Translations under genes and position numbers: made by a program | Assembly (NCBI RefSeq): GCF_058153355.1 | Contig: NZ_CM177019.1 | Direction: 5' to 3' (one strand) | DNA: 64,000 bases | Notes under the pieces: model-generated | The model's database searches: none | What the model was told of the DNA's origin: nothing | Seen by the model: the letters and a program-made list of their open reading frames with translations, nothing else | In this document: positions 1 through 64,000 of the stretch, piece by piece | Numbering within the stretch: position 1 is the first letter of the stretch | Layout: every line of letters begins with the position of its first letter

Positions 1-610
1 TAGCTGTGAAGCAAATTAGTCCCAGCGTTTTGACATATCCTCTGGCGGAAATAAAGGTCAGTACTATTGCCCAGACTAACAAAGCCCACCAACCGCTAAA
101 GGGCAAAGGGTGATCGGTCGGTGTTATCGCTTCTAAATTATTCCCCGTCAGACGATTATCAATATCGCTTATTCCCTTTTGCAAGCCGCCAGCAAGGTCG
201 CCATTTTTAAATGCCGGAATAATACTGTTGCGAATAATTTTCCCGGACTGCGCATCCGTAATAACGCCTTCCAGTCCGTAACCGATTTCAATACGCACGG
301 TATGATCCTGCCAGGCGACTAACAGTAGAACGCCATCATCGCGGTCTTTATCACCCGGTTTCCAGCTATCGAATACCCGCGTAGCGTACTGCTCGATGGT
401 TTCATCGCCCGTTGTTTCAACCACTAACACGACCAGTTGTGCGTGGCTTTTTTGCATCAGCTCTTTAATCTGATTGGTCAACGTATTTACTTCATCGTTC
501 GTCAATTTGCCGGTTAAGTCATTCACATACCTGGGTGATTCAGGTACTGGAATTTGTATGGCAAACACAGATGAACAAAAGAAAGCCATAAGGAAGATAA
601 AATTTCGCAC
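1..610 (-). CDS. ygcG: TPM-domain protein (YgcG-like), partial; 3' end runs off the window edge
   Basis: Minus-strand frame open to position 1; GTG start at 610 preceded by GAGGAAG; N-terminus MRNFIFLMAFFCSSVFA is signal-peptide-like; not in ORF track because it has no stop in the window. Confidence 0.6.
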   Translation of the reverse strand, partial: MRNFIFLMAFFCSSVFAIQIPVPESPRYVNDLTGKLTNDEVNTLTNQIKELMQKSHAQLVVLVVETTGDETIEQYATRVFDSWKPGDKDRDDGVLLLVAWQDHTVRIEIGYGLEGVITDAQSGKIIRNSIIPAFKNGDLAGGLQKGISDIDNRLTGNNLEAITPTDHPLPFSGWWALLVWAIVLTFISARGYVKTLGLICFTA

Positions 611-623
611 AGGACTTCCTCGC

Positions 624-1226
624 TTAATGAGCATTAGCATTCTGGCTAAAATCTATTGTTGGGGTTTTACTCACAGCGGCGACATCATCCGGCAAATAAT
701 TTTTCTTCGGTGTGTAATCCATGACTTTTGCGGTTAACACTGCGGGGAATTTGCGGATAGTGACATTATATTGTTCGATGGCTTTAATATATCTTCCTCG
801 CGCAACGGCAATTCGATTTTCACTTCCTTCGAGCTGTACCATCAAATTTTGATAGAGTTCCTGGGCCTTTAGCTCAGGGTAACGTTCACTAATTATCGTT
901 AACTGACCGAGAGTGCGAGACACCTGCGCCTGAGCTTGTTGCCAGGTTTGTAATTTTTGTTCATCTCCCGGAGTTTGCTGAAGAGCACTACTGGCGCGAT
1001 TAGCCTGACTACGTGCCAATGTTACGGCTTCCAGTACCTCTTGTTCATGGCTGGAATAACCTTTAATACTGGCGACAAGATTAGGAATAAGATCGGCGCG
1101 ACGTTGATATTGATTTAATACCTCAGACCAGGAAGCGTTAACCTGCTCATCATAGGTTTGAATATCGTTATATCCACAGCCTGATAAATTGAAAATAAAT
1201 ATAATTACGATGAATATTCTGAGCAT
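624..1226 (-). CDS. LemA-family protein, probable lipoprotein
   Basis: 200 aa ORF with N-terminal hydrophobic segment ending LSGC (lipobox-like); sits 13 bp upstream of the TPM gene, a common LemA-TPM pairing. Confidence 0.7.
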   Translation of the reverse strand: MLRIFIVIIFIFNLSGCGYNDIQTYDEQVNASWSEVLNQYQRRADLIPNLVASIKGYSSHEQEVLEAVTLARSQANRASSALQQTPGDEQKLQTWQQAQAQVSRTLGQLTIISERYPELKAQELYQNLMVQLEGSENRIAVARGRYIKAIEQYNVTIRKFPAVLTAKVMDYTPKKNYLPDDVAAVSKTPTIDFSQNANAH

Positions 1227-1398
1227 GGTTAAATTCCTTTTAATTAATTTCTTAAAACATAATACGCCACTTCATTTTATTCTTTATGATCTAATCCACT
1301 TTTTGCCTTAAACCTGCCTGTAACAGAATGTTAATAAGACATGATTGTTGTGGCAGGATCTGCAATAATTAACAATTATCCACTTCACAGAGAATGCT

Positions 1399-2070
1399 AT
1401 GCAGTACCCGATTAACGAGATGTTCCAGACCCTGCAAGGTGAGGGTTACTTTACCGGCGTCCCCGCCATTTTTATTCGTTTACAGGGATGCCCGGTCGGC
1501 TGTGCCTGGTGCGACACCAAACACACCTGGGAAAAGCTTGAGGATCGGGAAGTCTCCCTTTTCAGCATTCTGGCGAAGACCAAAGAGAGTGATAAGTGGG
1601 GGGCGGCGAGCAGTGAAGATTTGCTGGCTGTCATTGGTCGTCAGGGATACACCGCGCGGCATGTGGTGATTACGGGTGGTGAGCCTTGCATTCATGATTT
1701 GCTGCCACTGACTGACCTGCTCGAAAAGAACGGTTTTAGCTGCCAGATCGAAACCAGCGGTACTCATGAAGTACGCTGCACGCCGAATACCTGGGTTACC
1801 GTATCGCCAAAGCTGAACATGCGCGGCGGCTATGAAGTGTTGTCACAGGCACTGGAGCGAGCCAACGAAATCAAGCATCCAGTGGGACGCGTACGTGATA
1901 TTGAAGCACTGGATGAACTATTGGCGACGCTGACCGATGATAAACCACGAGTCATTGCACTGCAGCCAATTAGCCAAAAGGATGATGCCACACGTTTGTG
2001 CATTGAAACTTGCATTGCGCGTAACTGGCGTTTGTCGATGCAAACACATAAATATTTAAATATTGCCTGA
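1399..2070 (+). CDS. queE: 7-carboxy-7-deazaguanine synthase QueE (radical SAM)
   Basis: 223 aa ORF; N-terminus MQYPINEMFQTLQGEGYFTGVPAIFIRLQGCPVGCAWCDTKHTW carries the cysteine motif. Confidence 0.9.
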   Translation: MQYPINEMFQTLQGEGYFTGVPAIFIRLQGCPVGCAWCDTKHTWEKLEDREVSLFSILAKTKESDKWGAASSEDLLAVIGRQGYTARHVVITGGEPCIHDLLPLTDLLEKNGFSCQIETSGTHEVRCTPNTWVTVSPKLNMRGGYEVLSQALERANEIKHPVGRVRDIEALDELLATLTDDKPRVIALQPISQKDDATRLCIETCIARNWRLSMQTHKYLNIA

Positions 2071-2353
2071 CAGGTAATGTGAGTAGAGGTTGTGACGATT
2101 AAGCCTCTACTCTTACATCAATCTGTAAATGCCCCATTTTCTCCTCTCTTTGGTCCGACTCCGCAATTTCGTATATTTTTCAATAGTGTTAATGTTTTGT
2201 CCAAGTAAAAATTACCAGACATTCGGAGGTTTTTAACTAACATTTATAGTGGGTAAATTGGTGGGATACGCTTAACCTTAAAAAATCAATATAAACAATA
2301 GGTTATGATTGGTGTTTGTCTTATCGGATGAACTAATTTAAATGGAGTACTAA

Positions 2354-2617
2354 ATGGCTACTTTAATGGAAAAAGATTCTCTCCTGAATGGCGTAAGTCA
2401 AAATATTGCATTTTTATCAAATGTATCAGAAATGATTTACAAGTCCCAGAATGAAGAATTACAAAAGGAGATATATGAATTGGTGAGTTATAGAGACTAT
2501 TTATATTCAACAGGCCATGAACTCGTTGATTTCAAGGAAGGAGTATTGCGATTTCAGCAAGTTAGAAAAAAATACATGCAGGATCTAAAAGCGCTAGGTT
2601 ATCCCGCAACCAATTGA
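2354..2617 (+). CDS. hypothetical small protein in an AT-rich intergenic islet
   Basis: 87 aa ORF in a markedly AT-rich segment (about 2100-2790); no recognisable motif. Confidence 0.3.
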   Translation: MATLMEKDSLLNGVSQNIAFLSNVSEMIYKSQNEELQKEIYELVSYRDYLYSTGHELVDFKEGVLRFQQVRKKYMQDLKALGYPATN

Positions 2618-2797
2618 TAAATATGTCTTTATATTAATTTTAGGATGTGGATAACCTGCTGAAATTTATATTAAAAATGAAATAAAAATATTAAATTCAT
2701 ATCATGCTTGCGTTTTGTTCTCGATAACGCGTAATTTTGTTGAATGCTTTCTCCTGTGAATGCAAAACCAGGCAGTTTCCCGCCCGGCCTTCCTCAC

Positions 2798-4282
2798 TTA
2801 CGCATTCGACCAGCTCTGGATCGAATCTTCATTCCCCAGCTCACCATGCATCACTTCATACGATTTTTTCAGGATCACATCAGTGTGTTTGGTTAGGTCT
2901 TTGAAAATGCCTTTATTCATCGCGTCGTAGCGTTTGGCGTTGCTCTCAACAGGCATAAAGATATCTTTCACGCGAACCATTTTGTCGACAGCCGTTGCGT
3001 AATCCGGGTATAGCCCCAGACCTACCGCCGTATTAATCGCTGCCCCCAGGCTTGCACAACCGTTAATGGCGTTACGTCGTGCCGGAAGGTTGAACACGTC
3101 GGCAAAAATTTGCATAAACAGATCGCTGTTCGAACCGCCGCCAGTAATGATCACATGTTTCGCAAAGTGATTCATTTCATGACACATATTGTCGTAATTG
3201 TTCTTCAGCGTCAGCGTCAGCGCCACGCTTTCCAGTATCGAACGATATATCCATGCGTAATCCATGCTGGAATCAAAGCCGATCATAATCCCGCGTTTGT
3301 ACGGTTCCCACGGATTGGTCAGCCAGTCCAGCACCGTCATCAGACCATTACAGCCAGGCGGCACACAACAAGCTTTTTTGTTGAGCAAATCTTCCGGTGA
3401 AAGATCCTGCGCCCTGGCATCCTGAATTAACGATTCGCCTAGCATGTCGCGCAGCCAACTCACCGTCCACATGCCTTTGCGAATACCGTAACCTTCATAC
3501 AGCAAGGTTTGCGGAATAGAAGACATAATCGGCCAGTACGCTACCGGATCTTTCGGCAGTACTTTGCCGTTCATCATCAACGCGATGTAAGTGCCAAGAG
3601 AAATTACCGCAGTTTCATCATCCAGTAACCCGGCTCCCAGTGCTTCTACCGGTTTATCACTGGTGGTACAAACAACCGGCAGCCCAGCCGGGAAATGTGT
3701 CGCCAGCGCGGCTTGTGGTGTGATATGCCCAAGAACAGTGCCCGGCATTTGCACATCAAAAAGCATCTGTTGGGGAATATTAAACTTCTCCATTACCGCG
3801 GTATCTTCGCTCCATGCCCAGGTCTTATAATCCACCGGCCACTGACCAAAATAGTTGGCGATATTGTCTTTAAACTCGCCGGTTAAACGGTGTGTCAGAT
3901 AACCTGAAAAAGAGGTGACATATGCCACATCAGGATTGGTGTGCTCGTAGGGACGTGTTACGCGTGCATCCTGCCAGCTAATCAACGGCGCAGCTGGCGT
4001 GCCATCGGCTTTCAATAACGCACGGCAGCAACGGATAGATCCCAGACCAATGCCGACAATATCTTCTTTATTCCCGGCAAACTGGCTCATCAAATCGTGA
4101 CCAGCAAAACATAATGATGCCCATAAATCATCGTCAGGATGTTCTGCGGTATCGGCATCTGGAGTGTGCATCGGTTGTAATAAGCCTTTGCCTTCGCAAA
4201 CCACGTTACCTTCCAGATCGTACATCACCACTTTTGTGCTCTGACTTCCGCCATCAATCCCTATGATGTATTTTTTCGACAT
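2798..4282 (-). CDS. ygcE: FGGY-family carbohydrate kinase
   Basis: 494 aa ORF; N-terminal IGIDGGSQSTK kinase signature. Confidence 0.85.
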   Translation of the reverse strand: MSKKYIIGIDGGSQSTKVVMYDLEGNVVCEGKGLLQPMHTPDADTAEHPDDDLWASLCFAGHDLMSQFAGNKEDIVGIGLGSIRCCRALLKADGTPAAPLISWQDARVTRPYEHTNPDVAYVTSFSGYLTHRLTGEFKDNIANYFGQWPVDYKTWAWSEDTAVMEKFNIPQQMLFDVQMPGTVLGHITPQAALATHFPAGLPVVCTTSDKPVEALGAGLLDDETAVISLGTYIALMMNGKVLPKDPVAYWPIMSSIPQTLLYEGYGIRKGMWTVSWLRDMLGESLIQDARAQDLSPEDLLNKKACCVPPGCNGLMTVLDWLTNPWEPYKRGIMIGFDSSMDYAWIYRSILESVALTLTLKNNYDNMCHEMNHFAKHVIITGGGSNSDLFMQIFADVFNLPARRNAINGCASLGAAINTAVGLGLYPDYATAVDKMVRVKDIFMPVESNAKRYDAMNKGIFKDLTKHTDVILKKSYEVMHGELGNEDSIQSWSNA

Positions 4283-4308
4283 GATTTTTCTCCTGTAATT
4301 TTCCTGGC

Positions 4309-5586
4309 TTACTTGCTGCTAGCCATTGCGGGGGCGCTATCAGCAGTACGAATTTTTTGGAACAGCAAAAAGGTAAAGACGATCACCATGGCAAGCGCCG
4401 CCATGCCCATCAGCCACATATTGCGGTAGGCTTCTGCCGCGGGCAGGGTGTCTTGCCAGTGGCCGATAATTGGGTAAACGAAGACATCCGGCAGAAATCC
4501 AATCACCGAACAAATACCTACCGTGGTGCCCATAATGTAAGACGGTGTTCTCGCTTCGCCGGGGCAGGCCCAGTACAGCCCGCGGGAGGCGTAGCAGGTG
4601 AATCCCAGTAGTAAAATCAGGCCAATCCCCATCGCGACCGATTGCGGGTTAGAGTTCGTGATGAGCAGGGCAGTTAACGCCAGCAGGCCGAGTACGGAAA
4701 GGATTTGGATCACGCGGGTAGGGGATTTCACTTTGCTGTAGGTGGTGATAATGCCACCAAGTGGGCCGCACAGTGCGCGGAAGATTTTGTTGATCACAAT
4801 CCCCATGTAGCTCGCCGCCACCAGCGACATGCCGTACATTTCGGTCAGATAGTTGGTGGAGTAACTCAGAATGGCGTAGATGGTGAAGACGCCAAAAATC
4901 ACCATGCTGCAGTACCATGTGGTGCTGATACGCAAAACGGCAAGGATGTCGCTAAGCTGGAATGACTGTTTTTCTTCGGTGTTGGTATTGCGCAGGTTGT
5001 TGTTATCGCTAACAAAAAACCAGCACAGAATCCCCAACAAGATGTAAACCACACTATAGATGATAATGACCGTTTTCAGGCTGGCGCTGTCATCCGGTGC
5101 AAAGCGAGAAAAGACCCACATGGTAAACACCGCCAGCGACATTACACCGACGCCGCGCAGCCCTTCCATCCAGCCCATAATTTTCCCCTGCTCGCTATGA
5201 TCGCCAAGCAACGATGCGGCTTTAATCGACACCGACCACAGCATTAAAATCGTCGTTATCGCAAAGGCGACCTGAATACAGAGCATTACCCACAGCGGTG
5301 GATACGTTGCCATTAACAGACCCAGCAATCCGGTAATGATCATCGCGGAAGTAATCATTTTGCGGTGTGAAAATTTATCGGCAATAACGCTGCTGGGGGC
5401 ATAAAGAATAATAGCCGCAATACCAAAGGTACTCATTATTAAACCTATCTCGGTATTGCTGAATCCCATAAATTTCGCCATGGGAATTTGATAAATATAA
5501 CGTAAATAAGCCAGGTCGAAACTAACGCCGCCGCTAAAACTAATTATCGCGAGGGTTATCCAACGGCGATATGAGTTGTGTTGCAT
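4309..5586 (-). CDS. yqcE: MFS transporter
   Basis: 425 aa ORF, strongly hydrophobic with multiple predicted TM segments. Confidence 0.8.
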   Translation of the reverse strand: MQHNSYRRWITLAIISFSGGVSFDLAYLRYIYQIPMAKFMGFSNTEIGLIMSTFGIAAIILYAPSSVIADKFSHRKMITSAMIITGLLGLLMATYPPLWVMLCIQVAFAITTILMLWSVSIKAASLLGDHSEQGKIMGWMEGLRGVGVMSLAVFTMWVFSRFAPDDSASLKTVIIIYSVVYILLGILCWFFVSDNNNLRNTNTEEKQSFQLSDILAVLRISTTWYCSMVIFGVFTIYAILSYSTNYLTEMYGMSLVAASYMGIVINKIFRALCGPLGGIITTYSKVKSPTRVIQILSVLGLLALTALLITNSNPQSVAMGIGLILLLGFTCYASRGLYWACPGEARTPSYIMGTTVGICSVIGFLPDVFVYPIIGHWQDTLPAAEAYRNMWLMGMAALAMVIVFTFLLFQKIRTADSAPAMASSK

Positions 5587-5764
5587 ATCGTATTCCCATT
5601 TGTAATAGACAAAAAAAAGAGAAAAGTAAGCCGCCCTTTCAGGTGGATTACTTTTCTCAGGTCTCTAGTAATTGCAGTAAGAAATAACATGGAAAGCAGT
5701 GGTGTTGTGTGAGAGTAATCACGCTTCTGCTTTTTAAAATTATTTGACAATTCGAATATCACAC

Positions 5765-5780
5765 TGTGATTACGATCACA
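5765..5780. promoter_or_regulatory. candidate CRP binding site in the yqcE/ygcW divergent region
   Basis: TGTGA-ttacga-TCACA, perfect match to both half-sites of the CRP consensus. Confidence 0.45.
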
Positions 5781-5832
5781 TTAGCGCTTATGCCCTTATG
5801 CTAAAAATTATCTCCAGTTACCAGAGATAATG

Positions 5833-5880
5833 AGAAAGGTAACTTCCCTCTCGCGGGGGAAGTTACCTTTCTTTTTTTTT
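5833..5880 (+). terminator. intrinsic terminator-like hairpin with T-tract, 25 nt upstream of the ygcW start codon (possible leader attenuator)
   Basis: ggtaacttccc-tctcgcgg-gggaagttacc stem-loop followed by tttcttttttttttg on the + strand. Confidence 0.5.
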
Positions 5881-5904
5881 GCCTTACGGAAATTGGAGCT
5901 AACT

Positions 5905-6690
5905 ATGTCAATCGAATCTCTCAATGCGTTCTCAATGGATTTTTTCTCCCTGAAAGGTAAAACCGCAATTGTTACCGGCGGGAATAGCGGTTTAGGCCAG
6001 GCATTTGCCATGGCACTCGCAAAAGCAGGCGCAAATATCTTTATTCCAAGTTTCGTTAAAGATAATGGCGAAACAAAGGAAATGATTGAAAAACAGGGTG
6101 TTGAGGTGGACTTCATGCAGGTGGATATCACCGCAGAAGGCGCGCCGCAGAAGATAATTACCGCCTGTTGTGAACGTTTCGGCACCGTCGATATTCTGGT
6201 TAACAATGCCGGTATATGTAAGCTGAATAAGGTGCTGGATTTCGGTCGTGCCGACTGGGACCCGATGATTGACGTGAACCTGACCGCCGCATTCGAGTTA
6301 AGCTATGAAGCGGCAAAAATTATGATCCCGCAGAAAAGCGGTAAAATCATTAATATCTGTTCATTATTCTCTTACTTAGGTGGACAATGGTCACCTGCAT
6401 ATTCTGCCACTAAACATGCTCTTGCCGGATTCACCAAAGCTTATTGTGATGAACTAGGTCAATATAATATTCAGGTAAATGGTATTGCCCCTGGCTATTA
6501 TGCAACAGATATCACCCTGGCGACACGCAGTAATCCAGAAACCAATCAGCGCGTTCTTGATCATATTCCGGCAAACCGTTGGGGCGATACTCAGGATTTA
6601 ATGGGCGCAGCCGTATTCCTCGCAAGTCCGGCTTCAAATTATGTTAACGGGCATTTATTAGTGGTCGATGGCGGTTATTTAGTGCGCTAA
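5905..6690 (+). CDS. ygcW: short-chain dehydrogenase/reductase (KduD-like)
   Basis: 261 aa from ATG 5905; TGGNSGLG Rossmann motif; the ORF-track start at 5830 is an upstream in-frame extension. Confidence 0.85.
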   Translation: MSIESLNAFSMDFFSLKGKTAIVTGGNSGLGQAFAMALAKAGANIFIPSFVKDNGETKEMIEKQGVEVDFMQVDITAEGAPQKIITACCERFGTVDILVNNAGICKLNKVLDFGRADWDPMIDVNLTAAFELSYEAAKIMIPQKSGKIINICSLFSYLGGQWSPAYSATKHALAGFTKAYCDELGQYNIQVNGIAPGYYATDITLATRSNPETNQRVLDHIPANRWGDTQDLMGAAVFLASPASNYVNGHLLVVDGGYLVR

Positions 6691-6759
6691 TCCATAACGG
6701 TGGTTTCTGATTTCTTTTATTAATGACTATTCCATTTTTATTATCAGGAAGGAATTACT

Positions 6760-8214
6760 ATGTCTTTATCTCGCGCAGCGATTGTCGACCAGCTAAAGGA
6801 AATTGTTGGTGCAGATCGCGTAATTACCGATGAAACGGTATTGAAGAAAAACAGTATTGATCGTTTTCGTAAATTTCCGGATATTCATGGTATTTATACT
6901 TTGCCTATTCCGGCAGCGGTCGTAAAACTCGGTTCCACAGAGCAAGTGTCCCGTGTGCTGAATTTTATGAATGCACACAAAATTAACGGCGTACCACGTA
7001 CCGGTGCTTCCGCTACCGAAGGCGGGCTGGAAACTGTTGTGGAAAACTCGGTGGTGCTCGATGGCTCTGCAATGAATCAAATCATTAATATTGATATAGA
7101 GAATATGCAGGCCACGGCGCAATGTGGCGTTCCGTTGGAAGTGCTGGAAAACGCGTTGCGTGAAAAAGGCTATACCACGGGGCATTCTCCGCAGTCAAAA
7201 CCGTTGGCGCAGATGGGTGGGTTGGTAGCTACCCGCAGCATCGGGCAGTTCTCCACACTCTACGGCGCAATCGAGGATATGGTCGTTGGCCTGGAAGCAG
7301 TACTGGTTGATGGCACCGTGACACGCATTAAAAACGTGCCACGACGCGCGGCGGGCCCGGACATTCGTCACATCATCATCGGCAACGAAGGTGCATTGTG
7401 CTATATCACTGAAATAACAGTGAAAATATTTAAATTCACTCCCGAAAACAACCTCTTTTATGGCTATATCCTGGAAGACATGAAGACCGGCTTCAACATC
7501 CTGCGTGAAATCATGGTGGAAGGATATCGTCCGTCGATCGCTCGTTTGTATGACGCTGAAGATGGCACCCAACACTTCACCCATTTTGCCGACGGAAAAT
7601 GCGTGCTGATCTTTATGGCTGAAGGTAACCCTCGCATTGCGAAGGCGACGGGCGAAGGGATTGCAGAAATCGTGGCACGTTACCCGCAATGCCAGCGCGT
7701 GGACAGTAAGCTGATCGAAACCTGGTTTAACAACCTGAACTGGGGACCGGATAAAGTGGCTGCCGAACGTGTGCAGATCCTCAAAACCGGCAACATGGGC
7801 TTTACCACCGAAGTGTCCGGCTGCTGGAGTTGCATACACGAAATCTACGAAAGCGTTATTAACCGTATTCGTACCGAGTTCGCGCACGCCGACGACATCA
7901 CCATGCTGGGCGGTCACTCCTCTCATAGCTATCAGAACGGCACCAACATGTACTTCGTCTACGACTACAACGTTGTTGACTGTAAGCCGGAAGAGGAAAT
8001 CGACAAATACCACAATCCGCTCAACAAAATCATCTGCGAAGAAACCATTCGCCTCGGCGGTTCGATGGTACACCATCACGGTATCGGTAAACATCGTGTT
8101 CACTGGAGCAAACTGGAACACGGCAGCGCGTGGACATTGCTGGAAGGGCTGAAAAAACAGTTCGATCCTAACGGTATTATGAATACGGGTACTATCTATC
8201 CGATTGAAAAATAA
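6760..8214 (+). CDS. ygcU: FAD-linked oxidoreductase
   Basis: 484 aa ORF; assignment from recalled similarity to K-12 YgcU. Confidence 0.8.
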   Translation: MSLSRAAIVDQLKEIVGADRVITDETVLKKNSIDRFRKFPDIHGIYTLPIPAAVVKLGSTEQVSRVLNFMNAHKINGVPRTGASATEGGLETVVENSVVLDGSAMNQIINIDIENMQATAQCGVPLEVLENALREKGYTTGHSPQSKPLAQMGGLVATRSIGQFSTLYGAIEDMVVGLEAVLVDGTVTRIKNVPRRAAGPDIRHIIIGNEGALCYITEITVKIFKFTPENNLFYGYILEDMKTGFNILREIMVEGYRPSIARLYDAEDGTQHFTHFADGKCVLIFMAEGNPRIAKATGEGIAEIVARYPQCQRVDSKLIETWFNNLNWGPDKVAAERVQILKTGNMGFTTEVSGCWSCIHEIYESVINRIRTEFAHADDITMLGGHSSHSYQNGTNMYFVYDYNVVDCKPEEEIDKYHNPLNKIICEETIRLGGSMVHHHGIGKHRVHWSKLEHGSAWTLLEGLKKQFDPNGIMNTGTIYPIEK

Positions 8215-8307
8215 TGTGTCAGGCAGCGTTTCGCGATGACGGGGCGTTGTCTTTTCGGCTTCTCAACCGGGAAGCCGTTCTTATTACCGGACAATGAAGG
8301 GGTAAAG

Positions 8308-9645
8308 ATGAACACTTCACCGGTGCGAATGGATGATTTACCGCTTAACCGTTTTCACTGTCGAATTGCTGCGCTGACTTTCGGCGCACACCTGACCGAC
8401 GGTTATGTTCTCGGCGTCATTGGTTACGCCATAATTCAGCTTACTCCAGCCATGCAACTGACGCCGTTTATGGCGGGAATGATTGGTGGCTCGGCGCTAC
8501 TTGGCCTGTTTATCGGCAGCCTGGTTTTGGGGTGGATCTCCGACCATATCGGGCGGCAAAAAATCTTCACCTTCAGCTTTATGCTGATTACGCTCGCCTC
8601 GTTCCTGCAATTTTTTGCCACCACGCCAGAGCATCTTATTGGACTACGCATTTTGATCGGCATTGGTCTGGGAGGCGACTATTCAGTAGGTCACACCTTG
8701 CTGGCTGAATTTTCCCCGCGCCGCCATCGCGGTATTTTGCTAGGCGCTTTCAGCGTGGTGTGGACCGTAGGCTATGTGTTGGCAAGTCTTGCCGGACATC
8801 ACTTTATTAGCGAAAGCCCCGAAGCCTGGCGATGGTTACTTGCATCGGCGGCATTTCCTGCCCTGTTGATTACGTTGTTACGTTGGGGAACGCCAGAATC
8901 GCCACGCTGGCTACTGCGCCAGGGGCGTTTTGCAGAAGCTCACGCTATCGTGCATCGCTATTTTGGTCCCCATGTTTTACTGGGCGATGAAGTGGCAACG
9001 GCGACCCATAAACACATCAAAACCTTGTTCTCTTCGCGCTACTGGCGGCGCACGGCGTTTAACAGCGTCTTCTTTGTCTGCCTCGTAATCCCATGGTTTG
9101 TGATTTATACCTGGCTGCCAACTATCGCCCAGACTATTGGACTGGAAGATGCGCTGACTGCCAGCCTGATGCTTAATGCGTTGTTAATTGTGGGCGCGCT
9201 GCTGGGATTATTTCTGACGCACCTGCTGGCACATCGCAAATTTTTACTTGGCAGTTTTTTGTTGCTGGCGGCAACGCTGGTAGTGATGGCCTGTTTGCCT
9301 TCTGCCTGTTCATTAACGCTGCTGCTTTTTGTTCTCTTCAGTACCACCATTTCGGCAGTCAGTAATCTGGTGGGCATTTTGCCTGCGGAAAGTTTTCCTA
9401 CTGACATTCGCTCGCTGGGTGTCGGTTTTGCCACTGCCATGAGTCGGTTGGGGGCGGCGGTAAGTACTGGCCTGCTGCCGTGGGTGCTGGCGCAGTGGGG
9501 AATGCAAGTCACCTTATTGCTCCTGGCGGCAGTGTTGTTGGTTGGTTTTGTTGTGACCTGGCTATGGGCGCCAGAAACCAAAGCACTCCCGCTGGTGGCG
9601 GCGGGAAATGTAGGAGGTACTAATGAACATTCTGTTAGCATTTAA
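8308..9645 (+). CDS. ygcS: MFS sugar/metabolite transporter
   Basis: Hydrophobic ORF; likely start ATG 8308 (MNTSPVRMDDL), ORF-track start 8236 is an upstream extension. Confidence 0.8.
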   Translation: MNTSPVRMDDLPLNRFHCRIAALTFGAHLTDGYVLGVIGYAIIQLTPAMQLTPFMAGMIGGSALLGLFIGSLVLGWISDHIGRQKIFTFSFMLITLASFLQFFATTPEHLIGLRILIGIGLGGDYSVGHTLLAEFSPRRHRGILLGAFSVVWTVGYVLASLAGHHFISESPEAWRWLLASAAFPALLITLLRWGTPESPRWLLRQGRFAEAHAIVHRYFGPHVLLGDEVATATHKHIKTLFSSRYWRRTAFNSVFFVCLVIPWFVIYTWLPTIAQTIGLEDALTASLMLNALLIVGALLGLFLTHLLAHRKFLLGSFLLLAATLVVMACLPSACSLTLLLFVLFSTTISAVSNLVGILPAESFPTDIRSLGVGFATAMSRLGAAVSTGLLPWVLAQWGMQVTLLLLAAVLLVGFVVTWLWAPETKALPLVAAGNVGGTNEHSVSI

Positions 9646-10402
9646 AGCCGAACCAGATGCCGGAATGCTGGCAGAAAAAGAGTGGCAGGTGGCGGCTCAG
9701 GGTAATCGCGGACCGGATGTTTCGCTGCTGCGAAGTTTACTCGGTGCTGATGAACAGGCCGCTGCCGCGCTTCTGTTAGCGCAGAGAAAAAACGGTACGC
9801 CGATGTCTTTAACCGCGTTGAGCATGGGGGATGAACGGGCGTTGCACTGGCTGCGCTATCTTATGGCGTTGGGGTTTGAGAAGGCAGTATTGCTGGAGAC
9901 GGCGGCAGATCTGCGCTTTGCACCGGAATTTGTCGCCCGGCATATTGCCGAATGGCAGTGCCAGAATCCGCTGGATCTGATAATTACCGGCTGCCAGAGC
10001 AGCGAAGGGCAGAACGGGCAAACGCCATTTTTGCTGGCGGAAATGCTGACCTGGCCCTGTTTTACCCAGGTGGAGCGTTTTACTCTCGACGCACCGTTTA
10101 TCTCGCTCGAACAGCGTACTGAACATGGATTACGCTGTTGTCGGGTTCGCTTGCCTGCGGTGATTGCCGTGCGCCAGTGTGGCGAGGTGGCCTTGCCAGT
10201 ACCGGGAATGCGCCAGCGAATGGCTGCGGGGAAAGCTGAAATTATCCGCAAAACTGTTACTGCTGAATCGTCTGCGATGCAGTGCCGGCAACTGGAAAGG
10301 CCAGAGCAACGACGCGGTGCAACGCTTCTTGATGGACAAACGGTAGCAGAAAAAGCGCAAAAGCTATGGCAGGACTATTTACGCCAAAGGATGCAGCCAT
10401 GA
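9623..10402 (+). CDS. ygcR: electron-transfer flavoprotein beta-subunit-like protein (FixA-like)
   Basis: 259 aa ORF; stop overlaps next start (ATGA). Confidence 0.8.
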   Translation: MNILLAFKAEPDAGMLAEKEWQVAAQGNRGPDVSLLRSLLGADEQAAAALLLAQRKNGTPMSLTALSMGDERALHWLRYLMALGFEKAVLLETAADLRFAPEFVARHIAEWQCQNPLDLIITGCQSSEGQNGQTPFLLAEMLTWPCFTQVERFTLDAPFISLEQRTEHGLRCCRVRLPAVIAVRQCGEVALPVPGMRQRMAAGKAEIIRKTVTAESSAMQCRQLERPEQRRGATLLDGQTVAEKAQKLWQDYLRQRMQP

Positions 10403-11259
10403 ATATCGCCATTGTGACAATAAATCAGGAACATGCCGCAATAGCGGGCTGGCTGGCGGAGCAGGATTTCAGCGGCAGCACATTAACGCACTGGCAAATC
10501 GAGCCGCAGCCGATGGTCGCGGAACAGGTGCTGGATGCGCTGGTAGAACAGTGGCAGCGAACGCCTGCGGACGTTGTTCTCTTTCCGCCGGGAACGTTTG
10601 GCGATGAACTGGCTACCCGCCTGTCCTGGCGTTTACATGGTGCCAGTATATGCCAGGTGACTTCATTAAATATTCCAACCGGAAGCGTACGCAAATCCCA
10701 CTGGGGAAATGCGCTAACGGCGACGCTGCAAACAGAAAAACGCCCGCTATGCTTCTCCCTGGCGCGTCAGGCGGGAGCAGATAAAAACGCCTCGTTGCCC
10801 CCGGGTATGCAGCAACTGAACATTGTCCCAGGTGCGCTTCCCGGCTGGCTGGTTAGCATAGTGAACCTGAAAAATGTTACCCGTGACCCATTAGCTGAGG
10901 CCAGACGGGTGCTGGTGGTGGGGCAGGGCGGAGAGGCAGATAACCAGGAAATCGCTATGCTGGCAGAAAAGCTGGGAGCCGAAGTGGGCTACAGTCGGGC
11001 GCGAGTAATGAACGGTGGCGTTGATGCCGAAAAAGTGATTGGTATTTCCGGACATCTGCTGGCACCTGAGGTGTGTATTGTTGTTGGCGCTTCCGGCGCA
11101 GCAGCGTTAATGGCGGGCGTCCGCAATAGCAAGTTTGTGGTGGCGATTAATCATGACGCCAGCGCGGCGGTATTTTCACAGGCAGATGTTGGCGTGGTTG
11201 ATGACTGGAAAGCGGTGCTGGAGGCACTGGTGACAACCATTCACGCAGATTGCCAATAA
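10399..11259 (+). CDS. ygcQ: electron-transfer flavoprotein alpha-subunit-like protein (FixB-like)
   Basis: Start ATG 10399 (MNIAIVT) overlapping the ygcR stop. Confidence 0.8.
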   Translation: MNIAIVTINQEHAAIAGWLAEQDFSGSTLTHWQIEPQPMVAEQVLDALVEQWQRTPADVVLFPPGTFGDELATRLSWRLHGASICQVTSLNIPTGSVRKSHWGNALTATLQTEKRPLCFSLARQAGADKNASLPPGMQQLNIVPGALPGWLVSIVNLKNVTRDPLAEARRVLVVGQGGEADNQEIAMLAEKLGAEVGYSRARVMNGGVDAEKVIGISGHLLAPEVCIVVGASGAAALMAGVRNSKFVVAINHDASAAVFSQADVGVVDDWKAVLEALVTTIHADCQ

Positions 11260-11261
11260 CG

Positions 11262-11390
11262 TGCTGCCGGATGATCCTGCCTACGGTTCTGGGCTGGGGA
11301 CTTGTAAGCCTGATAAGACGCGTCAAGCGTCGTATCAGGCGCTGAATGTCGGATGTGGCGTGCAGCCTACAAATCACACAAATTCAATTC
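11262..11390. repeat. REP/BIME-like palindromic units
   Basis: gcctgataagacgcgtcaagcgtcgtatcaggcgc and gccggatg/ggcctac-type palindromes. Confidence 0.55.
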
Positions 11391-11405
11391 GTTACGATTA
11401 TCTCG

Positions 11406-11981
11406 TCAAAGCAATTTTTTCGCTAACGTCCAGACCCCGGTATTCGTGGTAGAAAGCGCCACTACACCGGCGTTAATCGCATTACGCGCATCTTCTTCAT
11501 CGCACACCAGCCCGCCAGCAATCAGCGGCTGGTGGATTTTCTCCGTTACCCAGCCCAGTACTTTAGGCATACAGCCTGGCAGAATTTCAATACAATCCGG
11601 GTTCGATTGCGCAACCTGTTTATCAATGTTGTGAAATGAAATCGAATCAACAATAAACAAGCGATGAATACAGAAAAAGCCTTCCGCTCTCGCCGCTTTT
11701 AGCATTGACGCTTTGGTACTGATAATGCCGTCCGCCTCGGTCACCAGTTTCAGAAACTGAATTACTACTTCTTTATTTGACGCGCCTTCCAGCAAATCGA
11801 CATGAATAAAAGCATATTTTCCGGCGTTCTTAATCTTTTTGACGATATGACTGATGGTGCAAATATTGCCGTATAACACGGAAATAAACTGGCATTCAGA
11901 ATCGATTGCCAACTGCAGGCTGGCATTATCTTTAACGGCAGCAATCACCGGATTCTGGCGGAGCAGGTGTAAGAGGGGCAT
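11406..11981 (-). CDS. ygcP: GlpP-family glycerol-3-phosphate-responsive antiterminator-like protein
   Basis: 191 aa ORF; assignment from recalled similarity to K-12 YgcP. Confidence 0.8.
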   Translation of the reverse strand: MPLLHLLRQNPVIAAVKDNASLQLAIDSECQFISVLYGNICTISHIVKKIKNAGKYAFIHVDLLEGASNKEVVIQFLKLVTEADGIISTKASMLKAARAEGFFCIHRLFIVDSISFHNIDKQVAQSNPDCIEILPGCMPKVLGWVTEKIHQPLIAGGLVCDEEDARNAINAGVVALSTTNTGVWTLAKKLL

Positions 11982-11997
11982 AAATTATCCTTATTAT

Positions 11998-12258
11998 TTA
12001 TCCAAAGCGGTAGGTGATGCCGAATCCGGAAGGCGGATAGCGCCACTGTTGTAGCGTTTTTTCATCGCACAGCAAACGGCAGGTGCCGCACTCCAGACAA
12101 TTACGATAATCAACGTGCAAATCACCTTCCGGTGTGAGCGAAAAAAGACCAGCCGGACAAGCGTTAATCAACCGTTCTGCCGTCTGGCGCTCAACGGAGT
12201 CAGCCGGAACAATATGTGGCGCATCAGCAGCGCGCCAGAGATTACGGGCTACAGACAT
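11998..12258 (-). CDS. ygcO: ferredoxin-like protein (FixX-like)
   Basis: Cys motif CLECGTCRLLCDEK; likely start MSVARNL. Confidence 0.75.
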   Translation of the reverse strand: MSVARNLWRAADAPHIVPADSVERQTAERLINACPAGLFSLTPEGDLHVDYRNCLECGTCRLLCDEKTLQQWRYPPSGFGITYRFG

Positions 12259-13520
12259 CGAATACTCCTGACAACATCGCCCGCCAGATGCCACAGGCCA
12301 TGACGACGTAAATGACGCCAGAGCAACTGGCGCAGCGGCGGAACAGGTTTATCACCTTGATCCCATAAATCACGGGAAATATCCTGCATTAACACAGGCC
12401 ACTTACGGTACCAGCCCGGGCGTTGCAAAAGCGCCGGAACATGCTGATAGCGCTGTAGAACATCCCACAGCAGGCTGCGCTCTACGTTGTAATGATAAAG
12501 CGGAAACAGATTTTGCGGCTCGCGGTGCTGGCAGGCGCTTATCAGCGTTTGTGCCGCCGCCTGCGCGCCAGTTAGCGCCATATCCATGCCGCGCACGGAA
12601 ATTCCGGTATTGACGCAACTGCGCAACGTATCGCCCACCAGCAGCCAGCCGTTACCGGCGTATTGCACCGGCATACTGTGCAGGCCACCTTCCGGCACCA
12701 GATGCGCGCCATACTCCAGCGATTCCGCGCTTTTGATAAGCTGGCGCACTGCCGGATGCGTTTTAAAGCGGGCCAGCAGCTCGCTTGCCGGAACACGACT
12801 TTGCGTAAGTGAAGAGAGCGGGCAAACAATCCCTAACGAGAGCGTTTGTTGATTAGTATAAAGAAATGCGCCGCCGGGTAAGTCATCACAGATTCCGCCG
12901 CTGAACAGCAACGCTGCGCCTTCGTTATTCTCCAGATGAAAACGTTCTTCAATAGCGGATGTTTCCAGTGAAAGAACTTCTTTGATCCCCAACGCCATCG
13001 CTTCGCCAGCAGGACGAGTCACTAACCCGTGACGCTCAGCCAGGACGCTGTTGGCACCTTCTGCCAGCACCACATAACGGGCGCGGAGAATATCGTCACC
13101 ACAAATAACGCCGCAAACTCTGCCGTTTTCTTCATACAGCGCATCTACCGTCGCACCAGGGATGCATTCGACACCTTCTTTTTCGGCTTCGGCAACCAGC
13201 CACGGATCGAACCGTGCACGTAATACGCTCCAGGATTCACCGCCGGGCTGTAAGCTGGAAAACGTCGTTGCGCCATCCGGCGTTAGCAGAGAAAGACTTT
13301 CGTGAGTGATGCGTCGTTCAAGAGGCGCGGTCAGGTGAAACTGAGGGAGGAGTTCCGCGAGCGCATGGGTGTATAAACGCCCGCCGGAAAGGTTTTTACT
13401 GCCGGGAATTTCAGCGCGTTCCAGTAACAGAACGGATAAACCTGCCCGCGCGCAGCGTAAAGCACAAGCGGTGCCTGCTATACCCGCACCAATAATAATA
13501 ATGTCGCAGTCGTCTTCCAT
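12249..13520 (-). CDS. ygcN: FAD-dependent oxidoreductase (FixC-like)
   Basis: DIIIIGAGIAGTACA dinucleotide-binding motif; likely start MEDDCD. Confidence 0.8.
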   Translation of the reverse strand: MEDDCDIIIIGAGIAGTACALRCARAGLSVLLLERAEIPGSKNLSGGRLYTHALAELLPQFHLTAPLERRITHESLSLLTPDGATTFSSLQPGGESWSVLRARFDPWLVAEAEKEGVECIPGATVDALYEENGRVCGVICGDDILRARYVVLAEGANSVLAERHGLVTRPAGEAMALGIKEVLSLETSAIEERFHLENNEGAALLFSGGICDDLPGGAFLYTNQQTLSLGIVCPLSSLTQSRVPASELLARFKTHPAVRQLIKSAESLEYGAHLVPEGGLHSMPVQYAGNGWLLVGDTLRSCVNTGISVRGMDMALTGAQAAAQTLISACQHREPQNLFPLYHYNVERSLLWDVLQRYQHVPALLQRPGWYRKWPVLMQDISRDLWDQGDKPVPPLRQLLWRHLRRHGLWHLAGDVVRSIRCL

Positions 13521-13597
13521 GTCATGCCCCAGATATCCAGAGCGCAACACCCTAACATAGCGTTACTTAAGGGAAATTGACCGCCGACACACTCTTA

Positions 13598-13963
13598 TCA
13601 TTCGCCGCGATAGATGCAACCTGCGGTGCAGGTTTCTTTCACCATAACCGCACTTAACAGCGGAACAACCGGTTTAACCTGATCCCAAATCCATTTTGCT
13701 AAAACCTCGCTGGTCGGGTTTTCCAGGCCAGGAATATCATTGAGATAATAGTGATCGAGGCGATCATAGGTTGGTTTAAATGCCGCTTTCAGTTCAGCGA
13801 AATCGATAATCCAGCCCGTATGCGGATCGACTTCCCCGGTAATTTCCAGTCGCACCATAAAGGAATGCCCATGCAGGCGACCACATTTATGTCCTTCCGG
13901 GACGTGTGGTAAGCGGTGAGCGGCTTCGAAGGTGAAATCTTTAAATAACGTGGTGGACATCAT
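13598..13963 (-). CDS. queD: 6-carboxy-5,6,7,8-tetrahydropterin synthase QueD
   Basis: 121 aa from [18 protein letters not shown]; CGRLHGHSF zinc motif; ORF-track start 14047 is an upstream extension. Confidence 0.85.
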
Positions 13964-14278
13964 AATTTCTCTACATGACGATAAAACCGCCGTAGAGTAC
14001 CGGAAAGGCTGTTTTTTCGCATTATCTAAAACGACTTTGTTGCGCAAAATCGCTGATTTATCTTAATGATTGGCTAAATTCATTTGTTTTTCATTGGGTT
14101 GGTTAATCTGTTTTGTTGTTAAAGACTATTGCTAAAACAGGTTAGTCGATTTGGTTATTAGTTATCGCTATCCCGTCTTTAATCCACACCGTTCACCCCG
14201 TTAACCTTACCTTCTCTTCTGTTTTATGGGCGCTGACAGGGCGCAGAAACAGCTTTGCTTACTGGAACATAACGACGC

Positions 14279-16084
14279 ATGACGACACAGGTCCCACCTT
14301 CCGCGTTGCTTCCGTTGAACCCGGAGCAACTGGCACGCCTTCAGGCGGCCACGACCGATTTAACTCCCACCCAGCTTGCCTGGGTTTCTGGCTATTTCTG
14401 GGGCGTGCTCAACCAACAGCCTGCTGCGCTTACAGCGACGCCAGCGCCCGCCCCCGCCGCAGAAATGCCGGGTATAACTATTATCTCCGCTTCGCAAACC
14501 GGCAATGCGCGCCGGGTTGCTGAAACATTACGCGATGATTTATTAGCGGCAAAACTGAACGTTAAGCTGGTGAACGCGGGCGACTATAAATTCAAACAAA
14601 TCGCCAGCGAAAAACTGCTCATCGTGGTGACGTCAACGCAAGGTGAAGGGGAACCGCCGGAGGAGGCCGTCGCGCTGCATAAGTTCCTGTTCTCCAAAAA
14701 AGCGCCGAAGCTGGAAAACACCGCGTTTGCCGTGTTTAGTCTCGGCGATAGCTCTTATGAATTTTTCTGCCAGTCCGGGAAAGATTTCGATAGCAAGCTG
14801 GCGGAACTGGGCGGTGAACGCCTGCTCGACCGTGTCGATGCCGACGTTGAATACCAGGCCGCTGCCAGCGAGTGGCGCGCCCGCGTAGTAGATGCTCTTA
14901 AATCGCGTTCGCCTGTCGCGGCACCTTCGCAATCCGTCGCTACTGGCGCGGTAAATGAAATCCACACCAGCCCGTACAGCAAAGACGCGCCGCTGGTGGC
15001 GAGCCTCTCTGTTAACCAGAAAATTACTGGGCGTAACTCTGAAAAAGACGTTCGCCATATCGAAATTGACCTGGGCGACTCTGGCCTGCGTTACCAGCCT
15101 GGCGATGCGCTGTGCGTCTGGTATCAGAACGATCCGGCGCTGGTGAAAGAACTTGTCGAATTGCTGTGGCTGAAAGGCGATGAACCTGTCACCGTCGAGG
15201 GCAAAACGTTGCCTCTGAACGAGGCCCTACAGTGGCACTTCGAACTGACCGTCAACACCTCCAACATCGTTGAGAACTACGCCACGCTAACCCGCAGTGA
15301 AACGCTGCTGCCGCTGGTGGGCGATAAATCGAAGTTACAGCATTACGCCGCGACGACGCCGATTGTCGATATGGTGCGTTTCTCTCCGGCACAGCTTGAC
15401 GCTGAAGCCCTGATTAACTTGCTGCGCCCGCTGACGCCGCGCCTGTATTCCATCGCCTCCTCGCAGGCGGAAGTCGAGAACGAAGTACACGTCACCGTTG
15501 GTGTCGTTCGTTATGACATTGAAGGCCGCGCCCGTGCCGGTGGTGCCTCCAGCTTCCTCGCGGACCGTGTGGAAGAAGAGGGCGAAGTCCGCGTATTTAT
15601 CGAACATAACGACAACTTCCGCCTGCCCGCTAACCCGGAAACGCCGGTGATTATGATTGGCCCAGGCACCGGCATCGCGCCTTTCCGCGCCTTTATGCAG
15701 CAACGCGCCGCTGACGAAGCGCCGGGCAAAAACTGGCTGTTCTTCGGCAACCCACACTTTACCGAAGATTTCCTCTACCAGGTGGAGTGGCAGCGCTATG
15801 TCAAAGAGGGCGTGCTGACACGTATCGATCTTGCCTGGTCGCGCGATCAAAAAGAAAAAATTTACGTACAAGACAAACTGCGCGAACAGGGCGCAGAGCT
15901 GTGGCGCTGGATCAATGACGGTGCCCACATTTATGTCTGCGGCGACGCTAATCGCATGGCGAAAGACGTTGAACAGGCACTTCTGGAAGTGATTGCCGAA
16001 TTTGGTGGCATGGACACCGAAGCGGCGGATGAATTTTTAAGTGAGCTGCGCGTAGAGCGCCGTTATCAGCGAGATGTCTACTAA
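14279..16084 (+). CDS. cysJ: sulfite reductase [NADPH] flavoprotein alpha subunit
   Basis: 601 aa ORF with flavodoxin and FNR-like domains; stop overlaps the cysI start. Confidence 0.95.
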
Positions 16085-17796
16085 TGAACGAAAAACATCC
16101 AGGGCCTTTAGTGGTCGCAGGAAAACTGACAGACGCCGAGCGCATGAAGCTTGAAAGCAACTACCTGCGCGGCACCATTGCGGAAGATTTAAACGACGGT
16201 CTGACCGGCGGCTTTAAGGGCGATAACTTTCTGCTGATCCGCTTCCACGGCATGTATCAGCAGGATGACCGCGACATTCGCGCCGAACGTGCTGAACAGA
16301 AGCTGGAGCCGCGCCACGCGATGCTGCTGCGTTGTCGTCTGCCGGGTGGGGTGATTACCACTAAACAGTGGCAGGCGATCGATAAATTTGCCGGTGAAAA
16401 CACCATTTATGGCAGCATTCGCCTGACCAACCGCCAGACGTTCCAGTTCCACGGCATTCTGAAAAAGAACGTCAAACCGGTGCACCAGATGCTGCACTCG
16501 GTCGGTCTTGATGCGCTGGCGACTGCTAACGACATGAACCGTAACGTACTCTGCACCTCGAACCCTTACGAGTCGCAGCTGCACGCGGAAGCCTATGAAT
16601 GGGCGAAGAAAATCTCTGAACATCTGCTGCCGCGTACCCGCGCCTACGCGGAGATCTGGCTCGATCAGGAGAAAGTCGCCACCACCGATGAAGAACCGAT
16701 CCTCGGTCAGACCTACCTGCCGCGTAAATTCAAAACCACGGTAGTGATCCCACCGCAGAACGATATCGATCTGCACGCCAACGACATGAACTTTGTGGCG
16801 ATCGCGGAAAACGGCAAGCTGGTGGGCTTCAACCTGCTGGTGGGCGGTGGGCTTTCTATCGAACACGGCAACAAGAAAACCTACGCCCGCACGGCGAGCG
16901 AGTTTGGCTATCTGCCACTGGAGCATACGCTGGCGGTGGCGGAAGCGGTCGTTACCACTCAGCGTGACTGGGGTAATCGTACTGACCGTAAAAACGCCAA
17001 AACCAAATACACGCTGGAGCGCGTGGGGGTTGAGACGTTTAAAGCAGAAGTGGAACGTCGCGCGGGGATCAAATTTGAGCCGATCCGTCCATATGAATTT
17101 ACCGGGCGCGGCGATCGTATCGGCTGGGTAAAAGGGATCGACGACAAATGGCACCTGACGCTGTTTATCGAAAATGGCCGAATTCTTGATTATCAGGGGC
17201 GTCCGCTGAAAACCGGCCTGCTGGAGATCGCGAAGATCCACAAAGGTGATTTCCGCATTACGGCGAACCAGAATCTGATCATCGCCGGTGTACCGGAAAG
17301 CGAGAAAGCGAAGATTGAGAAGATCGCCAAAGAGAGCGGATTGATGAATGCCGTCACGCCGCAGCGCGAAAATTCAATGGCCTGCGTGTCATTCCCGACT
17401 TGCCCGTTGGCGATGGCGGAAGCGGAGCGTTTCCTGCCGTCGTTTATCGATAACATCGATAATTTAATGGCGAAACATGGTGTCAGCGATGAGCACATCG
17501 TGATGCGTGTAACAGGCTGCCCGAACGGTTGTGGTCGCGCGATGCTGGCGGAAGTGGGCCTGGTGGGTAAAGCGCCGGGTCGCTACAACCTGCATCTTGG
17601 TGGCAACCGCATTGGGACACGTATCCCACTGATGCATAAAGAAAACATCACCGAGCCGGAAATCCTGGCGACGCTTGATGAACTGATAGGGCGCTGGGCG
17701 AAAGAACGTGAAGCGGGTGAAGGCTTCGGCGACTTTACGGTGCGTGCGGGCATCATTCGCCCGGTGCTCGATCCGGCGCGTGATTTGTGGGATTAA
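16084..17796 (+). CDS. cysI: sulfite reductase [NADPH] hemoprotein beta subunit
   Basis: 570 aa ORF; operon context with cysJ and cysH. Confidence 0.95.
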
Positions 17797-17812
17797 CCAT
17801 CAGTCCAGTCTT

Positions 17813-17850
17813 GTAGGCCTGATAAGACGCGTAAGCGTCGCATCAGGCAA
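17813..17850. repeat. REP palindromic unit
   Basis: gtaggcctgataagacgcgtaagcgtcgcatcaggc. Confidence 0.6.
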
Positions 17851-17869
17851 GGCAAACAGTGAGGAATCT

Positions 17870-18604
17870 ATGTCCAAACTCGATCTAAATGCCCTGAACG
17901 AACTGCCGAAGGTAGATCGCATTCTGGCGCTGGCGGAAACTAACGCCGAGCTTGAAAAACTGGATGCTGAAGGCCGCGTTGCCTGGGCGCTGGATAATCT
18001 GCCCGGTGAATATGTGCTTTCTTCCAGCTTCGGTATCCAGGCGGCGGTTAGCCTGCATCTGGTGAATCAGATTCGCCCGGATATTCCGGTGATCCTCACC
18101 GATACCGGTTATCTGTTTCCGGAAACCTACCGCTTTATTGACGAGTTAACGGACAAACTCAAGCTCAACCTGAAAGTGTACCGCGCTACCGAAAGCGCCG
18201 CCTGGCAGGAAGCACGCTACGGCAAACTGTGGGAGCAGGGCGTTGAAGGCATTGAAAAGTACAACGATATCAACAAAGTCGAACCGATGAACCGGGCGCT
18301 GAAAGAACTGAACGCACAAACGTGGTTTGCTGGCCTGCGCCGTGAACAATCCGGCAGCCGCGCTAATTTACCGGTGTTGGCAATTCAGCGTGGCGTATTT
18401 AAAGTGCTGCCGATTATCGACTGGGATAACCGAACTATTTATCAGTATCTGCAAAAACATGGCCTGAAATATCACCCATTATGGGACGAAGGATATTTAT
18501 CGGTTGGTGATACCCATACAACCCGTAAATGGGAACCTGGTATGGCGGAAGAAGAAACGCGTTTCTTTGGCTTAAAAAGGGAATGTGGGCTGCACGAAGG
18601 GTAA
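17870..18604 (+). CDS. cysH: phosphoadenosine phosphosulfate reductase
   Basis: 244 aa from [14 protein letters not shown]; ORF-track start 17708 is an upstream extension across the REP. Confidence 0.9.
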
Positions 18605-18770
18605 ATATTGCCGGATAAAATAAACGCCTCTGTCAGAAATGATGGGGGCGTTTTTATTTTGCGAGCCGCATTCCGGCATTTAAACGTGAATATAGCAGGG
18701 GAAATCAACAGTTATAGAATGGCGTCGGGTGCTTGAGGCTGTCTGGTGTTGAGCATTCGCGAGGTTCCAG

Positions 18771-18874
18771 ATGGACAAAAGCCCCAGGCGATATATCTAT
18801 CAACCTGAGGCTTACGTTCGAACCCAAACAATTCGAATGTTAGTCTCTTCTTTGCAGGGAGGCAAGACATGCTG
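18771..18874 (+). CDS. Mok-like leader ORF overlapping the hok start (translational coupling)
   Basis: ATG 18771 to TGA 18872-18874, overlapping the hok ATG at 18869; arrangement typical of hok/mok loci. Confidence 0.3.
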
Positions 18875-19021
18875 ACAAAATATGCCCTTGTGGCAATCAT
18901 CGTACTGTGTTGTACAGTACTGGGATTCACGCTGATGGTAGGCGACTCGTTGTGTGAGTTGAGTATCAGAGAACGTGGTATGGAGTTTAAGGCAGTTCTC
19001 GCTTACGAACCGAAGAAGTAG
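18869..19021 (+). CDS. Hok/Gef-family type I toxin (HokE-like membrane peptide)
   Basis: 50 aa [50 protein letters not shown]; close to my recollection of K-12 HokE (not checked against a database); below the ORF-track length cutoff. Confidence 0.7.
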
Positions 19022-19259
19022 CCACCACGCGGGGGTAAAACCCCGCGTATTGAATTGTGATGGTTTGGTCTCCTGCACCCTTTTTTTCATTTATATTGTT
19101 TTTGTGAATATTATGCCTGTGTTTATTATTTATATATATCACAGATGAAAATCATTGAATTATTCATAATGTAAATATTTTATTGAACGATATATATCAC
19201 AGATAATTTTTAATATATGCGTAAATATCCTTTAAGTTTTACTGAAGGATAAAAACATT

Positions 19260-20936
19260 GTGACTTTCTTTGATTTCTGGGGAAAAACCCGACGTGGCGA
19301 GAAAGAGGGTGGCGACGATTATCACCTTCTTTGCTGGCATTCGCTGGATGTAGCCGCGATAGGCTATTTAATGGTCAAAAACAACTGTTTCGGGCTGGCT
19401 GACTATTTTCGTCAATTAGGTTTCGCTGACACGGATCAGGCAGCACAATTTTTCGCCTGGTTGTTGTGCTGGCACGATACTGGAAAATTTGCCCGCTCAT
19501 TTCAGCAACTTTACCTGCACCCACAACTCAAGGTTCCGGAAGGCGCAAGAAAGAATTACGAAAAGATCTCTCATTCAACGCTGGGTTACTGGTTGTGGCA
19601 TCATTATTTAATTGAATGTGAAGAGTTGCTTCCTTCATCTTCACTCTCTTTGCGCAAACTTAAACGGGTAATAGATATGTGGATGCCCGTGACGACCGGG
19701 CATCATGGTCGGCCTCCTGACCGTATCGATGAACTGGACAACTTTCTACCTGAAGACAAAGCTGCCGCACGAGATTTTCTCCTTGAAATCAAGGTACTGT
19801 TTCCGCTCATCGAGATCCCTACATTCTGGGATGATGACGAGGGCGTTGAACTTATAAAACATCTTTCCTGGTATATATCTGCAACCGTCGTACTCGCAGA
19901 CTGGACGGGATCGTCAACGCGGTTTTTTCCACGCGTCGCACATGTAATGGATATTAAAGATTACTGGCAGAATGCTTTAGCTCAGGCTCAAAACGCATTA
20001 ACCGTCTTTCCTCCAAAAGCAGAAACCGCACCTTTCACTGGAATTAACACGCTGTTTCCTTTTATTGAGAACCCAACACCGTTACAGCAAAAGGTGCTGG
20101 ATCTGGATATCAGCCAGCCAGGACCGCAGTTGTTTATTCTGGAAGATGTGACTGGCGCAGGTAAAACAGAAGCGGCGCTTATCTTGGCGCACAGGTTGAT
20201 GTCTGCGGGGAAAGCACAGGGTTTGTTTTTTGGCCTGCCAACAATGGCAACGGCCAATGCCATGTACGATAGGCTGGTAAAAACCTAGCTTGCTTTCTAT
20301 TCGCCACAATCCCGCCCCAGCCTGGTGCTGGCACACAGCGCTCGTTCGCTAATGGATCGCTTTAACGCATCGCTGTGGTCTGGTGATTTTGTGGGGTCAG
20401 AAGAACCGGATGAACAAGCGTTCAGTCAGGGATGTGCGGCCTGGTTTGCTGACAGTAACAAGAAGGCGTTGCTGGCTGAAATTGGCGTCGGCACGCTGGA
20501 TCAGGCGATGATGGCGGTGATGCCGTTCAAACATAATAATCTGCGGCTTCTGGGGCTGAGTAACAAAATCCTGCTAGCCGATGAGATCCACGCCTGTGAC
20601 GCTTATATGTCGTGCATTCTTGAAGGGCTGATCGAGCGGCAGGCGCGTGGCGGAAACAGCGTTATTTTGCTTTCTGCTACGTTGTCTCAACAGCAGCGTG
20701 ACAAACTCGTCGCCGCCTTTGCGCGTGGTGCAGAGGGCCAGCAAGAAGCTCCGTTGCTGGAAAAAGATGATTATCCCTGGCTGACGCATGTCACGAAATC
20801 CGATGTGCATTCGCACCGGGTAGCGACGCGCAAAGACGTTGAGCGCAGCGTGAGTGTGGGTTGGCTTCATAGCGAACAAGAGTGTATTGCGCGTATCGAA
20901 TCGGCGGTAAGGTGTTCCCCGCGCCAGCGGGGATAA
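19260..20936 (+). pseudogene. cas3: cas3 (type I-E) pseudogene: in-frame TAG at 20286-20288 and 3' truncation into a CRISPR repeat
   Basis: HD-nuclease motifs (WHSLDVAA, WHDTGKF) and helicase Walker A (TGAGKTEAAL); ORFs 19260-20288 and 20325-20936 are in the same frame separated by one amber codon; the frame ends inside the first repeat; total about 557 codons versus about 890 expected. Confidence 0.75.
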
Positions 20937-21062
20937 ACCGTCGACAATGGATAAGTTGACTTCAGGTCTGGGGAGTTCCCCGCGCTAGCGGGAATAAACC
21001 GTGCAGTACGCCTGATGACAAACCAAGCATCGGGAGTTCCCCCGCGTCAGCGGGGGAACTCC
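20912..21062 (+). CRISPR. minimal type I-E CRISPR array: 3 repeats, 2 spacers of 32 bp; last repeat degenerate
   Basis: Repeats gtgttccccgcgccagcggggataaaccg (20912-20940), gagttccccgcgctagcgggaataaaccg (20973-21001), degenerate gagttcccccgcgtcagcgggggaactc (from 21034); spacers 20941-20972 and 21002-21033. Confidence 0.85.
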
Positions 21063-21083
21063 CAGCTCCCATTTTCAAACGCC

Positions 21084-22121
21084 TCATGACGCCTTCGCCA
21101 GTTCCTTCACTAGCGGTAGCATTATCCGCATAACGTCACGGCAGCGACGTTCTATTCTTCCAGGAAGCGCCTTATCAATATGCTGTTGATTATCAAGCCT
21201 TACATCATGCCAGCTATTTCCCGCCGGGAAGGCCGGTGTTTTTGCGCGTTGCTGATAACCATCCTTATTTCCAAGATTCCAGTTGGTCGCCTCCACCGAA
21301 AGTACCGCAATACCGGCTTTGTCGAAAACTTCTGCATCGTTACAACACCCAGTGCCTTTCGGATAGTTTTTATTCAAACCTGGATTTGTTGTCGCTGCAA
21401 TCCCATGATTATGCGCAATTGCCAGCGCTCGATCACGGGTTAATTTCCTGACAGCCTCTGGTGTATTTACACCACTATTAAAATACAATTTATCGCCAAC
21501 AATTAAGTTATCGAGATTAATCACCAGCAGCGTATTTTTCTTTTCAGTATCGCTCATGCGCTTGAGTAAATTCTCAGCGCCTAATTTCCCTTCTTCTTCT
21601 CCACTGGTTGCCACAAAACGAATACCATACTCGGTAGGCGTATTTTTCAGACGTTCAGCCAGTTCCAGCATGACACCTAAACCTGCGGCGTTATCATCCA
21701 TTCCTTGTAATGTCAGCCCGCCGAGATTGGCATCGGCGTCGGCATCGCTCAGTGGAGCGTACGTATCAAGATGCGCCATAATAATGATCTGCTGCGGCGC
21801 TTTGCCTTCATGAGCGGCAATCACCGTACTTCCCGTCACGTTGTGCCAGTTTTTGCGGTTATCGCGGGCGGTGTAAATATATCGGCTATTAAATGTCCGA
21901 ATATCACTGCGATAACCCATCTGTTGAAACTGTTGGCGAATATAATCGGCAGATAACATTTCTGCAGGAGTTCCGGTCATGCGTCCCGGAAAGAAAGTAG
22001 CAATATGTCGTGCCTGTGTATTAGCAAAATCACCAGGTTTAGGTGACGAGGCGTGTACGGGGAGAATAAAGCATACGCCGAGCGCCAGGGCAGCGGTACG
22101 GTGGCGCAATGCGGAAAACAT
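21084..22121 (-). CDS. iap: alkaline phosphatase isozyme conversion aminopeptidase
   Basis: 345 aa ORF with signal peptide; position next to the CRISPR array as in K-12. Confidence 0.85.
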   Translation of the reverse strand: MFSALRHRTAALALGVCFILPVHASSPKPGDFANTQARHIATFFPGRMTGTPAEMLSADYIRQQFQQMGYRSDIRTFNSRYIYTARDNRKNWHNVTGSTVIAAHEGKAPQQIIIMAHLDTYAPLSDADADANLGGLTLQGMDDNAAGLGVMLELAERLKNTPTEYGIRFVATSGEEEGKLGAENLLKRMSDTEKKNTLLVINLDNLIVGDKLYFNSGVNTPEAVRKLTRDRALAIAHNHGIAATTNPGLNKNYPKGTGCCNDAEVFDKAGIAVLSVEATNWNLGNKDGYQQRAKTPAFPAGNSWHDVRLDNQQHIDKALPGRIERRCRDVMRIMLPLVKELAKAS

Positions 22122-22372
22122 AGTGAGTCCTTAAATACCATGCAAATTTTTTTACCGCCATAGTATGAAACTGCCGCTGCGCTAAAACAATTTCAAATCT
22201 TCCTAAACGCCCGAAATCCGGTGCCTTAAGCACTTTTTGATATTAGCTTTGCCAAATCGTTATTCCGTTAAGGAACTACTCATTCTAATTGGTAATTTCA
22301 TTCGTTCTCTTACGCTCCCTATAGTCGAAACATCTGATGGCAAGAAAATAGCGGTATTGCAAAGGAACGGTT

Positions 22373-23281
22373 ATGGATCAAAAACGACTTACTCACCTGC
22401 GGCAACTGGAGGCGGAAAGCATCCACATTATTCGCGAGGTGGCGGCAGAATTCTCAAATCCGGTGATGCTCTACTCTATCGGTAAAGATTCCAGCGTCAT
22501 GCTGCATCTGGCGCGCAAGGCGTTTTATCCGGGTACGCTGCCTTTCCCTCTGCTGCATGTTGATACTGGCTGGAAATTCCGCGAGATGTATGAGTTTCGC
22601 GATCGTACGGCTAAAGCCTATGGCTGCGAGTTGCTGGTGCATAAAAACCCGGAAGGCGTGGCGATGGGGATTAATCCATTCGTACACGGCAGCGCAAAAC
22701 ATACCGATATTATGAAAACCGAAGGTTTGAAGCAGGCGTTGAACAAGTACGGTTTTGATGCCGCCTTCGGTGGCGCACGTCGTGACGAAGAGAAATCCCG
22801 CGCTAAAGAGCGTATCTACTCTTTCCGTGATCGCTTCCATCGCTGGGACCCGAAAAATCAGCGCCCGGAACTGTGGCACAACTACAACGGGCAAATTAAC
22901 AAAGGCGAAAGTATTCGTGTCTTCCCGCTCTCTAACTGGACCGAGCAGGATATCTGGCAATACATCTGGCTGGAAAATATTGACATTGTCCCACTGTATC
23001 TCGCCGCTGAACGTCCGGTTCTGGAACGCGACGGTATGTTGATGATGATTGATGACAACCGTATCGACCTGCAACCGGGCGAAGTGATTAAAAAACGGAT
23101 GGTGCGTTTCCGTACGCTGGGCTGCTGGCCGCTGACCGGCGCGGTGGAGTCAAATGCGCAAACACTGCCGGAAATCATCGAAGAGATGCTGGTTTCCACC
23201 ACTAGTGAACGTCAGGGGCGCGTGATTGACCGCGACCAGGCGGGATCCATGGAGCTGAAAAAACGTCAGGGGTATTTTTAA
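22373..23281 (+). CDS. cysD: sulfate adenylyltransferase subunit 2
   Basis: 302 aa ORF; PAPS-reductase-like fold signature. Confidence 0.95.
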
Positions 23282-23282
23282 G

Positions 23283-24710
23283 ATGAACACCGTACTTGCA
23301 CAACAAATCGCCAACGAAGGCGGCGTCGAAGCCTGGATGATTGCGCAACAACATAAAAGCCTGCTGCGTTTTCTGACCTGTGGTAGCGTCGATGACGGCA
23401 AAAGTACCCTGATTGGTCGCCTGCTGCACGATACCCGCCAAATCTACGAAGATCAGCTCTCATCACTGCATAACGACAGTAAACGTCACGGCACCCAGGG
23501 CGAAAAACTGGATCTGGCCCTGCTGGTGGACGGCCTGCAAGCTGAGCGTGAACAGGGCATCACCATTGATGTGGCTTACCGCTATTTCTCCACCGAGAAG
23601 CGTAAATTTATCATTGCCGACACTCCCGGGCACGAGCAGTACACCCGCAATATGGCGACTGGCGCATCGACATGCGAACTGGCGATCTTACTGATCGATG
23701 CCCGTAAAGGCGTGCTCGATCAAACCCGTCGTCACAGTTTTATCTCCACGCTGTTGGGTATCAAACATCTGGTCGTGGCGATCAACAAAATGGATCTGGT
23801 GGGTTACAGCGAAGAGACGTTCACCCGCATTCGTGAAGATTATCTGACCTTTGCCGGGCAGCTGCCGGGTAATCTGGATATCCGCTTTGTGCCGCTCTCC
23901 GCACTGGAAGGCGACAACGTGGCTTCGCAAAGTGAAAGTATGCCGTGGTACAGCGGTCCGACACTGCTCGAAGTGCTGGAAACCGTGGAAATCCAGCGAG
24001 TGGTGGATGCTCAGCCAATGCGCTTTCCGGTGCAGTACGTTAACCGCCCGAATCTCGATTTTCGTGGCTACGCCGGAACGCTGGCATCCGGTCGCGTGGA
24101 AGTCGGGCAACGTGTCAAAGTGCTGCCCTCTGGTGTGGAATCAAACGTCGCGCGGATCGTGACCTTTGATGGCGATCGCGAAGAAGCCTTTGCCGGAGAA
24201 GCGATCACCCTGGTGCTGACGGATGAGATCGACATCAGCCGTGGCGATCTGCTGCTGGCGGCAGACGAAGCGTTACCGGCAGTGCAGAGCGCGTCGGTGG
24301 ATGTGGTGTGGATGGCGGAACAGCCGCTTTCCCCTGGACAAAGCTACGACATCAAAATTGCCGGTAAGAAGACGCGTGCCCGTGTTGATAGTATTCGCTA
24401 TCAGGTTGATATTAATAACCTTACTCAACACGAAGTTGAAAATCTGCCGCTAAACGGCATTGGTTTGGTGGATCTCACTTTTGACGAGCCGCTGGTGTTA
24501 GATCGTTATCAGCAAAACCCGGTTACTGGTGGTCTGATTTTTATCGATCGCCTGAGCAATGTGACCGTGGGTGCCGGTATGGTGCACGAGCCAGTTAGCC
24601 AGGCTACTGCTGTGCCATCTGAATTCAGTGCATTCGAACTGGAATTGAATGCCCTGGTCCGTCGTCATTTCCCGCACTGGGGCGCTCGCGATTTACGGGG
24701 AGATAAATAA
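23283..24710 (+). CDS. cysN: sulfate adenylyltransferase subunit 1 (GTPase)
   Basis: 475 aa ORF; GSVDDGKST and DTPGHEQY GTPase motifs. Confidence 0.95.
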
Positions 24711-25315
24711 TGGCGCTGCATGACGAAAACGTCGTCTGGCATAGCCATCCGGTCACAGTGCAACAACGCGAGCAACACCACGGTCATCGTGGTGTTGTGT
24801 TGTGGTTTACCGGCCTATCCGGGTCCGGTAAATCCACGGTCGCCGGGGCGCTGGAGGAGGCGTTACATAAACTTGGCGTCAGTACGTATTTGCTGGATGG
24901 CGACAACGTTCGCCACGGATTATGCAGCGATCTCGGTTTTAGTGATGCCGATCGTAAAGAAAATATCCGTCGCGTCGGTGAAGTGGCGAATTTAATGGTT
25001 GAAGCTGGACTGGTGGTGCTGACCGCGTTTATCTCGCCACACCGCGCCGAACGCCAGATGGTTCGCGAACGCGTAGGAGAAGGGCGTTTTATCGAAGTGT
25101 TTGTCGATACGCCGCTGGCGATTTGCGAGGCCCGCGATCCAAAAGGCTTATATAAGAAAGCACGTGCCGGTGAACTGCGTAACTTTACGGGAATAGATTC
25201 CGTTTACGAAGCACCTGAATCGGCAGAAATTCATCTCAATGGTGAACAATTAGTAACAAATTTGGTACAGCAATTATTAGATCTGTTGAGACAGAACGAT
25301 ATTATCAGATCCTGA
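24710..25315 (+). CDS. cysC: adenylyl-sulfate kinase
   Basis: 201 aa ORF; [10 protein letters not shown]-loop. Confidence 0.95.
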
Positions 25316-25364
25316 GACACCACCGGGTTTCCATGCCCGGTCCGTCAAAGTTACAGGATCAAAT

Positions 25365-25688
25365 ATGCGTAATAGCCATAACATTACACTAACAAATAAC
25401 GACAGCCTTACTGAGGATGAAGAAACCACATGGTCACTGCCAGGTGCTGTGGTCGGTTTTGTCTCCTGGTTATTTGCGCTGGCGATGCCGATGTTGATTT
25501 ATGGCTCTAACACGCTGTTCTTCTTTATCTACACCTGGCCTTTCTTTCTGGCACTGATGCCTGTCGCGGTGGTGGTGGGGATTGCACTGCATTCATTGAT
25601 GGACGGAAAGCTACGCTACAGTATTGTTTTCACCCTGGTGACAGTCGGCATTATGTTTGGCGCACTGTTTATGTGGCTACTGGGCTAA
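25365..25688 (+). CDS. ygbE: inner-membrane protein YgbE
   Basis: 107 aa hydrophobic ORF. Confidence 0.75.
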   Translation: MRNSHNITLTNNDSLTEDEETTWSLPGAVVGFVSWLFALAMPMLIYGSNTLFFFIYTWPFFLALMPVAVVVGIALHSLMDGKLRYSIVFTLVTVGIMFGALFMWLLG

Positions 25689-25881
25689 TTTGTACTTTCC
25701 CGTCTCCTCTGTTCATAATTCAAACCGTAACGAATAATGAGATTATGTTCTGCACGCCCTGGGTATACGTAACAATGGACAAATGTGGTACATTTGCCCG
25801 CGTTGTCGCGGTATCCCCAACAGAGGATGTAGAGTCGTCTTCGGATGCATGGGATGAAGATGCCGTTTTTCAGGGGGCAGG

Positions 25882-26193
25882 ATGGGTAAACTAACGCTGC
25901 TGTTGCTGGCTATTCTGGTCTGGCTACAGTATTCGCTGTGGTTCGGTAAGAACGGTATACATGACTATACCCGCGTCAATGATGATGTGGCGGCACAGCA
26001 AGCTACAAACGCGAAACTTAAAGCGCGAAACGATCAACTTTTTGCCGAAATTGACGATCTCAATGGCGGCCAGGAGGCGCTCGAAGAGCGTGCGCGTAAT
26101 GAACTCAGCATGACCAGGCCGGGCGAAACTTTTTATCGTCTGGTGCCTGACGCGTCGAAACGCGCACAGTCTGCGGGGCAAAACACTCGATAA
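25882..26193 (+). CDS. ftsB: cell division protein FtsB
   Basis: 103 aa ORF with N-terminal TM segment and coiled-coil region. Confidence 0.9.
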
Positions 26194-26211
26194 ATCAGCC
26201 CGGGAATTAAC

Positions 26212-26922
26212 ATGGCAACCACTCATTTGGATGTTTGCGCCGTGGTTCCGGCGGCCGGATTTGGCCGTCGAATGCAAACGGAATGTCCTAAGCAATATCT
26301 CTCAATCGGTAATCAAACCATTCTTGAACACTCGGTGCATGCGCTGCTGGCGCATCCCCGGGTGACTCGTGTCGTCATTGCCATAAGTCCTGGCGATAGC
26401 CGCTTTGCACAACTTCCTCTGGCGAATCATCCGCAAATCACCGTTGTAGATGGCGGTAATGAGCGTGCCGATTCCGTGCTGGCAGGTCTGAAAGCCGCTG
26501 ACGGCGCGCAGTGGGTATTGGTGCATGACGCCGCTCGTCCTTGTCTGCATCAGGATGACCTTGCGCGATTGTTGGCGTTGAGCGAAACCAGTCGCACAGG
26601 GGGGATCCTCGCCGCACCGGTGCGCGATACCATGAAACGTGCCGAACCTGGCAAAAATGCCATTGCTCATACCGTTGATCGCAACGGCTTATGGCACGCG
26701 CTGACGCCGCAATTTTTCCCTCGTGAGCTGTTACATGACTGTCTGACGCGCGCTTTAAATGAAGGTGCGACTATTACCGACGAAGCCTCGGCGCTGGAAT
26801 ATTGCGGATTCCATCCGCAGTTGGTCGAAGGCCGCGCGGATAACATTAAAGTCACGCGTCCGGAAGATTTGGCACTGGCCGAGTTTTACCTCACCCGAAC
26901 CATCCATCAGGAGAATACATAA
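26212..26922 (+). CDS. ispD: 2-C-methyl-D-erythritol 4-phosphate cytidylyltransferase
   Basis: 236 aa ORF; [11 protein letters not shown] motif. Confidence 0.9.
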
Positions 26923-27401
26923 TGCGAATTGGACACGGTTTTGACGTACACGCCTTTGGCGGTGAAGGCCCAATTATCATTGGTGGCGTACGCATTCCTT
27001 ACGAAAAAGGGTTGCTGGCGCATTCTGATGGCGACGTGGCGTTACATGCACTGACCGATGCATTGCTTGGTGCAGCGGCGTTGGGGGATATCGGCAAGCT
27101 GTTCCCGGATACCGATCCATCATTTAAAGGGGCCGACAGCCGCGAATTGCTGCGCGAAGCCTGGCGTCGTATTCAGGCGAAGGGTTATACCCTTGGTAAC
27201 GTCGATGTCACTATCATCGCTCAGGCACCGAAGATGTTGCCGCATATTCCACAAATGCGCGTGTTTATTGCCGAAGATCTCGGCTGCCATATGGATGATG
27301 TTAACGTGAAAGCCACTACTACGGAAAAATTAGGATTTACCGGGCGTGGGGAAGGGATTGCCTGTGAAGCGGTGGCGCTACTCATTAAGGCAACAAAATG
27401 A
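26922..27401 (+). CDS. ispF: 2-C-methyl-D-erythritol 2,4-cyclodiphosphate synthase
   Basis: 159 aa ORF; [10 protein letters not shown] motif. Confidence 0.9.
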
Positions 27402-28427
27402 TTGAGTTTGATAATCTCACTTACCTCCACGGTAAACCGCAAGGTACCGGGCTGCTGAAAGCCAATCCGGAAGACTTTGTGGTGGTGGAAGATTTGGGCT
27501 TTGAGCCTGATGGTGAAGGTGAGCATATTCTGGTTAGAATCCTCAAAAACGGCTGTAATACCCGTTTTGTGGCGGATGCACTGGCGAAATTCCTGAAAAT
27601 TCATGCCCGTGAAGTCAGCTTCGCTGGGCAAAAAGACAAACATGCTGTTACGGAACAGTGGTTATGCGCTCGCGTGCCAGGCAAAGAGATGCCCGATCTC
27701 AGTGCTTTTCAACTGGAAGGTTGTCAGGTGCTGGAGTATGCGCGGCACAAGCGTAAGCTGCGTTTAGGGGCGCTGAAAGGTAACGCTTTTACCCTGGTAC
27801 TCCGCGAAGTGAGCAATCGTGATGACGTTGAACAACGTCTGATCGATATTTGCGTAAAAGGTGTACCGAACTACTTTGGTGCCCAACGTTTTGGTATTAG
27901 CGGCAGCAACTTGCAGGGTGCGCTGCGCTGGGCGCAAACCCATACTCCGGTGCGTGATCGCAATAAACGGAGTTTTTGGTTGTCGGCAGCCCGCAGTGCG
28001 TTGTTTAATCAGATTGTTGCTGAGCGCCTCAAAAAAGCAGACGTTAATCAAGTTGTTGACGGCGATGCGCTACAATTAGCCGGACGTGGTAGCTGGTTTG
28101 TTGCAACCACCGAAGAACTGGCGGAATTACAGCGTCGCGTCAACGATAAAGAGCTGATGATTACTGCTGCATTGCCGGGCAGTGGCGAATGGGGAACTCA
28201 GCGTGAAGCGCTGGCATTCGAACAAGCAGCTGTCGCCGAAGAAACTGAATTGCAAGCCTTACTGGTGCGCGAAAAAGTTGAAGCCGCGCGCAGAGCGATG
28301 CTGCTGTATCCGCAACAATTAAGCTGGAACTGGTGGGATGACGTCACCGTAGAAATCCGTTTCTGGCTTCCGGCAGGCAGTTTTGCGACCAGCGTTGTCA
28401 GGGAACTTATCAACACAACAGGTGATT

Positions 28428-28447
<20 letters not shown>
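27398..28447 (+). CDS. truD: tRNA pseudouridine13 synthase
   Basis: 349 aa ORF. Confidence 0.9.
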
Positions 28448-29809
<1,362 letters not shown>

Positions 29810-29948
29810 AACGTGAGGAAATACCTGGATTTTTCCTGGTTATTTTGCCGCAGGTCAGCGTATCGTGAACATCTTTTCCAGTGTTCAGTATGGTGCCTTG
29901 CACGGTAATTATGTCACTGGTTATTAACCAATTTTTCTTGGGGGATAA

Positions 29949-31088
29949 ATGAGCGCGGGAAGCCCAAAATTCACCGTTCGCCGCATTGCGGCTTTGTCAC
30001 TGGTTTCGCTATGGCTGGCAGGCTGTTCTGACACTTCAAATCCACCGGCACCGGTCAGCTCCGTTAATGGCAATGCGTCTGCAAACACCAATTCTGGTAT
30101 GTTGATTACGCCGCCGCCGAAAATGGGGACGACGTCTACAACGCAGCAACCGCAAATTCAGCCGGTACAGCAGCCACAAATTCAATCTGCACAACAACCG
30201 CAAATCCAGCCGGTGCAGCCAGTTGCTCAGCCGCCGGTACAGATGGAAAACGGACGCATCGTCTACAACCGTCAGTATGGGAACATTCCGAAAGGCAGTT
30301 ATAGCGGCAGTACATACACCGTGAAAAAAGGCGACACACTTTTCTATATCGCCTGGATTACTGGCAATGATTTCCGTGACCTTGCTCAGCGCAACAATAT
30401 TCAGGCACCATACGCGCTGAATGTAGGTCAGACCTTACAGGTGGGTAATGCTTCCGGTACGCCAATCACTGGTGGAAATGCCATTACCCAGGCCGATGCA
30501 GCAGAGCAAGGAGTTGTGATCAAGCCTGCACAAAATTCCACCGTTGCTGTTGCGTCGCAACCGACAATTACGTATTCTGAGTCTTCGGGTGAACAGAGTG
30601 CTAACAAAATGTTGCCGAACAACAAGCCAACTGGGACCACGGTCACAGCGCCTGTAACGGTACCAACAGCAAGCACAACCGAGCCGACTGTCAGCAGTAC
30701 ATCAACCAGTACGCCTATCTCCACCTGGCGCTGGCCGACTGAGGGCAAAGTGATCGAAACTTTTGGTGCTTCTGAGGGGGGCAACAAGGGGATTGATATC
30801 GCGGGCAGCAAAGGACAGGCAATTATCGCGACCGCAGATGGCCGCGTTGTTTATGCTGGTAACGCGCTGCGCGGCTACGGTAATCTGATTATCATCAAAC
30901 ATAATGATGATTACCTGAGTGCCTACGCCCATAACGACACAATGCTGGTCCGGGAACAACAAGAAGTGAAGGCGGGGCAAAAAATAGCGACTATGGGTAG
31001 CACCGGAACCAGTTCAACACGCTTGCATTTTGAAATTCGTTACAAGGGGAAATCCGTAAACCCGCTGCGCTATTTGCCGCAGCGATAA
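29949..31088 (+). CDS. nlpD: murein hydrolase activator lipoprotein NlpD (LysM + M23 domains)
   Basis: 379 aa ORF; lipobox LAGC, Gln/Pro-rich repeats, LysM and peptidase-M23-like C-terminus. Confidence 0.9.
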
Positions 31089-31150
31089 ATCGGCGGAACC
31101 AGGCTTTTGCTTGAATGTTCCGTCAAGGGATCACGGGTAGGAGCCACCTT

Positions 31151-32143
31151 ATGAGTCAGAATACGCTGAAAGTTCATGATTTAAATGAAGATGCGGAATT
31201 TGATGAGAACGGAGTTGAGGTTTTTGACGAAAAGGCCTTAGTAGAAGAGGAACCCAGTGATAACGATTTGGCCGAAGAGGAACTGTTATCGCAAGGGGCC
31301 ACACAGCGTGTGTTGGACGCGACTCAGCTTTACCTTGGTGAGATTGGTTATTCACCACTGTTAACGGCCGAAGAAGAAGTTTATTTTGCGCGTCGCGCAC
31401 TGCGAGGAGATGTTGCCTCCCGCCGCCGGATGATCGAGAGTAACTTACGTCTGGTGGTAAAAATTGCCCGCCGTTATGGCAATCGTGGTCTGGCTTTGCT
31501 GGATCTTATCGAAGAGGGCAACCTGGGGCTGATCCGCGCGGTAGAGAAGTTTGACCCGGAACGTGGTTTCCGCTTCTCAACATACGCAACCTGGTGGATT
31601 CGCCAGACGATCGAACGGGCGATTATGAACCAAACCCGTACTATTCGTTTGCCGATTCACATCGTAAAGGAGCTGAACGTTTACCTGCGAACCGCACGTG
31701 AGTTGTCCCATAAGCTGGACCACGAACCAAGTGCGGAAGAGATCGCAGAGCAGCTGGATAAGCCAGTTGATGACGTCAGCCGTATGCTTCGTCTTAACGA
31801 GCGCATTACCTCGGTAGACACCCCGCTGGGTGGAGATTCCGAAAAAGCGTTGCTGGACATCCTGGCCGATGAAAAAGAAAACGGCCCGGAAGATACCACG
31901 CAAGATGACGATATGAAACAAAGCATCGTCAAATGGCTGTTCGAACTGAACGCCAAACAGCGTGAAGTACTGGCACGTCGATTCGGTTTGCTGGGGTACG
32001 AAGCGGCAACACTGGAAGATGTAGGTCGTGAAATTGGCCTCACCCGTGAACGTGTTCGCCAGATTCAGGTTGAAGGCCTGCGCCGTTTGCGCGAAATCCT
32101 GCAAACGCAGGGGCTGAATATCGAAGCGTTGTTCCGCGAATAA
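31151..32143 (+). CDS. rpoS: RNA polymerase sigma factor RpoS (sigma-38), apparently intact
   Basis: 330 aa from [22 protein letters not shown] with no internal stop; ORF-track start 31115 is an upstream extension. Confidence 0.95.
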
Positions 32144-32157
32144 GTAAGCATCTGTTA

Positions 32158-32195
32158 GAAAGGCCAGTCTCTTATGAGGCTGGCCTTTTTCTTTT
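32158..32195 (+). terminator. rho-independent terminator of rpoS
   Basis: aggccag-tctcttatgagg-ctggcct stem-loop followed by ttttcttttg. Confidence 0.7.
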
Positions 32196-32263
32196 GTATG
32201 GGGAGTTGGTGTGTTTCGTCGCCTGGATAAGACACGTCAGCGTCCCATCCGGCAATCAACATC

Positions 32264-32671
32264 CTATTTGCTCATCATCTTGCGCACCAGCTGCATAAAC
32301 AGCTCCTGCTCTTCTCCACTCAAACGCCCCAAAAATTCCTCATCCACACTGTCGCCAATCGGTATCGCCGCAGCAAGTACCTTTTCTCCTTCGGCAGTCA
32401 GCCAGACAAAGCGTCGCCGCTTATCAGCGGTGTCATGTTCACGTCTGACTAAGCCACGATTTTCCATTCTTGCCAACATTTCTGCCAGCGTTGCTTTGGT
32501 GCTGACGGCTGCTTCCATCAGTGCCACCTGTTCGATACCAGGTTTATCAGCAATGGCGCGCATCACCGCGTACTGTGGTTTGGTCAGGTCAGGTAACTCG
32601 TGCTGCCAGCGGGCCGTATGCTGCTGAAAAAGCTGTCGTAACTGATGGAACGCTTTATTTCGTAACGCCAT
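32264..32671 (-). CDS. MarR-family transcriptional regulator, divergent from the decarboxylase operon
   Basis: 135 aa ORF; assignment by reading the translation, no domain search run. Confidence 0.75.
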   Translation of the reverse strand: MALRNKAFHQLRQLFQQHTARWQHELPDLTKPQYAVMRAIADKPGIEQVALMEAAVSTKATLAEMLARMENRGLVRREHDTADKRRRFVWLTAEGEKVLAAAIPIGDSVDEEFLGRLSGEEQELFMQLVRKMMSK

Positions 32672-32787
32672 GTAAACTCCGGGCTAATTCTCTGTCGCTA
32701 TCATAGCGGTTTTTCAGTGACGAAGAAGATGTTGTTACTTTTCAATCCTTGCCGCTGTGGAAATGAAGGAGTATGCTAATAATAACG

Positions 32788-32799
32788 TTCGTATACGAA
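32788..32799. promoter_or_regulatory. perfect 12-bp palindrome TTCGTATACGAA in the MarR/decarboxylase divergent promoter region (candidate operator)
   Basis: Self-complementary 12-mer located 19-30 bp upstream of the UbiX-like start codon. Confidence 0.3.
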
Positions 32800-32817
32800 C
32801 AATTAAGAGAGTAAGCA

Positions 32818-33411
32818 ATGAAACTGATCGTCGGGATGACAGGGGCTACCGGTGCGCCTCTTGGTGTGGCATTACTGCAAGCGCTGCGGGAGATGCCGAA
32901 TGTCGAGACTCATCTGGTGATGTCGAAGTGGGCGAAAACCACTATTGAACTGGAAACGCCTTACAGCGCTCGCGATGTTGCCGCCCTCGCTGACTTCAGC
33001 CATAACCCGGCGGATCAGGCTGCGACCATCTCTTCCGGCTCCTTTCGTACCGACGGCATGATCGTTATTCCATGCAGTATGAAAACGCTCGCCGGTATCC
33101 GCGCTGGTTACGCCGATGGTCTCGTAGGGCGCGCGGCGGACGTCGTGCTCAAAGAAGGCCGCAAACTGGTGCTGGTGCCGCGTGAAATGCCGCTTAGCAC
33201 CATCCATCTCGAAAATATGCTCGCACTTTCGCGCATGGGCGTGGCGATGGTGCCGCCGATGCCTGCCTTTTATAACCATCCCGAAACGGTAGATGACATT
33301 GTCCACCACGTGGTAGCCCGCGTGCTGGATCAATTTGGCCTCGAACATCCTCACGCCAGGCGCTGGCAAGGGTTGCCGCAGGCCCGGAATTTTTCTCAGG
33401 AGAATGAATAA
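32818..33411 (+). CDS. UbiX/Pad1-family flavin prenyltransferase (decarboxylase subunit B; EcdB-like)
   Basis: 197 aa ORF; MKLIVGMTGATGAPLG flavoprotein motif. Confidence 0.85.
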   Translation: MKLIVGMTGATGAPLGVALLQALREMPNVETHLVMSKWAKTTIELETPYSARDVAALADFSHNPADQAATISSGSFRTDGMIVIPCSMKTLAGIRAGYADGLVGRAADVVLKEGRKLVLVPREMPLSTIHLENMLALSRMGVAMVPPMPAFYNHPETVDDIVHHVVARVLDQFGLEHPHARRWQGLPQARNFSQENE

Positions 33412-34838
33412 TGGCATTTGATGATTTACGCAGCTTCTTACAGGCGCTTGATGACCACGGCCAGTTACTGAAAATCAGCGAAGAGGTGAACGCGGAACCG
33501 GATCTGGCAGCCGCTGCCAACGCCACCGGGCGTATCGGCGACGGCGCGCCCGCGCTGTGGTTTGATAATATTCGCGGCTTTATCGATGCCCGCGTGGCGA
33601 TGAACACCATCGGCTCCTGGCAGAACCACGCGATTTCCCTCGGGCTGCCACCGAACACACCGGTTAAAAAACAGATTGATGAGTTTATCCGCCGCTGGGA
33701 TAACTTTCCCATTGCCCCGGAACGCCGCGCCAATCCTGCCTGGGCGCAGAACACCGTCGATGGTGACGAGATCAACCTGTTCGATATTCTGCCACTGTTT
33801 CGTTTAAACGATGGCGATGGCGGTTTCTATCTCGACAAAGCGTGCGTGGTTTCCCGCGATCCGCTCGATCCGGATAACTTCGGCAAGCAGAACGTCGGCA
33901 TCTATCGCATGGAAGTGAAGGGTAAGCGTAAGCTCGGCCTGCAACCGGTGCCGATGCACGATATCGCCCTGCATCTGCATAAAGCGGAAGAACGTGGTGA
34001 AGATTTGCCAATTGCCATCACGCTGGGTAACGATCCGATCATCACCCTGATGGGCGCCACCCCGCTGAAATATGATCAATCGGAGTACGAAATGGCGGGC
34101 GCGCTACGCGAAAGCCCGTACCCGATCGCCACCGCCCCGCTGACCGGTTTTGATGTGCCGTGGGGTTCAGAAGTGATCCTCGAAGGGGTTATCGAAAGCC
34201 GCAAACGTGAAATCGAAGGGCCGTTCGGTGAGTTTACCGGGCACTACTCCGGTGGGCGCAACATGACCGTAGTGCGCATCGATAAAGTCTCTTACCGCAC
34301 CAAACCGATTTTTGAATCGCTCTATCTCGGTATGCCGTGGACCGAAATCGACTACCTGATGGGGCCTGCCACCTGCGTGCCGCTTTACCAGCAGTTGAAA
34401 GCCGAGTTCCCGGAAGTGCAGGCGGTGAACGCTATGTACACCCACGGCCTGCTGGCGATTATCTCCACCAAAAAACGCTATGGCGGCTTTGCCCGCGCAG
34501 TGGGCCTGCGTGCGATGACCACGCCGCACGGTCTGGGTTATGTGAAGATGGTGATTATGGTCGATGAAGACGTTGACCCGTTCAACCTGCCGCAGGTGAT
34601 GTGGGCGCTCTCGTCGAAAGTGAACCCGGCAGGGGATCTGGTGCAGTTGCCGAATATGTCAGTACTGGAACTCGACCCTGGCTCAAGCCCGGCGGGGATC
34701 ACCGATAAGCTGATTATCGACGTCACCACGCCTGTCGCCCCGGACAACCGTGGTCACTACAGCCAGCCGGTGGTGGACTTACCGGAAACCAAAGCCTGGG
34801 CTGAAAAACTGACCGCTATGCTGGCCGCACGTAAATAA
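33411..34838 (+). CDS. UbiD-family non-oxidative aromatic acid decarboxylase (subunit C; EcdC-like)
   Basis: 475 aa ORF; assignment from recalled UbiD-family similarity. Confidence 0.85.
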   Translation: MAFDDLRSFLQALDDHGQLLKISEEVNAEPDLAAAANATGRIGDGAPALWFDNIRGFIDARVAMNTIGSWQNHAISLGLPPNTPVKKQIDEFIRRWDNFPIAPERRANPAWAQNTVDGDEINLFDILPLFRLNDGDGGFYLDKACVVSRDPLDPDNFGKQNVGIYRMEVKGKRKLGLQPVPMHDIALHLHKAEERGEDLPIAITLGNDPIITLMGATPLKYDQSEYEMAGALRESPYPIATAPLTGFDVPWGSEVILEGVIESRKREIEGPFGEFTGHYSGGRNMTVVRIDKVSYRTKPIFESLYLGMPWTEIDYLMGPATCVPLYQQLKAEFPEVQAVNAMYTHGLLAIISTKKRYGGFARAVGLRAMTTPHGLGYVKMVIMVDEDVDPFNLPQVMWALSSKVNPAGDLVQLPNMSVLELDPGSSPAGITDKLIIDVTTPVAPDNRGHYSQPVVDLPETKAWAEKLTAMLAARK

Positions 34839-34848
34839 GGAGAACAAG

Positions 34849-35085
34849 ATGATTTGTCCACGTTGTGCCGATGAAAAGATTGAAGTGATGGCGAAATCGC
34901 CGGTGAAAAATGTCTGGACGGTCTACCAGTGCCAGCATTGCCTCTATACATGGCGCGATACCGAACCGCTGCGCCGCACCAGCCGCGAACATTATCCCGA
35001 AGCGTTCCGCATGACGCAGAAAGATATTGATGACGCGCCGATGGTGCCGAGCATTCCGCCGCTGCTGGCGGCAGATAAGCGCTAA
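34849..35085 (+). CDS. small zinc-ribbon subunit of the hydroxyarylic acid decarboxylase (subunit D; EcdD-like)
   Basis: 78 aa ORF with CPRC...CQHC cysteine pairs, immediately downstream of the UbiD-like gene. Confidence 0.7.
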   Translation: MICPRCADEKIEVMAKSPVKNVWTVYQCQHCLYTWRDTEPLRRTSREHYPEAFRMTQKDIDDAPMVPSIPPLLAADKR

Positions 35086-35126
35086 TAAAAAAGGGCCGGG
35101 TAGAGGCTTTGCTTTACCCGGCCACG

Positions 35127-35783
35127 TTATTTGATTTTATAAAACGACAGCCGCCCGCTTTTCGGCGATCCGGTATCAATATAAATCTGGTTTGCGAACG
35201 TCTGGATGTTATCAAACATCATATGACCGAAGATAAAGCAGTCGGCGCCGTTTATTTCCTGTAACTCGCCTTTGAGCGATTTCAGTACGCGATCAACAGG
35301 CCAGAGCAATTCTCTCTCCGCTATTTCTTTGCCAAAGAGATATTCATTCCCCGGATAATCTGCATGCGCGATGACATATTTTATTATGTCGTTAGTGATT
35401 TCAACAATATGCGGAAGATTATGAAAACGTAGCAACAGGTCTATTGCTTCTTTTTGTTCCGTATCACTTAACTCAAAGAACCAGTCGCCACCGCTGGCAA
35501 GCCACATATTGCCATCGCCGGTCGCGAACGCATCCAATGCCATCGCTTCATGGTTGCCTTTAACCGATGTAAACCAGGGCTGGTTTAGCAGGCGCAGCAC
35601 GTTAAGACTCTCCGGCCCACGATCAATATTATCGCCGACAGAAATAAGTAAGTCGGTTTCAGGACAAAAAGATAATTGGTGCAGGCGGGATTGCAATAAT
35701 TGATAATCTCCATGAATGTCACCTACCACCCAGATATGGCGATAATGAGTGGTTTCAATTTTACGATAACGAATATCTGGCAT
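35127..35783 (-). CDS. pphB: serine/threonine protein phosphatase 2
   Basis: 218 aa from MPDIRYRKIET; GDIHGD and GNHE metallophosphatase motifs; ORF-track start 35921 is an upstream extension. Confidence 0.85.
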   Translation of the reverse strand: MPDIRYRKIETTHYRHIWVVGDIHGDYQLLQSRLHQLSFCPETDLLISVGDNIDRGPESLNVLRLLNQPWFTSVKGNHEAMALDAFATGDGNMWLASGGDWFFELSDTEQKEAIDLLLRFHNLPHIVEITNDIIKYVIAHADYPGNEYLFGKEIAERELLWPVDRVLKSLKGELQEINGADCFIFGHMMFDNIQTFANQIYIDTGSPKSGRLSFYKIK

Positions 35784-35805
35784 TGATCGCGCTCCGTAAA
35801 AAGAA

Positions 35806-36669
35806 TTATTCCGGCTTATGAAACAGAATGGTGTTAATCTCGACATCAGTGATTGCGCCAGCTGCTTCTGCTTTATGTAACCAGTATAGCGCTTTGTCTT
35901 TATCCACACCGTTCTCATCAATGCCCCAGGCGTAAATGCGGCCTAAGGATATTTGGGCATGAGGTAAATCTTGTGCGGCAGCTTTTTCAAACCAGTATTT
36001 AGCCTGTTTAATATCAGCGGGTACACCATCGCCCGTTAAAAAGAGCGTACCATAATTATACTGACCAATTTTGTCGCCTTTTTCTGCCGCAAACTTAAGA
36101 TATGTCGCAGCCTGGAGATAATTCTTTTCCTCGGCTGCGAGGAGCCCTAAATTAGCATGTGCAATGGGGTTTCCCTTTTGCGCCGCTTTAACGAGCCAGG
36201 ATTTTGCTTTATCGATATCATGGAACTTCTCTGGACCAAACTGATAGATATTGGCACAGTTTATCTGTGCCTGAAGATTTCCCTGTCTGGCTGATTTCTC
36301 ATACCAGTGAATGGCATTCTGGTAATCCGGCGGTGTGTCTTCATCTCCCTGATGATATAAAAGCCCGACATAAAATTGCGCAATGTCATCTCCCTGACTG
36401 GCTGCCAGATTAAACCAGTAAAATGCTTTATCGCGGTTTTTAACCCCCGTTACCCCTTCCTGGTAAACAATTCCCAATCCTTTTTGCGCAGATTTATCGC
36501 CGCCTTGTGCCCTTGCGATGATATTTTTCAGGTTTTCCTGTTTGTTTTTAGAATAACGTTGTTCAGCCTGGATAAGATCATCAAGCGAGGGTTCTTTGGC
36601 ACAATAACCTGTAAGAGGAAAATGCAAAATTAGTAGAGTAAATAAAATTAACTTTTTCATACATTCCAT
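35806..36669 (-). CDS. Sel1-repeat (TPR-like) secreted protein
   Basis: 287 aa ORF with signal peptide and repeated Sel1-type motifs (A..Y/W..A..G...AQ..LG..Y..G); not recalled at this position in K-12. Confidence 0.7.
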   Translation of the reverse strand: MECMKKLILFTLLILHFPLTGYCAKEPSLDDLIQAEQRYSKNKQENLKNIIARAQGGDKSAQKGLGIVYQEGVTGVKNRDKAFYWFNLAASQGDDIAQFYVGLLYHQGDEDTPPDYQNAIHWYEKSARQGNLQAQINCANIYQFGPEKFHDIDKAKSWLVKAAQKGNPIAHANLGLLAAEEKNYLQAATYLKFAAEKGDKIGQYNYGTLFLTGDGVPADIKQAKYWFEKAAAQDLPHAQISLGRIYAWGIDENGVDKDKALYWLHKAEAAGAITDVEINTILFHKPE

Positions 36670-36768
36670 GAATTAATTGTTGAGTCCTGATTTTAATTAT
36701 ACTCCATCTGTTATTGAGCCAATAATAATTAATAATCCCCGATGGGAAGGCCATCGGGAATTATGCCA

Positions 36769-39330
36769 TTACAGCAAACTCTTCAAGCGATAAATCCACT
36801 CCAGCGCCTGACGCGGAGTCAGTGAATCCGGGTCGAGATTTTCCAGTGCTTCGACCGCTGGCGAGGTTTCTTCCGGTACTGACAGCAAAGACATTTGCGT
36901 ACCATCCACTTGCGTAGCGGCGGCGTTCGGCGAAATGCTTTCCAGTTCACGCAGTTTTTGCCGTGCGCGCTTAATAACCTCTTTTGGCACGCCCGCCAGA
37001 GCAGCAACCGCCAGGCCGTAACTTTTGCTCGCCGCGCCATCCTGCACGCTATGCATAAAGGCAATGGTATCACCGTGCTCCAGCGCATCAAGATGCACGT
37101 TGGCGACGCCTTCCATTTTCTCCGGCAGTTGAGTCAGTTCAAAGTAGTGGGTAGCAAACAACGTCAACGCTTTAATCTTATTCGCCAGATTTTCAGCGCA
37201 CGCCCATGCCAGCGACAGACCATCGTAAGTGGACGTTCCGCGCCCAATCTCATCCATCAACACCAGGCTGTACTCCGTGGCGTTATGCAGAATATTAGCG
37301 GTTTCGGTCATCTCCACCATAAAGGTTGAACGCCCGGATGCCAGATCGTCAGCCGCGCCCACACGGGTAAAGATACGGTCAATCGGGCCAATCTCGACTT
37401 TTTGCGCCGGTACGTAGCTGCCGATATAGGCCATCAGCGCAATCAGTGCGGTCTGGCGCATATAGGTACTTTTACCGCCCATGTTCGGACCGGTGATGAT
37501 CAACATGCGACGCTGCGGCGACAGGTTCAGCGGGTTAGCGATAAACGGCTCATTCAGTACCTGTTCAACCACCGGATGGCGACCTTCGGTAATGCGAATG
37601 CCCGGTTTATCAATGAAGGTCGGGCAGGTGTAGTTCAGGGTATAGGCCCGTTCCGCCAGGTTTACCAGTACGTCGAGTTCTGCCAGTGCGCTCGCGCTCT
37701 GTTGCAACGCTTCCAGATGCGGCAACAACAGGTCGAACAACTCTTCATAAAGCTGTTTTTCCAGTGCCAGCGCTTTACCTTTCGAGGTGAGTACTTTGTC
37801 TTCATACTCTTTTAGCTCTGGAATAATGTAGCGTTCGGCGTTTTTCAGCGTCTGGCGACGCATATAGTTGATGGGTGCCAGATGGCTTTGTCCACGGCTA
37901 ATCTGAATGTAATAACCATGCACCGCGTTAAAGCCGACTTTCAGCGTGTCCAGGCCGGTACGTTCACGCTCGCGAACTTCCAGACGCTCCAGATAATCTG
38001 TCGCGCCGTCAGCCAGCGCTCGCCACTCATCCAGCTCTTCGTTATAGCCTGATGCGATAACACCACCGTCGCGTACCAGCACCGGCGGTGTGTCGATGAT
38101 TGCTCGCTCCAGCAGATCGCGCAGCTCTGCAAACTCGCCCATTTTCTCACGCAGCGCCTGTACCGGTGCACTAGCGACATTTTCTAACTGCGCACGCAGC
38201 TCCGGCAGTTGCTGGAAAGCGTGACGCATACGGGCCAGATCGCGTGGGCGGGCAGTCCGTAAAGCCAGACGTGCCAGAATACGTTCCAGGTCGCCGACCT
38301 GACGCAGTACCGGCTGCAGCTCAGCGGTGAAATCCTGCAATGCGCCAATAGTTTGCTGGCGCTCAAGCAACACGCGGGTATCGCGCACTGGCATATGCAG
38401 CCAGCGTTTCAGCATTCGACTCCCCATCGGCGTTACAGTGCAGTCGAGCACGGAAGCCAGCGTGTTTTCCGCACCGCCCGCCAGGTTCTGGGTAATTTCC
38501 AGGTTACGACGCGTCGCGGCATCCATAATGATGCTGTCCTGCTCACGTTCCATAGTGATAGAACGAATATGCGGCAGAGTCGTACGTTGAGTATCTTTCG
38601 CATACTGCAACAGACAACCGGCGGCACAAAGTCCGCGCGGCGCGTTCTCGACGCCAAAACCGACCAGATCGCGAGTGCCAAATTGTAGATTCAACTGCTG
38701 GCGCGCGGTGTCGATTTCAAACTCCCACAGCGGGCGACGGCGCAAGCCGCGACGACCTTCAATCAGCGACATTTCAGCAAAATCTTCTGCATACAGCAGT
38801 TCCGCCGGATTAGTGCGTTGCAGTTCTGCCGCCATCGTTTCGCGGTCAGCCGGTTCGCTCAGGCGAAAACGACCAGAACTGATATCCAGCGTCGCATAGC
38901 CGAATCCTTTGCTGTCCTGCCAGATAGCAGCCAGCAGGTTGTCCTGACGTTCCTGCAACAGCGCTTCATCGCTGATGGTGCCCGGCGTAACGATACGCAC
39001 AACTTTGCGCTCGACCGGCCCTTTGCTGGTCGCCGGATCGCCAATCTGTTCACAAATAGCAACGGACTCGCCCTGATTCACCAGTTTGGCGAGATAGTTT
39101 TCCACCGCATGGTAGGGAATCCCCGCCATCGGGATCGGCTCTCCCGCCGAAGCGCCGCGTTTGGTCAGTGAAATATCCAGCAGTTGTGACGCACGTTTTG
39201 CGTCGTCATAAAACAGTTCGTAAAAGTCACCCATCCGGTAGAACAGCAGGATCTCGGGATGCTGGGCTTTCAGCTTGAGATACTGCTGCATCATTGGCGT
39301 ATGGGCGTCAAAATTTTCTATTGCACTCAT
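36769..39330 (-). CDS. mutS: DNA mismatch repair protein MutS, apparently intact
   Basis: 853 aa ORF; [10 protein letters not shown] Walker A. Confidence 0.95.
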
Positions 39331-39576
39331 GGGGTTATGTCCGGTTCCCTGATATTAAATGGGGTGTGATGGTTTTTATTTTCGTTGTAATCACATAAGG
39401 CGCACATGATACCGGAGTTAATCATTTCAGGGGAAGAAGCGAACGGCGAGTTCTTGATGGTGATTCCGGGAAAGATGCTGTTTTGCAGCTTTTGCGTGAT
39501 GCTTATGAAGCAAGTACGCAAAATTGTATCAGTTGGCGACCCCTTCTTCTTCAGAGCCATAGTCCCCTTTCAAATT

Positions 39577-39599
39577 AAGTTGTAATATAAATACATCTT
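39577..39599. promoter_or_regulatory. candidate NsrR operator upstream of ygbA
   Basis: aagttgtaatataaatacatctta resembles the NsrR inverted-repeat consensus; ygbA is a recalled NsrR regulon member. Confidence 0.45.
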
Positions 39600-39616
39600 A
39601 ATGAGGTGGAGGCAGC

Positions 39617-39970
39617 ATGTCCGGCAAGCGTATCTCTCGTGAAAAACTGACGATTAAAAAAATGATCGATCTTTATCAAGCGAAATGCCCGCAGGCGTCA
39701 GCGGAGCCGGCGCATTACGAGGCATTGTTTGCTTATGCGCAAAAACGGCTGGATAAATGTGTGTTCGGCGAAGACAAACCCGCCTGTAAGCAGTGTCCGG
39801 TGCACTGTTACCAGTCTGCAAAGCGTGAAGAGATGAAACAGATTATGCGTTGGGCCGGGCCGCGCATGCTGTGGCGTCATCCGATCCTAACCGTACGCCA
39901 TCTCATTGATGACAAGCGTCCGGTGCCGGAGTTGCCAGAAAAATATCGCCCGAAAAAACCTCGTGAATAG
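39617..39970 (+). CDS. ygbA: nitrous-oxide-stimulated-promoter family protein YgbA
   Basis: 117 aa Cys-rich ORF. Confidence 0.85.
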   Translation: MSGKRISREKLTIKKMIDLYQAKCPQASAEPAHYEALFAYAQKRLDKCVFGEDKPACKQCPVHCYQSAKREEMKQIMRWAGPRMLWRHPILTVRHLIDDKRPVPELPEKYRPKKPRE

Positions 39971-39974
39971 TATA

Positions 39975-39996
39975 CCGGACAGGCAGATCTGTCCGG
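39975..39996. terminator. hairpin between the convergent ygbA and fhlA genes (possible bidirectional terminator)
   Basis: ccggacag-gcagat-ctgtccgg, 8-bp stem; no strong T-tract. Confidence 0.35.
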
Positions 39997-40008
39997 TACC
40001 TCATGCAG

Positions 40009-42084
40009 TTAAACCAATGCCGATTTATCAATCCCCAGTCGTTTCATCCGTGATAGCAGTGTGGTGCGTTTTAGTCCCAGACGTTGCGCCGCGCCTTTCG
40101 GCCCGGCAACCACGCCGTTAGTCTCTTTTAATACACGCACAATTAGCTGATATTCATCTTCGCCCTCCTGAGCGACGACCGTTGCAGTCGGCGGCGTTTT
40201 AGGTTCCGGTAAAGCAATATCAGGCAATGACAGCTGCAGCACGTTGCCACGTGTCAGCAATACCGCGCGCTCAATGACGTTTTCCAGCTCGCGTACGTTA
40301 CCTGGCCACTCCATATTGCTCAACGCGCGCAACGTTTCGGCAGGAATGCTGTCGATATTACGCCCCAGACGGCGGGCAATTTTAAAAGTAAAGGATTTTG
40401 CCAGCAGCGGAATATCTTCCGGACGCTCGCGTAGTGGCGGCAGGTGGATCGGGAATACGTTCAGGCGGTAATAGAGATCGCTACGGAACTCGCGGTCGGC
40501 AACCATTTTTTTCAGATCGCGGTTAGTCGCGGCAATTAAACGCACGTCCGTCTGTATAATTTTATTACTGCCGAGACGTTCAAACTCCTGTTCCTGTAAT
40601 ACACGCAGCAACTTCGGTTGTAACTCCAGCGGCATATCACCCACTTCATCGAGGAACAGGGAGCTTTTATCCGCCAGTTCAAAACGACCGATACGCTGGG
40701 CGCTGGCTCCGGTAAACGCACCACGCTCATGGCCAAACAGATCGCTTTCCAACAATCCGGCAGGCATCGCCGCGCAGTTCATTTTTACCATGCGGCGATT
40801 ATTACGCCCACTGAGATTATGGATCGCGCGGGCAATCAGCTCTTTACCAGTGCCAGTTTCACCGAGGATCAGAACTGTACTGTCACTTTGTGCCACCATT
40901 TCAACTTGTTTAAGCACGCTGTACATGGCTTCACTGCGACCAATAATCTCGCCAAATTCACTATCAACATTGTTGAGCTGCTCGGTCAGGGCGAGATTTT
41001 CATCAACCAGTCGTTCTTTCAGACGATGAATTTCCTGATAGGCAAGGGCGTTATCGACAGCGATTGCCACACGTTCAGCAATCTGGCGCAGTAAATTCAG
41101 ATTGGTCGTGGTAAACACTTTCTCTTCGCATTGCGCCAGTTTCAGCACGCCCAGCATGGTGTCGCCAGACATCAGCGGTAATAGGCACAAGGTTTGAATC
41201 TGGTTGCCCCAGGTGTCGAACAACATGCGTTCGTAAGGGGCTAAATTATCTCGCTCGTGGAGATTAATCAGCAGCATCTCTTTGCTTTTAAACACGCGTT
41301 CGGTGAGGGTTCCTGCTTCATCGACTTCGCTCTGTTCGTGAGCGGGATGCTGTTTATCAAGATAGTGAGTGGAGTAGATGTTGAGTTTGTTTTTACGGTG
41401 GCTGCGTAAGACGATGCTGATATCGTCAATGTCGAAATAGTAATGGATTTCTTTGGCGACTTCGCTGACCAGTTCGTCCATATCCAGGCGAGAAAGCACC
41501 GCGTTGGTGATGGCAACCAGGATGCGGAAGTTATCGCGTTCCCGGCATAACAACTCATAGTCGACATTATTGACGACGCGGCTCTGGATTTGTTCGGTGA
41601 CGACAGAAATGATCTGCGTAAAAGTTTGCAGGCGATTGAACTCTTTTTCACTCCACGGGCGATCGTCATAACGAATAAATTCACAGCCACCAAAAATATG
41701 CCCTTCCGCCGCCAGTGGCATCAGGCAATAGTGACCAAATTTGGGGTATAGCCCACCAGCGGCCAGCTGCGGCCAGGTTTCACAAAATTCTTCGTAACTG
41801 CAATGCAGTGTATCAGGGCGCGACAAAATGCTGCGCACCGGACCGTGTGCCAGAACAGTTTCGTCTTCATAATTTATGGGGGTGTCTTTTTCACGCGACG
41901 CGTAATAAGACGCACGTTGAGTCTGCGCTTGCCACAACACAATAGCTGCATTGTCGGCGAGCGCAGAACGCTTTACCAATTGCGAAAGAGCCTCACACAG
42001 CGAGGCCAGATCGGGCTGCTGCAATAGTGTCCGAGTGATGTCGAACAACCCTTGTTGTCCGAGATCACTCATCGGTGTATATGA
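40009..42084 (-). CDS. fhlA: formate hydrogenlyase transcriptional activator FhlA (sigma-54-dependent)
   Basis: 692 aa from MSYTPMSDLGQ; AAA+ sigma-54 activator motifs (GETGTGKE, GAFTGA) and C-terminal HTH. Confidence 0.95.
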   Translation of the reverse strand, partial: SYTPMSDLGQQGLFDITRTLLQQPDLASLCEALSQLVKRSALADNAAIVLWQAQTQRASYYASREKDTPINYEDETVLAHGPVRSILSRPDTLHCSYEEFCETWPQLAAGGLYPKFGHYCLMPLAAEGHIFGGCEFIRYDDRPWSEKEFNRLQTFTQIISVVTEQIQSRVVNNVDYELLCRERDNFRILVAITNAVLSRLDMDELVSEVAKEIHYYFDIDDISIVLRSHRKNKLNIYSTHYLDKQHPAHEQSEVDEAGTLTERVFKSKEMLLINLHERDNLAPYERMLFDTWGNQIQTLCLLPLMSGDTMLGVLKLAQCEEKVFTTTNLNLLRQIAERVAIAVDNALAYQEIHRLKERLVDENLALTEQLNNVDSEFGEIIGRSEAMYSVLKQVEMVAQSDSTVLILGETGTGKELIARAIHNLSGRNNRRMVKMNCAAMPAGLLESDLFGHERGAFTGASAQRIGRFELADKSSLFLDEVGDMPLELQPKLLRVLQEQEFERLGSNKIIQTDVRLIAATNRDLKKMVADREFRSDLYYRLNVFPIHLPPLRERPEDIPLLAKSFTFKIARRLGRNIDSIPAETLRALSNMEWPGNVRELENVIERAVLLTRGNVLQLSLPDIALPEPKTPPTATVVAQEGEDEYQLIVRVLKETNGVVAGPKGAAQRLGLKRTTLLSRMKRLGIDKSALV

Positions 42085-42160
42085 CATTTTGTTCTTCCAG
42101 GAAAGCACCGCAAAGCGGTGCAAAAGGTCATTGACTAACTATAGGAGATTTAGAATTTTA

Positions 42161-43171
42161 TTAGCATATACGCGGAAGCGGTTCGGCGTGTGGTAAATCG
42201 AGGGTTCGTTTCACGCCATACAGACCGGCAAGACGAACACCTTTACGTTCCACCACTTCACCAATCAGCGCCGCGTCTTTCCCCAGTGGATGGGAATGTA
42301 ACGCCGCCAGCACTTGCTCTGCTGCGTTGCGTTCAACGGCGATCACCAGTTTGCCTTCGTTGGCAAAGTTAAGGGCGTCCAGCCCCAGCAGTTCGCAAAC
42401 GCCGCGCACGGCAGGTTTAACCGGCAGTGCCGCTTCTGAAATTTCAATACCACAACCGCAGGCTGCCGCGAACTCATGAACTACCGCGTTCACTCCACCA
42501 CGGGTGGCGTCACGCAGTGCCTTCACACCGGGAATATCACGCAGCGTCTGGATGAGCGGCGTCAGCACTGCGCAGTCGCTGACCAGTTCGCCATCCAGCC
42601 CCAGTTGCTCGCGCAGATTAAGAATAGTTGCTCCGTGGTCGCCGAGAGTTCCACTCACCAGCAGAACATCGCCTGCGGTTAGCGTCTGTGCGCCCCAGTG
42701 AATATTCGCCGGGATCGCGCCCATGCCAGCGGTGTTGATAAACAGTTTATCTGCCGCGCCGCGTTGCACCACTTTAGTGTCGCCTGTAACGATGGCAATG
42801 CCTGCCGCGCGGGCGGTTTCTGCCATGCTGGTCACCACGGCTTTTAGCGTCTCCATCGGCAATCCCTCTTCGAGGATAAAGCCACAAGAGAGATAGCGCG
42901 GAATAGCGCCACTGACCGCAACGTCATTCGCGGTGCCACAAATCGCCAGCTTGCCAATATTGCCACCAGGAAAGAACAGCGGGTCGATGACGTAGCTGTC
43001 GGTGGAGAACGCCAGACGGTCGCCTTCTGCCACCAGCTGCGCCAGCTCAAGGCGCGCCTGGTCTTCCTGTTCTGCCAGCCACGGATTGGCAAAAGCTTCC
43101 ATAAACAGGCTGTTGATTAATTGCTGCATCGCCTGGCCGCCGCTGCCGTGGGCGAGTTGGATATTATTCAC
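42161..43171 (-). CDS. hypE: hydrogenase maturation protein HypE
   Basis: 336 aa ORF. Confidence 0.9.
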   Translation of the reverse strand: MNNIQLAHGSGGQAMQQLINSLFMEAFANPWLAEQEDQARLELAQLVAEGDRLAFSTDSYVIDPLFFPGGNIGKLAICGTANDVAVSGAIPRYLSCGFILEEGLPMETLKAVVTSMAETARAAGIAIVTGDTKVVQRGAADKLFINTAGMGAIPANIHWGAQTLTAGDVLLVSGTLGDHGATILNLREQLGLDGELVSDCAVLTPLIQTLRDIPGVKALRDATRGGVNAVVHEFAAACGCGIEISEAALPVKPAVRGVCELLGLDALNFANEGKLVIAVERNAAEQVLAALHSHPLGKDAALIGEVVERKGVRLAGLYGVKRTLDLPHAEPLPRIC

Positions 43172-44289
43172 GCTTCACTCTCCTGCTGACGATACTGATA
43201 CCACGCGGCGCATGCTCCCTCGGAGGAAACCATCAGCGCGCCAAACGCGGTTTGAGGATTACAGGTGTTACCAAACAGCGGGCATTGATGCGGCTTACAT
43301 TTGCCCGTCAATACTTCGCCACAACGTGCGCGCGGGTCATCGCAAACCTGCTGCGGTGCCGGGCGGAAATGCGCTTCGGCGTCAAATCGTTGATAGTCTG
43401 GCGTCAGGTGTACACCAGAAGATTCAATCACGCCTAAGCCGCGCCATTCGCTGTCGCCGTTGACACAGAACACATCCGCAATCGCCTGTTGCGCCAGCAG
43501 GTTACCGGCATCTGGCACCACCCGCCGATACTGATTTTCTACCTTGCTGTGGGCCGCTATTTTCTGCTCCACCAGCATGACCACGCCTTGTAGTAGATCA
43601 AGCGGTTCGAATCCAGCAACCACCAGAGGACGATGAAAATCACTGGCGATAAAATTATAGGCGTCGGTGCCGATAACCATACTGACGTGGCCCGGCGCGA
43701 GGAACGCATCGATACCGTTATCCGGCTGTTCCAGCAAACTGCGTAGCGTTGGGATCAGCGTAATATGCTGGCAGAAAAAGTAAAAATTTTGCACATCGCG
43801 GGCTTTCGCCTGTTGCAGAGTGATGGCCGTCGTCGGCATGGTGGTTTCAAACCCTAAGCCGAAGAACACCACTTTACGAGTTGGATTCTCCTGCGCCAGT
43901 TTCAACGCATCCATTGGCGAGTAAACGATGCGAACATCGGCACCGCGCGCTTTTGCCTGTAACAGCGACCCTTGTTTCCCTGGTACGCGCATGGCGTCGC
44001 CAAAGGTACAGAAGATGACTTCCGGATGGCTGGCAATCTCCACGCAAGTGTCGATTCTTCCCATCGGCAGTACACATACCGGGCAACCCGGACCGTGGAT
44101 AAACTCGACGTTTTCCGGCAGCAACTGGTCGAGGCCGAATTTAAAAATGGCGTGGGTATGACCGCCGCACACTTCCATAATCCGCAGAGGGCGTTCGGCG
44201 GTGTAAGAGAGATGTGAAGCACGTTCGCGTAGATGCTCAATTAACTGCATCACCTGTTCCGGCGCGCGATATTCATCAACAAAACGCAT
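43168..44289 (-). CDS. hypD: hydrogenase maturation protein HypD
   Basis: 373 aa ORF; CGxH and CPVC motifs. Confidence 0.9.
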   Translation of the reverse strand: MRFVDEYRAPEQVMQLIEHLRERASHLSYTAERPLRIMEVCGGHTHAIFKFGLDQLLPENVEFIHGPGCPVCVLPMGRIDTCVEIASHPEVIFCTFGDAMRVPGKQGSLLQAKARGADVRIVYSPMDALKLAQENPTRKVVFFGLGFETTMPTTAITLQQAKARDVQNFYFFCQHITLIPTLRSLLEQPDNGIDAFLAPGHVSMVIGTDAYNFIASDFHRPLVVAGFEPLDLLQGVVMLVEQKIAAHSKVENQYRRVVPDAGNLLAQQAIADVFCVNGDSEWRGLGVIESSGVHLTPDYQRFDAEAHFRPAPQQVCDDPRARCGEVLTGKCKPHQCPLFGNTCNPQTAFGALMVSSEGACAAWYQYRQQESEA

Positions 44290-44561
44290 TATTTTTCCTC
44301 GCCATACAACAGCGCGCCGACATCCGGCTCAACGTCAAACATGTTTTGTAAGGCGTCGAGGGTGTCGCGCGCTTCGGCTTCATTAATTACGCTCATGGCA
44401 AAGCCAACGTGAACCAGTACCCACTGGCCCACGCGTGGCTGACCGTTTTCATCGCAGCTGCCGACTAACGTTAGGTCGACGTCGCGCTGAATACCGCAGA
44501 CGTCGACTTTCGCCTGGTTGCCGTCAATGGTGCGGATCTGGCCGGGAACGCCTATGCACAT
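44289..44561 (-). CDS. hypC: hydrogenase maturation chaperone HypC
   Basis: 90 aa from MCIGVPGQI. Confidence 0.9.
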
Positions 44562-45424
44562 CGCTGTGTCTCCAGCCAGTTCAGCCACTGGTCCATCCCT
44601 TCGCCGCTGGTGGCGGAAATAAGGATGATTTCAATTTCTGGATTGACTTCGCGGGCGCAGGCGATGCACTTCTCAACGTCGAAATTGAGATACGGTAGCA
44701 GGTCAACTTTGTTGAGCAGCATCAGTGAGGCGGCGGCAAACATATGTGGATATTTCAGCGGTTTGTCTTCACCTTCGGTAACGGAAAGCACCGCCACTTT
44801 GTGTTTTTCACCGAGATCGAAGCTCGCCGGACATACGAGGTTGCCAACGTTTTCGATAAACAGAATACCGTTATCGTCCAGTGGCAGGCGCGGCGCGGCG
44901 TCGGCGATCATCTGTGCGTCAAGATGGCAACCTTTACCGGTATTCACCTGAATCGCTGGCGTGCCGGTAGCGCGAATGCGCGCGGCATCGTTCACGGTTT
45001 GCTGGTCGCCTTCAATCACCGCACACGGAACGCTATCTTTCAGGCGCATTAAGGTTTCAGTCAGCAGCGTGGTTTTACCGGAACCAGGGCTGGAAACCAG
45101 GTTGAGTACCAACTGATTGCGGGCAGCAAAGCGCGCTCGGTTGCGTTCAGCCAGACGGTTGTTTTTGTCCAGCACGTCAATTTCGACTTCCAGCATCCGA
45201 CGCTGGCTCATGCCCGGCGCGTGAGTGCCCGCTTCGCCATGACCGTAATGCAGGTCGCCTTCTTCAGTCTGGCTGGGGGTAAATTCAGGCGCTTTAATGC
45301 CGGTGATTTTCATCTTCGGGCGTGCCGCCGGGGCAAATGGCGCGCTACGAAACGCGGAATGAGGGTTATGTTCATCACCCTCGATATACAGGTTGCCTTC
45401 ACCGCAACCGCATGTTGTACACAT
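44552..45424 (-). CDS. hypB: hydrogenase nickel-incorporation GTPase HypB
   Basis: 290 aa ORF; His-rich N-terminus and [10 protein letters not shown]-loop. Confidence 0.9.
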
Positions 45425-45427
45425 CGC

Positions 45428-45778
45428 TCACTCCTGGTCTATTTCTATCCGCCGAATCTGTAAACCGTCGTCTGCCACAATTTGTAGCATGTCGCCATGA
45501 CACTGTGGACAGCGTCGGACGCGCTGGGTTAATAGCGTCACATATTGTTGGCATGTTTCGCACCAGCATTCGGCCTCTTGTTCTTCGAGGTGCAGTTTAC
45601 AACCTTCCGCTACGCTGCCGCGGCAAACCAGATCAAAACAAAAGGCAAGAGAGCTGGTTTCGACACAAGAAAATGCGCCAATTTTGAGCCAGACCCCAGT
45701 TACGCGTTTTGCACCGTGTTTTGCGGCCTGCTGTTCGATCAATTCCAGTGCCCGTTGGCAGAGGGTTATTTCGTGCAT
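45428..45778 (-). CDS. hypA: hydrogenase nickel-insertion protein HypA
   Basis: 116 aa from MHEITLCQRALELIE; CxxC...CPxC zinc motif. Confidence 0.9.
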   Translation of the reverse strand: MHEITLCQRALELIEQQAAKHGAKRVTGVWLKIGAFSCVETSSLAFCFDLVCRGSVAEGCKLHLEEQEAECWCETCQQYVTLLTQRVRRCPQCHGDMLQIVADDGLQIRRIEIDQE

Positions 45779-45809
45779 ATCGCCTCCCATTAACTATTGC
45801 CAGCTACAA

Positions 45810-45824
45810 GCAATAATTGTGCCA
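45810..45824 (-). promoter_or_regulatory. candidate sigma-54 promoter for hypA
   Basis: Minus-strand TGGCAC-aattat-TGC, about 30 bp upstream of hypA. Confidence 0.45.
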
Positions 45825-45850
45825 GTGTTGATTATCCCTAAAGTGAATAA

Positions 45851-45890
45851 TGTCGATGATGTCGAAATGACACGTCGACACGGCGACGAA
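45851..45890. promoter_or_regulatory. FhlA upstream activating sequence (UAS) in the hypA/hycA divergent region
   Basis: Repeated tgtcgaaatgaca-type motifs, also seen at 46501-46558. Confidence 0.45.
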
Positions 45891-45937
45891 ATTCACCAGA
45901 ATCCTAAAAATCTCTTTTATAACAATAAATTAAAAGT

Positions 45938-45953
45938 TGGCACAAAAAATGCT
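45938..45953 (+). promoter_or_regulatory. candidate sigma-54 promoter for the hyc operon
   Basis: TGGCAC-aaaaaa-TGCT with GG/GC spacing matching the -24/-12 consensus, about 40 bp upstream of hycA. Confidence 0.5.
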
Positions 45954-45989
45954 TAAAGCTGGCATCTCTGTTAAACGGGTAACCTGACA

Positions 45990-46451
45990 ATGACTATTTG
46001 GGAAATAAGCGAGAAAGCCGATTACATCGCACAGCGGCATCGTCGCCTACAGGACCAGTGGCATCTCTACTGCAATTCGCTGGTTCAGGGGATCACGTTA
46101 TCGAAAGCGCGCCTGCATCACGCCATGAGCTGTGCGCCAGACAAAGAACTCTGTTTCGTCCTTTTTGAACATTTTCGCATTTACGTCACCCTGGCGGATG
46201 GCTTTAACAGCCACACCATCGAGTATTACGTCGAAACGAAAGAGGGTGAAGAAAAACAGCGGATTGCGCAGGCACAATTGAGCATTGACGGAATGATAGA
46301 TGGCAAGGTCAACATCCGCGATCGCGAACAGGTACTGGAACACTATCTCGAAAAAATCGCTGGCGTTTACGACAGCTTATACACCGCCATTGAAAACAAT
46401 GTACCGGTGAATTTAAGCCAACTGGTAAAGGGACAAAGCCCGGCGGCATGA
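45990..46451 (+). CDS. hycA: formate hydrogenlyase regulatory protein HycA
   Basis: 153 aa ORF. Confidence 0.9.
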   Translation: MTIWEISEKADYIAQRHRRLQDQWHLYCNSLVQGITLSKARLHHAMSCAPDKELCFVLFEHFRIYVTLADGFNSHTIEYYVETKEGEEKQRIAQAQLSIDGMIDGKVNIRDREQVLEHYLEKIAGVYDSLYTAIENNVPVNLSQLVKGQSPAA

Positions 46452-46500
46452 GCTGAGGCTTTGCCCGTTTTGCAGGCGTTACGCCTGTTTGGGGATGGGC

Positions 46501-46558
46501 GTGTCGATGAGTGTCGAAAATGACATTTCATCGGCATGTTTTCGTCAAAAATGACAAT
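46501..46558. promoter_or_regulatory. second FhlA UAS-like motif cluster in the hycA-hycB intergenic region
   Basis: gtgtcgaaaatgaca and tcgtcaaaaatgaca repeats resembling those at 45851-45890. Confidence 0.4.
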
Positions 46559-46575
46559 CACCTGAGGAATGCCTG

Positions 46576-47098
46576 GTGAATCGTTTTGTAATTGCTGACT
46601 CCACGCTCTGTATCGGCTGCCACACCTGTGAGGCCGCCTGTTCAGAGACGCATCGCCAGCACGGCCTGCAATCAATGCCGCGCCTGCGAGTGATGCTAAA
46701 TGAAAAAGAATCTGCGCCGCAGCTCTGTCACCACTGTGAAGATGCACCCTGTGCGGTGGTCTGCCCGGTTAACGCTATCACCCGCGTTGATGGGGCAGTG
46801 CAGCTGAATGAAAGCCTGTGCGTAAGCTGCAAACTGTGCGGCACCGCCTGCTCCGGCGCGTGTCAGCACGTTGCTTGACTGGGTGCCGGGTATACGCGCG
46901 ATCGCCGTCAAATGTGACCTCTGTAGCTTTGATGAACAAGGTCCAGCCTGCGTGCGGATGTGCCCAACCAAAGCCCTGCATCTGGTGGATAACACCGATA
47001 TCGCCCGCGTCAGCAAGCGTAAGCGTGAGCTGACCTTTAACACGGACTTTGGCGATCTCACCTTGTTTCAGCAGGCTCAAAGTGGAGAGGCTAAATGA
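46576..47098 (+). pseudogene. hycB: hycB (formate hydrogenlyase 4Fe-4S subunit) disrupted by a frameshift, consistent with an internal deletion of about 89 bp
   Basis: N-terminal 100 aa frame (two complete Cx2Cx2Cx3CP clusters and the start of a third) stops at 46878; the C-terminal 75 aa (LLDWVPGIRAIAVKCDLCSFDEQGPACVRMCP...) continues in another frame; combined span 523 bp versus about 612 bp expected. Confidence 0.6.
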
Positions 47099-48921
47099 GC
47101 GCAATTTCCCTGATCAATAGCGGCGTGGCGTGGTTTGTTGCTGCCGCTGTTCTGGCATTTCTCTTTTCTTTTCAAAAGGCGTTAAGCGGCTGGATTGCCG
47201 GAATTGGCGGCGCGGTGGGTAGCCTGTATACGGCAGCCGCAGGCTTCACTGTGCTGACTGGCGCGGTTGGCGTGAGCGGCGCGTTGTCGCTGGTAAGCTA
47301 CAATGTGCAAATCTCTCCGCTTAATGCGATTTGGCTGATAACCCTCGGCCTGTGCGGTCTGTTTGTCAGCCTTTACAACATTGACTGGCATCGCCATGCG
47401 CAGGTGAAATGCAACGGTTTGCAAATCAATATGTTGATGGCTGCTGCCGTCTGTGCCGTCATTGCCAGCAATCTGGGCATGTTCGTAGTAATGGCAGAAA
47501 TCATGGCCCTGTGTGCGGTGTTCCTCACCAGCAACAGCAAAGAGGGCAAACTGTGGTTTGCGCTGGGGCGTCTTGGCACTTTGCTGCTGGCGATTGCTTG
47601 CTGGCTGCTGTGGCAACGTTACGGCACGCTGGATCTGCGCCTGCTGGATATGCGCATGCAACAGCTGCCGCTTGGTTCCGATATCTGGCTGCTCGGTGTG
47701 ATTGGTTTTGGCCTGCTGGCCGGGATTATCCCGCTGCACGGCTGGGTGCCACAGGCTCATGCTAACGCCTCTGCGCCAGCTGCCGCGCTGTTTTCCACGG
47801 TGGTGATGAAAATTGGCCTGCTGGGTATTTTAACCCTGTCTCTGCTGGGCGGTAATGCGCCGCTGTGGTGGGGAATTGCACTTCTGGTACTCGGCATGAT
47901 CACCGCGTTCGTCGGCGGTCTGTATGCGCTGATGGAGCACAACATTCAGCGTCTGCTGGCTTACCACACTCTGGAAAATATCGGCATCATCCTGCTGGGG
48001 CTGGGCGCTGGCGTAACGGGTATCGCGCTTGAACAACCGGCGCTGATTGCCCTTGGTCTGGTCGGTGGTCTGTACCATCTGCTTAACCATAGCCTGTTCA
48101 AGAGCGTACTGTTCCTCGGGGCTGGGAGCGTCTGGTTCCGTACCGGTCATCGCGATATTGAAAAACTCGGCGGTATTGGCAAAAAAATGCCGGTTATCTC
48201 CATCGCCATGTTGGTCGGTCTGATGGCAATGGCTGCGCTGCCACCGCTGAACGGTTTTGCCGGGGAATGGGTTATCTATCAATCCTTCTTCAAACTGAGC
48301 AATAGTGGCGCGTTTGTTGCTCGTCTTCTCGGGCCGCTGCTCGCCGTGGGGCTGGCAATTACCGGTGCGCTGGCAGTGATGTGTATGGCGAAAGTTTATG
48401 GCGTTACTTTCCTTGGCGCGCCGCGTACCAAAGAAGCCGAAAACGCCACCTGTGCGCCGCTCCTGATGAGCGTAAGCGTAGTGGCACTGGCGATTTGCTG
48501 CGTGATTGGCGGTGTTGCTGCGCCGTGGCTGCTGCCGATGTTGTCTGCTGCCGTACCTCTGCCGCTGGAGCCTGCTAATACAACCGTTTCTCAACCAATG
48601 ATCACGTTGCTGCTGATTGCCTGCCCACTTCTGCCATTCATCATTATGGCGATTTGCAAAGGCGACCGTCTGCCGTCGCGTTCCCGCGGCGCTGCCTGGG
48701 TATGTGGCTACGACCATGAAAAATCAATGGTGATTACCGCTCACGGTTTTGCCATGCCGGTGAAACAGGCATTTGCGCCAGTGCTGAAACTGCGCAAATG
48801 GCTGAATCCGGTGTCGCTGGTACCAGGCTGGCAGTGCGAGGGGAGTGCGTTGCTGTTTCGCCGGATGGCGCTGGTTGAACTGGCGGTGCTGGTGGTGATT
48901 ATTGTTTCACGAGGAGCCTGA
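47095..48921 (+). CDS. hycC: formate hydrogenlyase membrane subunit 3 (NuoL-like)
   Basis: 608 aa polytopic membrane ORF. Confidence 0.9.
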   Translation: MSAISLINSGVAWFVAAAVLAFLFSFQKALSGWIAGIGGAVGSLYTAAAGFTVLTGAVGVSGALSLVSYNVQISPLNAIWLITLGLCGLFVSLYNIDWHRHAQVKCNGLQINMLMAAAVCAVIASNLGMFVVMAEIMALCAVFLTSNSKEGKLWFALGRLGTLLLAIACWLLWQRYGTLDLRLLDMRMQQLPLGSDIWLLGVIGFGLLAGIIPLHGWVPQAHANASAPAAALFSTVVMKIGLLGILTLSLLGGNAPLWWGIALLVLGMITAFVGGLYALMEHNIQRLLAYHTLENIGIILLGLGAGVTGIALEQPALIALGLVGGLYHLLNHSLFKSVLFLGAGSVWFRTGHRDIEKLGGIGKKMPVISIAMLVGLMAMAALPPLNGFAGEWVIYQSFFKLSNSGAFVARLLGPLLAVGLAITGALAVMCMAKVYGVTFLGAPRTKEAENATCAPLLMSVSVVALAICCVIGGVAAPWLLPMLSAAVPLPLEPANTTVSQPMITLLLIACPLLPFIIMAICKGDRLPSRSRGAAWVCGYDHEKSMVITAHGFAMPVKQAFAPVLKLRKWLNPVSLVPGWQCEGSALLFRRMALVELAVLVVIIVSRGA

Positions 48922-48923
48922 GA

Positions 48924-49847
48924 ATGAGTGTTTTATATCCGTTAATTCAGGCGCTGGTGTTATTTGCCGTTGCGCCGCTGCTCTCCGGTATTACCCGCGT
49001 GGCGCGCGCCCGCTTGCATAACCGTCGCGGGCCGGGCGTGTTGCAGGAGTATCGCGACATTATCAAACTGCTGGGTCGTCAGAGCGTTGGTCCCGATGCC
49101 TCCGGCTGGGTGTTCCGCCTGACACCGTACGTAATGGTTGGCGTCATGTTGACTATCGCTACCGCGCTGCCGGTAGTGACTGTCGGTTCTCCGCTGCCGC
49201 AACTGGGGGATTTGATCACTTTACTGTATCTCTTCGCCATTGCGCGTTTCTTCTTTGCCATTTCTGGTCTGGATACCGGTAGTCCGTTTACTGCTATTGG
49301 CGCGAGCCGTGAAGCGATGCTGGGCGTGCTGGTTGAACCGATGCTGCTGCTTGGTCTGTGGGTCGCCGCGCAGGTGGCCGGTTCCACCAACATCAGCAAC
49401 ATCACCGACACCGTTTATCACTGGCCGCTGAGCCAGAGCATTCCGCTGGTGCTGGCGCTCTGTGCCTGCGCATTCGCCACCTTTATCGAAATGGGCAAAC
49501 TGCCGTTCGACCTGGCGGAAGCCGAGCAGGAGCTGCAGGAAGGTCCGCTCTCTGAGTACAGCGGCAGCGGCTTTGGCGTCATGAAATGGGGTATCAGCCT
49601 GAAACAGCTGGTGGTGTTACAGATGTTCGTCGGGGTGTTTATTCCGTGGGGACAAATGGAAACCTTCACTGCCGGTGGGCTGCTGCTGGCGCTGGTGATT
49701 GCCATCGTCAAACTGGTGGTCGGCGTACTGGTTATCGCGCTGTTCGAAAACAGCATGGCCCGTCTGCGTCTTGATATTACACCACGCATTACCTGGGCTG
49801 GTTTTGGCTTTGCATTTTTAGCGTTCGTCTCCTTGCTGGCGGCGTGA
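48924..49847 (+). CDS. hycD: formate hydrogenlyase membrane subunit 4 (NuoH-like)
   Basis: 307 aa membrane ORF. Confidence 0.9.
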   Translation: MSVLYPLIQALVLFAVAPLLSGITRVARARLHNRRGPGVLQEYRDIIKLLGRQSVGPDASGWVFRLTPYVMVGVMLTIATALPVVTVGSPLPQLGDLITLLYLFAIARFFFAISGLDTGSPFTAIGASREAMLGVLVEPMLLLGLWVAAQVAGSTNISNITDTVYHWPLSQSIPLVLALCACAFATFIEMGKLPFDLAEAEQELQEGPLSEYSGSGFGVMKWGISLKQLVVLQMFVGVFIPWGQMETFTAGGLLLALVIAIVKLVVGVLVIALFENSMARLRLDITPRITWAGFGFAFLAFVSLLAA

Positions 49848-49864
49848 TTAAAGAGAGTTTGAGC

Positions 49865-51574
49865 ATGTCTGAAGAAAAATTAGGTCAACATTATCTCGCC
49901 GCGCTGAATGAGGCATTTCCGGGCGTCGTGCTGGACCACGCCTGGCAGACCAAAGATCAGCTGACTGTCACCGTGAAGGTGAACTATCTGCCGGAAGTGG
50001 TGGAGTTCCTCTACTACAAGCAGGGGGGCTGGCTGTCGGTGCTGTTTGGTAACGACGAACGCAAACTGAATGGTCATTACGCCGTTTATTACGTGCTGTC
50101 GATGGAGAAGGGCACCAAGTGTTGGATTACGGTTCGCGTCGAAGTTGACGCCAACAAACCAGAATATCCGTCCGTGACGCCGCGCGTTCCGGCGGCGGTG
50201 TGGGGCGAGCGTGAAGTGCGCGATATGTACGGTTTGATTCCGGTAGGGCTTCCGGATGAACGCCGTCTGGTGCTGCCGGATGACTGGCCGGATGAACTCT
50301 ACCCTCTGCGTAAAGACAGCATGGATTATCGTCAACGTCCGGCACCAACTACTGATGCTGAAACCTACGAGTTCATCAACGAACTGGGCGATAAGAAAAA
50401 CAATGTCGTGCCGATTGGTCCGCTGCACGTCACTTCTGACGAACCGGGCCACTTCCGTCTGTTCGTTGATGGCGAAAACATTATCGACGCCGACTACTGC
50501 CTGTTCTATGTCCATCGCGGCATGGAAAAACTGGCGGAAACCCGCATGGGTTACAACGAAGTGACCTTCCTCTCTGACCGAGTTTGTGGGATCTGCGGCT
50601 TTGCCCACAGCACCGCTTACACCACATCGGTGGAAAACGCGATGGGTATTCAGGTGCCAGAACGTGCGCAGATGATCCGCGCCATTTTGCTGGAAGTGGA
50701 ACGCCTGCACTCGCATCTGCTCAACCTTGGCCTTGCCTGCCACTTTACTGGCTTTGACTCCGGTTTTATGCAGTTCTTCCGCGTGCGTGAAACCTCCATG
50801 AAAATGGCGGAGATCCTTACCGGTGCGCGTAAAACCTACGGCCTGAACCTGATCGGCGGGATTCGTCGCGATCTGCTGAAAGACGACATGATCCAGACCC
50901 GTCAACTGGCGCAACAAATGCGTCGTGAAGTACAGGAGCTGGTGGATGTGCTGCTGAGTACGCCAAACATGGAACAGCGCACTGTCGGCATTGGTCGTCT
51001 GGACCCGGAAATTGCCCGCGACTTCAGTAACGTCGGCCCGATGGTCCGCGCCAGTGGTCACGCCCGCGATACCCGCGCCGATCACCCGTTTGTTGGCTAT
51101 GGCTTACTGCCAATGGAAGTTCACAGTGAGCAGGGCTGCGATGTGATTTCCCGTCTGAAAGTGCGTATCAACGAAGTCTATACCGCGCTGAACATGATTG
51201 ACTACGGTCTGGATAACCTGCCGGGCGGCCCGCTGATGGTGGAAGGCTTTACCTACATTCCGCACCGTTTTGCGCTGGGCTTTGCCGAAGCGCCGCGTGG
51301 CGATGATATCCACTGGAGTATGACCGGCGACAACCAGAAGCTGTACCGCTGGCGCTGCCGTGCCGCGACCTACGCGAACTGGCCGACCCTGCGCTACATG
51401 CTGCGCGGCAACACCGTTTCTGATGCGCCGCTGATTATTGGTAGCCTGGACCCTTGCTACTCCTGTACCGACCGCATGACCGTGGTCGATGTGCGTAAGA
51501 AGAAGAGCAAAGTGGTGCCGTACAAAGAACTTGAGCGCTACAGCATTGAGCGTAAAAACTCGCCGCTGAAATAA
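49865..51574 (+). CDS. hycE: hydrogenase 3 large subunit
   Basis: 569 aa from MSEEKLGQHYL; N- and C-terminal Cys motifs; ORF-track start 49844 is an upstream extension. Confidence 0.9.
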   Translation: MSEEKLGQHYLAALNEAFPGVVLDHAWQTKDQLTVTVKVNYLPEVVEFLYYKQGGWLSVLFGNDERKLNGHYAVYYVLSMEKGTKCWITVRVEVDANKPEYPSVTPRVPAAVWGEREVRDMYGLIPVGLPDERRLVLPDDWPDELYPLRKDSMDYRQRPAPTTDAETYEFINELGDKKNNVVPIGPLHVTSDEPGHFRLFVDGENIIDADYCLFYVHRGMEKLAETRMGYNEVTFLSDRVCGICGFAHSTAYTTSVENAMGIQVPERAQMIRAILLEVERLHSHLLNLGLACHFTGFDSGFMQFFRVRETSMKMAEILTGARKTYGLNLIGGIRRDLLKDDMIQTRQLAQQMRREVQELVDVLLSTPNMEQRTVGIGRLDPEIARDFSNVGPMVRASGHARDTRADHPFVGYGLLPMEVHSEQGCDVISRLKVRINEVYTALNMIDYGLDNLPGGPLMVEGFTYIPHRFALGFAEAPRGDDIHWSMTGDNQKLYRWRCRAATYANWPTLRYMLRGNTVSDAPLIIGSLDPCYSCTDRMTVVDVRKKKSKVVPYKELERYSIERKNSPLK

Positions 51575-51583
51575 GGAATCGCC

Positions 51584-52126
51584 ATGTTTACCTTTATCAA
51601 AAAAGTCATCAAAACCGGCACGGCGACCTCGTCTTACCTGCTGGAGCCGATTGCGGTTGATAAAAACTTCCGTGGTAAGCCAGAGCAGAACCCGCAGCAG
51701 TGCATCGGCTGTGCAGCCTGCGTCAATGCCTGCCCGTCAAACGCCTTAACGGTTGAAACTGACCTCGCCACCGGTGAGCTGGCGTGGGAGTTCAATCTTG
51801 GACGCTGCATCTTCTGTGGACGCTGCGAAGAAGTCTGCCCGACGGCGGCGATCAAACTGTCGCAAGAGTACGAACTGGCGGTGTGGAAGAAAGAAGATTT
51901 CCTGCAACAGTCTCGCTTCGCGCTGTGCAACTGCCGCATCTGTAATCGTCCTTTCGCCGTCCAGAAAGAGATCGACTACGCCATTGCGCTGCTTAAGCAC
52001 AATGGTGACAGCCGTGCGGAAAACCACCGCGAAAGCTTTGAGACTTGCCCGGAATGTAAGCGCCAGAAATGCCTGGTGCCGTCCGACCGTATTGAACTGA
52101 CTCGCCATATGAAAGAGGCCATCTGA
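51584..52126 (+). CDS. hycF: formate hydrogenlyase iron-sulfur subunit
   Basis: 180 aa ORF with 4Fe-4S motifs. Confidence 0.9.
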
Positions 52127-52893
52127 TGAGCAATTTATTAGGCCCCCGTGACGCCAACGGCATTCCGGTCCCGATGACGGTGGATGAATCCATCGCCAGT
52201 ATGAAGGCGTCGTTACTGAAAAAAATCAAACGTTCTGCCTACGTTTACCGCGTGGACTGCGGCGGCTGCAACGGCTGCGAAATTGAAATTTTCGCAACCT
52301 TATCGCCGCTGTTCGATGCAGAACGCTTCGGCATTAAAGTCGTTCCGTCTCCGCGTCATGCGGATATTTTACTGTTTACCGGCGCGGTCACCCGTGCAAT
52401 GCGATCCCCTGCGCTGCGTGCGTGGCAGTCCGCGCCGGACCCGAAAATCTGTATCTCCTACGGTGCCTGCGGTAACAGCGGCGGGATCTTCCACGATCTC
52501 TACTGCGTGTGGGGGGGGACGGATAAAATCGTCCCGGTGGATGTCTACATTCCGGGGTGCCCGCCAACGCCAGCCGCCACGCTGTACGGCTTTGCAATGG
52601 CGCTCGGCCTGCTGGAGCAGAAAATTCACGCCCGTGGGCCGGGTGAACTGGATGAACAACCGGCAGAGATCCTGCATGGCGATATGGTGCAGCCGCTGCG
52701 TGTAAAAGTAGATCGCGAAGCACGCCGCCTGGCGGGTTATCGTTACGGTCGCCAGATTGCCGATGATTTCCTGACGCAGTTAGGGCAGGGTGAAGAGCAG
52801 GTTGCACGCTGGCTGGAAGCGGAAAACGATCCGCGTCTGAACGAGATTGTCAGCCATCTGAATCATGTTGTTGAAGAGGCGCGTATTCGATGA
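52126..52893 (+). CDS. hycG: hydrogenase 3 small subunit
   Basis: 255 aa ORF. Confidence 0.9.
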
Positions 52894-53300
52894 GTGAAAA
52901 GGTGGTGTTCAGTCAACTGAGCCGTAAATTTATTGATGAGAACGATGCTACGCCCGCCGAGGCGCAGCAGGTGGTCTATTACAGCCTGGCGATTGGTCAC
53001 CACCTTGGGGTTATCGATTGCCTGGAAGCCGCGCTCACCTGCCCGTGGGATGAATATCTGGCATGGATTGCCACTCTGGAGGCGGGCAGCGAAGCCCGCC
53101 GCAAAATGGAAGGCGTGCCAAAATATGGTGAGATCGTTATCGACATTAACCATGTGCCGATGCTGGCCAACGCATTCGATAAAGCCCGGGCAGCGCAAAC
53201 TTCGCAGCAGAAGGAATGGAGTACCATGCTGTTAAGTATGCTGCATGATATTTATCAGGAAAATGCCATCTATTTGATGGTGAGGAGACTGCGTGACTGA
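52890..53300 (+). CDS. hycH: formate hydrogenlyase maturation protein HycH
   Basis: 136 aa ORF. Confidence 0.85.
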
Positions 53301-53763
53301 CGTTTTACTCTGTGTTGGCAATAGCATGATGGGCGATGATGGCGCAGGTCCGCTGCTGGCGGAAAAGTGCGCCGCCGCGCCGAAAGGTAACTGGGTGGTG
53401 ATTGACGGCGGAAGCGCACCGGAAAATGACATTGTCGCCATCCGCGAACTGCGCCCGACGCGACTGCTGATTGTCGACGCTACGGATATGGGGCTAAACC
53501 CCGGCGAGATCCGCATCATCGACCCGGATGACATCGCTGAGATGTTTATGATGACTACCCATAACATGCCGCTGAACTACCTTATCGACCAGTTAAAAGA
53601 AGACATTGGCGAAGTGATTTTCCTCGGCATCCAGCCGGATATCGTCGGTTTTTACTACCCGATGACCCAGCCGATTAAAGATGCGGTAGAAACCGTTTAT
53701 CAACGACTTGAAGGCTGGGAAGGGAATGGTGGATTTGCGCAGTTAGCGGTGGAAGAAGAGTAG
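53293..53763 (+). CDS. hycI: hydrogenase 3 maturation endopeptidase
   Basis: 156 aa ORF. Confidence 0.9.
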   Translation: MTDVLLCVGNSMMGDDGAGPLLAEKCAAAPKGNWVVIDGGSAPENDIVAIRELRPTRLLIVDATDMGLNPGEIRIIDPDDIAEMFMMTTHNMPLNYLIDQLKEDIGEVIFLGIQPDIVGFYYPMTQPIKDAVETVYQRLEGWEGNGGFAQLAVEEE

Positions 53764-53805
53764 TTTTTCAGTAAGGAATTCAGGGAATTGAAAATCAGAA
53801 CAGGG

Positions 53806-54156
53806 ATGTGCGCTTTTTTATTTTGCTTAGTGCTTCCTACGCAGGCTACCAGCTTTACCGAATATCTGCCAATGAGTGACAGCGAATACGCGCAAAAGCG
53901 GGCGCTGAAACCTCTCCTGACTATGCCTTATTATACCGAGCAAACCTGGCATTTTAGAAAAGTGGGCGTTGCTGGCGTGACGCTTGAGAAGATGCCAAAT
54001 GAAGAGGATTACTGGCAATTAACTGCTAAAGACCGCGCCGGTAAATCCTGGAAGGTGCCTGTGGGTATGCTGGCAAATATGGCGGGCAAAGGGCAACTCT
54101 ATCGCGCCGATCTGGATCGTAACGGCATTCAGGATCTGGTTACCAAGTGCTGGTAA
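53806..54156 (+). CDS. hypothetical secreted protein (islet ORF 1)
   Basis: ORF 53788-54156 with signal-peptide-like N-terminus MCAFLFCLVLPTQA from ATG 53806; no recognised domain. Confidence 0.4.
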   Translation: MCAFLFCLVLPTQATSFTEYLPMSDSEYAQKRALKPLLTMPYYTEQTWHFRKVGVAGVTLEKMPNEEDYWQLTAKDRAGKSWKVPVGMLANMAGKGQLYRADLDRNGIQDLVTKCW

Positions 54157-54187
54157 TGGTCTGGCTCCTTATGCACATTTAATCCTT

Positions 54188-54553
54188 ATGACGTTCACGC
54201 GCGATGGTCGTCCCTGTGTCTTTGAACCCTGGGGATTCTACACCGCAAGCAAAACTGGCGTAGATGATTTGCTGGATTTGCAAGGCAATGGCCACACACA
54301 ATTGCTGGATATGCAGTTTAATTCTGGTTACTGGATAACCAGTCTGTATCAGGTAAAAGACGCCAAATGGCAACGTGTTCACGGCTGGTTTGGCAAGTTA
54401 AGCTATCCCGCGCTCACGCGTTTTACTTATACCCCCAACCGTAAACTCGTCCTCAAACCCATTGCCGGGCGTGACCCGCAAACGGAAGATTTAGCGCTGA
54501 CGCAGCGTTGTTTGATAACAGGGGATGTGCTTGATGGGGTGAATCAGAACTGA
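54188..54553 (+). CDS. hypothetical protein (islet ORF 2); possibly the C-terminal part of a frameshifted gene with ORF 1
   Basis: 121 aa ORF; its frame is open upstream to 54023, overlapping ORF 1 in another frame. Confidence 0.35.
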   Translation: MTFTRDGRPCVFEPWGFYTASKTGVDDLLDLQGNGHTQLLDMQFNSGYWITSLYQVKDAKWQRVHGWFGKLSYPALTRFTYTPNRKLVLKPIAGRDPQTEDLALTQRCLITGDVLDGVNQN

Positions 54554-54715
54554 CTTTTTGCAGAGTGGGTATGAGGATTTTGGGGGAGAATTATATCGCG
54601 CGCAAGTGTTTACATATTGTGAACTTGGATTTGGTGAGCTATAGTTTCTGAACACATAAGGATAGAACTCGCAGATGTGGCTGTTTACTTACTATAAGGA
54701 AGTTAAAACTTAAAA

Positions 54716-55027
54716 ATGCACATCATTTCGAAAGCGCCATTTGAAGAGTCTGCGCGCAAATATCCTAACGACGCTCTGGCTCTACACTCATTGTATCGGG
54801 TTATTAAGGAAACGGATTTTTCTACGCCAGAAGAAATGCGAACGGCGTTTCCCAACCTCGACAATTTTAAATATCGCAACAAATGGTACGTTCTGGATGT
54901 CGGCGGGAACAATCTTAGGGTTATTGCCTACATAAACTTTGTTAATAAGCGGTTCTTTGTGAAGCACATAACGAATCATGCCGAGTATGACAAACTGACA
55001 CGTTACTACAGAGAGAACAAAGAATGA
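54716..55027 (+). CDS. higB: HigB-family type II toxin (RelE/ParE superfamily)
   Basis: 103 aa; shares FPNLDNFKY and VGGNNLRV with my recollection of K-12 HigB. Confidence 0.8.
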   Translation: MHIISKAPFEESARKYPNDALALHSLYRVIKETDFSTPEEMRTAFPNLDNFKYRNKWYVLDVGGNNLRVIAYINFVNKRFFVKHITNHAEYDKLTRYYRENKE

Positions 55028-55443
55028 CTGCTAATGCTGCACGCGCTGTTAAAGCAACAAGAGAACTGGTCAATGCAGTCCCCTTTCTGGGAGGCAGTGA
55101 CTCAGAAGATGATTATCGTGAAGCACTGGAACTGGTCGAATATTTGATTGAAGAAGATGACACCAATCCACTTATCGACTTTCTGGCGAGCCGCATTGCA
55201 GAGTATGAAAACAACCACGAAAAGTTTGCAGAGTTCGACAAAGCCGTTGCTGCAATGCCGGTTGGCGTGGCGTTACTTCGCACGTTGATTGATCAACATA
55301 ATCTGACCTATGCGGATTTGAAGAACGAAATCGGCTCTAAATCCCTGGTCAGTCAGATTTTGTCTGGACAAAGATCCCTGACGATATCCCACATTAAGGC
55401 ACTTTCAGCCCGATTTGGCGTTAAGCCGGAATGGTTTCTTTGA
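55024..55443 (+). CDS. higA: HigA-family antitoxin (HTH, XRE family)
   Basis: 139 aa; start overlaps the higB stop (ATGA); recalled HigA-like motifs including IGSKSLVSQILSG. Confidence 0.8.
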   Translation: MTANAARAVKATRELVNAVPFLGGSDSEDDYREALELVEYLIEEDDTNPLIDFLASRIAEYENNHEKFAEFDKAVAAMPVGVALLRTLIDQHNLTYADLKNEIGSKSLVSQILSGQRSLTISHIKALSARFGVKPEWFL

Positions 55444-55488
55444 TTTTGACTGATGCCAAACGCCAGATTGCCCGATGCGCAACGCTTA

Positions 55489-56718
<1,230 letters not shown>

Positions 56719-56748
56719 CATGCCTGCAATCTGGGAAACCGGGGTAGA

Positions 56749-56779
<31 letters not shown>

Positions 56780-56792
56780 TGTCGCACGAACT

Positions 56793-56830
56793 ATGTAGGC
56801 CGGATAAGGCGTTCACGCCGCATCCGGCAC
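56793..56830. repeat. REP palindromic unit downstream of ascB
   Basis: tgtaggccggataaggcgttcacgccgcatccggca. Confidence 0.6.
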
Positions 56831-56836
56831 GTTTGC

Positions 56837-59727
<2,891 letters not shown>

Positions 59728-59986
59728 CGGATTTTATCCTGTTATCAGTAGGGTAGAGGTAGTTGTTATCAGTCGACGTGACGGGAAATTGCCGATGCTG
59801 AAACGGAATTAAGAAACCGGTTTCACAAAATCATGAATAGTTGATACTGATTAAGCAAGAGAGTTAATTGCTCATTTTTTATATTTGTGAAACCGGTCAC
59901 CTGAATATTTTTCCCGCTGCTTGCGCAAGGACAATCAGCCAACGGTGCAGTACACTGCGTTGATTGCGTGTAAAGGGATGAAAATG

Positions 59987-60997
59987 ATGACGACGATGCT
60001 GGAAGTGGCGAAGCGCGCCGGGGTTTCAAAAGCGACCGTTTCCCGCGTGCTTTCAGGTAATGGCTACGTCAGCCAGGAAACTAAAGATCGCGTGTTTCAG
60101 GCGGTGGAAGAGAGCGGCTACCGCCCAAATTTGCTGGCGCGCAATCTGTCAGCGAAGAGTACCCAGACGCTGGGGCTGGTAGTGACCAACAGGCTTTACC
60201 ACGGCATTTATTTTAGTGAATTACTGTTTCATACCGCGAGAATGGCGGAAGAGAAAGGGCGTCAGCTGCTATTGGCAGATGGCAAACATAGCGCCGAAGA
60301 AGAACGCCAGGCGATTCAGTATCTACTGGATCTGCGCTGCGACGCCATTATGATTTACCCGCGCTTTTTAAGCGTGGATGAGATTGATGACATCATTGAT
60401 GCACACAATCAGCCGATAATGGTGCTCAATCGCCGCCTGCGCAAAAACAGTAGCCATAGCGTCTGGTGCGATCATAAACAGACCAGCTTTAACGCCGTGG
60501 CAGAGTTGATAAACGCCGGACATCAGGAGATTGCTTTCCTTACCGGTTCGATGGATTCCCCCACCAGCATTGAACGCCTTGCCGGATATAAAGACGCGCT
60601 GGCGCAGCATGGTATTGCACTCAATGAAAAACTTATCGCTAACGGTAAATGGACGCCTGCCAGCGGGGCCGAAGGGGTAGAAACGTTGCTCGAACGTGGG
60701 GCTAAATTTAGCGCGTTAGTTGCCAGTAACGACGATATGGCGATAGGTGCGATGAAAGCGTTGCATGACCGTGGTGTAGCGGTGCCGGAGCAAGTATCGG
60801 TTATTGGATTTGATGATATCGCAATTGCCCCCTACACCGTTCCGGCGCTCTCCAGCGTAAAAATTCCGGTGACTGAGATGATTCAGGAAATAATTGGGCG
60901 GCTGATATTTATGCTCGATGGTGGTGCTTACACACCGCCGAAAACCTTCAGCGGAAAACTGATCCGCCGCGACTCCCTCATTGATCTTTCGCGATAA
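59987..60997 (+). CDS. ascG: LacI-family repressor AscG, apparently intact
   Basis: 336 aa from MTTMLEVAKRAGVSKATVSRVLSG with HTH; ORF-track start 59921 is an upstream extension. Confidence 0.85.
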   Translation: MTTMLEVAKRAGVSKATVSRVLSGNGYVSQETKDRVFQAVEESGYRPNLLARNLSAKSTQTLGLVVTNRLYHGIYFSELLFHTARMAEEKGRQLLLADGKHSAEEERQAIQYLLDLRCDAIMIYPRFLSVDEIDDIIDAHNQPIMVLNRRLRKNSSHSVWCDHKQTSFNAVAELINAGHQEIAFLTGSMDSPTSIERLAGYKDALAQHGIALNEKLIANGKWTPASGAEGVETLLERGAKFSALVASNDDMAIGAMKALHDRGVAVPEQVSVIGFDDIAIAPYTVPALSSVKIPVTEMIQEIIGRLIFMLDGGAYTPPKTFSGKLIRRDSLIDLSR

Positions 60998-61010
60998 GCA
61001 TTGTCATCAC

Positions 61011-61046
61011 ATGTCATCGTCACTAGTGTCGATGACATCGTTTTTT
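61011..61046 (+). terminator. rho-independent terminator downstream of ascG
   Basis: atgtcatcg-tcactagtgt-cgatgacat stem-loop followed by cgttttttct. Confidence 0.55.
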
Positions 61047-61145
61047 CTGCATTGCAGAATTTAATTTCTTTAAATAACAATCAATTAAAAATTGGCATGA
61101 TTTGTGAATGTATCGGCGCATTAACTGTCATTGCTGGAGAATTTG

Positions 61146-61673
61146 ATGAACCGTTTCATCATTGCTGACGCGAGTAAATGTATTGGTTGTCGTACCTGTG
61201 AAGTGGCGTGCGTGGTTTCTCATCAGGAGAATCAGGACTGTGCATCGCTGACCCCGGAAACTTTTTTACCGCGAATCCATGTCATTAAAGGTGTGAACAT
61301 TTCCACGGCGACAGTCTGCCGTCAGTGTGAAGATGCACCGTGCGCTAACGTCTGCCCGAATGGTGCTATCAGCCGTGATAAAGGGTTTGTTCATGTCATG
61401 CAGGAACGTTGCATTGGTTGCAAAACCTGCGTTGTGGCTTGCCCGTATGGTGCGATGGAAGTGGTAGTGCGTCCGGTGATTCGCAACAGCGGCGCAGGGC
61501 TTAACGTACGCGCTGACAAAGCCGAAGCTAATAAATGCGACCTCTGTAACCATCGTGAAGACGGCCCGGCCTGTATGGCTGCTTGCCCGACCCATGCGCT
61601 GATTTGTGTCGATCGTAATAAACTTGAACAACTGAGCGCAGAAAAACGCCGCCGCACGGCGCTGATGTTCTAA
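61146..61673 (+). CDS. hydN: electron-transport iron-sulfur protein HydN
   Basis: 175 aa from [22 protein letters not shown] with four 4Fe-4S motifs; ORF-track start 61131 is an upstream extension. Confidence 0.9.
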
Positions 61674-61825
61674 AAATCTTACAGAACTGTTCTGGCATCA
61701 AAGGAATTCCCGGAAATATTCGTAGAATACGGAGCGGGCGGTATCGCCAACCTGTGACTACCGGATGCGACGCGGTCGTGTCCGGCTGGGCGGGTTACGC
61801 AATTCATGATGGCGGGAATAACTCA

Positions 61826-64000
61826 ATGGCAAAAAACACATCTTGCGGTGTCCAACTGCGTATTCGTGGCAAAGTGCAGGGCGTCGGTTTTCGTCCCTTT
61901 GTCTGGCAACTGGCACAGCAATTAAATCTTCACGGCGATGTCTGTAATGACGGCGATGGCGTAGAAGTCCGGCTGCTGGAAGACCCGGAAACGTTTCTTG
62001 TTCAATTGCATCAGGATTGTCCGCCGCTGGCGCGTATTGATAGCGTCGAATGTGAGCCGTTTATCTGGATGCAGCCGCCCACTGAGTTCATCATCCGCCA
62101 GAGTGCGGGCGGCGTCATGAATACGCAAATTGTTCCCGATGCCGCTACTTGTCCTGCCTGTCTTGCCGAAATGAATACCCCAGGCGAACGGCGTTATCGT
62201 TATCCGTTTATCAACTGTACCCATTGCGGCCCGCGTTTCACCATTATTCGCGCGATGCCTTACGACCGTCCATTTACCGTGATGGCGGCGTTTCCGCTAT
62301 GTCCGGCCTGCGATAAAGAATATCGCGACCCGCTCGATCGTCGCTTCCACGCCCAGCCGGTGGCCTGCCCGGAGTGTGGCCCACATCTTGAATGGCTAAG
62401 TCATGGTGAACATGCGAAACAAGAGGCGGCATTACAGGCGGCTATCGCTCAGTTAAAAATGGGCAACATTGTCGCTATCAAAGGGATTGGCGGATTTCAT
62501 CTCGCCTGCGATGCGCGTAACAGTAGCGCGGTGGCGACACTACGGGCGCGCAAACATCGCCCGGCGAAACCGCTGGCGGTTATGTTGCCAACGGCAGAAG
62601 GTTTGCCCGACGCTGCCCGTCAGTTGCTCACCACGCCCGCCGCGCCGATTGTACTGGTGGATAAAATATATGTTCCGGAACTTTGTGACGATATCGCCCC
62701 TGGCCTTAACGAAGTCGGGGTGATGTTGCCTGCGAATCCGCTCCAGCATTTGCTGTTACAGGAACTGCAATGCCCACTGGTGATGACCTCCGGCAACCTG
62801 AGCGGTAAACCACCGGCTATCAGCAACGAACAGGCGCTGGAGGACTTGCAGGACATTGCCGACGGATTCTTGATTCATAACCGCGACATCGTGCAGCGGA
62901 TGGATGATTCAGTGGTGCGCGAAAGTGGCGAAATGTTGCGCCGCTCGCGGGGGTATGTACCGGATGCGCTGGCTTTGCCTCCGGGCTTTAAAAATATTCC
63001 TCCTGTGCTGTGTCTCGGTGCGGATCTGAAAAATACCTTCTGTCTGGTGCGTGGTGAACAGTCGGTGTTGAGTCAACATTTGGGCGATTTAAGTGACGAT
63101 GGCATTCAGATGCAGTGGCGCGAAGCGTTGCGCCTGATGCAAAACATCTACGATTTTACTCCACAGTTTGTGGTGCATGATGCGCATCCGGGCTATGTCT
63201 CCAGCCAGTGGGCGCGTGAGATGAATCTGCCGACGCAAACGGTGCTGCATCACCATGCCCACGCGGCGGCGTGTCTGGCAGAACATCACTGGCCGCTGGA
63301 TGGCGGTGATGTCATTGCTTTGACGCTCGACGGTATTGGTATGGGCGAGAACGGCGCTTTATGGGGCGGCGAGTGCTTGCGGGTGAACTATCGCGAATGC
63401 CAGCACCTGGGCGGTTTGCCTGCGGTGGCGCTTGCTGGTGGCGATTTGGCTGCAAAGCAGCCGTGGCGAAACCTGCTGGCGCAGTGCCTGCGCTTTGTAC
63501 CGGAGTGGCAGAATTACCCTGAAACGGCAAGTGTGCAACAGCAAAACTGGAGCGTGCTGGCGCGGGCCATTGAGCGTGGAATTAACGCGCCGCTGGCGTC
63601 ATCGTGTGGGCGTTTGTTCGATGCTGTGGCGGCGGCACTGGGCTGTGCGCCAGCCACGTTAAGTTATGAAGGTGAAGCGGCTTGTGCTCTGGAGGCGCTC
63701 GCAGCTTCGTGCCACGGAGTGACGCATCCGGTGACGATGCTGCTGGTGGACAATCAACTGGATCTCGCCACTTTCTGGCAGCAGTGGCTGAACTGGCAGG
63801 CACCGGTTAATCAACGCGCGTGGGCATTTCATGATGCGCTGGCGCAGGGTTTTGCCGCGTTGATGCGTGAGCAGGCCACGATGTGCGGTATCACTACGCT
63901 GGTATTTAGCGGTGGGGTTATTCATAACCGTTTGCTGCGTGCACGTCTGGCGCATTATCTTGCTGATTTTACGTTGCTCTTCCCGCAGAGTTTACCGGCG
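61826..64000 (+). CDS. hypF: carbamoyltransferase HypF, partial; 3' end runs off the window edge
   Basis: ATG 61826, [25 protein letters not shown] acylphosphatase domain then zinc-finger CxxC pairs; frame open to the window end, so absent from the ORF track. Confidence 0.9.

What the first reader, a model, noticed from the sequence alone, without database searches (positions are those of the whole stretch)
45790..46575. Shared FhlA regulatory architecture: divergent sigma-54 promoters and repeated UAS motifs
The hypA/hycA intergenic region holds oppositely oriented -24/-12-type elements (45810-45824 on the minus strand, 45938-45953 on the plus strand) flanking tgtcgaaatgaca-type repeats. Near-identical repeats recur in the hycA-hycB spacer (46501-46558). 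This matches my recollection of FhlA-dependent control of both operons, and it matters because hycB downstream appears disrupted.
Basis: partly seen in the sequence, partly recalled or inferred. Interest (0 to 1): 0.3.

Follow-up and report, generated by a model that had tools for sequence, protein, structure and literature searches.

The report
Known hyc–hyp formate-regulon control region
This is the already well-studied switch region that turns on the hydrogen-producing (hyc) and hydrogenase-maturation (hyp) operons of E. coli in response to formate; it is intact and ordinary here, although the hycB gene just downstream carries a private frameshifting deletion.

Summary
Two divergent sigma-54 promoters sit at 45809-45825 (minus strand, hypA) and 45937-45953 (plus strand, hycA). 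They are the two best sigma-54 matrix hits in the 64-kb window. Their 17-mers are identical to sites mapped by sigma-54 ChIP-seq in E. coli K-12. Between them lies an array of TGTCG/TGACA half-sites (UAS-1, 45849-45896). A near-identical array recurs in the hycA-hycB spacer (UAS-2, 46498-46556).

All of these elements are base-for-base identical to K-12. They appear as sharp phylogenetic footprints in 80 loci from about 20 genera of Enterobacteriaceae, while the linkers between them drift. The same array, with an IHF-like box, also precedes the hydN sigma-54 promoter in this window.

This is the published FhlA/sigma-54/IHF control region of the formate regulon, so it is already known. hycB is indeed broken. 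An 89-bp deletion between 12-bp direct repeats shifts the frame, and none of 5,426 complete E. coli genomes shares the junction. The deletion leaves the regulatory DNA, fhlA and all other hyc, hyp and hydN genes intact. Which UAS serves which promoter rests on literature I recall but could not retrieve.

The parts
45428..45778 (-). hypA coding sequence, first gene of hypABCDE (with read-through into fhlA)
   Evidence: 100% amino-acid identity to K-12 HypA over 116 residues; ORF listed
45809..45825 (-). PhypA sigma-54 promoter, CTGGCACAATTATTGCT. The predicted transcription start is near 45798, 20 nt before the hypA ATG.
   Evidence: Matrix rank 1 in the window at 21.0 bits. Identical to K-12 ChIP-seq site OS28, which has FAT 201 and the highest PSSM score in the intergenic-site table. 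Present in all 80 loci, scoring 16.5-20.8 bits.
45849..45896 (.). UAS-1, an array of TGTCG / TGACA / CGACA half-sites spaced about 9-10 bp apart. It is centred about 95 bp upstream of the hyc start and about 71 bp upstream of the hyp start.
   Evidence: Sequence read. It is the only 60-bp stretch of the window holding 3 or more TGTCG/CGACA pentamers. Identical to K-12. The core 45850-45879 is conserved across genera while the flanks are not.
45920..45932 (+). IHF-like site TAACAATAAATTA, ending 5 nt before the -24 element of PhycA
   Evidence: Matches 12 of 13 positions of WATCAANNNNTTR. The same box sits at the same offset before the hydN promoter, at 61075-61087. It is conserved, and many Enterobacter-like sequences read AATCAAnnnnTTA, a perfect match. 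One such match in 210 bp is not significant by itself.
45937..45953 (+). PhycA sigma-54 promoter, TTGGCACAAAAAATGCT. The predicted transcription start is near 45964, 26 nt before the hycA ATG.
   Evidence: Matrix rank 2 in the window at 17.0 bits. Identical to K-12 ChIP-seq site OS27, FAT 91. Present in all 80 loci, 34-37 nt before the hycA ATG.
45990..46451 (+). [quoted passage not shown]
   Evidence: 98% identity to K-12 HycA; K-12 annotation
46498..46556 (.). UAS-2 in the hycA-hycB spacer. The proximal block is TGTCGATGAGTGTCGAAAATGACA. The distal block is TTTCGTCAAAAATGAC.
   Evidence: Identical to K-12. Mean identity across 80 sequences is 0.79 for the proximal block and 0.91 for the distal block, against 0.27 for the preceding spacer. 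The distal 16-mer is found with at most 1 mismatch in all 80 loci, 667-752 bp from PhypA.
46576..47098 (+). hycB pseudogene. An 89-bp deletion between GGCAYCGCCTGC direct repeats (junction within 46840-46851) shifts the frame and creates a stop at 46876-46878.
   Evidence: The junction is absent from all 5,426 complete E. coli genomes searched.
40012..42087 (-). fhlA, the cognate enhancer-binding activator, intact
   Evidence: 692 aa aligned without gaps at 98.4% identity to K-12 FhlA; ORF listed
60988..61108 (+). Third module of the same kind in the window: a TGTCA/TGTCG array, an IHF-like box and the hydN sigma-54 promoter TTGGCATGATTTGTGAA (61092-61108)
   Evidence: The K-12 hydN site is ChIP-seq peak OS26.

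Best explanation
This is the control region of the formate regulon, as characterised in E. coli K-12. RNA polymerase with sigma-54 sits in closed complexes at two back-to-back promoters. PhycA fires rightward into hycABCDEFGHI. PhypA fires leftward into hypABCDE and reads through into fhlA. When formate accumulates, FhlA binds arrays of TGTCG-type half-sites lying on one face of the helix. It uses ATP hydrolysis to open the promoters, with IHF bending the DNA next to PhycA. One array (UAS-1) lies between the promoters. A second, near-identical array (UAS-2) lies about 700 bp from PhypA, inside the hyc operon between hycA and hycB. From recalled literature, UAS-1 serves hyc and UAS-2 serves hyp. 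HycA, the first hyc product, counteracts FhlA, and read-through from hyp into fhlA gives positive feedback.

Shown here: the sequence elements, their statistical strength, their identity to K-12, their conservation, and the intact activator gene.

Taken from papers read here: sigma-54 occupancy of the identical sequences in K-12, and FhlA dependence of the four operons.

Inferred or recalled: FhlA and IHF contacts at these exact bases, and the pairing of each UAS with a promoter.

In this strain the circuit should still fire, but its hyc output lacks a functional HycB.
For: - Matrix ranks 1 and 2 of the window.
- The 17-mers are identical to K-12 sigma-54 ChIP-seq sites for hypA and hycA, which are among the strongest peaks in that genome.
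- gSELEX also places an RpoN site in the hycA/hypA spacer.
- Salmonella ChIP-chip found sigma-54 at both homologous promoters, with 26-fold (hyc) and 5.6-fold (hyp) sigma-54-dependent expression.
- All elements are identical to K-12. The substitutions against K-12 fall in the linkers at 45840-45842, 45897-45905 and 45919.
- Both promoters are present in 80 of 80 loci from about 20 genera.
- UAS-1, the IHF box and UAS-2 stand out as conservation footprints.
- UAS-1 and UAS-2 align at 22 of 24 columns, well beyond shuffles.
- The same half-site arrays precede hydN in this window and fdhF in K-12.
- FhlA is reported to bind one side of the DNA. That fits the 9-10 bp half-site spacing and the roughly 10-12 bp steps seen in short-range spacing.
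- fhlA is intact.
- No Rfam family, and no excess of sigma-70 promoter-like or terminator-like sites, competes for the region.
Against: - The published idealised FhlA consensus CATTTCGTACGAAATG does not discriminate these sites when used as a rigid 16-mer. The best local match is 11 of 16, at 46538-46553. The window holds 40 hits at 5 or fewer mismatches, against about 34 expected.
- Short patterns such as GTCR-N3/4-TGAC are common in the window.
- The primary papers on FhlA footprints, the IHF requirement and the assignment of UAS-2 to hyp (Schlensog et al. 1994, Hopper et al. 1994, Leonhartsberger et al. 2000) are not held in the library. These points rest on my recollection.
- UAS-1 sits only about 71 bp from the hyp start, and its spacing to both promoters changes in helical-turn steps. 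A strictly one-UAS-per-promoter picture is therefore not proven by my data.
Confidence: 0.93

Rival explanations
1. Shared-enhancer variant. Both UAS arrays act on both promoters. UAS-1 sits between the two promoters and feeds hyp as well as hyc, and UAS-2 is an auxiliary site that raises the local FhlA concentration. There would then be no dedicated pairing of UAS-1 with hyc and UAS-2 with hyp.
For: UAS-1 lies between the two promoters. Across genera its distance to each promoter changes in steps of about 10-12 bp: 54, 65-68 or 75-77 bp to PhycA, and 38-43, 50 or 55 bp to PhypA. In Kluyvera, opposite shifts keep the promoter-to-promoter distance at about 128-130 bp. This suggests a face-of-helix constraint towards both sides.
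Against: Part of the step size is explained by gain or loss of whole half-site units of the array itself. The events are few, and the sequences are phylogenetically clustered. Recalled genetics assigns hyp activation to the hycA-hycB site. A centre at about -71 is closer than usual for an enhancer-binding activator without a bend in between, and no IHF-like box lies between UAS-1 and PhypA.
Confidence: 0.2
2. The hycA-hycB spacer element is not an enhancer. Instead it is a cis signal for hycB expression itself, such as an internal promoter or an mRNA element controlling hycB translation.
For: The invariant block TTTCGTCAAAAATGAC ends only about 9 nt before the hycB Shine-Dalgarno sequence GAGGA, and in most genera it keeps that spacing. 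It is conserved more strongly than UAS-1.
Against: It is a near copy of UAS-1 and resembles the fdhF and hydN arrays. No sigma-54 hit, no significant sigma-70 promoter-like site and no Rfam family was found in the spacer. The GUCA/UGAC palindrome could form only a 4-bp stem. In Kosakonia a 17-18 nt insertion separates the block from the ribosome-binding site without loss of the motif.
Confidence: 0.05
3. The motif matches arise by chance in AT-rich intergenic DNA.
For: The bare consensus TGGCAC-N5-TTGC with one mismatch is not enriched in the window, with 7 hits found and 8 expected. Short half-site patterns are common.
Against: The sites hold matrix ranks 1 and 2, with the top score above every shuffle. 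Both sites lie 20-26 nt from predicted start to start codon, in the correct orientation. They are identical to ChIP-seq sites. They are conserved in 80 of 80 loci.
Confidence: 0.01

Closest known systems
E. coli K-12 hycA/hypA divergent sigma-54 promoter region with FhlA upstream activating sequences (formate regulon)
   Same: The gene order is the same. Both 17-mer promoters, UAS-1, the IHF-like box and UAS-2 are identical base for base. The distances from predicted start to start codon are the same.
   Different: Only linker bases differ, at 45840-45842, 45897-45905 and 45919. The downstream hycB carries an 89-bp frameshifting deletion that K-12 and 5,426 other complete genomes lack.
hydN-hypF promoter region (FhlA- and sigma-54-dependent), present in the same window at 60988-61108
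   Same: It has an array of TGTCA/TGTCG half-sites about 50-105 bp upstream of the -24 element. The IHF-like box TAACAATNAATTA sits 5 nt before TTGGCA, at the same offset as at PhycA.
   Different: It is a single promoter, not a divergent pair. The -12 region is weaker (GTGAA in place of TTGC; 9.9 bits). No second distant array was seen.
fdhF upstream activating sequence of K-12
   Same: It contains half-site palindromes of the same type, such as CGTCACGTCAAAACTGACGACAG and TTTTTCGTCAG, upstream of a sigma-54 promoter.
   Different: It has no IHF-like TAACAAT box next to the promoter. It lies at a separate chromosomal locus outside the window.
Other divergent sigma-54 promoter pairs, e.g. zraP/zraS in E. 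coli
   Same: Two back-to-back sigma-54 sites about 160 bp apart appear in the K-12 ChIP-seq table as OS38 and OS39.
   Different: The activator is different (ZraR), and no second enhancer within a downstream operon is known to me. This comparison comes from the table and my own knowledge and was not analysed here.

Membership tests
sigma-54 (RpoN) -24/-12 promoter | GG and GC doublets with fixed spacing (TGGCAC-N5-TTGC) | tested here: met
   45810-45824 (-) has 0 mismatches and 45938-45952 (+) has 1 mismatch.
sigma-54 (RpoN) -24/-12 promoter | Matrix score within the range of experimentally bound sites and above background | tested here: met
   The scores are 21.0 and 17.0 bits against a training median of 15.9. 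They rank 1 and 2 in the window. The best shuffle score was 18.6.
sigma-54 (RpoN) -24/-12 promoter | Correct orientation and short distance to a downstream gene | tested here: met
   Predicted starts lie 20 nt before hypA and 26 nt before hycA. The motif-to-ATG distance is fixed at 34-37 nt in 80 loci.
sigma-54 (RpoN) -24/-12 promoter | Occupancy by sigma-54 holoenzyme and dependence on rpoN | not testable with these tools
   This is documented for the identical K-12 sequences (ChIP-seq sites OS27 and OS28; gSELEX) and for the Salmonella homologues. It was not measured in this strain.
sigma-54 (RpoN) -24/-12 promoter | A cognate enhancer-binding activator is encoded in the genome | tested here: met
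   fhlA is intact at 40012-42087 (-), 98.4% identical to K-12.
FhlA upstream activating sequence | Match to the published consensus CATTTCGTACGAAATG (Leonhartsberger et al. 2000, as quoted in PMC4987338) | tested here: inconclusive
   Half-sites with 1 mismatch occur at 45862-45869 (-), 45886-45893 (-) and 46524-46531 (+). The best full 16-mer match is 11 of 16, at 46538-46553. The rigid pattern is no more frequent here than in shuffles.
FhlA upstream activating sequence | Sequence shared among independent FhlA-controlled loci | tested here: met
   UAS-1 and UAS-2 align at 22 of 24 columns, scoring 34 against a shuffle maximum of 28. The same TGTCR/TGAC arrays occur upstream of hydN and fdhF.
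FhlA upstream activating sequence | Evolutionary conservation as a non-coding footprint | tested here: met
   Mean identities are high across the UAS-1 core, 0.79 for the UAS-2 proximal block and 0.91 for the distal block, against 0.27-0.39 for the linkers. The distal 16-mer is present in 80 of 80 loci.
FhlA upstream activating sequence | Direct binding by FhlA and requirement for formate induction | not testable with these tools
   The primary footprinting papers are not held. Only secondary statements are available.
IHF-assisted enhancer-dependent promoter | IHF consensus WATCAANNNNTTR between the UAS and the promoter | tested here: inconclusive
   45920-45932 matches 12 of 13 positions. The box is conserved and recurs at hydN. 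The background rate is 0.1 per 100 bp, so the match alone is not significant, and binding was not tested.

The most novel reading that the evidence does not exclude
Across genera the intergenic FhlA array shifts by whole helical turns between two promoters that stay about 128-130 bp apart. The shifts are sometimes compensating (+10 on one side, -10 on the other). The distant hycA-hycB array shows no phase preference at all. One reading my data do not exclude is that a single FhlA assembly on UAS-1 is stereospecifically positioned to contact both divergent sigma-54 promoters. The classical one-UAS-per-operon assignment would then be incomplete.
Probability: 0.12. Interest if true: 0.35.

Novelty: already known. 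Interest (0 to 1): 0.1.

Why it matters
The region matters mainly as annotation. It confirms that this window carries the complete, unaltered cis-regulatory apparatus of the formate regulon: two sigma-54 promoters, two FhlA arrays and an IHF-like box, together with an intact fhlA.

The only lesion in the hydrogen-evolving pathway here is therefore the private 89-bp deletion in hycB, not a regulatory defect. The strain should still induce the hyp maturation genes and the hyc transcript with formate. It probably cannot assemble a working formate hydrogenlyase-1, so it would ferment without gas from this enzyme.

One of the two enhancers for this pair of operons lies inside the hyc operon. Decay of hyc genes therefore cannot freely remove that stretch without affecting the hyp side, if the recalled assignment is right.

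Tried and rejected
- The bare consensus search TGGCACNNNNNTTGC with 1 mismatch gave 7 hits against 8 expected, which is uninformative. I replaced it with a matrix built from ChIP-seq sites.
- Rigid scans with the published FhlA 16-mer and its half-site gave no discrimination and no clusters of 3 or more. Short palindromic patterns such as GTCR-N3/4-TGAC are too common to be useful.
- Attempts to read the primary papers on FhlA binding and IHF failed because they are not held: PubMed id 8034727, PMC135417 and PMC176951. Full-text searches for phrases placing a UAS between hycA and hycB returned nothing.
- The scan for sigma-70 promoter-like and terminator-like sites stayed at chance level, with 2 against 1.7 and 1 against 1.6.
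- The Rfam search of 45300-47200 gave no match at E-values up to 1.
- I first guessed the window came from Shigella. I dropped this because the DNA is only about 94-96.5% identical to K-12 while being 99.6% identical to a few genomes labelled E. coli.
- A rigid, phase-locked complex between UAS-1 and UAS-2 is unlikely. Their separation varies from 614 to 699 bp and covers all helical phases.

Full report
**What is there.** The finding spans the DNA between hypA and hycB. hypA runs on the minus strand (45428-45778). hycA (45990-46451) and hycB (from 46576) run on the plus strand. Gene identities follow from 98-100% amino-acid identity to the K-12 proteins and from the K-12 annotation of the aligned region. 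The window is in reverse orientation relative to the K-12 map.

**Check of the sigma-54 elements.** The minus strand at 45810-45824 reads TGGCACAATTATTGC, a perfect match to TGGCAC-N5-TTGC. The plus strand at 45938-45952 reads TGGCACAAAAAATGC, with one mismatch. Counting such matches is not informative by itself, because 7 were found in the window and 8 are expected by chance.

I therefore built a 17-column matrix from 38 intergenic sigma-54 sites mapped by ChIP-seq in E. coli K-12 (Bonocora et al. 2015, PMC4591121). I left out hycA, hypA, hydN and norV so that the test was not circular. Scanning both strands of the window gave these results:

| Site | Score | Rank in window |
|---|---|---|
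| 45809-45825 (-) | 21.0 bits | 1 |
| 45937-45953 (+) | 17.0 bits | 2 |

Training sites score 9.2-18.8 bits, with a median of 15.9. The best score in each of 30 shuffles averaged 14.9 and never exceeded 18.6.

**Identity with mapped K-12 sites.** The two 17-mers are letter-for-letter those of ChIP-seq sites OS28 (CTGGCACAATTATTGCT, hypA) and OS27 (TTGGCACAAAAAATGCT, hycA). OS28 has a fold-above-threshold of 201 and the highest PSSM score in the intergenic-site table. OS27 has a fold-above-threshold of 91. Both are flagged as experimentally confirmed promoters in EcoCyc. The predicted starts lie 20 nt and 26 nt before the start codons. An in vitro gSELEX screen also places an RpoN site in the hycA/hypA spacer (PMC8743547). 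In Salmonella both homologous promoters bind sigma-54, and both operons are sigma-54-dependent (PMC3844500). By identity of sequence, the starts in the window should be near 45798 (-) and 45964 (+).

**Check of the repeats.** Between the promoters lies aTGTCGatgaTGTCGaaaTGACAcGTCGACAcggCGACGaaattcac (45849-45896). The hycA-hycB spacer holds gTGTCGatgagTGTCGaaaaTGACAtttcatcggcatgttttCGTCAaaaaTGACA (46501-46555). The proximal 24-26 nt of the two arrays align at 22 of 24 columns with two single-base gaps. This is the best non-self hit of that block anywhere in the window, scoring 34 against a shuffle mean of 22, sd 2.3 and maximum 28. UAS-1 is also the only 60-bp stretch of the window with three or more TGTCG/CGACA pentamers. 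The half-sites recur every 9-10 bp. This fits the statement that the FhlA helix-turn-helix domain binds one side of the DNA (PMC11291172, quoting Leonhartsberger et al. 2000).

**Independent controls.** The window contains a third sigma-54 promoter of the same regulon, hydN, at 61092-61108 (ChIP-seq site OS26). About 50-105 bp upstream of it is the same kind of array, TTGTCAtcacaTGTCAtcGTCActagTGTCGaTGACA. The K-12 fdhF upstream region holds CGTCACGTCAAAACTGACGACAG and TTTTTCGTCAG. All four FhlA-controlled loci therefore share the motif family.

The published idealised consensus is CATTTCGTACGAAATG (PMC4987338 Table 1). It overlaps these arrays in register. CATTTCGA lies on the minus strand at 45862-45869, CATTTCAT at 46524-46531, and the 16-mer at 46538-46553 matches 11 of 16. 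As a rigid pattern, however, it is no more frequent here than in shuffled sequence. A simple FhlA matrix scan would therefore not have confirmed the finding, and other evidence is needed.

**Comparative evidence.** A search of one genome per species with HycA returned 80 loci from about 20 genera. They include Escherichia, Salmonella, Citrobacter, Enterobacter, Klebsiella, Raoultella, Kluyvera, Kosakonia, Lelliottia and Pseudescherichia. The results were:

- Both promoters are present in all 80 loci. PhypA scores 16.5-20.8 bits and PhycA scores 11.1-18.4 bits. The PhycA motif ends 34-37 nt before the hycA ATG in every locus.
- Alignments show sharp footprints. The table gives the fraction of the other sequences that carry the window's base.

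| Element | Fraction identical to the window |
|---|---|
| GG/GC cores of both promoters | about 0.9-1.0 |
| UAS-1 core, 45850-45879 | high |
| IHF-like block | mean 0.66 |
| UAS-2 proximal block | mean 0.79 |
| UAS-2 distal block | mean 0.91 |
| Linkers | 0.27-0.39 |

- The 16-mer TTTCGTCAAAAATGAC is found with at most one mismatch in all 80 loci.
- The window's differences from K-12 in this region (45840-45842, 45897-45905, 45919) all fall in the non-conserved linkers. Every functional block is identical.

**IHF.** TAACAATAAATTA at 45920-45932 matches the IHF consensus WATCAANNNNTTR at 12 of 13 positions and ends 5 nt before TTGGCAC. The hydN promoter has TAACAATCAATTA at the same offset. 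Many Enterobacter-type sequences read AATCAAnnnnTTA, a perfect match. One such match in 210 bp is not significant alone, because the background rate is 0.1 per 100 bp. That IHF stimulates hyc and hyp is stated in a secondary source (PMC2636881 Table 1). The exact site is my inference.

**How it works.** The best-supported account is the established one. Sigma-54 holoenzyme waits in closed complexes at both promoters. FhlA, activated by formate, binds the half-site arrays and opens the promoters by ATP hydrolysis. IHF bends the DNA next to PhycA. HycA counteracts FhlA.

From my own knowledge of Schlensog, Lutz and Böck (1994), Hopper et al. (1994) and Lutz et al. (1991), the intergenic array activates hyc and the hycA-hycB array activates hyp from about 700 bp away. 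I could not retrieve these papers, so this pairing is recalled, not verified.

My data add two observations that bear on it. First, the distance from UAS-2 to PhypA varies from 667 to 752 bp and covers all helical phases, as expected for a distant enhancer acting through a flexible loop. Second, short-range distances within the intergenic region change in steps of about 10-12 bp:

| Distance | Values observed (bp) |
|---|---|
| UAS-1 core to PhycA | 54, 65-68, 75-77 |
| PhypA to UAS-1 core | 38-43, 50, 55 |

In Kluyvera, a longer distance on one side is offset by a shorter one on the other, which keeps the promoters about 128-130 bp apart. Part of this reflects gain or loss of whole half-site units, and the number of independent events is small. 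It is suggestive only. It leaves open that UAS-1 also contributes to hyp.

**Alternatives considered.**

- Chance is excluded by the ranks, the identity to bound sites and the conservation.
- The spacer element could instead be a signal for hycB expression. This is unlikely because it duplicates UAS-1 and no promoter or RNA family is detected there. Its closeness to the hycB ribosome-binding site is nevertheless real.

**The hycB lesion.** K-12 and the nearest complete genome, E. coli 2013C-4282, carry 89 bp that the window lacks. The nearest genome otherwise differs by only 6 substitutions in 1,801 bp. The missing stretch lies between two copies of GGCAYCGCCTGC, and one copy remains at 46840-46851. 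The frame shifts, and a stop follows at 46876-46878. HycB residues 1-92 and 119-203 are still recognisable but lie in different frames. A 42-nt query across the junction found no genome covering it among 5,426 complete E. coli genomes. All other hyc, hyp, fhlA, hydN and hypF (as far as the window reaches) genes are full length at 96-100% identity. The lesion is therefore recent and private, or an assembly error. It does not touch the regulatory DNA.

**Verdict.** The feature is already known and ordinary. Interest is low.

Noticed in passing
window 46825-46880 (junction within 46840-46851): hycB carries an 89-bp deletion between two 12-bp direct repeats, GGCAYCGCCTGC. The deletion shifts the frame. 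The junction is absent from all 5,426 complete E. coli genomes searched, and the nearest genome (2013C-4282) has an intact hycB. All neighbouring hyc, hyp, fhlA and hydN genes are intact.
   Followed up: yes
loci L005-L084 and window 45809-45953: Across about 20 genera, short-range spacings in the hypA-hycA intergenic region change in steps of about 10-12 bp. The promoter-to-promoter motif distance is 106, 116-117 or 126-130 bp. In Kluyvera opposite shifts on either side of UAS-1 compensate each other. The distance from UAS-2 to PhypA (667-752 bp) shows every helical phase.
   Followed up: partly
window 48305-48321 (+), inside hycC: The site GTGGCGCGTTTGTTGCT scores 15.1 bits and ranks third in the window. 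It corresponds to the weak intragenic ChIP-seq site IS31 of K-12 (GTGGCGCGTTTGTTGCC). The window's last base, T, is closer to the consensus.
   Followed up: partly
window 46058-46074 (+), inside hycA: A sense-oriented sigma-54-like site, GTGGCATCTCTACTGCA, scores 13.6 bits and ranks fourth. It lies about 95 nt downstream of the hyc start. K-12 reads GTGGCACATCTACTGCA there. It is not in the high-stringency ChIP-seq list.
   Followed up: no
window 45798-45824 and 45938-45964: The two promoters form a 27-nt inverted repeat with 22 of 27 positions matching. The similarity extends past the -12 element into the start region: TGCTTGTAGCTGGCA against TGCTTAAAGCTGGCA. The extension appears to be specific to Escherichia in the cross-genus alignment.
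   Followed up: partly
window 61071-61108 and 45917-45953: The hydN and hycA promoters share an extended block, ATAACAATNAATTAAAANTTGGCA. It comprises the IHF-like box and the -24 element at identical spacing. The fdhF promoter lacks it.
   Followed up: partly
window 46422-46475: An inverted repeat, CTGGTAAAGGGACAAAGCC / GGCTTTGCCCGTTTTGCAG, overlaps the hycA stop codon. It lies in a roughly 50-nt segment present only in Escherichia, Citrobacter, Salmonella and Intestinirhabdus among the sequences shown. The scan did not call it a terminator.
   Followed up: no
window 53784-56793: A roughly 3-kb insertion lies between hycI and ascB relative to K-12. It carries a HigB-toxin/HTH pair (54716-55443) and an IS110-family transposase (55689-56669).
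   Followed up: partly
window 32189-36729: In the mutS-rpoS variable region, the K-12 ygbJ-N genes are absent. UbiX-like flavoprotein (32818-33411) and UbiD-like decarboxylase (33411-34838) genes and a Sel1-repeat protein (35806-36669, minus strand) are present in their place.
   Followed up: partly
window 18871-21033: The K-12 type I-E CRISPR-Cas locus is replaced by about 2.2 kb. This stretch holds a 342-aa ORF with only a Cas3 HD domain (19260-20288).
   Followed up: no
whole window: The DNA is only about 94-96.5% identical to K-12 over long aligned stretches. In the hyc region it is 99.0-99.6% identical to just six genomes labelled E. coli, including 2013C-4282, 2020CK-00188 and WL297. This suggests a rare, divergent Escherichia lineage.
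   Followed up: partly

What the first reader, a model, noticed from the sequence alone, without database searches (positions are those of the whole stretch)
46576..47098. hycB split by a frameshift: an internal deletion of about 89 bp removing part of the third Fe-S cluster motif
The first frame encodes the N-terminal 100 aa and stops after CKLCGTACSGACQHVA; the remainder (LLDWVPGIRAIAVKCDLCSFDEQGPACVRMCPTKAL...) continues in another frame. The combined span is 523 bp against about 612 bp expected for a roughly 203 aa HycB. The junction near 46843-46850 reads ggcACCGCCTGCTCCGGCG, consistent with deletion between short GCCTGC direct repeats. HycB is the electron-transfer subunit of formate hydrogenlyase and is the second gene of the operon, so this could inactivate or be polar on the complex. 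It could also be an assembly artefact.
Basis: partly seen in the sequence, partly recalled or inferred. Interest (0 to 1): 0.6.

Follow-up and report, generated by a model that had tools for sequence, protein, structure and literature searches.

The report
hycB broken by 89-bp deletion
One strain of a divergent Escherichia lineage has lost 89 bases from hycB, an essential iron-sulfur subunit of the enzyme that turns formate into hydrogen gas, so it very probably cannot make fermentation gas; this is a real but ordinary strain-private loss-of-function mutation.

Summary
hycB is split into a 100-codon ORF (46576-46878) and a 75-codon ORF in the +1 frame (46871-47098). The cause is an exact 89-bp deletion of reference hycB nt 264-352.

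The deletion lies between two copies of an imperfect direct repeat (CGGCAYCGCCTGCYC, 13/15 identical, 5-nt perfect microhomology CGGCA) that sit exactly 89 nt apart in intact genes. The product keeps residues 1-89, adds 11 aberrant residues and stops. Residues 90-118 are lost, including Cys92-Pro93 and much of the loop that docks on HycF/HycE. The fourth cysteine motif is out of frame.

All 5,425 complete E. coli genomes that match carry the extra 89 bp. The junction is also absent from 100,044 species-representative genomes and from the JGI metagenomes. An independent read-based assembly (SRR31441161) is 100% identical over 18.9 kb including the junction, so an assembler artefact is unlikely.

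All other FHL genes in the window (fhlA, hypA-E, hycA, hycC-I, hydN) are intact, which suggests a recent event. Published ΔhycB strains make no FHL hydrogen. The host is closest to Escherichia cryptic clade I.

Verdict: a genuine, private, ordinary pseudogene of low novelty.

The parts
46576..46878 (+). hycB 5' fragment: GTG start, 89 native codons (Cys motifs I, II and the first three Cys of III), then 11 aberrant codons (TACSGACQHVA) and a TGA stop
46839..46853 (+). Deletion junction: the single retained repeat copy CGGCACCGCCTGCTC. The breakpoint is ambiguous within CGGCA (46839-46843). 89 bp (reference hycB nt 264-352, residues 90-118 plus 2 nt) are missing here
   Evidence: (the repeat pair lies 89 nt apart in the intact gene)
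46841..47098 (+). hycB 3' remnant in the +1 frame, encoding native residues 119-203 (Cys motif IV: C143, C146, C155, C159). The only ORF call is the 75-codon TTG ORF from 46871, which has no Shine-Dalgarno sequence upstream
46879..47094 (+). 216-nt stretch left untranslated in the hycB frame, between the premature stop and the hycC start. In intact genes the hycB stop overlaps the hycC start (ATGA at 47095-47098)
   Evidence: the polarity effect is inferred
47095..53763 (+). hycC, hycD, hycE, hycF, hycG, hycH and hycI, all full length
45990..46451 (+). hycA, intact (153 aa), first gene of the operon
40009..45778 (-). fhlA, hypE, hypD, hypC, hypB and hypA, all full length (divergent hyp-fhlA operon)

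Best explanation
A spontaneous, repeat-mediated 89-bp deletion (replication slippage or microhomology-mediated deletion) occurred inside hycB of a cryptic-clade-I-like Escherichia strain. It happened between two imperfect 15-nt direct repeats and left one repeat copy. Because 89 is not a multiple of 3, translation shifts frame after Gly89 and stops 11 codons later. The product has only 11 of the 16 native cysteine ligands of the four [4Fe-4S] clusters. It lacks Cys92-Pro93, the 29-residue segment of the loop that docks HycB on HycF/HycE, and the whole fourth motif. HycB is the only electron path from formate dehydrogenase H (FdhF) to hydrogenase 3 and is FdhF's docking subunit, so formate hydrogenlyase-1 should be inactive and the strain should not evolve H2 or gas from formate. 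Loss of the hycB/hycC stop-start overlap may also lower expression of hycC and the genes after it. The rest of the regulon is intact and the allele is private to one strain or clone, so the event is recent. Shown: the deletion, its repeats, its rarity and the intactness of the neighbouring genes. Inferred: the slippage mechanism, the null phenotype and the polarity.
For: There is an exact 89-bp gap and only 2 substitutions against intact hycB. In the intact gene the repeat pair CGGCATCGCCTGC/CGGCACCGCCTGC has a start-to-start spacing of exactly 89 nt. The junction has 5-nt microhomology within a 13/15 repeat, and only 0.016% of all possible 20-200-nt deletions in hycB match that. All 5,425 matching complete E. 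coli genomes carry the extra 89 bp, and none gives a one-piece match across the junction. The junction 28-mer is absent from the GTDB species representatives and the JGI metagenomes. The Logan assembly of SRR31441161 matches 18,938/18,938 nt including the junction. Residue mapping: 1-89 native, 90-118 deleted, Cys92/143/146/155/159 lost from the product. HycB holds clusters B1-B4 of the relay, docks FdhF, and its inter-motif loop contacts HycF and HycE (PMC9474812). ΔhycB abolishes FHL H2 production, leaves about 10% FDH-H activity and cuts total hydrogenase activity by more than 90%, and HydN cannot substitute (PMC6004506). fhlA, hypA-E, hycA, hycC-I and hydN are full length.
Against: No phenotype or read-level data are available. 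SRR31441161 is evidently the same strain or clone (its contig ends at the same IS insertion), so it is an independent assembly, not an independent isolate. I cannot tell whether the deletion arose in nature or in culture. I also cannot see whether a second H2-evolving system (hyf/FHL-2) exists elsewhere in the genome. The slippage mechanism is inferred from the repeat geometry only.
Confidence: 0.86

Rival explanations
1. Assembly or sequencing artefact: the genome really has an intact hycB, and the 89 bp were lost during assembly or polishing.
For: The flanking repeats could in principle mislead an aligner or polisher. No raw reads could be inspected. The only other occurrence (SRR31441161) is the same strain or clone.
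Against: A separate read-based assembly pipeline (Logan) reproduces the junction, with 0 mismatches in 18,938 nt. The perfect repeat is only 5-7 nt, far below any assembler k-mer size. The error-type lesions seen in noisy long-read assemblies at this locus (ECZU27/29) are 1-4-nt indels accompanied by fragmented neighbouring genes, whereas every neighbouring gene here is intact.
Confidence: 0.04
2. Residual function: a +1 ribosomal frameshift at the premature stop (GCU UGA C), or termination-reinitiation at the overlapping TTG (46871), yields a loop-deleted or two-piece HycB that still supports some FHL activity.
For: The +1 frame is open from 46826, so a shift anywhere in 46826-46878 would fuse the two parts. 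The TTG start overlaps the stop. The aberrant tail fortuitously places a Cys at position 92 (CGTAC vs CGIAC). Related HycB3 of T. kivui is shorter (184 aa).
Against: There is no slippery codon (tRNA-Ala on GCU cannot re-pair on CUU) and no Shine-Dalgarno sequence before the TTG. Any fusion still lacks about 29 residues of the loop reported to contact HycF/HycE (PMC9474812), and a two-piece protein would have to assemble clusters that share ligands between motifs I/IV and II/III. Nothing is known to suggest split HycB works.
Confidence: 0.04
3. A real deletion, but acquired during laboratory passage or storage, or present in only a subpopulation, rather than an allele circulating in nature.
For: The allele is private to one strain or clone among more than 5,400 genomes plus metagenomes. 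All other FHL genes are pristine, as expected for a very young mutation.
Against: Nothing distinguishes this from a recent natural mutation. Independent natural hycB lesions exist elsewhere: R125* in SRR14496716, a 1-nt deletion in the S. dysenteriae 1617-type allele on at least 20 contigs, and an interruption in S. sonnei.
Confidence: 0.12
4. Natural length variant: hycB in this lineage is normally short or bipartite.
For: None beyond the window itself.
Against: The closest relatives (cryptic clade I genomes EC42405, 2013C-4282 and others, 98.7-99.6% identical) and all other E. coli have the 612-bp gene. The deletion is out of frame.
Confidence: 0.005

Closest known systems
E. coli K-12 HycB (formate hydrogenlyase subunit 2; PDB 7Z0S/7Z0T chain B)
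   Same: Same gene by position (second gene of hycABCDEFGHI, divergent from hypABCDE-fhlA). The protein sequence is identical over residues 1-89 and 119-203.
   Different: Residues 90-118 are deleted and the frame is shifted. No single ORF carries all 16 Cys ligands, so it is a pseudogene rather than a functional member.
Engineered ΔhycB strains (Keio JW2694; Sauter et al. 1992 in-frame deletions, as cited in PMC6004506)
   Same: Loss of the HycB electron-transfer subunit, so the expected phenotype is the same: no FHL-dependent H2, about 10% FDH-H activity, Hyd-3 activity lost.
   Different: This lesion is spontaneous, out of frame, leaves a 100-aa N-terminal fragment, and may add polarity on hycC-I.
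Natural hycB lesions in Shigella and other Escherichia
   Same: Independent inactivation of the same gene: a 1-nt deletion at nt 117 (the allele named for S. dysenteriae 1617), an interruption at about nt 396 in S. sonnei assemblies, and R125* in SRR14496716. Shigella is classically anaerogenic (my own knowledge).
   Different: Different mutations, different lineages and no shared junction. Here the rest of the regulon within the window shows no decay.
RecA-independent deletions between short direct repeats (slipped-strand mispairing)
   Same: The deleted segment is bounded by direct repeats, the repeat spacing equals the deletion length, and one copy is retained.
   Different: The repeats are imperfect (13/15), with only 5 nt of perfect homology at the crossover. 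The mechanism was not tested.

Membership tests
HycB (FHL-1 Fe-S subunit) | Sequence identity to experimentally solved HycB | tested here: met
   Intact EC42405 HycB is identical to 7Z0S_B over 203/203 residues. The window's residues 1-89 and 119-203 are identical to it.
HycB (FHL-1 Fe-S subunit) | Operon position: between hycA and hycC, divergent from hypA-E/fhlA | tested here: met
HycB (FHL-1 Fe-S subunit) | One continuous ORF of about 203 codons | tested here: not met
   100-aa and 75-aa ORFs in different frames; 523 bp against 612 bp.
HycB (FHL-1 Fe-S subunit) | Sixteen Cys in four motifs ligating four [4Fe-4S] clusters (B1-B4) | tested here: not met
   The reference has Cys at 12, 15, 18, 22, 51, 54, 59, 63, 82, 85, 88, 92, 143, 146, 155 and 159. 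The N-terminal product retains 11. C92 is deleted, and C143-C159 are encoded only in the +1 frame. Cluster count is from PMC9474812.
HycB (FHL-1 Fe-S subunit) | Supports formate-dependent H2 evolution | not testable with these tools
   Needs a gas or H2 assay of the strain. ΔhycB is H2-negative in K-12 (PMC6004506).
HycB (FHL-1 Fe-S subunit) | Match to a dedicated curated family model | tested here: inconclusive
   NCBIfam has no HycB-specific model that even the intact protein passes. The best hits (AegA, HydN) are below their cut-offs for both intact and truncated forms.
Short-direct-repeat (slippage) deletion | Direct repeats bound the deleted segment in the intact allele, with spacing equal to the deletion length | tested here: met
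   Family D8, 12/13 identity, spacing 89. Extended to 13/15 by eye.
Short-direct-repeat (slippage) deletion | Exactly one repeat copy retained at the junction; flanking homology exceeds chance | tested here: met
   5-nt microhomology plus a 13/15 repeat is matched by only 0.016% of possible deletions.
Short-direct-repeat (slippage) deletion | Arises by replication slippage, independently of RecA | not testable with these tools
   Mechanistic inference only.
Programmed ribosomal frameshift gene | Slippery site allowing tRNA re-pairing, plus a stimulator, conserved in relatives | tested here: not met
   The stop context is GUU GCU UGA C, with no re-pairing possible and no SD-like stimulator. Relatives have an unshifted gene.

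The most novel reading that the evidence does not exclude
The deletion is not a neutral accident. It would be one instance of convergent, selected loss of formate hydrogenlyase specifically through hycB in host-associated Escherichia, in parallel with the independent hycB lesions seen in the S. dysenteriae-type and S. sonnei assemblies. That would mark an anaerogenic variant arising within cryptic clade I. Alternatively, the split gene retains partial function through a +1 shift or reinitiation at the overlapping stop/start.
Probability: 0.08. Interest if true: 0.35.

Novelty: already known. Interest (0 to 1): 0.15.

Why it matters
The practical value is in annotation and phenotype prediction. 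This strain should be called hycB-pseudogene and FHL-1-negative, and it is probably anaerogenic, meaning it produces no gas from glucose or formate. That trait can confuse biochemical identification of atypical Escherichia, and it matters if the strain is considered for H2 or formate work. It is also a clean natural example of a deletion between imperfect short repeats. It does not reveal new biology.

Tried and rejected
(1) I searched for the junction in 5,426 complete E. coli genomes, 100,044 GTDB species representatives and the JGI metagenomes. There were no hits, so I could not show the allele in an independent isolate or name the source genome.

(2) I looked up the exact 75-aa ORF. It occurs in four other contigs, but these are different lesions: 1-4-nt indels in noisy assemblies (ECZU27/29), the nonsense mutation R125*, and a contig-edge fragment. 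None has the 89-bp deletion.

(3) The NCBIfam scan has no HycB-specific model, so it was uninformative for membership.

(4) The promoter/terminator scan found nothing above shuffle expectation in the region. In particular there is no intrinsic terminator in the 216-nt gap. The Rfam scan found no RNA family in the hyc/IS region.

(5) Programmed frameshifting was considered and rejected: there is no slippery site, and relatives have an unshifted gene.

(6) An engineered knockout was considered and rejected. There is no scar or cassette, the deletion is out of frame, and its endpoints sit on natural microhomology.

(7) I did not run structure prediction or fold searches, because a solved structure with identical sequence exists (7Z0S).

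Full report
**Observation.**
The window holds two adjacent ORFs where hycB should be. One is 46576..46878 (GTG start, 100 aa, ending CKLCGTACSGACQHVA*). The other is 46871..47098 (TTG start, 75 aa, LLDWVPGIRAIAVKCDLCSFDEQGPACVRMCPTKAL...) in the +1 frame. hycC (47095..48921) follows directly. The total span is 523 bp.

**What the lesion is.**
- A megablast of window 46300-47400 against 5,426 complete RefSeq E. coli genomes matched 5,425 of them. In every listed case the match came in two pieces spanning 1,190 bp against the query's 1,101 bp, which is 89 bp more.
- A 71-nt query centred on the junction gave no one-piece match. No genome reached 99% identity, and all the best hits were two pieces spanning 160 bp.
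- Alignment with the intact hycB of strain EC42405 (612 bp, 203 aa) shows one gap of exactly 89 bp (reference nt 264-352) and only two substitutions elsewhere. That protein is identical to PDB 7Z0S chain B.
- In the intact gene the gap is bounded by CGGCATCGCCTGCCC and CGGCACCGCCTGCTC. The repeat finder reports this pair (family D8, 12/13 identity) with a start-to-start spacing of exactly 89 nt.
- The window keeps a single copy with both variable positions of the second-copy type. The crossover therefore lies in the perfectly shared CGGCA (window 46839-46843).
- Enumerating all 89,052 possible 20-200-nt deletions within hycB, only 0.67% have at least 5 nt of microhomology. Only 0.016% also have a 13/15 flanking repeat, and that small set includes the equivalent start positions of this very deletion.
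- This geometry is the signature of slipped-strand or microhomology-mediated deletion. That is an inference from the anatomy; the mechanism itself was not tested.

**Consequence for the protein.**
- Intact HycB has 16 cysteines in four motifs (12/15/18/22, 51/54/59/63, 82/85/88/92, 143/146/155/159).
- The window's product has native residues 1-89, then 11 aberrant residues and a stop.
- Residues 90-118 (IACPFGAIEFSGSRPLDIPANANTPKAPP) are deleted. Residues 119-203 are encoded only in the +1 frame.
- The product therefore lacks Cys92-Pro93 and the whole fourth motif.
- The FHL cryo-EM paper (PMC9474812) shows that HycB carries four [4Fe-4S] clusters (B1-B4) of the eight-cluster relay from FdhF to HycE. 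It also shows that HycB is the docking partner of FdhF.
- The same paper reports that a loop between two of HycB's cysteine motifs contacts HycF and HycE extensively. The only long inter-motif loop is residues 93-142, so I take this to be the loop partly deleted here.
- Pinske 2018 (PMC6004506) reports that ΔhycB abolishes FHL-dependent H2 production, leaves about 10% FDH-H activity and reduces total hydrogenase activity by more than 90%. The same paper cites earlier work that HydN cannot replace HycB.
- The expected phenotype is therefore an FHL-1 null (inferred).
- Normally the hycB stop overlaps the hycC start (ATGA at 47095-47098). Here translation ends 216 nt earlier, so translational coupling is lost. 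hycC does keep its own GGAGAGG Shine-Dalgarno sequence.
- No intrinsic terminator lies in the gap. Any polarity on hycC and the downstream genes is only inferred.

**Is it real?**
- The exact 100-aa product is recorded on one other contig, from the Logan assembly of SRA run SRR31441161.
- That contig matches window 36576-55513 at 18,938 of 18,938 nt, including the junction.
- It ends 17 nt inside the IS element inserted at 55497, which is the usual short-read break at a multi-copy repeat.
- It is therefore the same strain or clone, assembled independently from reads.
- Error-type lesions at this locus look different. The ECZU27/29 assemblies have 1-4-nt indels, and their neighbouring genes are fragmented as well.
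- Here all neighbouring genes are intact.
- I rate an artefact at about 4%. I could not inspect raw reads.

**Rarity and context.**
- The junction 28-mer is absent from the GTDB species-representative genomes and from the JGI metagenomes.
- Over 20 kb, the window is about 94.9% identical to mainstream E. coli. It is 98.7-98.9% identical to about a dozen genomes, including EC42405. 2013C-4282 is among the best junction-region hits. PMC10100065 lists both strains as cryptic clade I.
- The host is therefore closest to Escherichia cryptic clade I.
- Gene-by-gene comparison with EC42405 shows fhlA, hypA-E, hycA, hycC-I and hydN at full length; hypF runs off the end of the window.
- The lesion is thus recent and isolated, not part of operon decay.
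- Other, independent hycB lesions exist in public data. These are R125* in SRR14496716, a 1-nt deletion at nt 117 in the allele named for S. dysenteriae 1617 (at least 20 contigs), and S. sonnei contigs that all break at hycB nt ~396 against foreign sequence.
- Natural inactivation of hycB is therefore a known kind of event. From my own knowledge, Shigella is classically anaerogenic.

**Rivals.**
- A programmed or fortuitous +1 shift at GCU UGA C, or reinitiation at the overlapping TTG, could in principle join or co-express the two parts. The +1 frame is open from 46826.
- Against this, there is no slippery site or Shine-Dalgarno sequence, and any product would still lack the 29-residue segment. 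I rate this at about 4%.
- A natural short variant is refuted.
- Whether the deletion arose in nature or during culture cannot be decided from the sequence.

**Verdict.**
This is a genuine, strain-private, repeat-mediated frameshift deletion that makes hycB a pseudogene, and it very probably abolishes formate-dependent H2 production. It is ordinary biology in a very well-characterised system, so interest is low.

Noticed in passing
window 55497-56775 (transposase ORF 55689..56669): A 1,279-bp IS110-family element encodes a 326-aa RNA-guided transposase (NF033542, 253 bits). It sits between higA and ascB and is absent from EC42405. Its flanks (...ATCGGGCCT|TG... and ...ACAGTATCT|AC...) reconstitute the IS621 target ATCGGGCCTAC with a CT core, as described in PMC11208160. 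Rfam has no matching bridge-RNA family.
   Followed up: partly
window 19217-21065: The first 1,695 nt of cas3 run directly into a type I-E CRISPR repeat (20912-20940, exact). A second repeat with 3 mismatches lies at 20973-21001. About 8 kb present in EC42405 (the rest of cas3, casA to cas2 and most of the array) is missing, so this is a degraded CRISPR-Cas locus.
   Followed up: partly
window 53806-54553: An 8-nt indel relative to EC42405 frameshifts a 251-aa hypothetical gene just downstream of hycI (116 aa here). This is a second small-indel pseudogene within 7 kb of the hycB lesion (the Logan gene calls show two ORFs of 122 and 121 aa).
   Followed up: no
window 35098-35130 and 32818-35085: About 6 kb present in EC42405 (ygbN, ygbM, otnC, otnK, ltnD, ygbI) is absent here, while the hydroxyarylic acid decarboxylase BCD genes are present. 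From my own knowledge, this is the polymorphic mutS-rpoS region.
   Followed up: no
window 31151-32143: rpoS is intact here (330 codons), whereas the closest complete genome, EC42405, is annotated with an internal stop in rpoS.
   Followed up: no
window 18727-19021: A chromosomal hok/sok toxin-antitoxin locus: sok RNA (RF01794, 111.5 bits) at 18727-18884 and a 50-aa Hok ORF at 18869-19021. By coordinate arithmetic, the other end of the SRR31441161 contig (36,976 nt) falls near here, at about window 18540.
   Followed up: no
L005 (SRR14496716), L014 (GCA_012753195.1), L012/L013 (S. sonnei-type contigs): Independent natural hycB lesions occur elsewhere. These are the nonsense mutation R125* in a lineage about 95% identical, a 1-nt deletion at nt 117 (the allele named for S. 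dysenteriae 1617, on at least 20 contigs), and contigs that end at hycB nt ~396 against foreign sequence ...GGGGATCTCTCAG. From memory, that sequence resembles an IS4/IS10-type terminal repeat.
   Followed up: partly
L003 / L004 (BNFW01000001, BNFU01000001; E. coli ECZU29/ECZU27): In these public assemblies many genes of the hyp/hyc region are fragmented by 1-4-nt indels (hypB, hycB, hycC, hycD). This looks like uncorrected long-read error rather than biology, and it is why the 75-aa 'hypothetical protein' is in NCBI.
   Followed up: partly

What the first reader, a model, noticed from the sequence alone, without database searches (positions are those of the whole stretch)
53788..54553. Two overlapping unknown ORFs that may be one frameshifted secreted protein
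ORF 1 (53788-54156, signal-peptide-like N-terminus) and ORF 2 (54188-54553) lie in different frames. The ORF 2 frame is open upstream to 54023, so both frames are open across 54023-54156. A single indel there would fuse them into one protein of about 240 aa. Both halves contain Asp/Gly-rich motifs (DLDRNG, DLQGNG) reminiscent of calcium-binding or FG-GAP-like repeats. This could be a pseudogene, a sequencing error, or two coupled small genes.
Basis: seen in the sequence. Interest (0 to 1): 0.45.

Follow-up and report, generated by a model that had tools for sequence, protein, structure and literature searches.

The report
Frameshifted periplasmic gene after hycI
The two small ORFs are the halves of one E. 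coli gene for an uncharacterised secreted protein, broken by loss of one copy of an 8-base tandem repeat that also gains and loses copies in other strains; it is an ordinary young pseudogene with a neat mutational hotspot.

The parts
53788..54156 (+). 5' half of the pseudogene (ORF1). It encodes the signal peptide plus the first ~98 mature residues, then 4 out-of-frame residues (TKCW) and a stop.
   Evidence: Identical to intact alleles up to the junction.
53773..53777 (+). Shine-Dalgarno-like AAGGA, 10 nt upstream of the TTG start at 53788. The TTG/GTG-AAA-AT start context is shared with Salmonella and K. spallanzanii.
   Evidence: Sequence; homologue N-termini. That this is the true start is an inference; PGAP uses the ATG at 53806.
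53788..53847 (+). Predicted Sec signal peptide, MKIRTGMCAFLFCLVLPTQA, probably cleaved after TQA. There is no lipobox.
   Evidence: Read from the sequence. AlphaFold gives a low-confidence N-terminal helix at residues 4-13. No dedicated predictor was available.
54109..54135 (+). First FG-GAP-like calcium-loop motif, D-L-D-R-N-G-I-Q-D (residues 108-116). D108, D110, G113 and D116 are at least 90% conserved in the family.
   Evidence: near-invariant columns; aligns to the integrin alpha-V FG-GAP calcium loops, E 0.02, sub-threshold.
54134..54141 (+). The single remaining ATCTGGTT unit and the site of the lesion. Intact alleles have two tandem units here; other strains have 3 or 4.
54142..54553 (+). 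3' half of the pseudogene in the shifted frame. The annotated ORF2 (54188-54553) starts at an internal Met with no Shine-Dalgarno sequence and no signal peptide.
54275..54310 (+). Second FG-GAP-like motif, DLQGNGHTQLLD. It is bracketed by 14-nt direct repeats (54269-54282 and 54302-54315) that mediate a 33-bp in-frame deletion in another strain.
   Evidence: (P0193).
53293..53763 (+). hycI, the last named gene of the formate hydrogenlyase operon. The pseudogene starts 24 bp after its stop on the same strand, with no terminator-like site between them.
   Evidence: Salmonella transcript data.

Best explanation
The region is one gene, the unnamed tenth gene of the hyc (formate hydrogenlyase) cluster. 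It is present in about a quarter of E. coli genomes and in Salmonella (orthologue by position, STM2844), and it is inactivated here by a recent slipped-strand deletion. The intact gene contains a perfect 8-bp tandem duplication (ATCTGGTT x2, encoding D-L-V-I-W-L in a core beta-strand just after the first calcium-loop motif). Replication slippage removed one unit, shifting the frame by -8. Translation from the native start now ends after 122 codons. The downstream 121-codon ORF has no ribosome-binding site or signal peptide and is probably not expressed. The intact product is a periplasmic, mostly-beta protein with two FG-GAP-like calcium-loop motifs, probably co-transcribed with hyc under FhlA/sigma-54 control. 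Its biochemical role is unknown. My best guess, at about 20% probability, is a periplasmic binding or inhibitor protein of the PliI / XAC2610 / CarG structural kind. Shown: the lesion, its recurrence, purifying selection on intact copies, synteny, and co-induction in Salmonella. Inferred: the slippage mechanism, secretion, lack of ORF2 expression, and the function.
Confidence: 0.92

Rival explanations
1. Sequencing or assembly artefact: the isolate really has two ATCTGGTT units and the gene is intact.
For: No reads were available. Tandem repeats can collapse in consensus polishing. None of 5,426 complete E. coli genomes carries this exact allele.
Against: Exact ORF1 and ORF2 products and a contig 100% identical over 8,675 bp occur in independent Logan short-read assemblies. 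The same 8-bp loss is present in two finished genomes on a different background. An 8-bp unit loss is not a typical error of any platform.
Confidence: 0.04
2. Two genuine, translationally coupled small genes.
For: Both ORFs are intact and about 120 codons long, separated by only 31 bp.
Against: All intact homologues are single genes. ORF2 starts at an internal Met of the ancestral protein with no Shine-Dalgarno sequence and no signal peptide. The break falls inside a predicted core beta-strand, residues 116-122. The split is confined to rare alleles, about 1%.
Confidence: 0.01
3. A contingency (phase-variable) switch: the 8-bp repeat is maintained because reversible gain and loss of units turns the periplasmic protein off and on.
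For: Copy numbers 1, 2, 3 and 4 all occur in nature, with at least two independent contractions and two independent expansions plus a 3-to-4 step on one background. The perfect repeat is conserved between E. coli and Salmonella inside the gene's longest identical nucleotide run (35 nt versus 15 for the next longest) despite dS of about 1.5.
Against: The ancestral state has only two units, far below the tracts of classical contingency loci. About 99% of carriers have two copies. Other E. coli and E. albertii alleles have an imperfect repeat. The gene is also lost through unrelated deletions and frameshifts, as expected for a dispensable gene. No within-strain heterogeneity could be examined.
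Confidence: 0.05
4. Programmed +1 ribosomal frameshifting joins ORF1 and ORF2 into one product.
For: The frames overlap over 134 nt.
Against: Intact alleles need no frameshift. The overlap is explained fully by an 8-bp deletion. A +1 shift could not restore the missing residues (I-W-L) of the core strand. No conserved slippery or stimulatory element exists, because the overlap is found only in mutant alleles.
Confidence: 0.01

Closest known systems
Slipped-strand frameshift pseudogenes / short-tandem-repeat indel hotspots in bacterial coding regions
   Same: There is a tandem repeat inside an ORF. Unit loss and gain, and not point mutation, cause the frameshifts. The events recur on independent backgrounds.
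   Different: The unit is 8 bp and the wild type has only two copies, so this is a low-rate hotspot (about 1% of carriers) and not a hypermutable tract.
Salmonella Typhimurium STM2844 (unnamed gene after hycI, sigma-54/FhlA regulon; PMC3844500)
   Same: Orthologue by position (between hycI and hydN) and by sequence (the Salmonella protein P0008 is 69% identical). It has the same 2 x ATCTGGTT repeat and is co-induced with hycH and hycI.
   Different: The Salmonella copy is intact and 269 aa as called. No function has been published for it either.
PliI-Ah (PDB 3od9) / X-Tfi XAC2610 (4qtq) / CarG (4o7j): periplasmic peptidoglycan-hydrolase inhibitor and immunity-type beta proteins
FG-GAP / FG-GAP_3 repeats (Pfam PF01839, PF13517; integrin alpha-type calcium-binding beta-propeller blades)
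   Same: The DxDxNGxxD loop is present, with D108, D110, G113 and D116 conserved. Half of the family members hit FG-GAP_3, and the profile aligns to the integrin alpha-V calcium loops.
   Different: There are only two motif copies in about 200 residues, not a 7-bladed propeller. The window protein itself is below all Pfam thresholds.

Membership tests
Frameshifted pseudogene | Reading frame disrupted relative to intact orthologues that are single CDSs | tested here: met
   intact single CDSs elsewhere; an 8-bp deletion here.
Frameshifted pseudogene | The lesion is real in the organism and not an assembly error | tested here: inconclusive
   The identical allele appears in three Logan short-read contigs, but reads for this window were not available and independence of the isolates is unknown.
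Slipped-strand hotspot / contingency locus | Tandem repeat within the ORF whose copy number differs among strains | tested here: met
   1, 2, 3 and 4 copies of ATCTGGTT.
Slipped-strand hotspot / contingency locus | Long hypermutable tract and frequent switching (high fraction of off variants, within-strain heterogeneity) | tested here: not met
   The wild type has 2 units. About 8 of 796 complete genomes are off through this site. Within-strain heterogeneity is not testable here.
FG-GAP repeat proteins (Pfam PF01839 / PF13517) | Score above the Pfam gathering threshold | tested here: not met
   The window protein has 0 hits at E <= 10. Relatives P0062 and P0063 pass, and 48 of 96 members reach E <= 0.01.
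FG-GAP repeat proteins (Pfam PF01839 / PF13517) | DxDxDGxxD-type calcium-binding loop | tested here: met
   D108-L-D-R-N-G-I-Q-D116 with conserved D, D, G, D. It aligns to the integrin alpha-V loops. Actual calcium binding was not tested.
FG-GAP repeat proteins (Pfam PF01839 / PF13517) | Closed multi-bladed beta-propeller | tested here: inconclusive
PliI / XAC2610 / Tsi1-type periplasmic peptidoglycan-hydrolase inhibitors | Shared fold | tested here: inconclusive
PliI / XAC2610 / Tsi1-type periplasmic peptidoglycan-hydrolase inhibitors | Periplasmic location (signal peptide) | tested here: met
   A classical signal peptide in Escherichia, Salmonella and Klebsiella and in distant homologues. 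Read by eye, with no predictor.
PliI / XAC2610 / Tsi1-type periplasmic peptidoglycan-hydrolase inhibitors | Adjacent cognate effector or hydrolase gene (for immunity proteins) | tested here: not met
   The neighbours are hycI and HigBA, hydN or ParDE. There is no conserved neighbour in 8 non-enteric loci. Stand-alone Pli-type inhibitors do not need one.
PliI / XAC2610 / Tsi1-type periplasmic peptidoglycan-hydrolase inhibitors | Inhibition of a lysozyme or peptidoglycan hydrolase through an inserted loop | not testable with these tools
   Needs biochemistry or a complex structure.
hyc (formate hydrogenlyase) operon | Same strand, short gap, no terminator, conserved position after hycI | tested here: met
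   24-bp gap; no terminator-like site; synteny in E. coli, Salmonella and K. spallanzanii.
hyc (formate hydrogenlyase) operon | Co-transcription or co-regulation | tested here: inconclusive
   Salmonella STM2844 is 9.4-fold sigma-54-dependent, alongside hycI at 12-fold. No E. coli transcript data were examined.

The most novel reading that the evidence does not exclude
The 8-bp repeat is a selected, reversible on/off switch (copy numbers 1, 3 and 4 off; 2 on) for a periplasmic, calcium-binding inhibitor-like protein expressed with formate hydrogenlyase. That would make it a rare case of octanucleotide-repeat phase variation in E. coli, controlling a new family of envelope-protection proteins.
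Probability: 0.05. Interest if true: 0.6.

Novelty: new member of a known kind. Interest (0 to 1): 0.3.

Why it matters
For the window itself it matters little: the region should be annotated as one frameshifted pseudogene and not two hypothetical proteins. Three by-products are mildly useful. First, an 8-bp two-unit repeat acts as a recurrent, bidirectional indel hotspot (1 to 4 copies in natural E. coli), which can mislead gene callers and pan-genome counts. Second, an unnamed but selectively constrained periplasmic protein family sits as a tenth hyc-cluster gene in Salmonella and many non-K-12 E. coli. It is sigma-54/FhlA co-induced in Salmonella, absent from K-12, and so has gone unstudied. 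Third, the family is otherwise mostly acidobacterial, has no Pfam or NCBIfam model, and gives confident AlphaFold models, so it is a tractable target for functional work.

Tried and rejected
Pfam, NCBIfam, PADLOC and PDB sequence searches of the repaired protein returned no hits. Foldseek against the PDB found nothing significant, and the afdb50 library was unavailable. The profile search against PDB sequences gave only sub-threshold integrin FG-GAP loops. A conserved-neighbour analysis of 8 non-enteric loci found no shared partner gene, and the contexts of distant homologues P0048, P0051 and P0056 were uninformative. Literature searches for hycI/ascB/higB context and for STM2844 in main text found nothing useful. 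Truncated Salmonella forms (P0019, P0023, P0033, P0046) were checked for the same hotspot and break elsewhere. A synthetic 4-copy query found no 4-copy allele in complete genomes. I considered and rejected programmed frameshifting and coupled small genes (see rivals).

Full report
**1. Observation**

The ORF list and raw sequence show ORF1 at 53788-54156 (+, TTG start, 122 aa) and ORF2 at 54188-54553 (+, ATG start, 121 aa) in different frames. Translating 54023-54553 in the ORF2 frame gives no stop. The neighbours upstream are hycG (52126-52893), hycH (52890-53300) and hycI (53293-53763). Downstream lie a HigB/HigA toxin-antitoxin pair (54716-55443), an IS621 copy, and then ascB, ascF, ascG and hydN. 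The window is E. coli; the closest complete genome is strain EC42405, about 99% identical over this neighbourhood.

**2. It is one gene, and the lesion is an 8-bp repeat-unit loss**

- A megablast of 53764-54715 against 5,426 complete E. coli genomes found the region in 2,299 of them, with at least 80% coverage in 1,461.
- In EC42405, O111:H11 88-19539, FDAARGOS_1255, M9 and GPT24-02 the homologue is a single CDS of 744-756 bp annotated 'hypothetical protein'.
- The DNA alignment shows a single structural difference. Intact alleles read CAGG-ATCTGGTT-ATCTGGTT-ACC, and the window reads CAGG-ATCTGGTT-ACC.
- One unit of a perfect 8-bp tandem duplication is missing; the surviving unit is at 54134-54141.
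- Re-inserting 8 bp yields one ORF of 774 nt: 257 aa from the TTG at 53788, or 251 aa from the ATG at 53806 that PGAP prefers.
- In the mutant, the native frame runs four aberrant codons (TKCW) to a stop at 54154-54156.
- ORF2 begins at what is an internal Met of the ancestral protein. It has no Shine-Dalgarno sequence (…CACATTTAATCCTTATG) and no signal peptide, so I infer that it is not a functional gene.

**3. The site is a recurrent, bidirectional hotspot**

- Strains A30 and E10 have lost exactly the same unit, but on a different allele. The SNPs flanking the junction within ~10-50 bp match the O111-type intact allele and not the window's allele. PGAP marks both 'frameshifted'.
- The protein database held variants whose sequences suggested expansions. 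Their DNA confirms this.
- Three units occur in GCA_907177185.1 and at least 24 contigs from NCBI, Logan and ENA.
- Four units occur in 3 Logan contigs on that same background. The intact two-unit form of that background is seen in GPT24-02.
- Independent three-unit alleles on the O111-type background occur in the complete genomes 13E0767, 16F5M1D1, OkiPb01716 and JNE23-001 (100% to the 3-copy query), in OkiPb01714 (verified), and probably in OkiPb01692. Two of them, 13E0767 and OkiPb01714, were inspected, and PGAP marks both 'frameshifted'.
- No complete genome has four units.
- There are therefore at least two independent contractions, two independent expansions, and a further 3-to-4 step. 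About 8 of the 796 complete genomes that cover this segment, roughly 1%, are out of frame through this site.
- This is the signature of slipped-strand mispairing. The mechanism is inferred from the pattern.
- Alleles of the FDAARGOS_1255 / E. albertii type have an imperfect repeat (ATTTGGTTATCTGGCG).

**4. Real mutation or error?**

- The exact ORF1 and ORF2 products are on record from Logan assemblies of public runs.
- One of these contigs (SRR28786219) is 100% identical to the window over 8,675 bp, positions 46839-55513. It stops where IS621 begins in the window.
- Two more contigs carry the same proteins.
- Together with the finished-genome cases above, this makes an artefact unlikely (I put it at about 4%). 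I could not see the reads behind this window, and the Logan runs may be the same clone.

**5. The inactivation is recent and the intact gene is functional**

- Apart from the deletion, the window differs from EC42405 at four positions.
- Three of those are EC42405-specific. Only one is unique to the window: Ala to Thr at position -3 of the signal-peptide cleavage site.
- Nei-Gojobori dN/dS among intact E. coli alleles and against Salmonella and K. spallanzanii is 0.13-0.24. That is clear purifying selection.
- The gene is nevertheless dispensable in the long run. E. coli genomes show a decay series:
  - intact gene plus HigBA;
  - intact gene plus HigA only (M9);
  - a 61-codon 5' remnant (WP4-S18-ESBL-09);
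  - complete absence (HS-02).
- Other strains carry unrelated frameshifts or in-frame deletions.
- The E. albertii type strain and several Salmonella lineages have their own lesions.

**6. What the intact protein is**

- The repaired protein has no hit in Pfam, NCBIfam, PADLOC or PDB sequences.
- An exhaustive HMMER search found 230 cluster representatives at E <= 1e-3. Most are 330-360 aa.
- The enterobacterial proteins (250-269 aa) correspond only to the N-terminal ~240 residues and lack a ~95-aa C-terminal domain.
- Outside Escherichia, Salmonella and K. spallanzanii, the genome hits are mainly Acidobacteriota MAGs, plus Thiolinea and an Obscuribacterales MAG. This suggests an old horizontal acquisition by enterics (inference).
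- The N-terminus (MKIRTGMCAFLFCLVLPTQA|TS) has the n-h-c layout of a Sec signal peptide and no lipobox, and homologues share this.
- D108, D110, G113 and D116 (A-DLDRNGIQD-LV) are at least 90% conserved and align to the calcium loops of the integrin alpha-V FG-GAP repeats (E 0.02, sub-threshold).
- Scanned individually, 48 of 96 family members hit FG-GAP_3 and 25 hit FG-GAP at E <= 0.01. Of ten members tested against gathering thresholds, P0062 and P0063 exceed them.
The window protein itself is below threshold, and the protein is too small to be a canonical seven-bladed propeller.

**7. Structure**

- AlphaFold2 on a 96-sequence alignment gave a confident model: pLDDT 92.7, pTM 0.88, mostly beta.
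- The frameshift falls in predicted strand 116-122.
- Foldseek against the PDB found nothing.
- A second, independent model of a 351-aa acidobacterial member (pLDDT 92.7) returned the same analogues, with PliI-Ah on top.
- PMC10933484 describes XAC2610, PliI-Ah and Tsi1 as sharing a beta-propeller-like topology and as peptidoglycan-hydrolase inhibitors that act through an inserted loop.
- This gives a testable hypothesis, a periplasmic binder or inhibitor, but the scores are too low for membership, and no partner gene is conserved next to the family.

**8. Expression context**

- The gene starts 24 bp after the hycI stop, on the same strand, with no terminator-like or good promoter-like site between them.
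- It holds the same position in Salmonella (27-bp gap, between hycI and hydN) and in K. spallanzanii.
- In S. Typhimurium LT2 the sigma-54 regulon study lists the operon as 'STM2853-44 hycABCDEFGHI-' under FhlA.
- Its supplementary table gives STM2844 a 9.4-fold sigma-54-dependent induction, next to hycI at 12-fold and hycH at 6.4-fold.
- I equate STM2844 with the orthologue by position (inference).
- The protein is thus most likely made together with formate hydrogenlyase during fermentative growth. Why a periplasmic protein should be is unexplained.

**9. Comparison and verdict**

- The finding is a correctly spotted, ordinary, young pseudogene: one gene broken by loss of one unit of a two-unit 8-bp repeat.
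- It should be annotated as a single frameshifted CDS.
- The extras are a small natural copy-number series (1 to 4) at the same site, and an unstudied, selectively constrained periplasmic FG-GAP-like family attached to the hyc cluster in non-K-12 enterics.
- The contingency-switch reading is not excluded, but it is unlikely (about 5%) given two ancestral units and about 99% 'on' alleles.
- Interest is 0.3.
- Novelty: a new member of a known kind.

Noticed in passing
window 55497-56774 (transposase ORF 55689-56669): A complete IS621 (IS110 family) copy is inserted between higA and ascB. It is absent at this site in EC42405, whose sequence is continuous across the insertion point, and the short-read contig L025 ends just before it. 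Strain E10 also has an IS621 in this intergenic region.
   Followed up: partly
window 54716-55443: A HigB/HigA-type toxin-antitoxin pair lies between the pseudogene and ascB. Across E. coli the module varies: both genes present, HigA only (M9, WP4-S18-ESBL-09, E10), or absent. K. spallanzanii has ParDE and SymE-like genes at the equivalent place, so this is a small hotspot for toxin-antitoxin cargo.
   Followed up: partly
window 54269-54282 and 54302-54315: 14-nt direct repeats (TTGCTGGAT[T/A]TGCA, 33 bp apart) exactly bracket an 11-codon in-frame deletion (LQGNGHTQLLD, the second FG-GAP-like motif). The deletion is seen in E. coli protein HBB7144440.1 (P0193). This is a second repeat-mediated lesion site in the same gene.
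   Followed up: partly
window 53788-54553 versus L003, L016: Intact E. coli alleles of this gene differ by dS up to about 0.5 (the FDAARGOS_1255 type against the others), and the divergent type shares its imperfect-repeat sequence with the E. albertii copy. Whether this reflects inter-species recombination or ancient balanced alleles was not examined.
   Followed up: no
window 54115-54141 region; L006 around 6364-6398: The longest run of identical nucleotides between the E. coli and Salmonella genes is 35 nt (GATCGTAACGGCATTCAGGATCTGGTTATCTGGTT), against 15 nt for the next longest, and it ends exactly at the end of the 8-bp repeat, even though dS is about 1.5. It is mildly unusual and unexplained.
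   Followed up: partly
L016 (E. albertii NBRC 107761), match 6001-6770: The E. albertii type-strain copy is also disrupted: the ORF from the conserved start is only 402 nt, and the match spans 770 nt where the intact gene has 771. This is a different lesion from the window's.
   Followed up: no
L014 (MAG labelled Collinsella sp., 1,647-bp contig): A contig binned as an actinobacterial Collinsella MAG carries an Escherichia-type copy of this gene (85% identical at protein level). This is almost certainly binning contamination.
   Followed up: no
L017 2004-3005 and 3014-4024 (Bryobacterales MAG): Two tandem paralogues of the family sit side by side. L018 has three similar-sized ORFs in a row, which I did not confirm as paralogues. 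Tandem arrays are common for immunity-type genes but are not specific to them.
   Followed up: no

Follow-up and report, generated by a model that had tools for sequence, protein, structure and literature searches.

Organization of the gene pair and its control region

Within the 64-kb stretch of DNA analysed here, hereafter called the window, two short genes lie one behind the other on the plus strand. The first encodes a HigB-family toxin and the second a HigA-like antitoxin. Both open reading frames are intact, and they are preceded by a predicted promoter that overlaps a palindromic operator. The features of the locus are listed below.

54608–54624, no strand assigned: predicted antitoxin operator O1, GTTTACAtatTGTGAAC, a 17-bp palindrome (GTTTACA-tat-TGTGAAC)
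54617–54645, plus strand: sigma-70-like promoter, with -35 TTGTGA at 54617–54622, a 17-nt spacer and -10 TATAGT at 54640–54645
54683–54699, no strand assigned: possible second operator, degenerate, GTTTACttaCTATAAGG, with an intact left half and a decayed right half
54696–54702, plus strand: Shine-Dalgarno sequence of the toxin gene, AAGGAAG, 13 nt upstream of the ATG
54716–55027, plus strand: toxin gene, ATG at 54716 to TGA ending at 55027, 103 aa; HigB family (PF09907), SehA-type
55024–55443, plus strand: antitoxin gene, ATG at 55024 to TGA ending at 55443, 139 aa; HigA-like

The tetranucleotide ATGA at 55024–55027 unites the stop codon of the toxin gene with the start codon of the antitoxin gene, as seen in both the list of open reading frames and the raw sequence, and this overlap is consistent with translational coupling of the antitoxin to the toxin. 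An earlier note on this DNA had described open reading frames of 103 and 139 aa that share an ATGA in a toxin-first arrangement. Its coordinates and lengths are exact, and the segment 54716–55027 does precede 55024–55443 on the same strand with overlapping codons. The pair is a bicistronic unit with the toxin gene 5' of the antitoxin gene, which is the HigBA-type order of the lineage represented by K-12 HigBA and PF09907. A chance pair of open reading frames is ruled out by the profile and structure matches, by the once-per-genome chromosomal occurrence and by allele differences that are mostly synonymous: in the few pairs compared, toxin alleles are separated by 2–6 synonymous versus 1–2 non-synonymous codon differences.

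The predicted promoter was placed by a consensus scan combined with a comparison with related operons. It matches the consensus at 9 of 12 positions. The scan by itself is not significant, with 2 promoters found against 2.2 expected, and the call is supported because the relatives show the same overlap between operator and -35 hexamer and the same 17-nt spacing.

Operators were compared in the 140-bp upstream regions of nine related operons, with a cut-off of 8 of the 10 specified pattern positions. These operons have in common a 17-bp palindrome, GTTNNCA-N3-TGNNAAC (7-3-7), which usually occurs twice per promoter, the copies standing about 38 bp apart and flanking the -10 hexamer, with the right half of the upstream copy serving as the -35. 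In the window the right half of O1 supplies the -35 hexamer, and nowhere else in the 64 kb is the family pattern, GTTNNCANNNTGNNAAC, matched perfectly. Two operator sites occur in eight of the nine related loci examined, against one good site in the window. The Enterobacter phage-plasmid, four Salmonella loci, sehAB and K-12 higBA carry two copies and phage JK004 carries one. When a second site was sought with the family pattern at the window promoter, none reached 8 of the 10 positions. The segment GTTTACttaCTATAAGG matches 6 of them, below the cut-off, and lies at -33 to -17 from the start codon, the second operator of the relatives being found at about -35 to -19. It is a weak candidate for a second operator. 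The earlier note had suggested that palindromic operators be looked for in 54600–54715, and the promoter does appear to contain one perfect site, at 54608–54624, with a second that is absent or degenerate.

The variable letters of the operator track the antitoxin lineage: the half-sites read GTTGCCA in K-12 and GTTTTCA in sehAB, and antitoxins that share the identical helix-turn-helix (HTH) segment GSKSLVSQILSGQRSLT, that of the window included, go with GTT[T/C]ACA half-sites. From the sequence we infer that the window antitoxin binds O1.

An alignment with another E. coli allele (L004) places the same Shine-Dalgarno sequence 5 nt from the ATG there, the window having 8 extra bases. The longer spacing may lower translation of the toxin, and its combination with a single good operator could weaken regulation or expression, so that toxin output may be lower. 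Sequestration of the start codon was also considered and rejected: when folded, the leader RNA (54652–54745) has no significant structure (z +0.99), and the inverted repeats I1 and I2 were therefore dropped. A search of 54300–57200 against Rfam returned nothing above threshold and no bridge-RNA family; a sub-threshold match to the REP-related naRNA4 was seen.

Relationships of the toxin and the antitoxin

In a Pfam scan the toxin matches PF09907 (HigB_toxin) with an E-value of 3.8e-23 and 82 bits against a cut-off of 27. This is its sole Pfam match at E ≤ 0.01, PF05015 being unmatched, and NCBIfam assigns no specific or meaningful family model to either protein. Among solved structures, residues 1–100 align to K-12 HigB (5IFG_A, E 7e-22). 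The toxin was modelled with AlphaFold2 from 33 family sequences; the model, with a mean pLDDT of 92, predicts three helices, three strands and a C-terminal helix. In Foldseek the model superposes on K-12 and Shigella HigB (6KML_C/5IFG_A) with TM scores of 0.92–0.95 and an rmsd of about 1.0 Å, the next matches, Cami1, YoeB and RelE, reaching only about 0.5–0.6. The toxin is thus a PF09907 member with the predicted fold of K-12 HigB. The toxin has the family-majority residue at all positions conserved in at least 90% of members except position 12, where serine stands in place of alanine. R68, H88 and Y91 are conserved and, with K56 and Y53, are common to the window toxin, SehA and K-12 HigB; no definition of the catalytic residues of a K-12-type HigB was found in the accessible literature. 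The earlier note had proposed a HigB-like toxin, an assignment borne out by the PF09907 match and the predicted fold. It had named loss of RelE-fold catalytic residues, or placement in unrelated families, as grounds for abandoning this view, and the domain and structure searches revealed neither.

The second protein was likewise rightly described as an HTH antitoxin. It matches HTH_3 in the Pfam scan (E 1.5e-09) over residues 85–138, which form a C-terminal DNA-binding domain, and its residues 9–138 align to K-12 HigA (5IFG_B, E 2e-35). Its N-terminal domain aligns to the part of K-12 HigA described as a dimerisation and toxin-binding domain. By alignment, the antitoxin would therefore consist of an N-terminal dimerisation and toxin-binding domain and a C-terminal HTH.

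K-12 HigB/HigA (YgjN/YgjM; PDB 5IFG, 6KML) share with the window pair the gene order, the overlap, the Pfam family, the fold of the toxin and the architecture of both antitoxin and operator; their lengths are 104 and 138 aa as compared with 103 and 139 aa. The pairwise alignment that had been suggested earlier gives 39% identity between the toxins, with no gaps, and 46% between the antitoxins. The two systems differ in the letters of the operator half-site (GTTGCCA in K-12, GTTTACA in the window), in toxin residues (N61, F93, V97 and H98 in K-12 HigB as opposed to D61, K93, Y97 and Y98) and in chromosomal position. K-12 HigB is a translation-dependent mRNA interferase that cleaves only translated mRNA in vivo (PMC2814082). 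The founding HigBA, from Proteus vulgaris Rts1, is also toxin-first with a toxin of the RelE superfamily. Its HigB belongs to another Pfam family (PF05015), whereas the window toxin matches only PF09907, and the Rts1 HigA has a different domain order (PMC7160566).

Salmonella SehA/SehB (STM4031/STM4030) is, like the window pair, a toxin-first operon with a 103-aa toxin. Part of sehB was reconstructed from the primers of a published mutagenesis, and a search of Salmonella contigs with this sequence located the sehAB locus. Over its full length and with no gaps, the window toxin is 58% identical and 76% similar to SehA, which in turn is 41% identical to K-12 HigB and 25% identical to Proteus vulgaris Rts1 HigB (PMC12817084). 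The C-terminal helix of SehA, HAEYDKLT.YYR.NKE, is nearly identical to that of the window toxin, and each of the 110 toxin homologues of comparable length resembles SehA more closely than it does K-12 HigB. Ten residues were mutated in the SehA mutagenesis paper (Y53, R54, K56, D61, H88, Y91, K93, T95, Y97 and Y98), and alanine substitution at eight of them (Y53, D61, H88, Y91, K93, T95, Y97 and Y98) abolishes toxicity. All ten, including the eight required for toxicity, are identical and at the same positions in the window toxin; K-12 HigB keeps four of the eight, namely Y53, H88, Y91 and T95. Judged by sequence, the toxin lies closer to SehA than to the mRNA-interferase HigBs, and its nearest characterised relative is Salmonella SehA, not K-12 HigB.

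The antitoxin is equidistant from its counterparts, with 45% identity to SehB and 46% to K-12 HigA. SehB has the same two-domain layout, and the sehAB promoter carries palindromes of the same 7-3-7 type, with two sites of half-site GTTTTCA there as against one of half-site GTTTACA in the window. In Salmonella, sehAB adjoins an esterase gene and a 329-aa open reading frame, whereas the window pair lies between hycI and ascB. As the neighbours differ and the antitoxin is no closer to SehB, the window operon is a related member and not a positional orthologue of sehAB. Other Salmonella proteins were evaluated and set aside: P0030, 69% identical to the toxin, is encoded in prophage regions and has a 139-aa antitoxin as its partner, hence it is not STM4031; P0163 and P0152 were rejected as sehAB products, their contigs showing Salmonella prophage regions. 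The De la Cruz 2013 paper on sehAB is flagged as retracted and no weight was placed on it.

The mode of action reported for SehA differs from that of K-12 HigB. SehA was found to have no RNase activity of its own and to cause no codon-linked cleavage (Choi et al., PMC12817084). It binds the double-stranded RNA-binding domain of RNase III and inhibits processing of the 16S leader, and its toxicity is lost in an rnc mutant; the in vitro RNase test employed GFP-tagged toxin and total RNA, with no ribosomes (PMC12817084). RNase III inhibition is reported for SehA only, and translation-dependent cleavage of mRNA for K-12 HigB only.

Distribution in E. coli and on mobile elements

Between hycI and ascB the module follows a gene for a 251-aa hypothetical protein, as it does in EC42405, the nearest complete genome, which is 99.7% identical over the module. 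In the window this upstream gene is frameshifted, and the antitoxin stop codon is followed, 53 bp on, by an insertion sequence (IS). K-12 higBA (b3083/b3082) is found elsewhere, between rlmG and fadH, and EC42405 carries both operons. The view of the earlier note that the pair is a second copy relative to K-12 higBA is upheld by these two observations. Its description of the pair as accessory calls for a qualification: the module is absent from K-12, where only 158 bp separate ascB from hycI, but this is no sign of recent acquisition by the other strains. What remains in K-12 is a deletion scar, a spacer in which the start of the hypothetical gene and its final 32 bp survive, and these fragments join the sequence after the antitoxin stop codon at a short ACTGA repeat. 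As fragments of the islet are still present there, K-12 has lost the islet, and the other strains are not recent gainers.

Among 5,426 complete E. coli genomes, the region is matched in 2,508, always once and always on the chromosome. About a fifth of the genomes (1,091) contain both toxin and antitoxin, about a quarter (1,417) contain the antitoxin alone and 2,918 match neither gene. The intact pair is present in many lineages, including O145:H28, O26, O111 and CFT073; the last has the full islet, and its toxin differs from that of the window by S12C. In the 1,417 toxin-less genomes the match starts about 30 bp before the end of the toxin gene. In the four that were inspected a deletion has taken the promoter and the toxin, in some cases together with part of the upstream gene, and has left the antitoxin gene intact. 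Between lineages, the orphan antitoxin genes of three sampled toxin-less genomes differ at 13–14 synonymous and 0 non-synonymous codons, which suggests that the orphan antitoxin is under purifying selection in the genomes compared.

Outside Escherichia, the closest relatives are pairs on phage-plasmids, prophages and plasmids of Enterobacterales, such as pJBIWA008_2 and JK004, with toxins 68–79% and antitoxins 75–81% identical to those of the window. These mobile HigB-family/HTH pairs are uncharacterised and mostly have two perfect operators flanking the -10 hexamer. Toxins in the 68–79% range come from Klebsiella, Kosakonia, Cronobacter and Salmonella. Those of Salmonella are encoded in prophage regions, Cronobacter phage JK004 carries a copy 77% identical, and relatives are present on 1,043 plasmid records, the closest (79%) on ~90-kb plasmids that also bear phage tail genes. 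The HTH segment of the window antitoxin recurs unchanged in the antitoxins of the Enterobacter plasmid, phage JK004 and the Salmonella loci L014 and L017, whose operator half-sites are also the same.

The PADLOC models of the defence system PD-Lambda-2, whose component A is a HigB-family toxin, are also matched: the toxin matches PD-Lambda-2_A (E 2e-15), and the antitoxin matches PD-Lambda-2_B (E 2e-14) only at positions 9–115 of a 402-position profile. Component B is much longer than the antitoxin, and the window holds a plain two-gene pair. The pair is not a PD-Lambda-2 system, there being no long component B and the neighbours being the frameshifted hypothetical gene and the IS.

The family is known and the module is already annotated, so that as a discovery the locus is ordinary. 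RefSeq labels the toxin 'type II toxin-antitoxin system HigB family toxin' and its partner an HTH protein, the CFT073 copy is the representative of the UniRef cluster HIGB_ECOL6, 'mRNA interferase HigB', and a survey of the E. coli pangenome lists three HigB_toxin clusters (PMC10790755). Literature searches, some of them by protein accession and by gene name, brought up no experimental work on the hycI-ascB locus. Two published studies were considered in this respect and discarded. The primer used for the CFT073 higBA mutant (Norton and Mulvey, PMC3464220) encodes CYIREVMTHKEYD, which belongs to a K-12-type HigB, a remnant at another locus of CFT073. As the knock-out targeted the K-12-type locus, the hycI-ascB module stayed in that strain. 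The E. coli HigB toxin of PMC4513841 came from MG1655 and hence from another locus. Beyond the earlier note, the present analysis adds the link to SehA, the operator, and the loss of the toxin with retention of the antitoxin.

Proposed mode of action and its alternatives

The locus is very probably a toxin-antitoxin module. By sequence comparison the operon appears to be a paralogue of K-12 higBA whose toxin belongs to a sub-lineage shared with Salmonella sehAB. The preferred reading, to which a probability of about 0.5 is assigned as a whole, is that of an intact, self-repressed, chromosomal type II operon whose toxin is of the SehA sub-lineage and acts on RNase III. One promoter (54617–54645) would drive both genes. 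A dimer of the antitoxin would bind GTTTACAtatTGTGAAC through its HTH and repress the operon; SehB and K-12 HigA are reported as repressors of their own promoters (PMC7160566; PMC2814082). The N-terminal domain of the antitoxin would bind and neutralise the toxin in the manner of the K-12 HigB-(HigA)2-HigB complex. Were the antitoxin lost, the toxin would be set free, and growth would stop as translation capacity falls.

Action through RNase III, taken as a separate step, is held at evenly balanced odds because it derives from a single study of a protein that is 58% identical, because the in vitro RNase test of that study was performed without ribosomes, and because K-12 HigB shares the whole fold, helix alpha4 included. 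RelE-type toxins require ribosomes. K-12 HigB also shares R68, H88 and Y91, and RNase activity is compatible with the sequence of the window toxin. On the side of the antitoxin, the lack of any closer affinity to SehB than to HigA, and of synteny with sehAB, speaks against a SehA-like reading.

There is a tenable, if tentative, alternative in which the module and its regulation are the same and the toxin is a ribosome-dependent mRNA interferase like K-12 HigB, cleaving translated mRNAs at the A site. The PF09907 family, the close superposition on K-12 HigB and the residues R68, H88, Y91, K56 and Y53 common to all three toxins agree with it, as does the restriction of K-12 HigB cleavage to translated mRNA in vivo (PMC2814082). 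The more distant fold matches, Cami1, YoeB and RelE, are ribosome-dependent RNases, and the database name 'mRNA interferase HigB' points the same way, although it was probably given by similarity only. The toxin is, however, 39% identical to K-12 HigB as against 58% to SehA, and it has the SehA-type residues D61, K93, Y97 and Y98, which are required in SehA and different in K-12 HigB. With SehA, the nearer relative, no codon-linked cleavage was seen, and toxicity depended on RNase III. That the operon is instead a decaying remnant, with a toxin poorly expressed or inert and no working addiction or stress module, is quite improbable. Signs of erosion do exist: the toxin is deleted in 1,417 genomes and neither gene is matched in 2,918 of the 5,426, the K-12 site is a deletion scar, the upstream gene is frameshifted, an IS follows 53 bp past the antitoxin, the promoter has a single operator against two in eight of nine related loci, and the Shine-Dalgarno sequence is 13 nt from the ATG. 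Nevertheless, both open reading frames of the window are intact, and the toxin keeps the family-majority residues bar position 12 together with all the SehA-critical ones. In the pairs compared, its alleles show 2–6 synonymous versus 1–2 non-synonymous differences, and the intact pair has been kept in 1,091 genomes of many lineages (O145:H28, O26, O111 and CFT073 among them).

A further reading concerns the role of the module and not its biochemistry, and is therefore compatible with either toxin mechanism. It holds that the main role is defence or immunity against mobile elements, by abortive infection of phage or by anti-addiction, in place of stress dormancy. In the anti-addiction version, the antitoxin would neutralise the 70–80%-identical toxins of phage-plasmids, prophages and Klebsiella plasmids. 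A part in mobile-element conflict is plausible; that this is the main role is doubtful. The toxin and the first part of the antitoxin match PD-Lambda-2_A and PD-Lambda-2_B (E 2e-15 and 2e-14), and relatives reside in Salmonella prophage regions, in phage JK004 (77%), on ~90-kb plasmids with tail genes (79%) and on 1,043 plasmid records overall. The antitoxins of the Enterobacter plasmid, JK004, L014 and L017 have the HTH segment of the window antitoxin, and the orphan antitoxins of the three sampled genomes display 13–14 synonymous and 0 non-synonymous codons. By contrast, the E. coli locus lies outside prophages and recognised defence islands, and the match to PD-Lambda-2_B is confined to positions 9–115 of 402.

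The locus is of some practical value. Toxin-antitoxin work based on K-12 cannot see the module because K-12 has deleted the hycI-ascB islet. If the toxin is SehA-like, many pathogenic E. coli carry a growth switch that targets RNase III. A combined picture, in which about a fifth of E. coli have a SehA-type, RNase III-inhibiting toxin and the orphan antitoxin serves elsewhere as anti-addiction immunity, is unlikely to hold in full. The orphan antitoxin itself, unchanged in its amino acids in the three toxin-less genomes sampled, offers a clean natural case for the anti-addiction idea.

Upstream gene and downstream insertion sequence

The toxin/antitoxin module between hycI and ascB is preceded by a hypothetical gene and followed by an insertion sequence of the IS110 family. 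Features of this region are located as follows:

53788-54553: hypothetical gene separating hycI from the toxin gene (251 aa in EC42405, the closest complete genome)
54549-54553 and 55446-55450: the two copies of the ACTGA microhomology
54989-55443: region kept in orphan-antitoxin genomes (L002, L003, L005)
55497-56774: IS110-family insertion sequence, 1,278 bp, 53 bp past the antitoxin stop
55689-56669: recombinase ORF of this element, 326 aa (NCBIfam 'IS110 family RNA-guided transposase', E 3e-75)

The 251-aa protein of EC42405 bears a hydrophobic N-terminus resembling a signal peptide, and a Pfam search with it returned no match. In the window the loss of one ATCTGGTT unit from a tandem 8-bp repeat near 54134 has broken this gene into two ORFs; the same gene is likewise marked as frameshifted by RefSeq in strain C7.

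The IS110-family element, which EC42405 does not carry, is inserted in a REP element at ATCGGGCCT|AC and is flanked by CT at both ends. The site is the same sequence as the target reported to be encoded by the bridge-RNA target loop of IS621 (PMC11208160). The bridge RNA of such elements is encoded in the non-coding left end, and by analogy the equivalent in the window would lie at about 55497-55688; an Rfam search of this segment gave no match.

Other differences from EC42405

Two segments of EC42405 are missing from the window, and these and a small ORF are placed as follows:

18869-19021: 50-aa ORF directly past cysH
19260-20936 and 20911-21034: site of the cas loss, from the comparison with EC42405
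35098-35130: site at which about 6 kb, ygbN to ygbI, is missing

The cas loss amounts to about 8 kb: cas3 is missing its 3' part, and neither casA to cas2 nor the CRISPR array is present; the remaining piece of cas3 consists of two ORFs and ends nearly directly at iap. The genes ygbN to ygbI serve threonate/tetronate utilisation and are placed between rpoS and mutS. The rpoS frame is open in the window (31115-32143); according to RefSeq, the gene has an internal stop in EC42405 and is frameshifted in CFT073. The 50-aa ORF occupies the position of a Hok/Gef family protein annotated in EC42405 and would be a further toxin gene, of type I, in the window.

Loss and retention of the islet

Comparison of the 158-bp hycI-ascB spacer of K-12 (NC_000913.3 2842415-2842572) with window 53764-55497 shows that this spacer is a deletion scar. 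The start of the hypothetical gene and its last 32 bp are still present, and these remnants abut the DNA immediately past the antitoxin stop, the junction being the ACTGA microhomology.

The full islet is present in CFT073 (NC_004431.1 3121577-3123222), next to a deletion of the asc operon. The 'higBA' knock-out published for CFT073 was directed at the truncated K-12-type locus (PMC3464220), and the hycI-ascB module was therefore retained in that mutant.

Mobile relatives and the orphan antitoxin

The same toxin/antitoxin pair is found in Salmonella, on an Enterobacter plasmid that also has phage tail genes, and in Cronobacter phage JK004 (loci L010-L019, L022 and L023), the DNA that bears it being prophage-like or of phage-plasmid type. 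As a rule these relatives have two perfect copies of the predicted palindromic operator, one on each side of the -10, whereas JK004 has one.

The antitoxin occurs without the toxin in 1,417 of the 5,426 complete E. coli genomes, and the right-hand deletion end is nearly identical, falling within the toxin gene at about codons 93-95. In three sampled orphan genomes, comparison of the antitoxin genes between lineages gives 13-14 synonymous codon differences and 0 non-synonymous ones, which suggests that the antitoxin alone is under selection.
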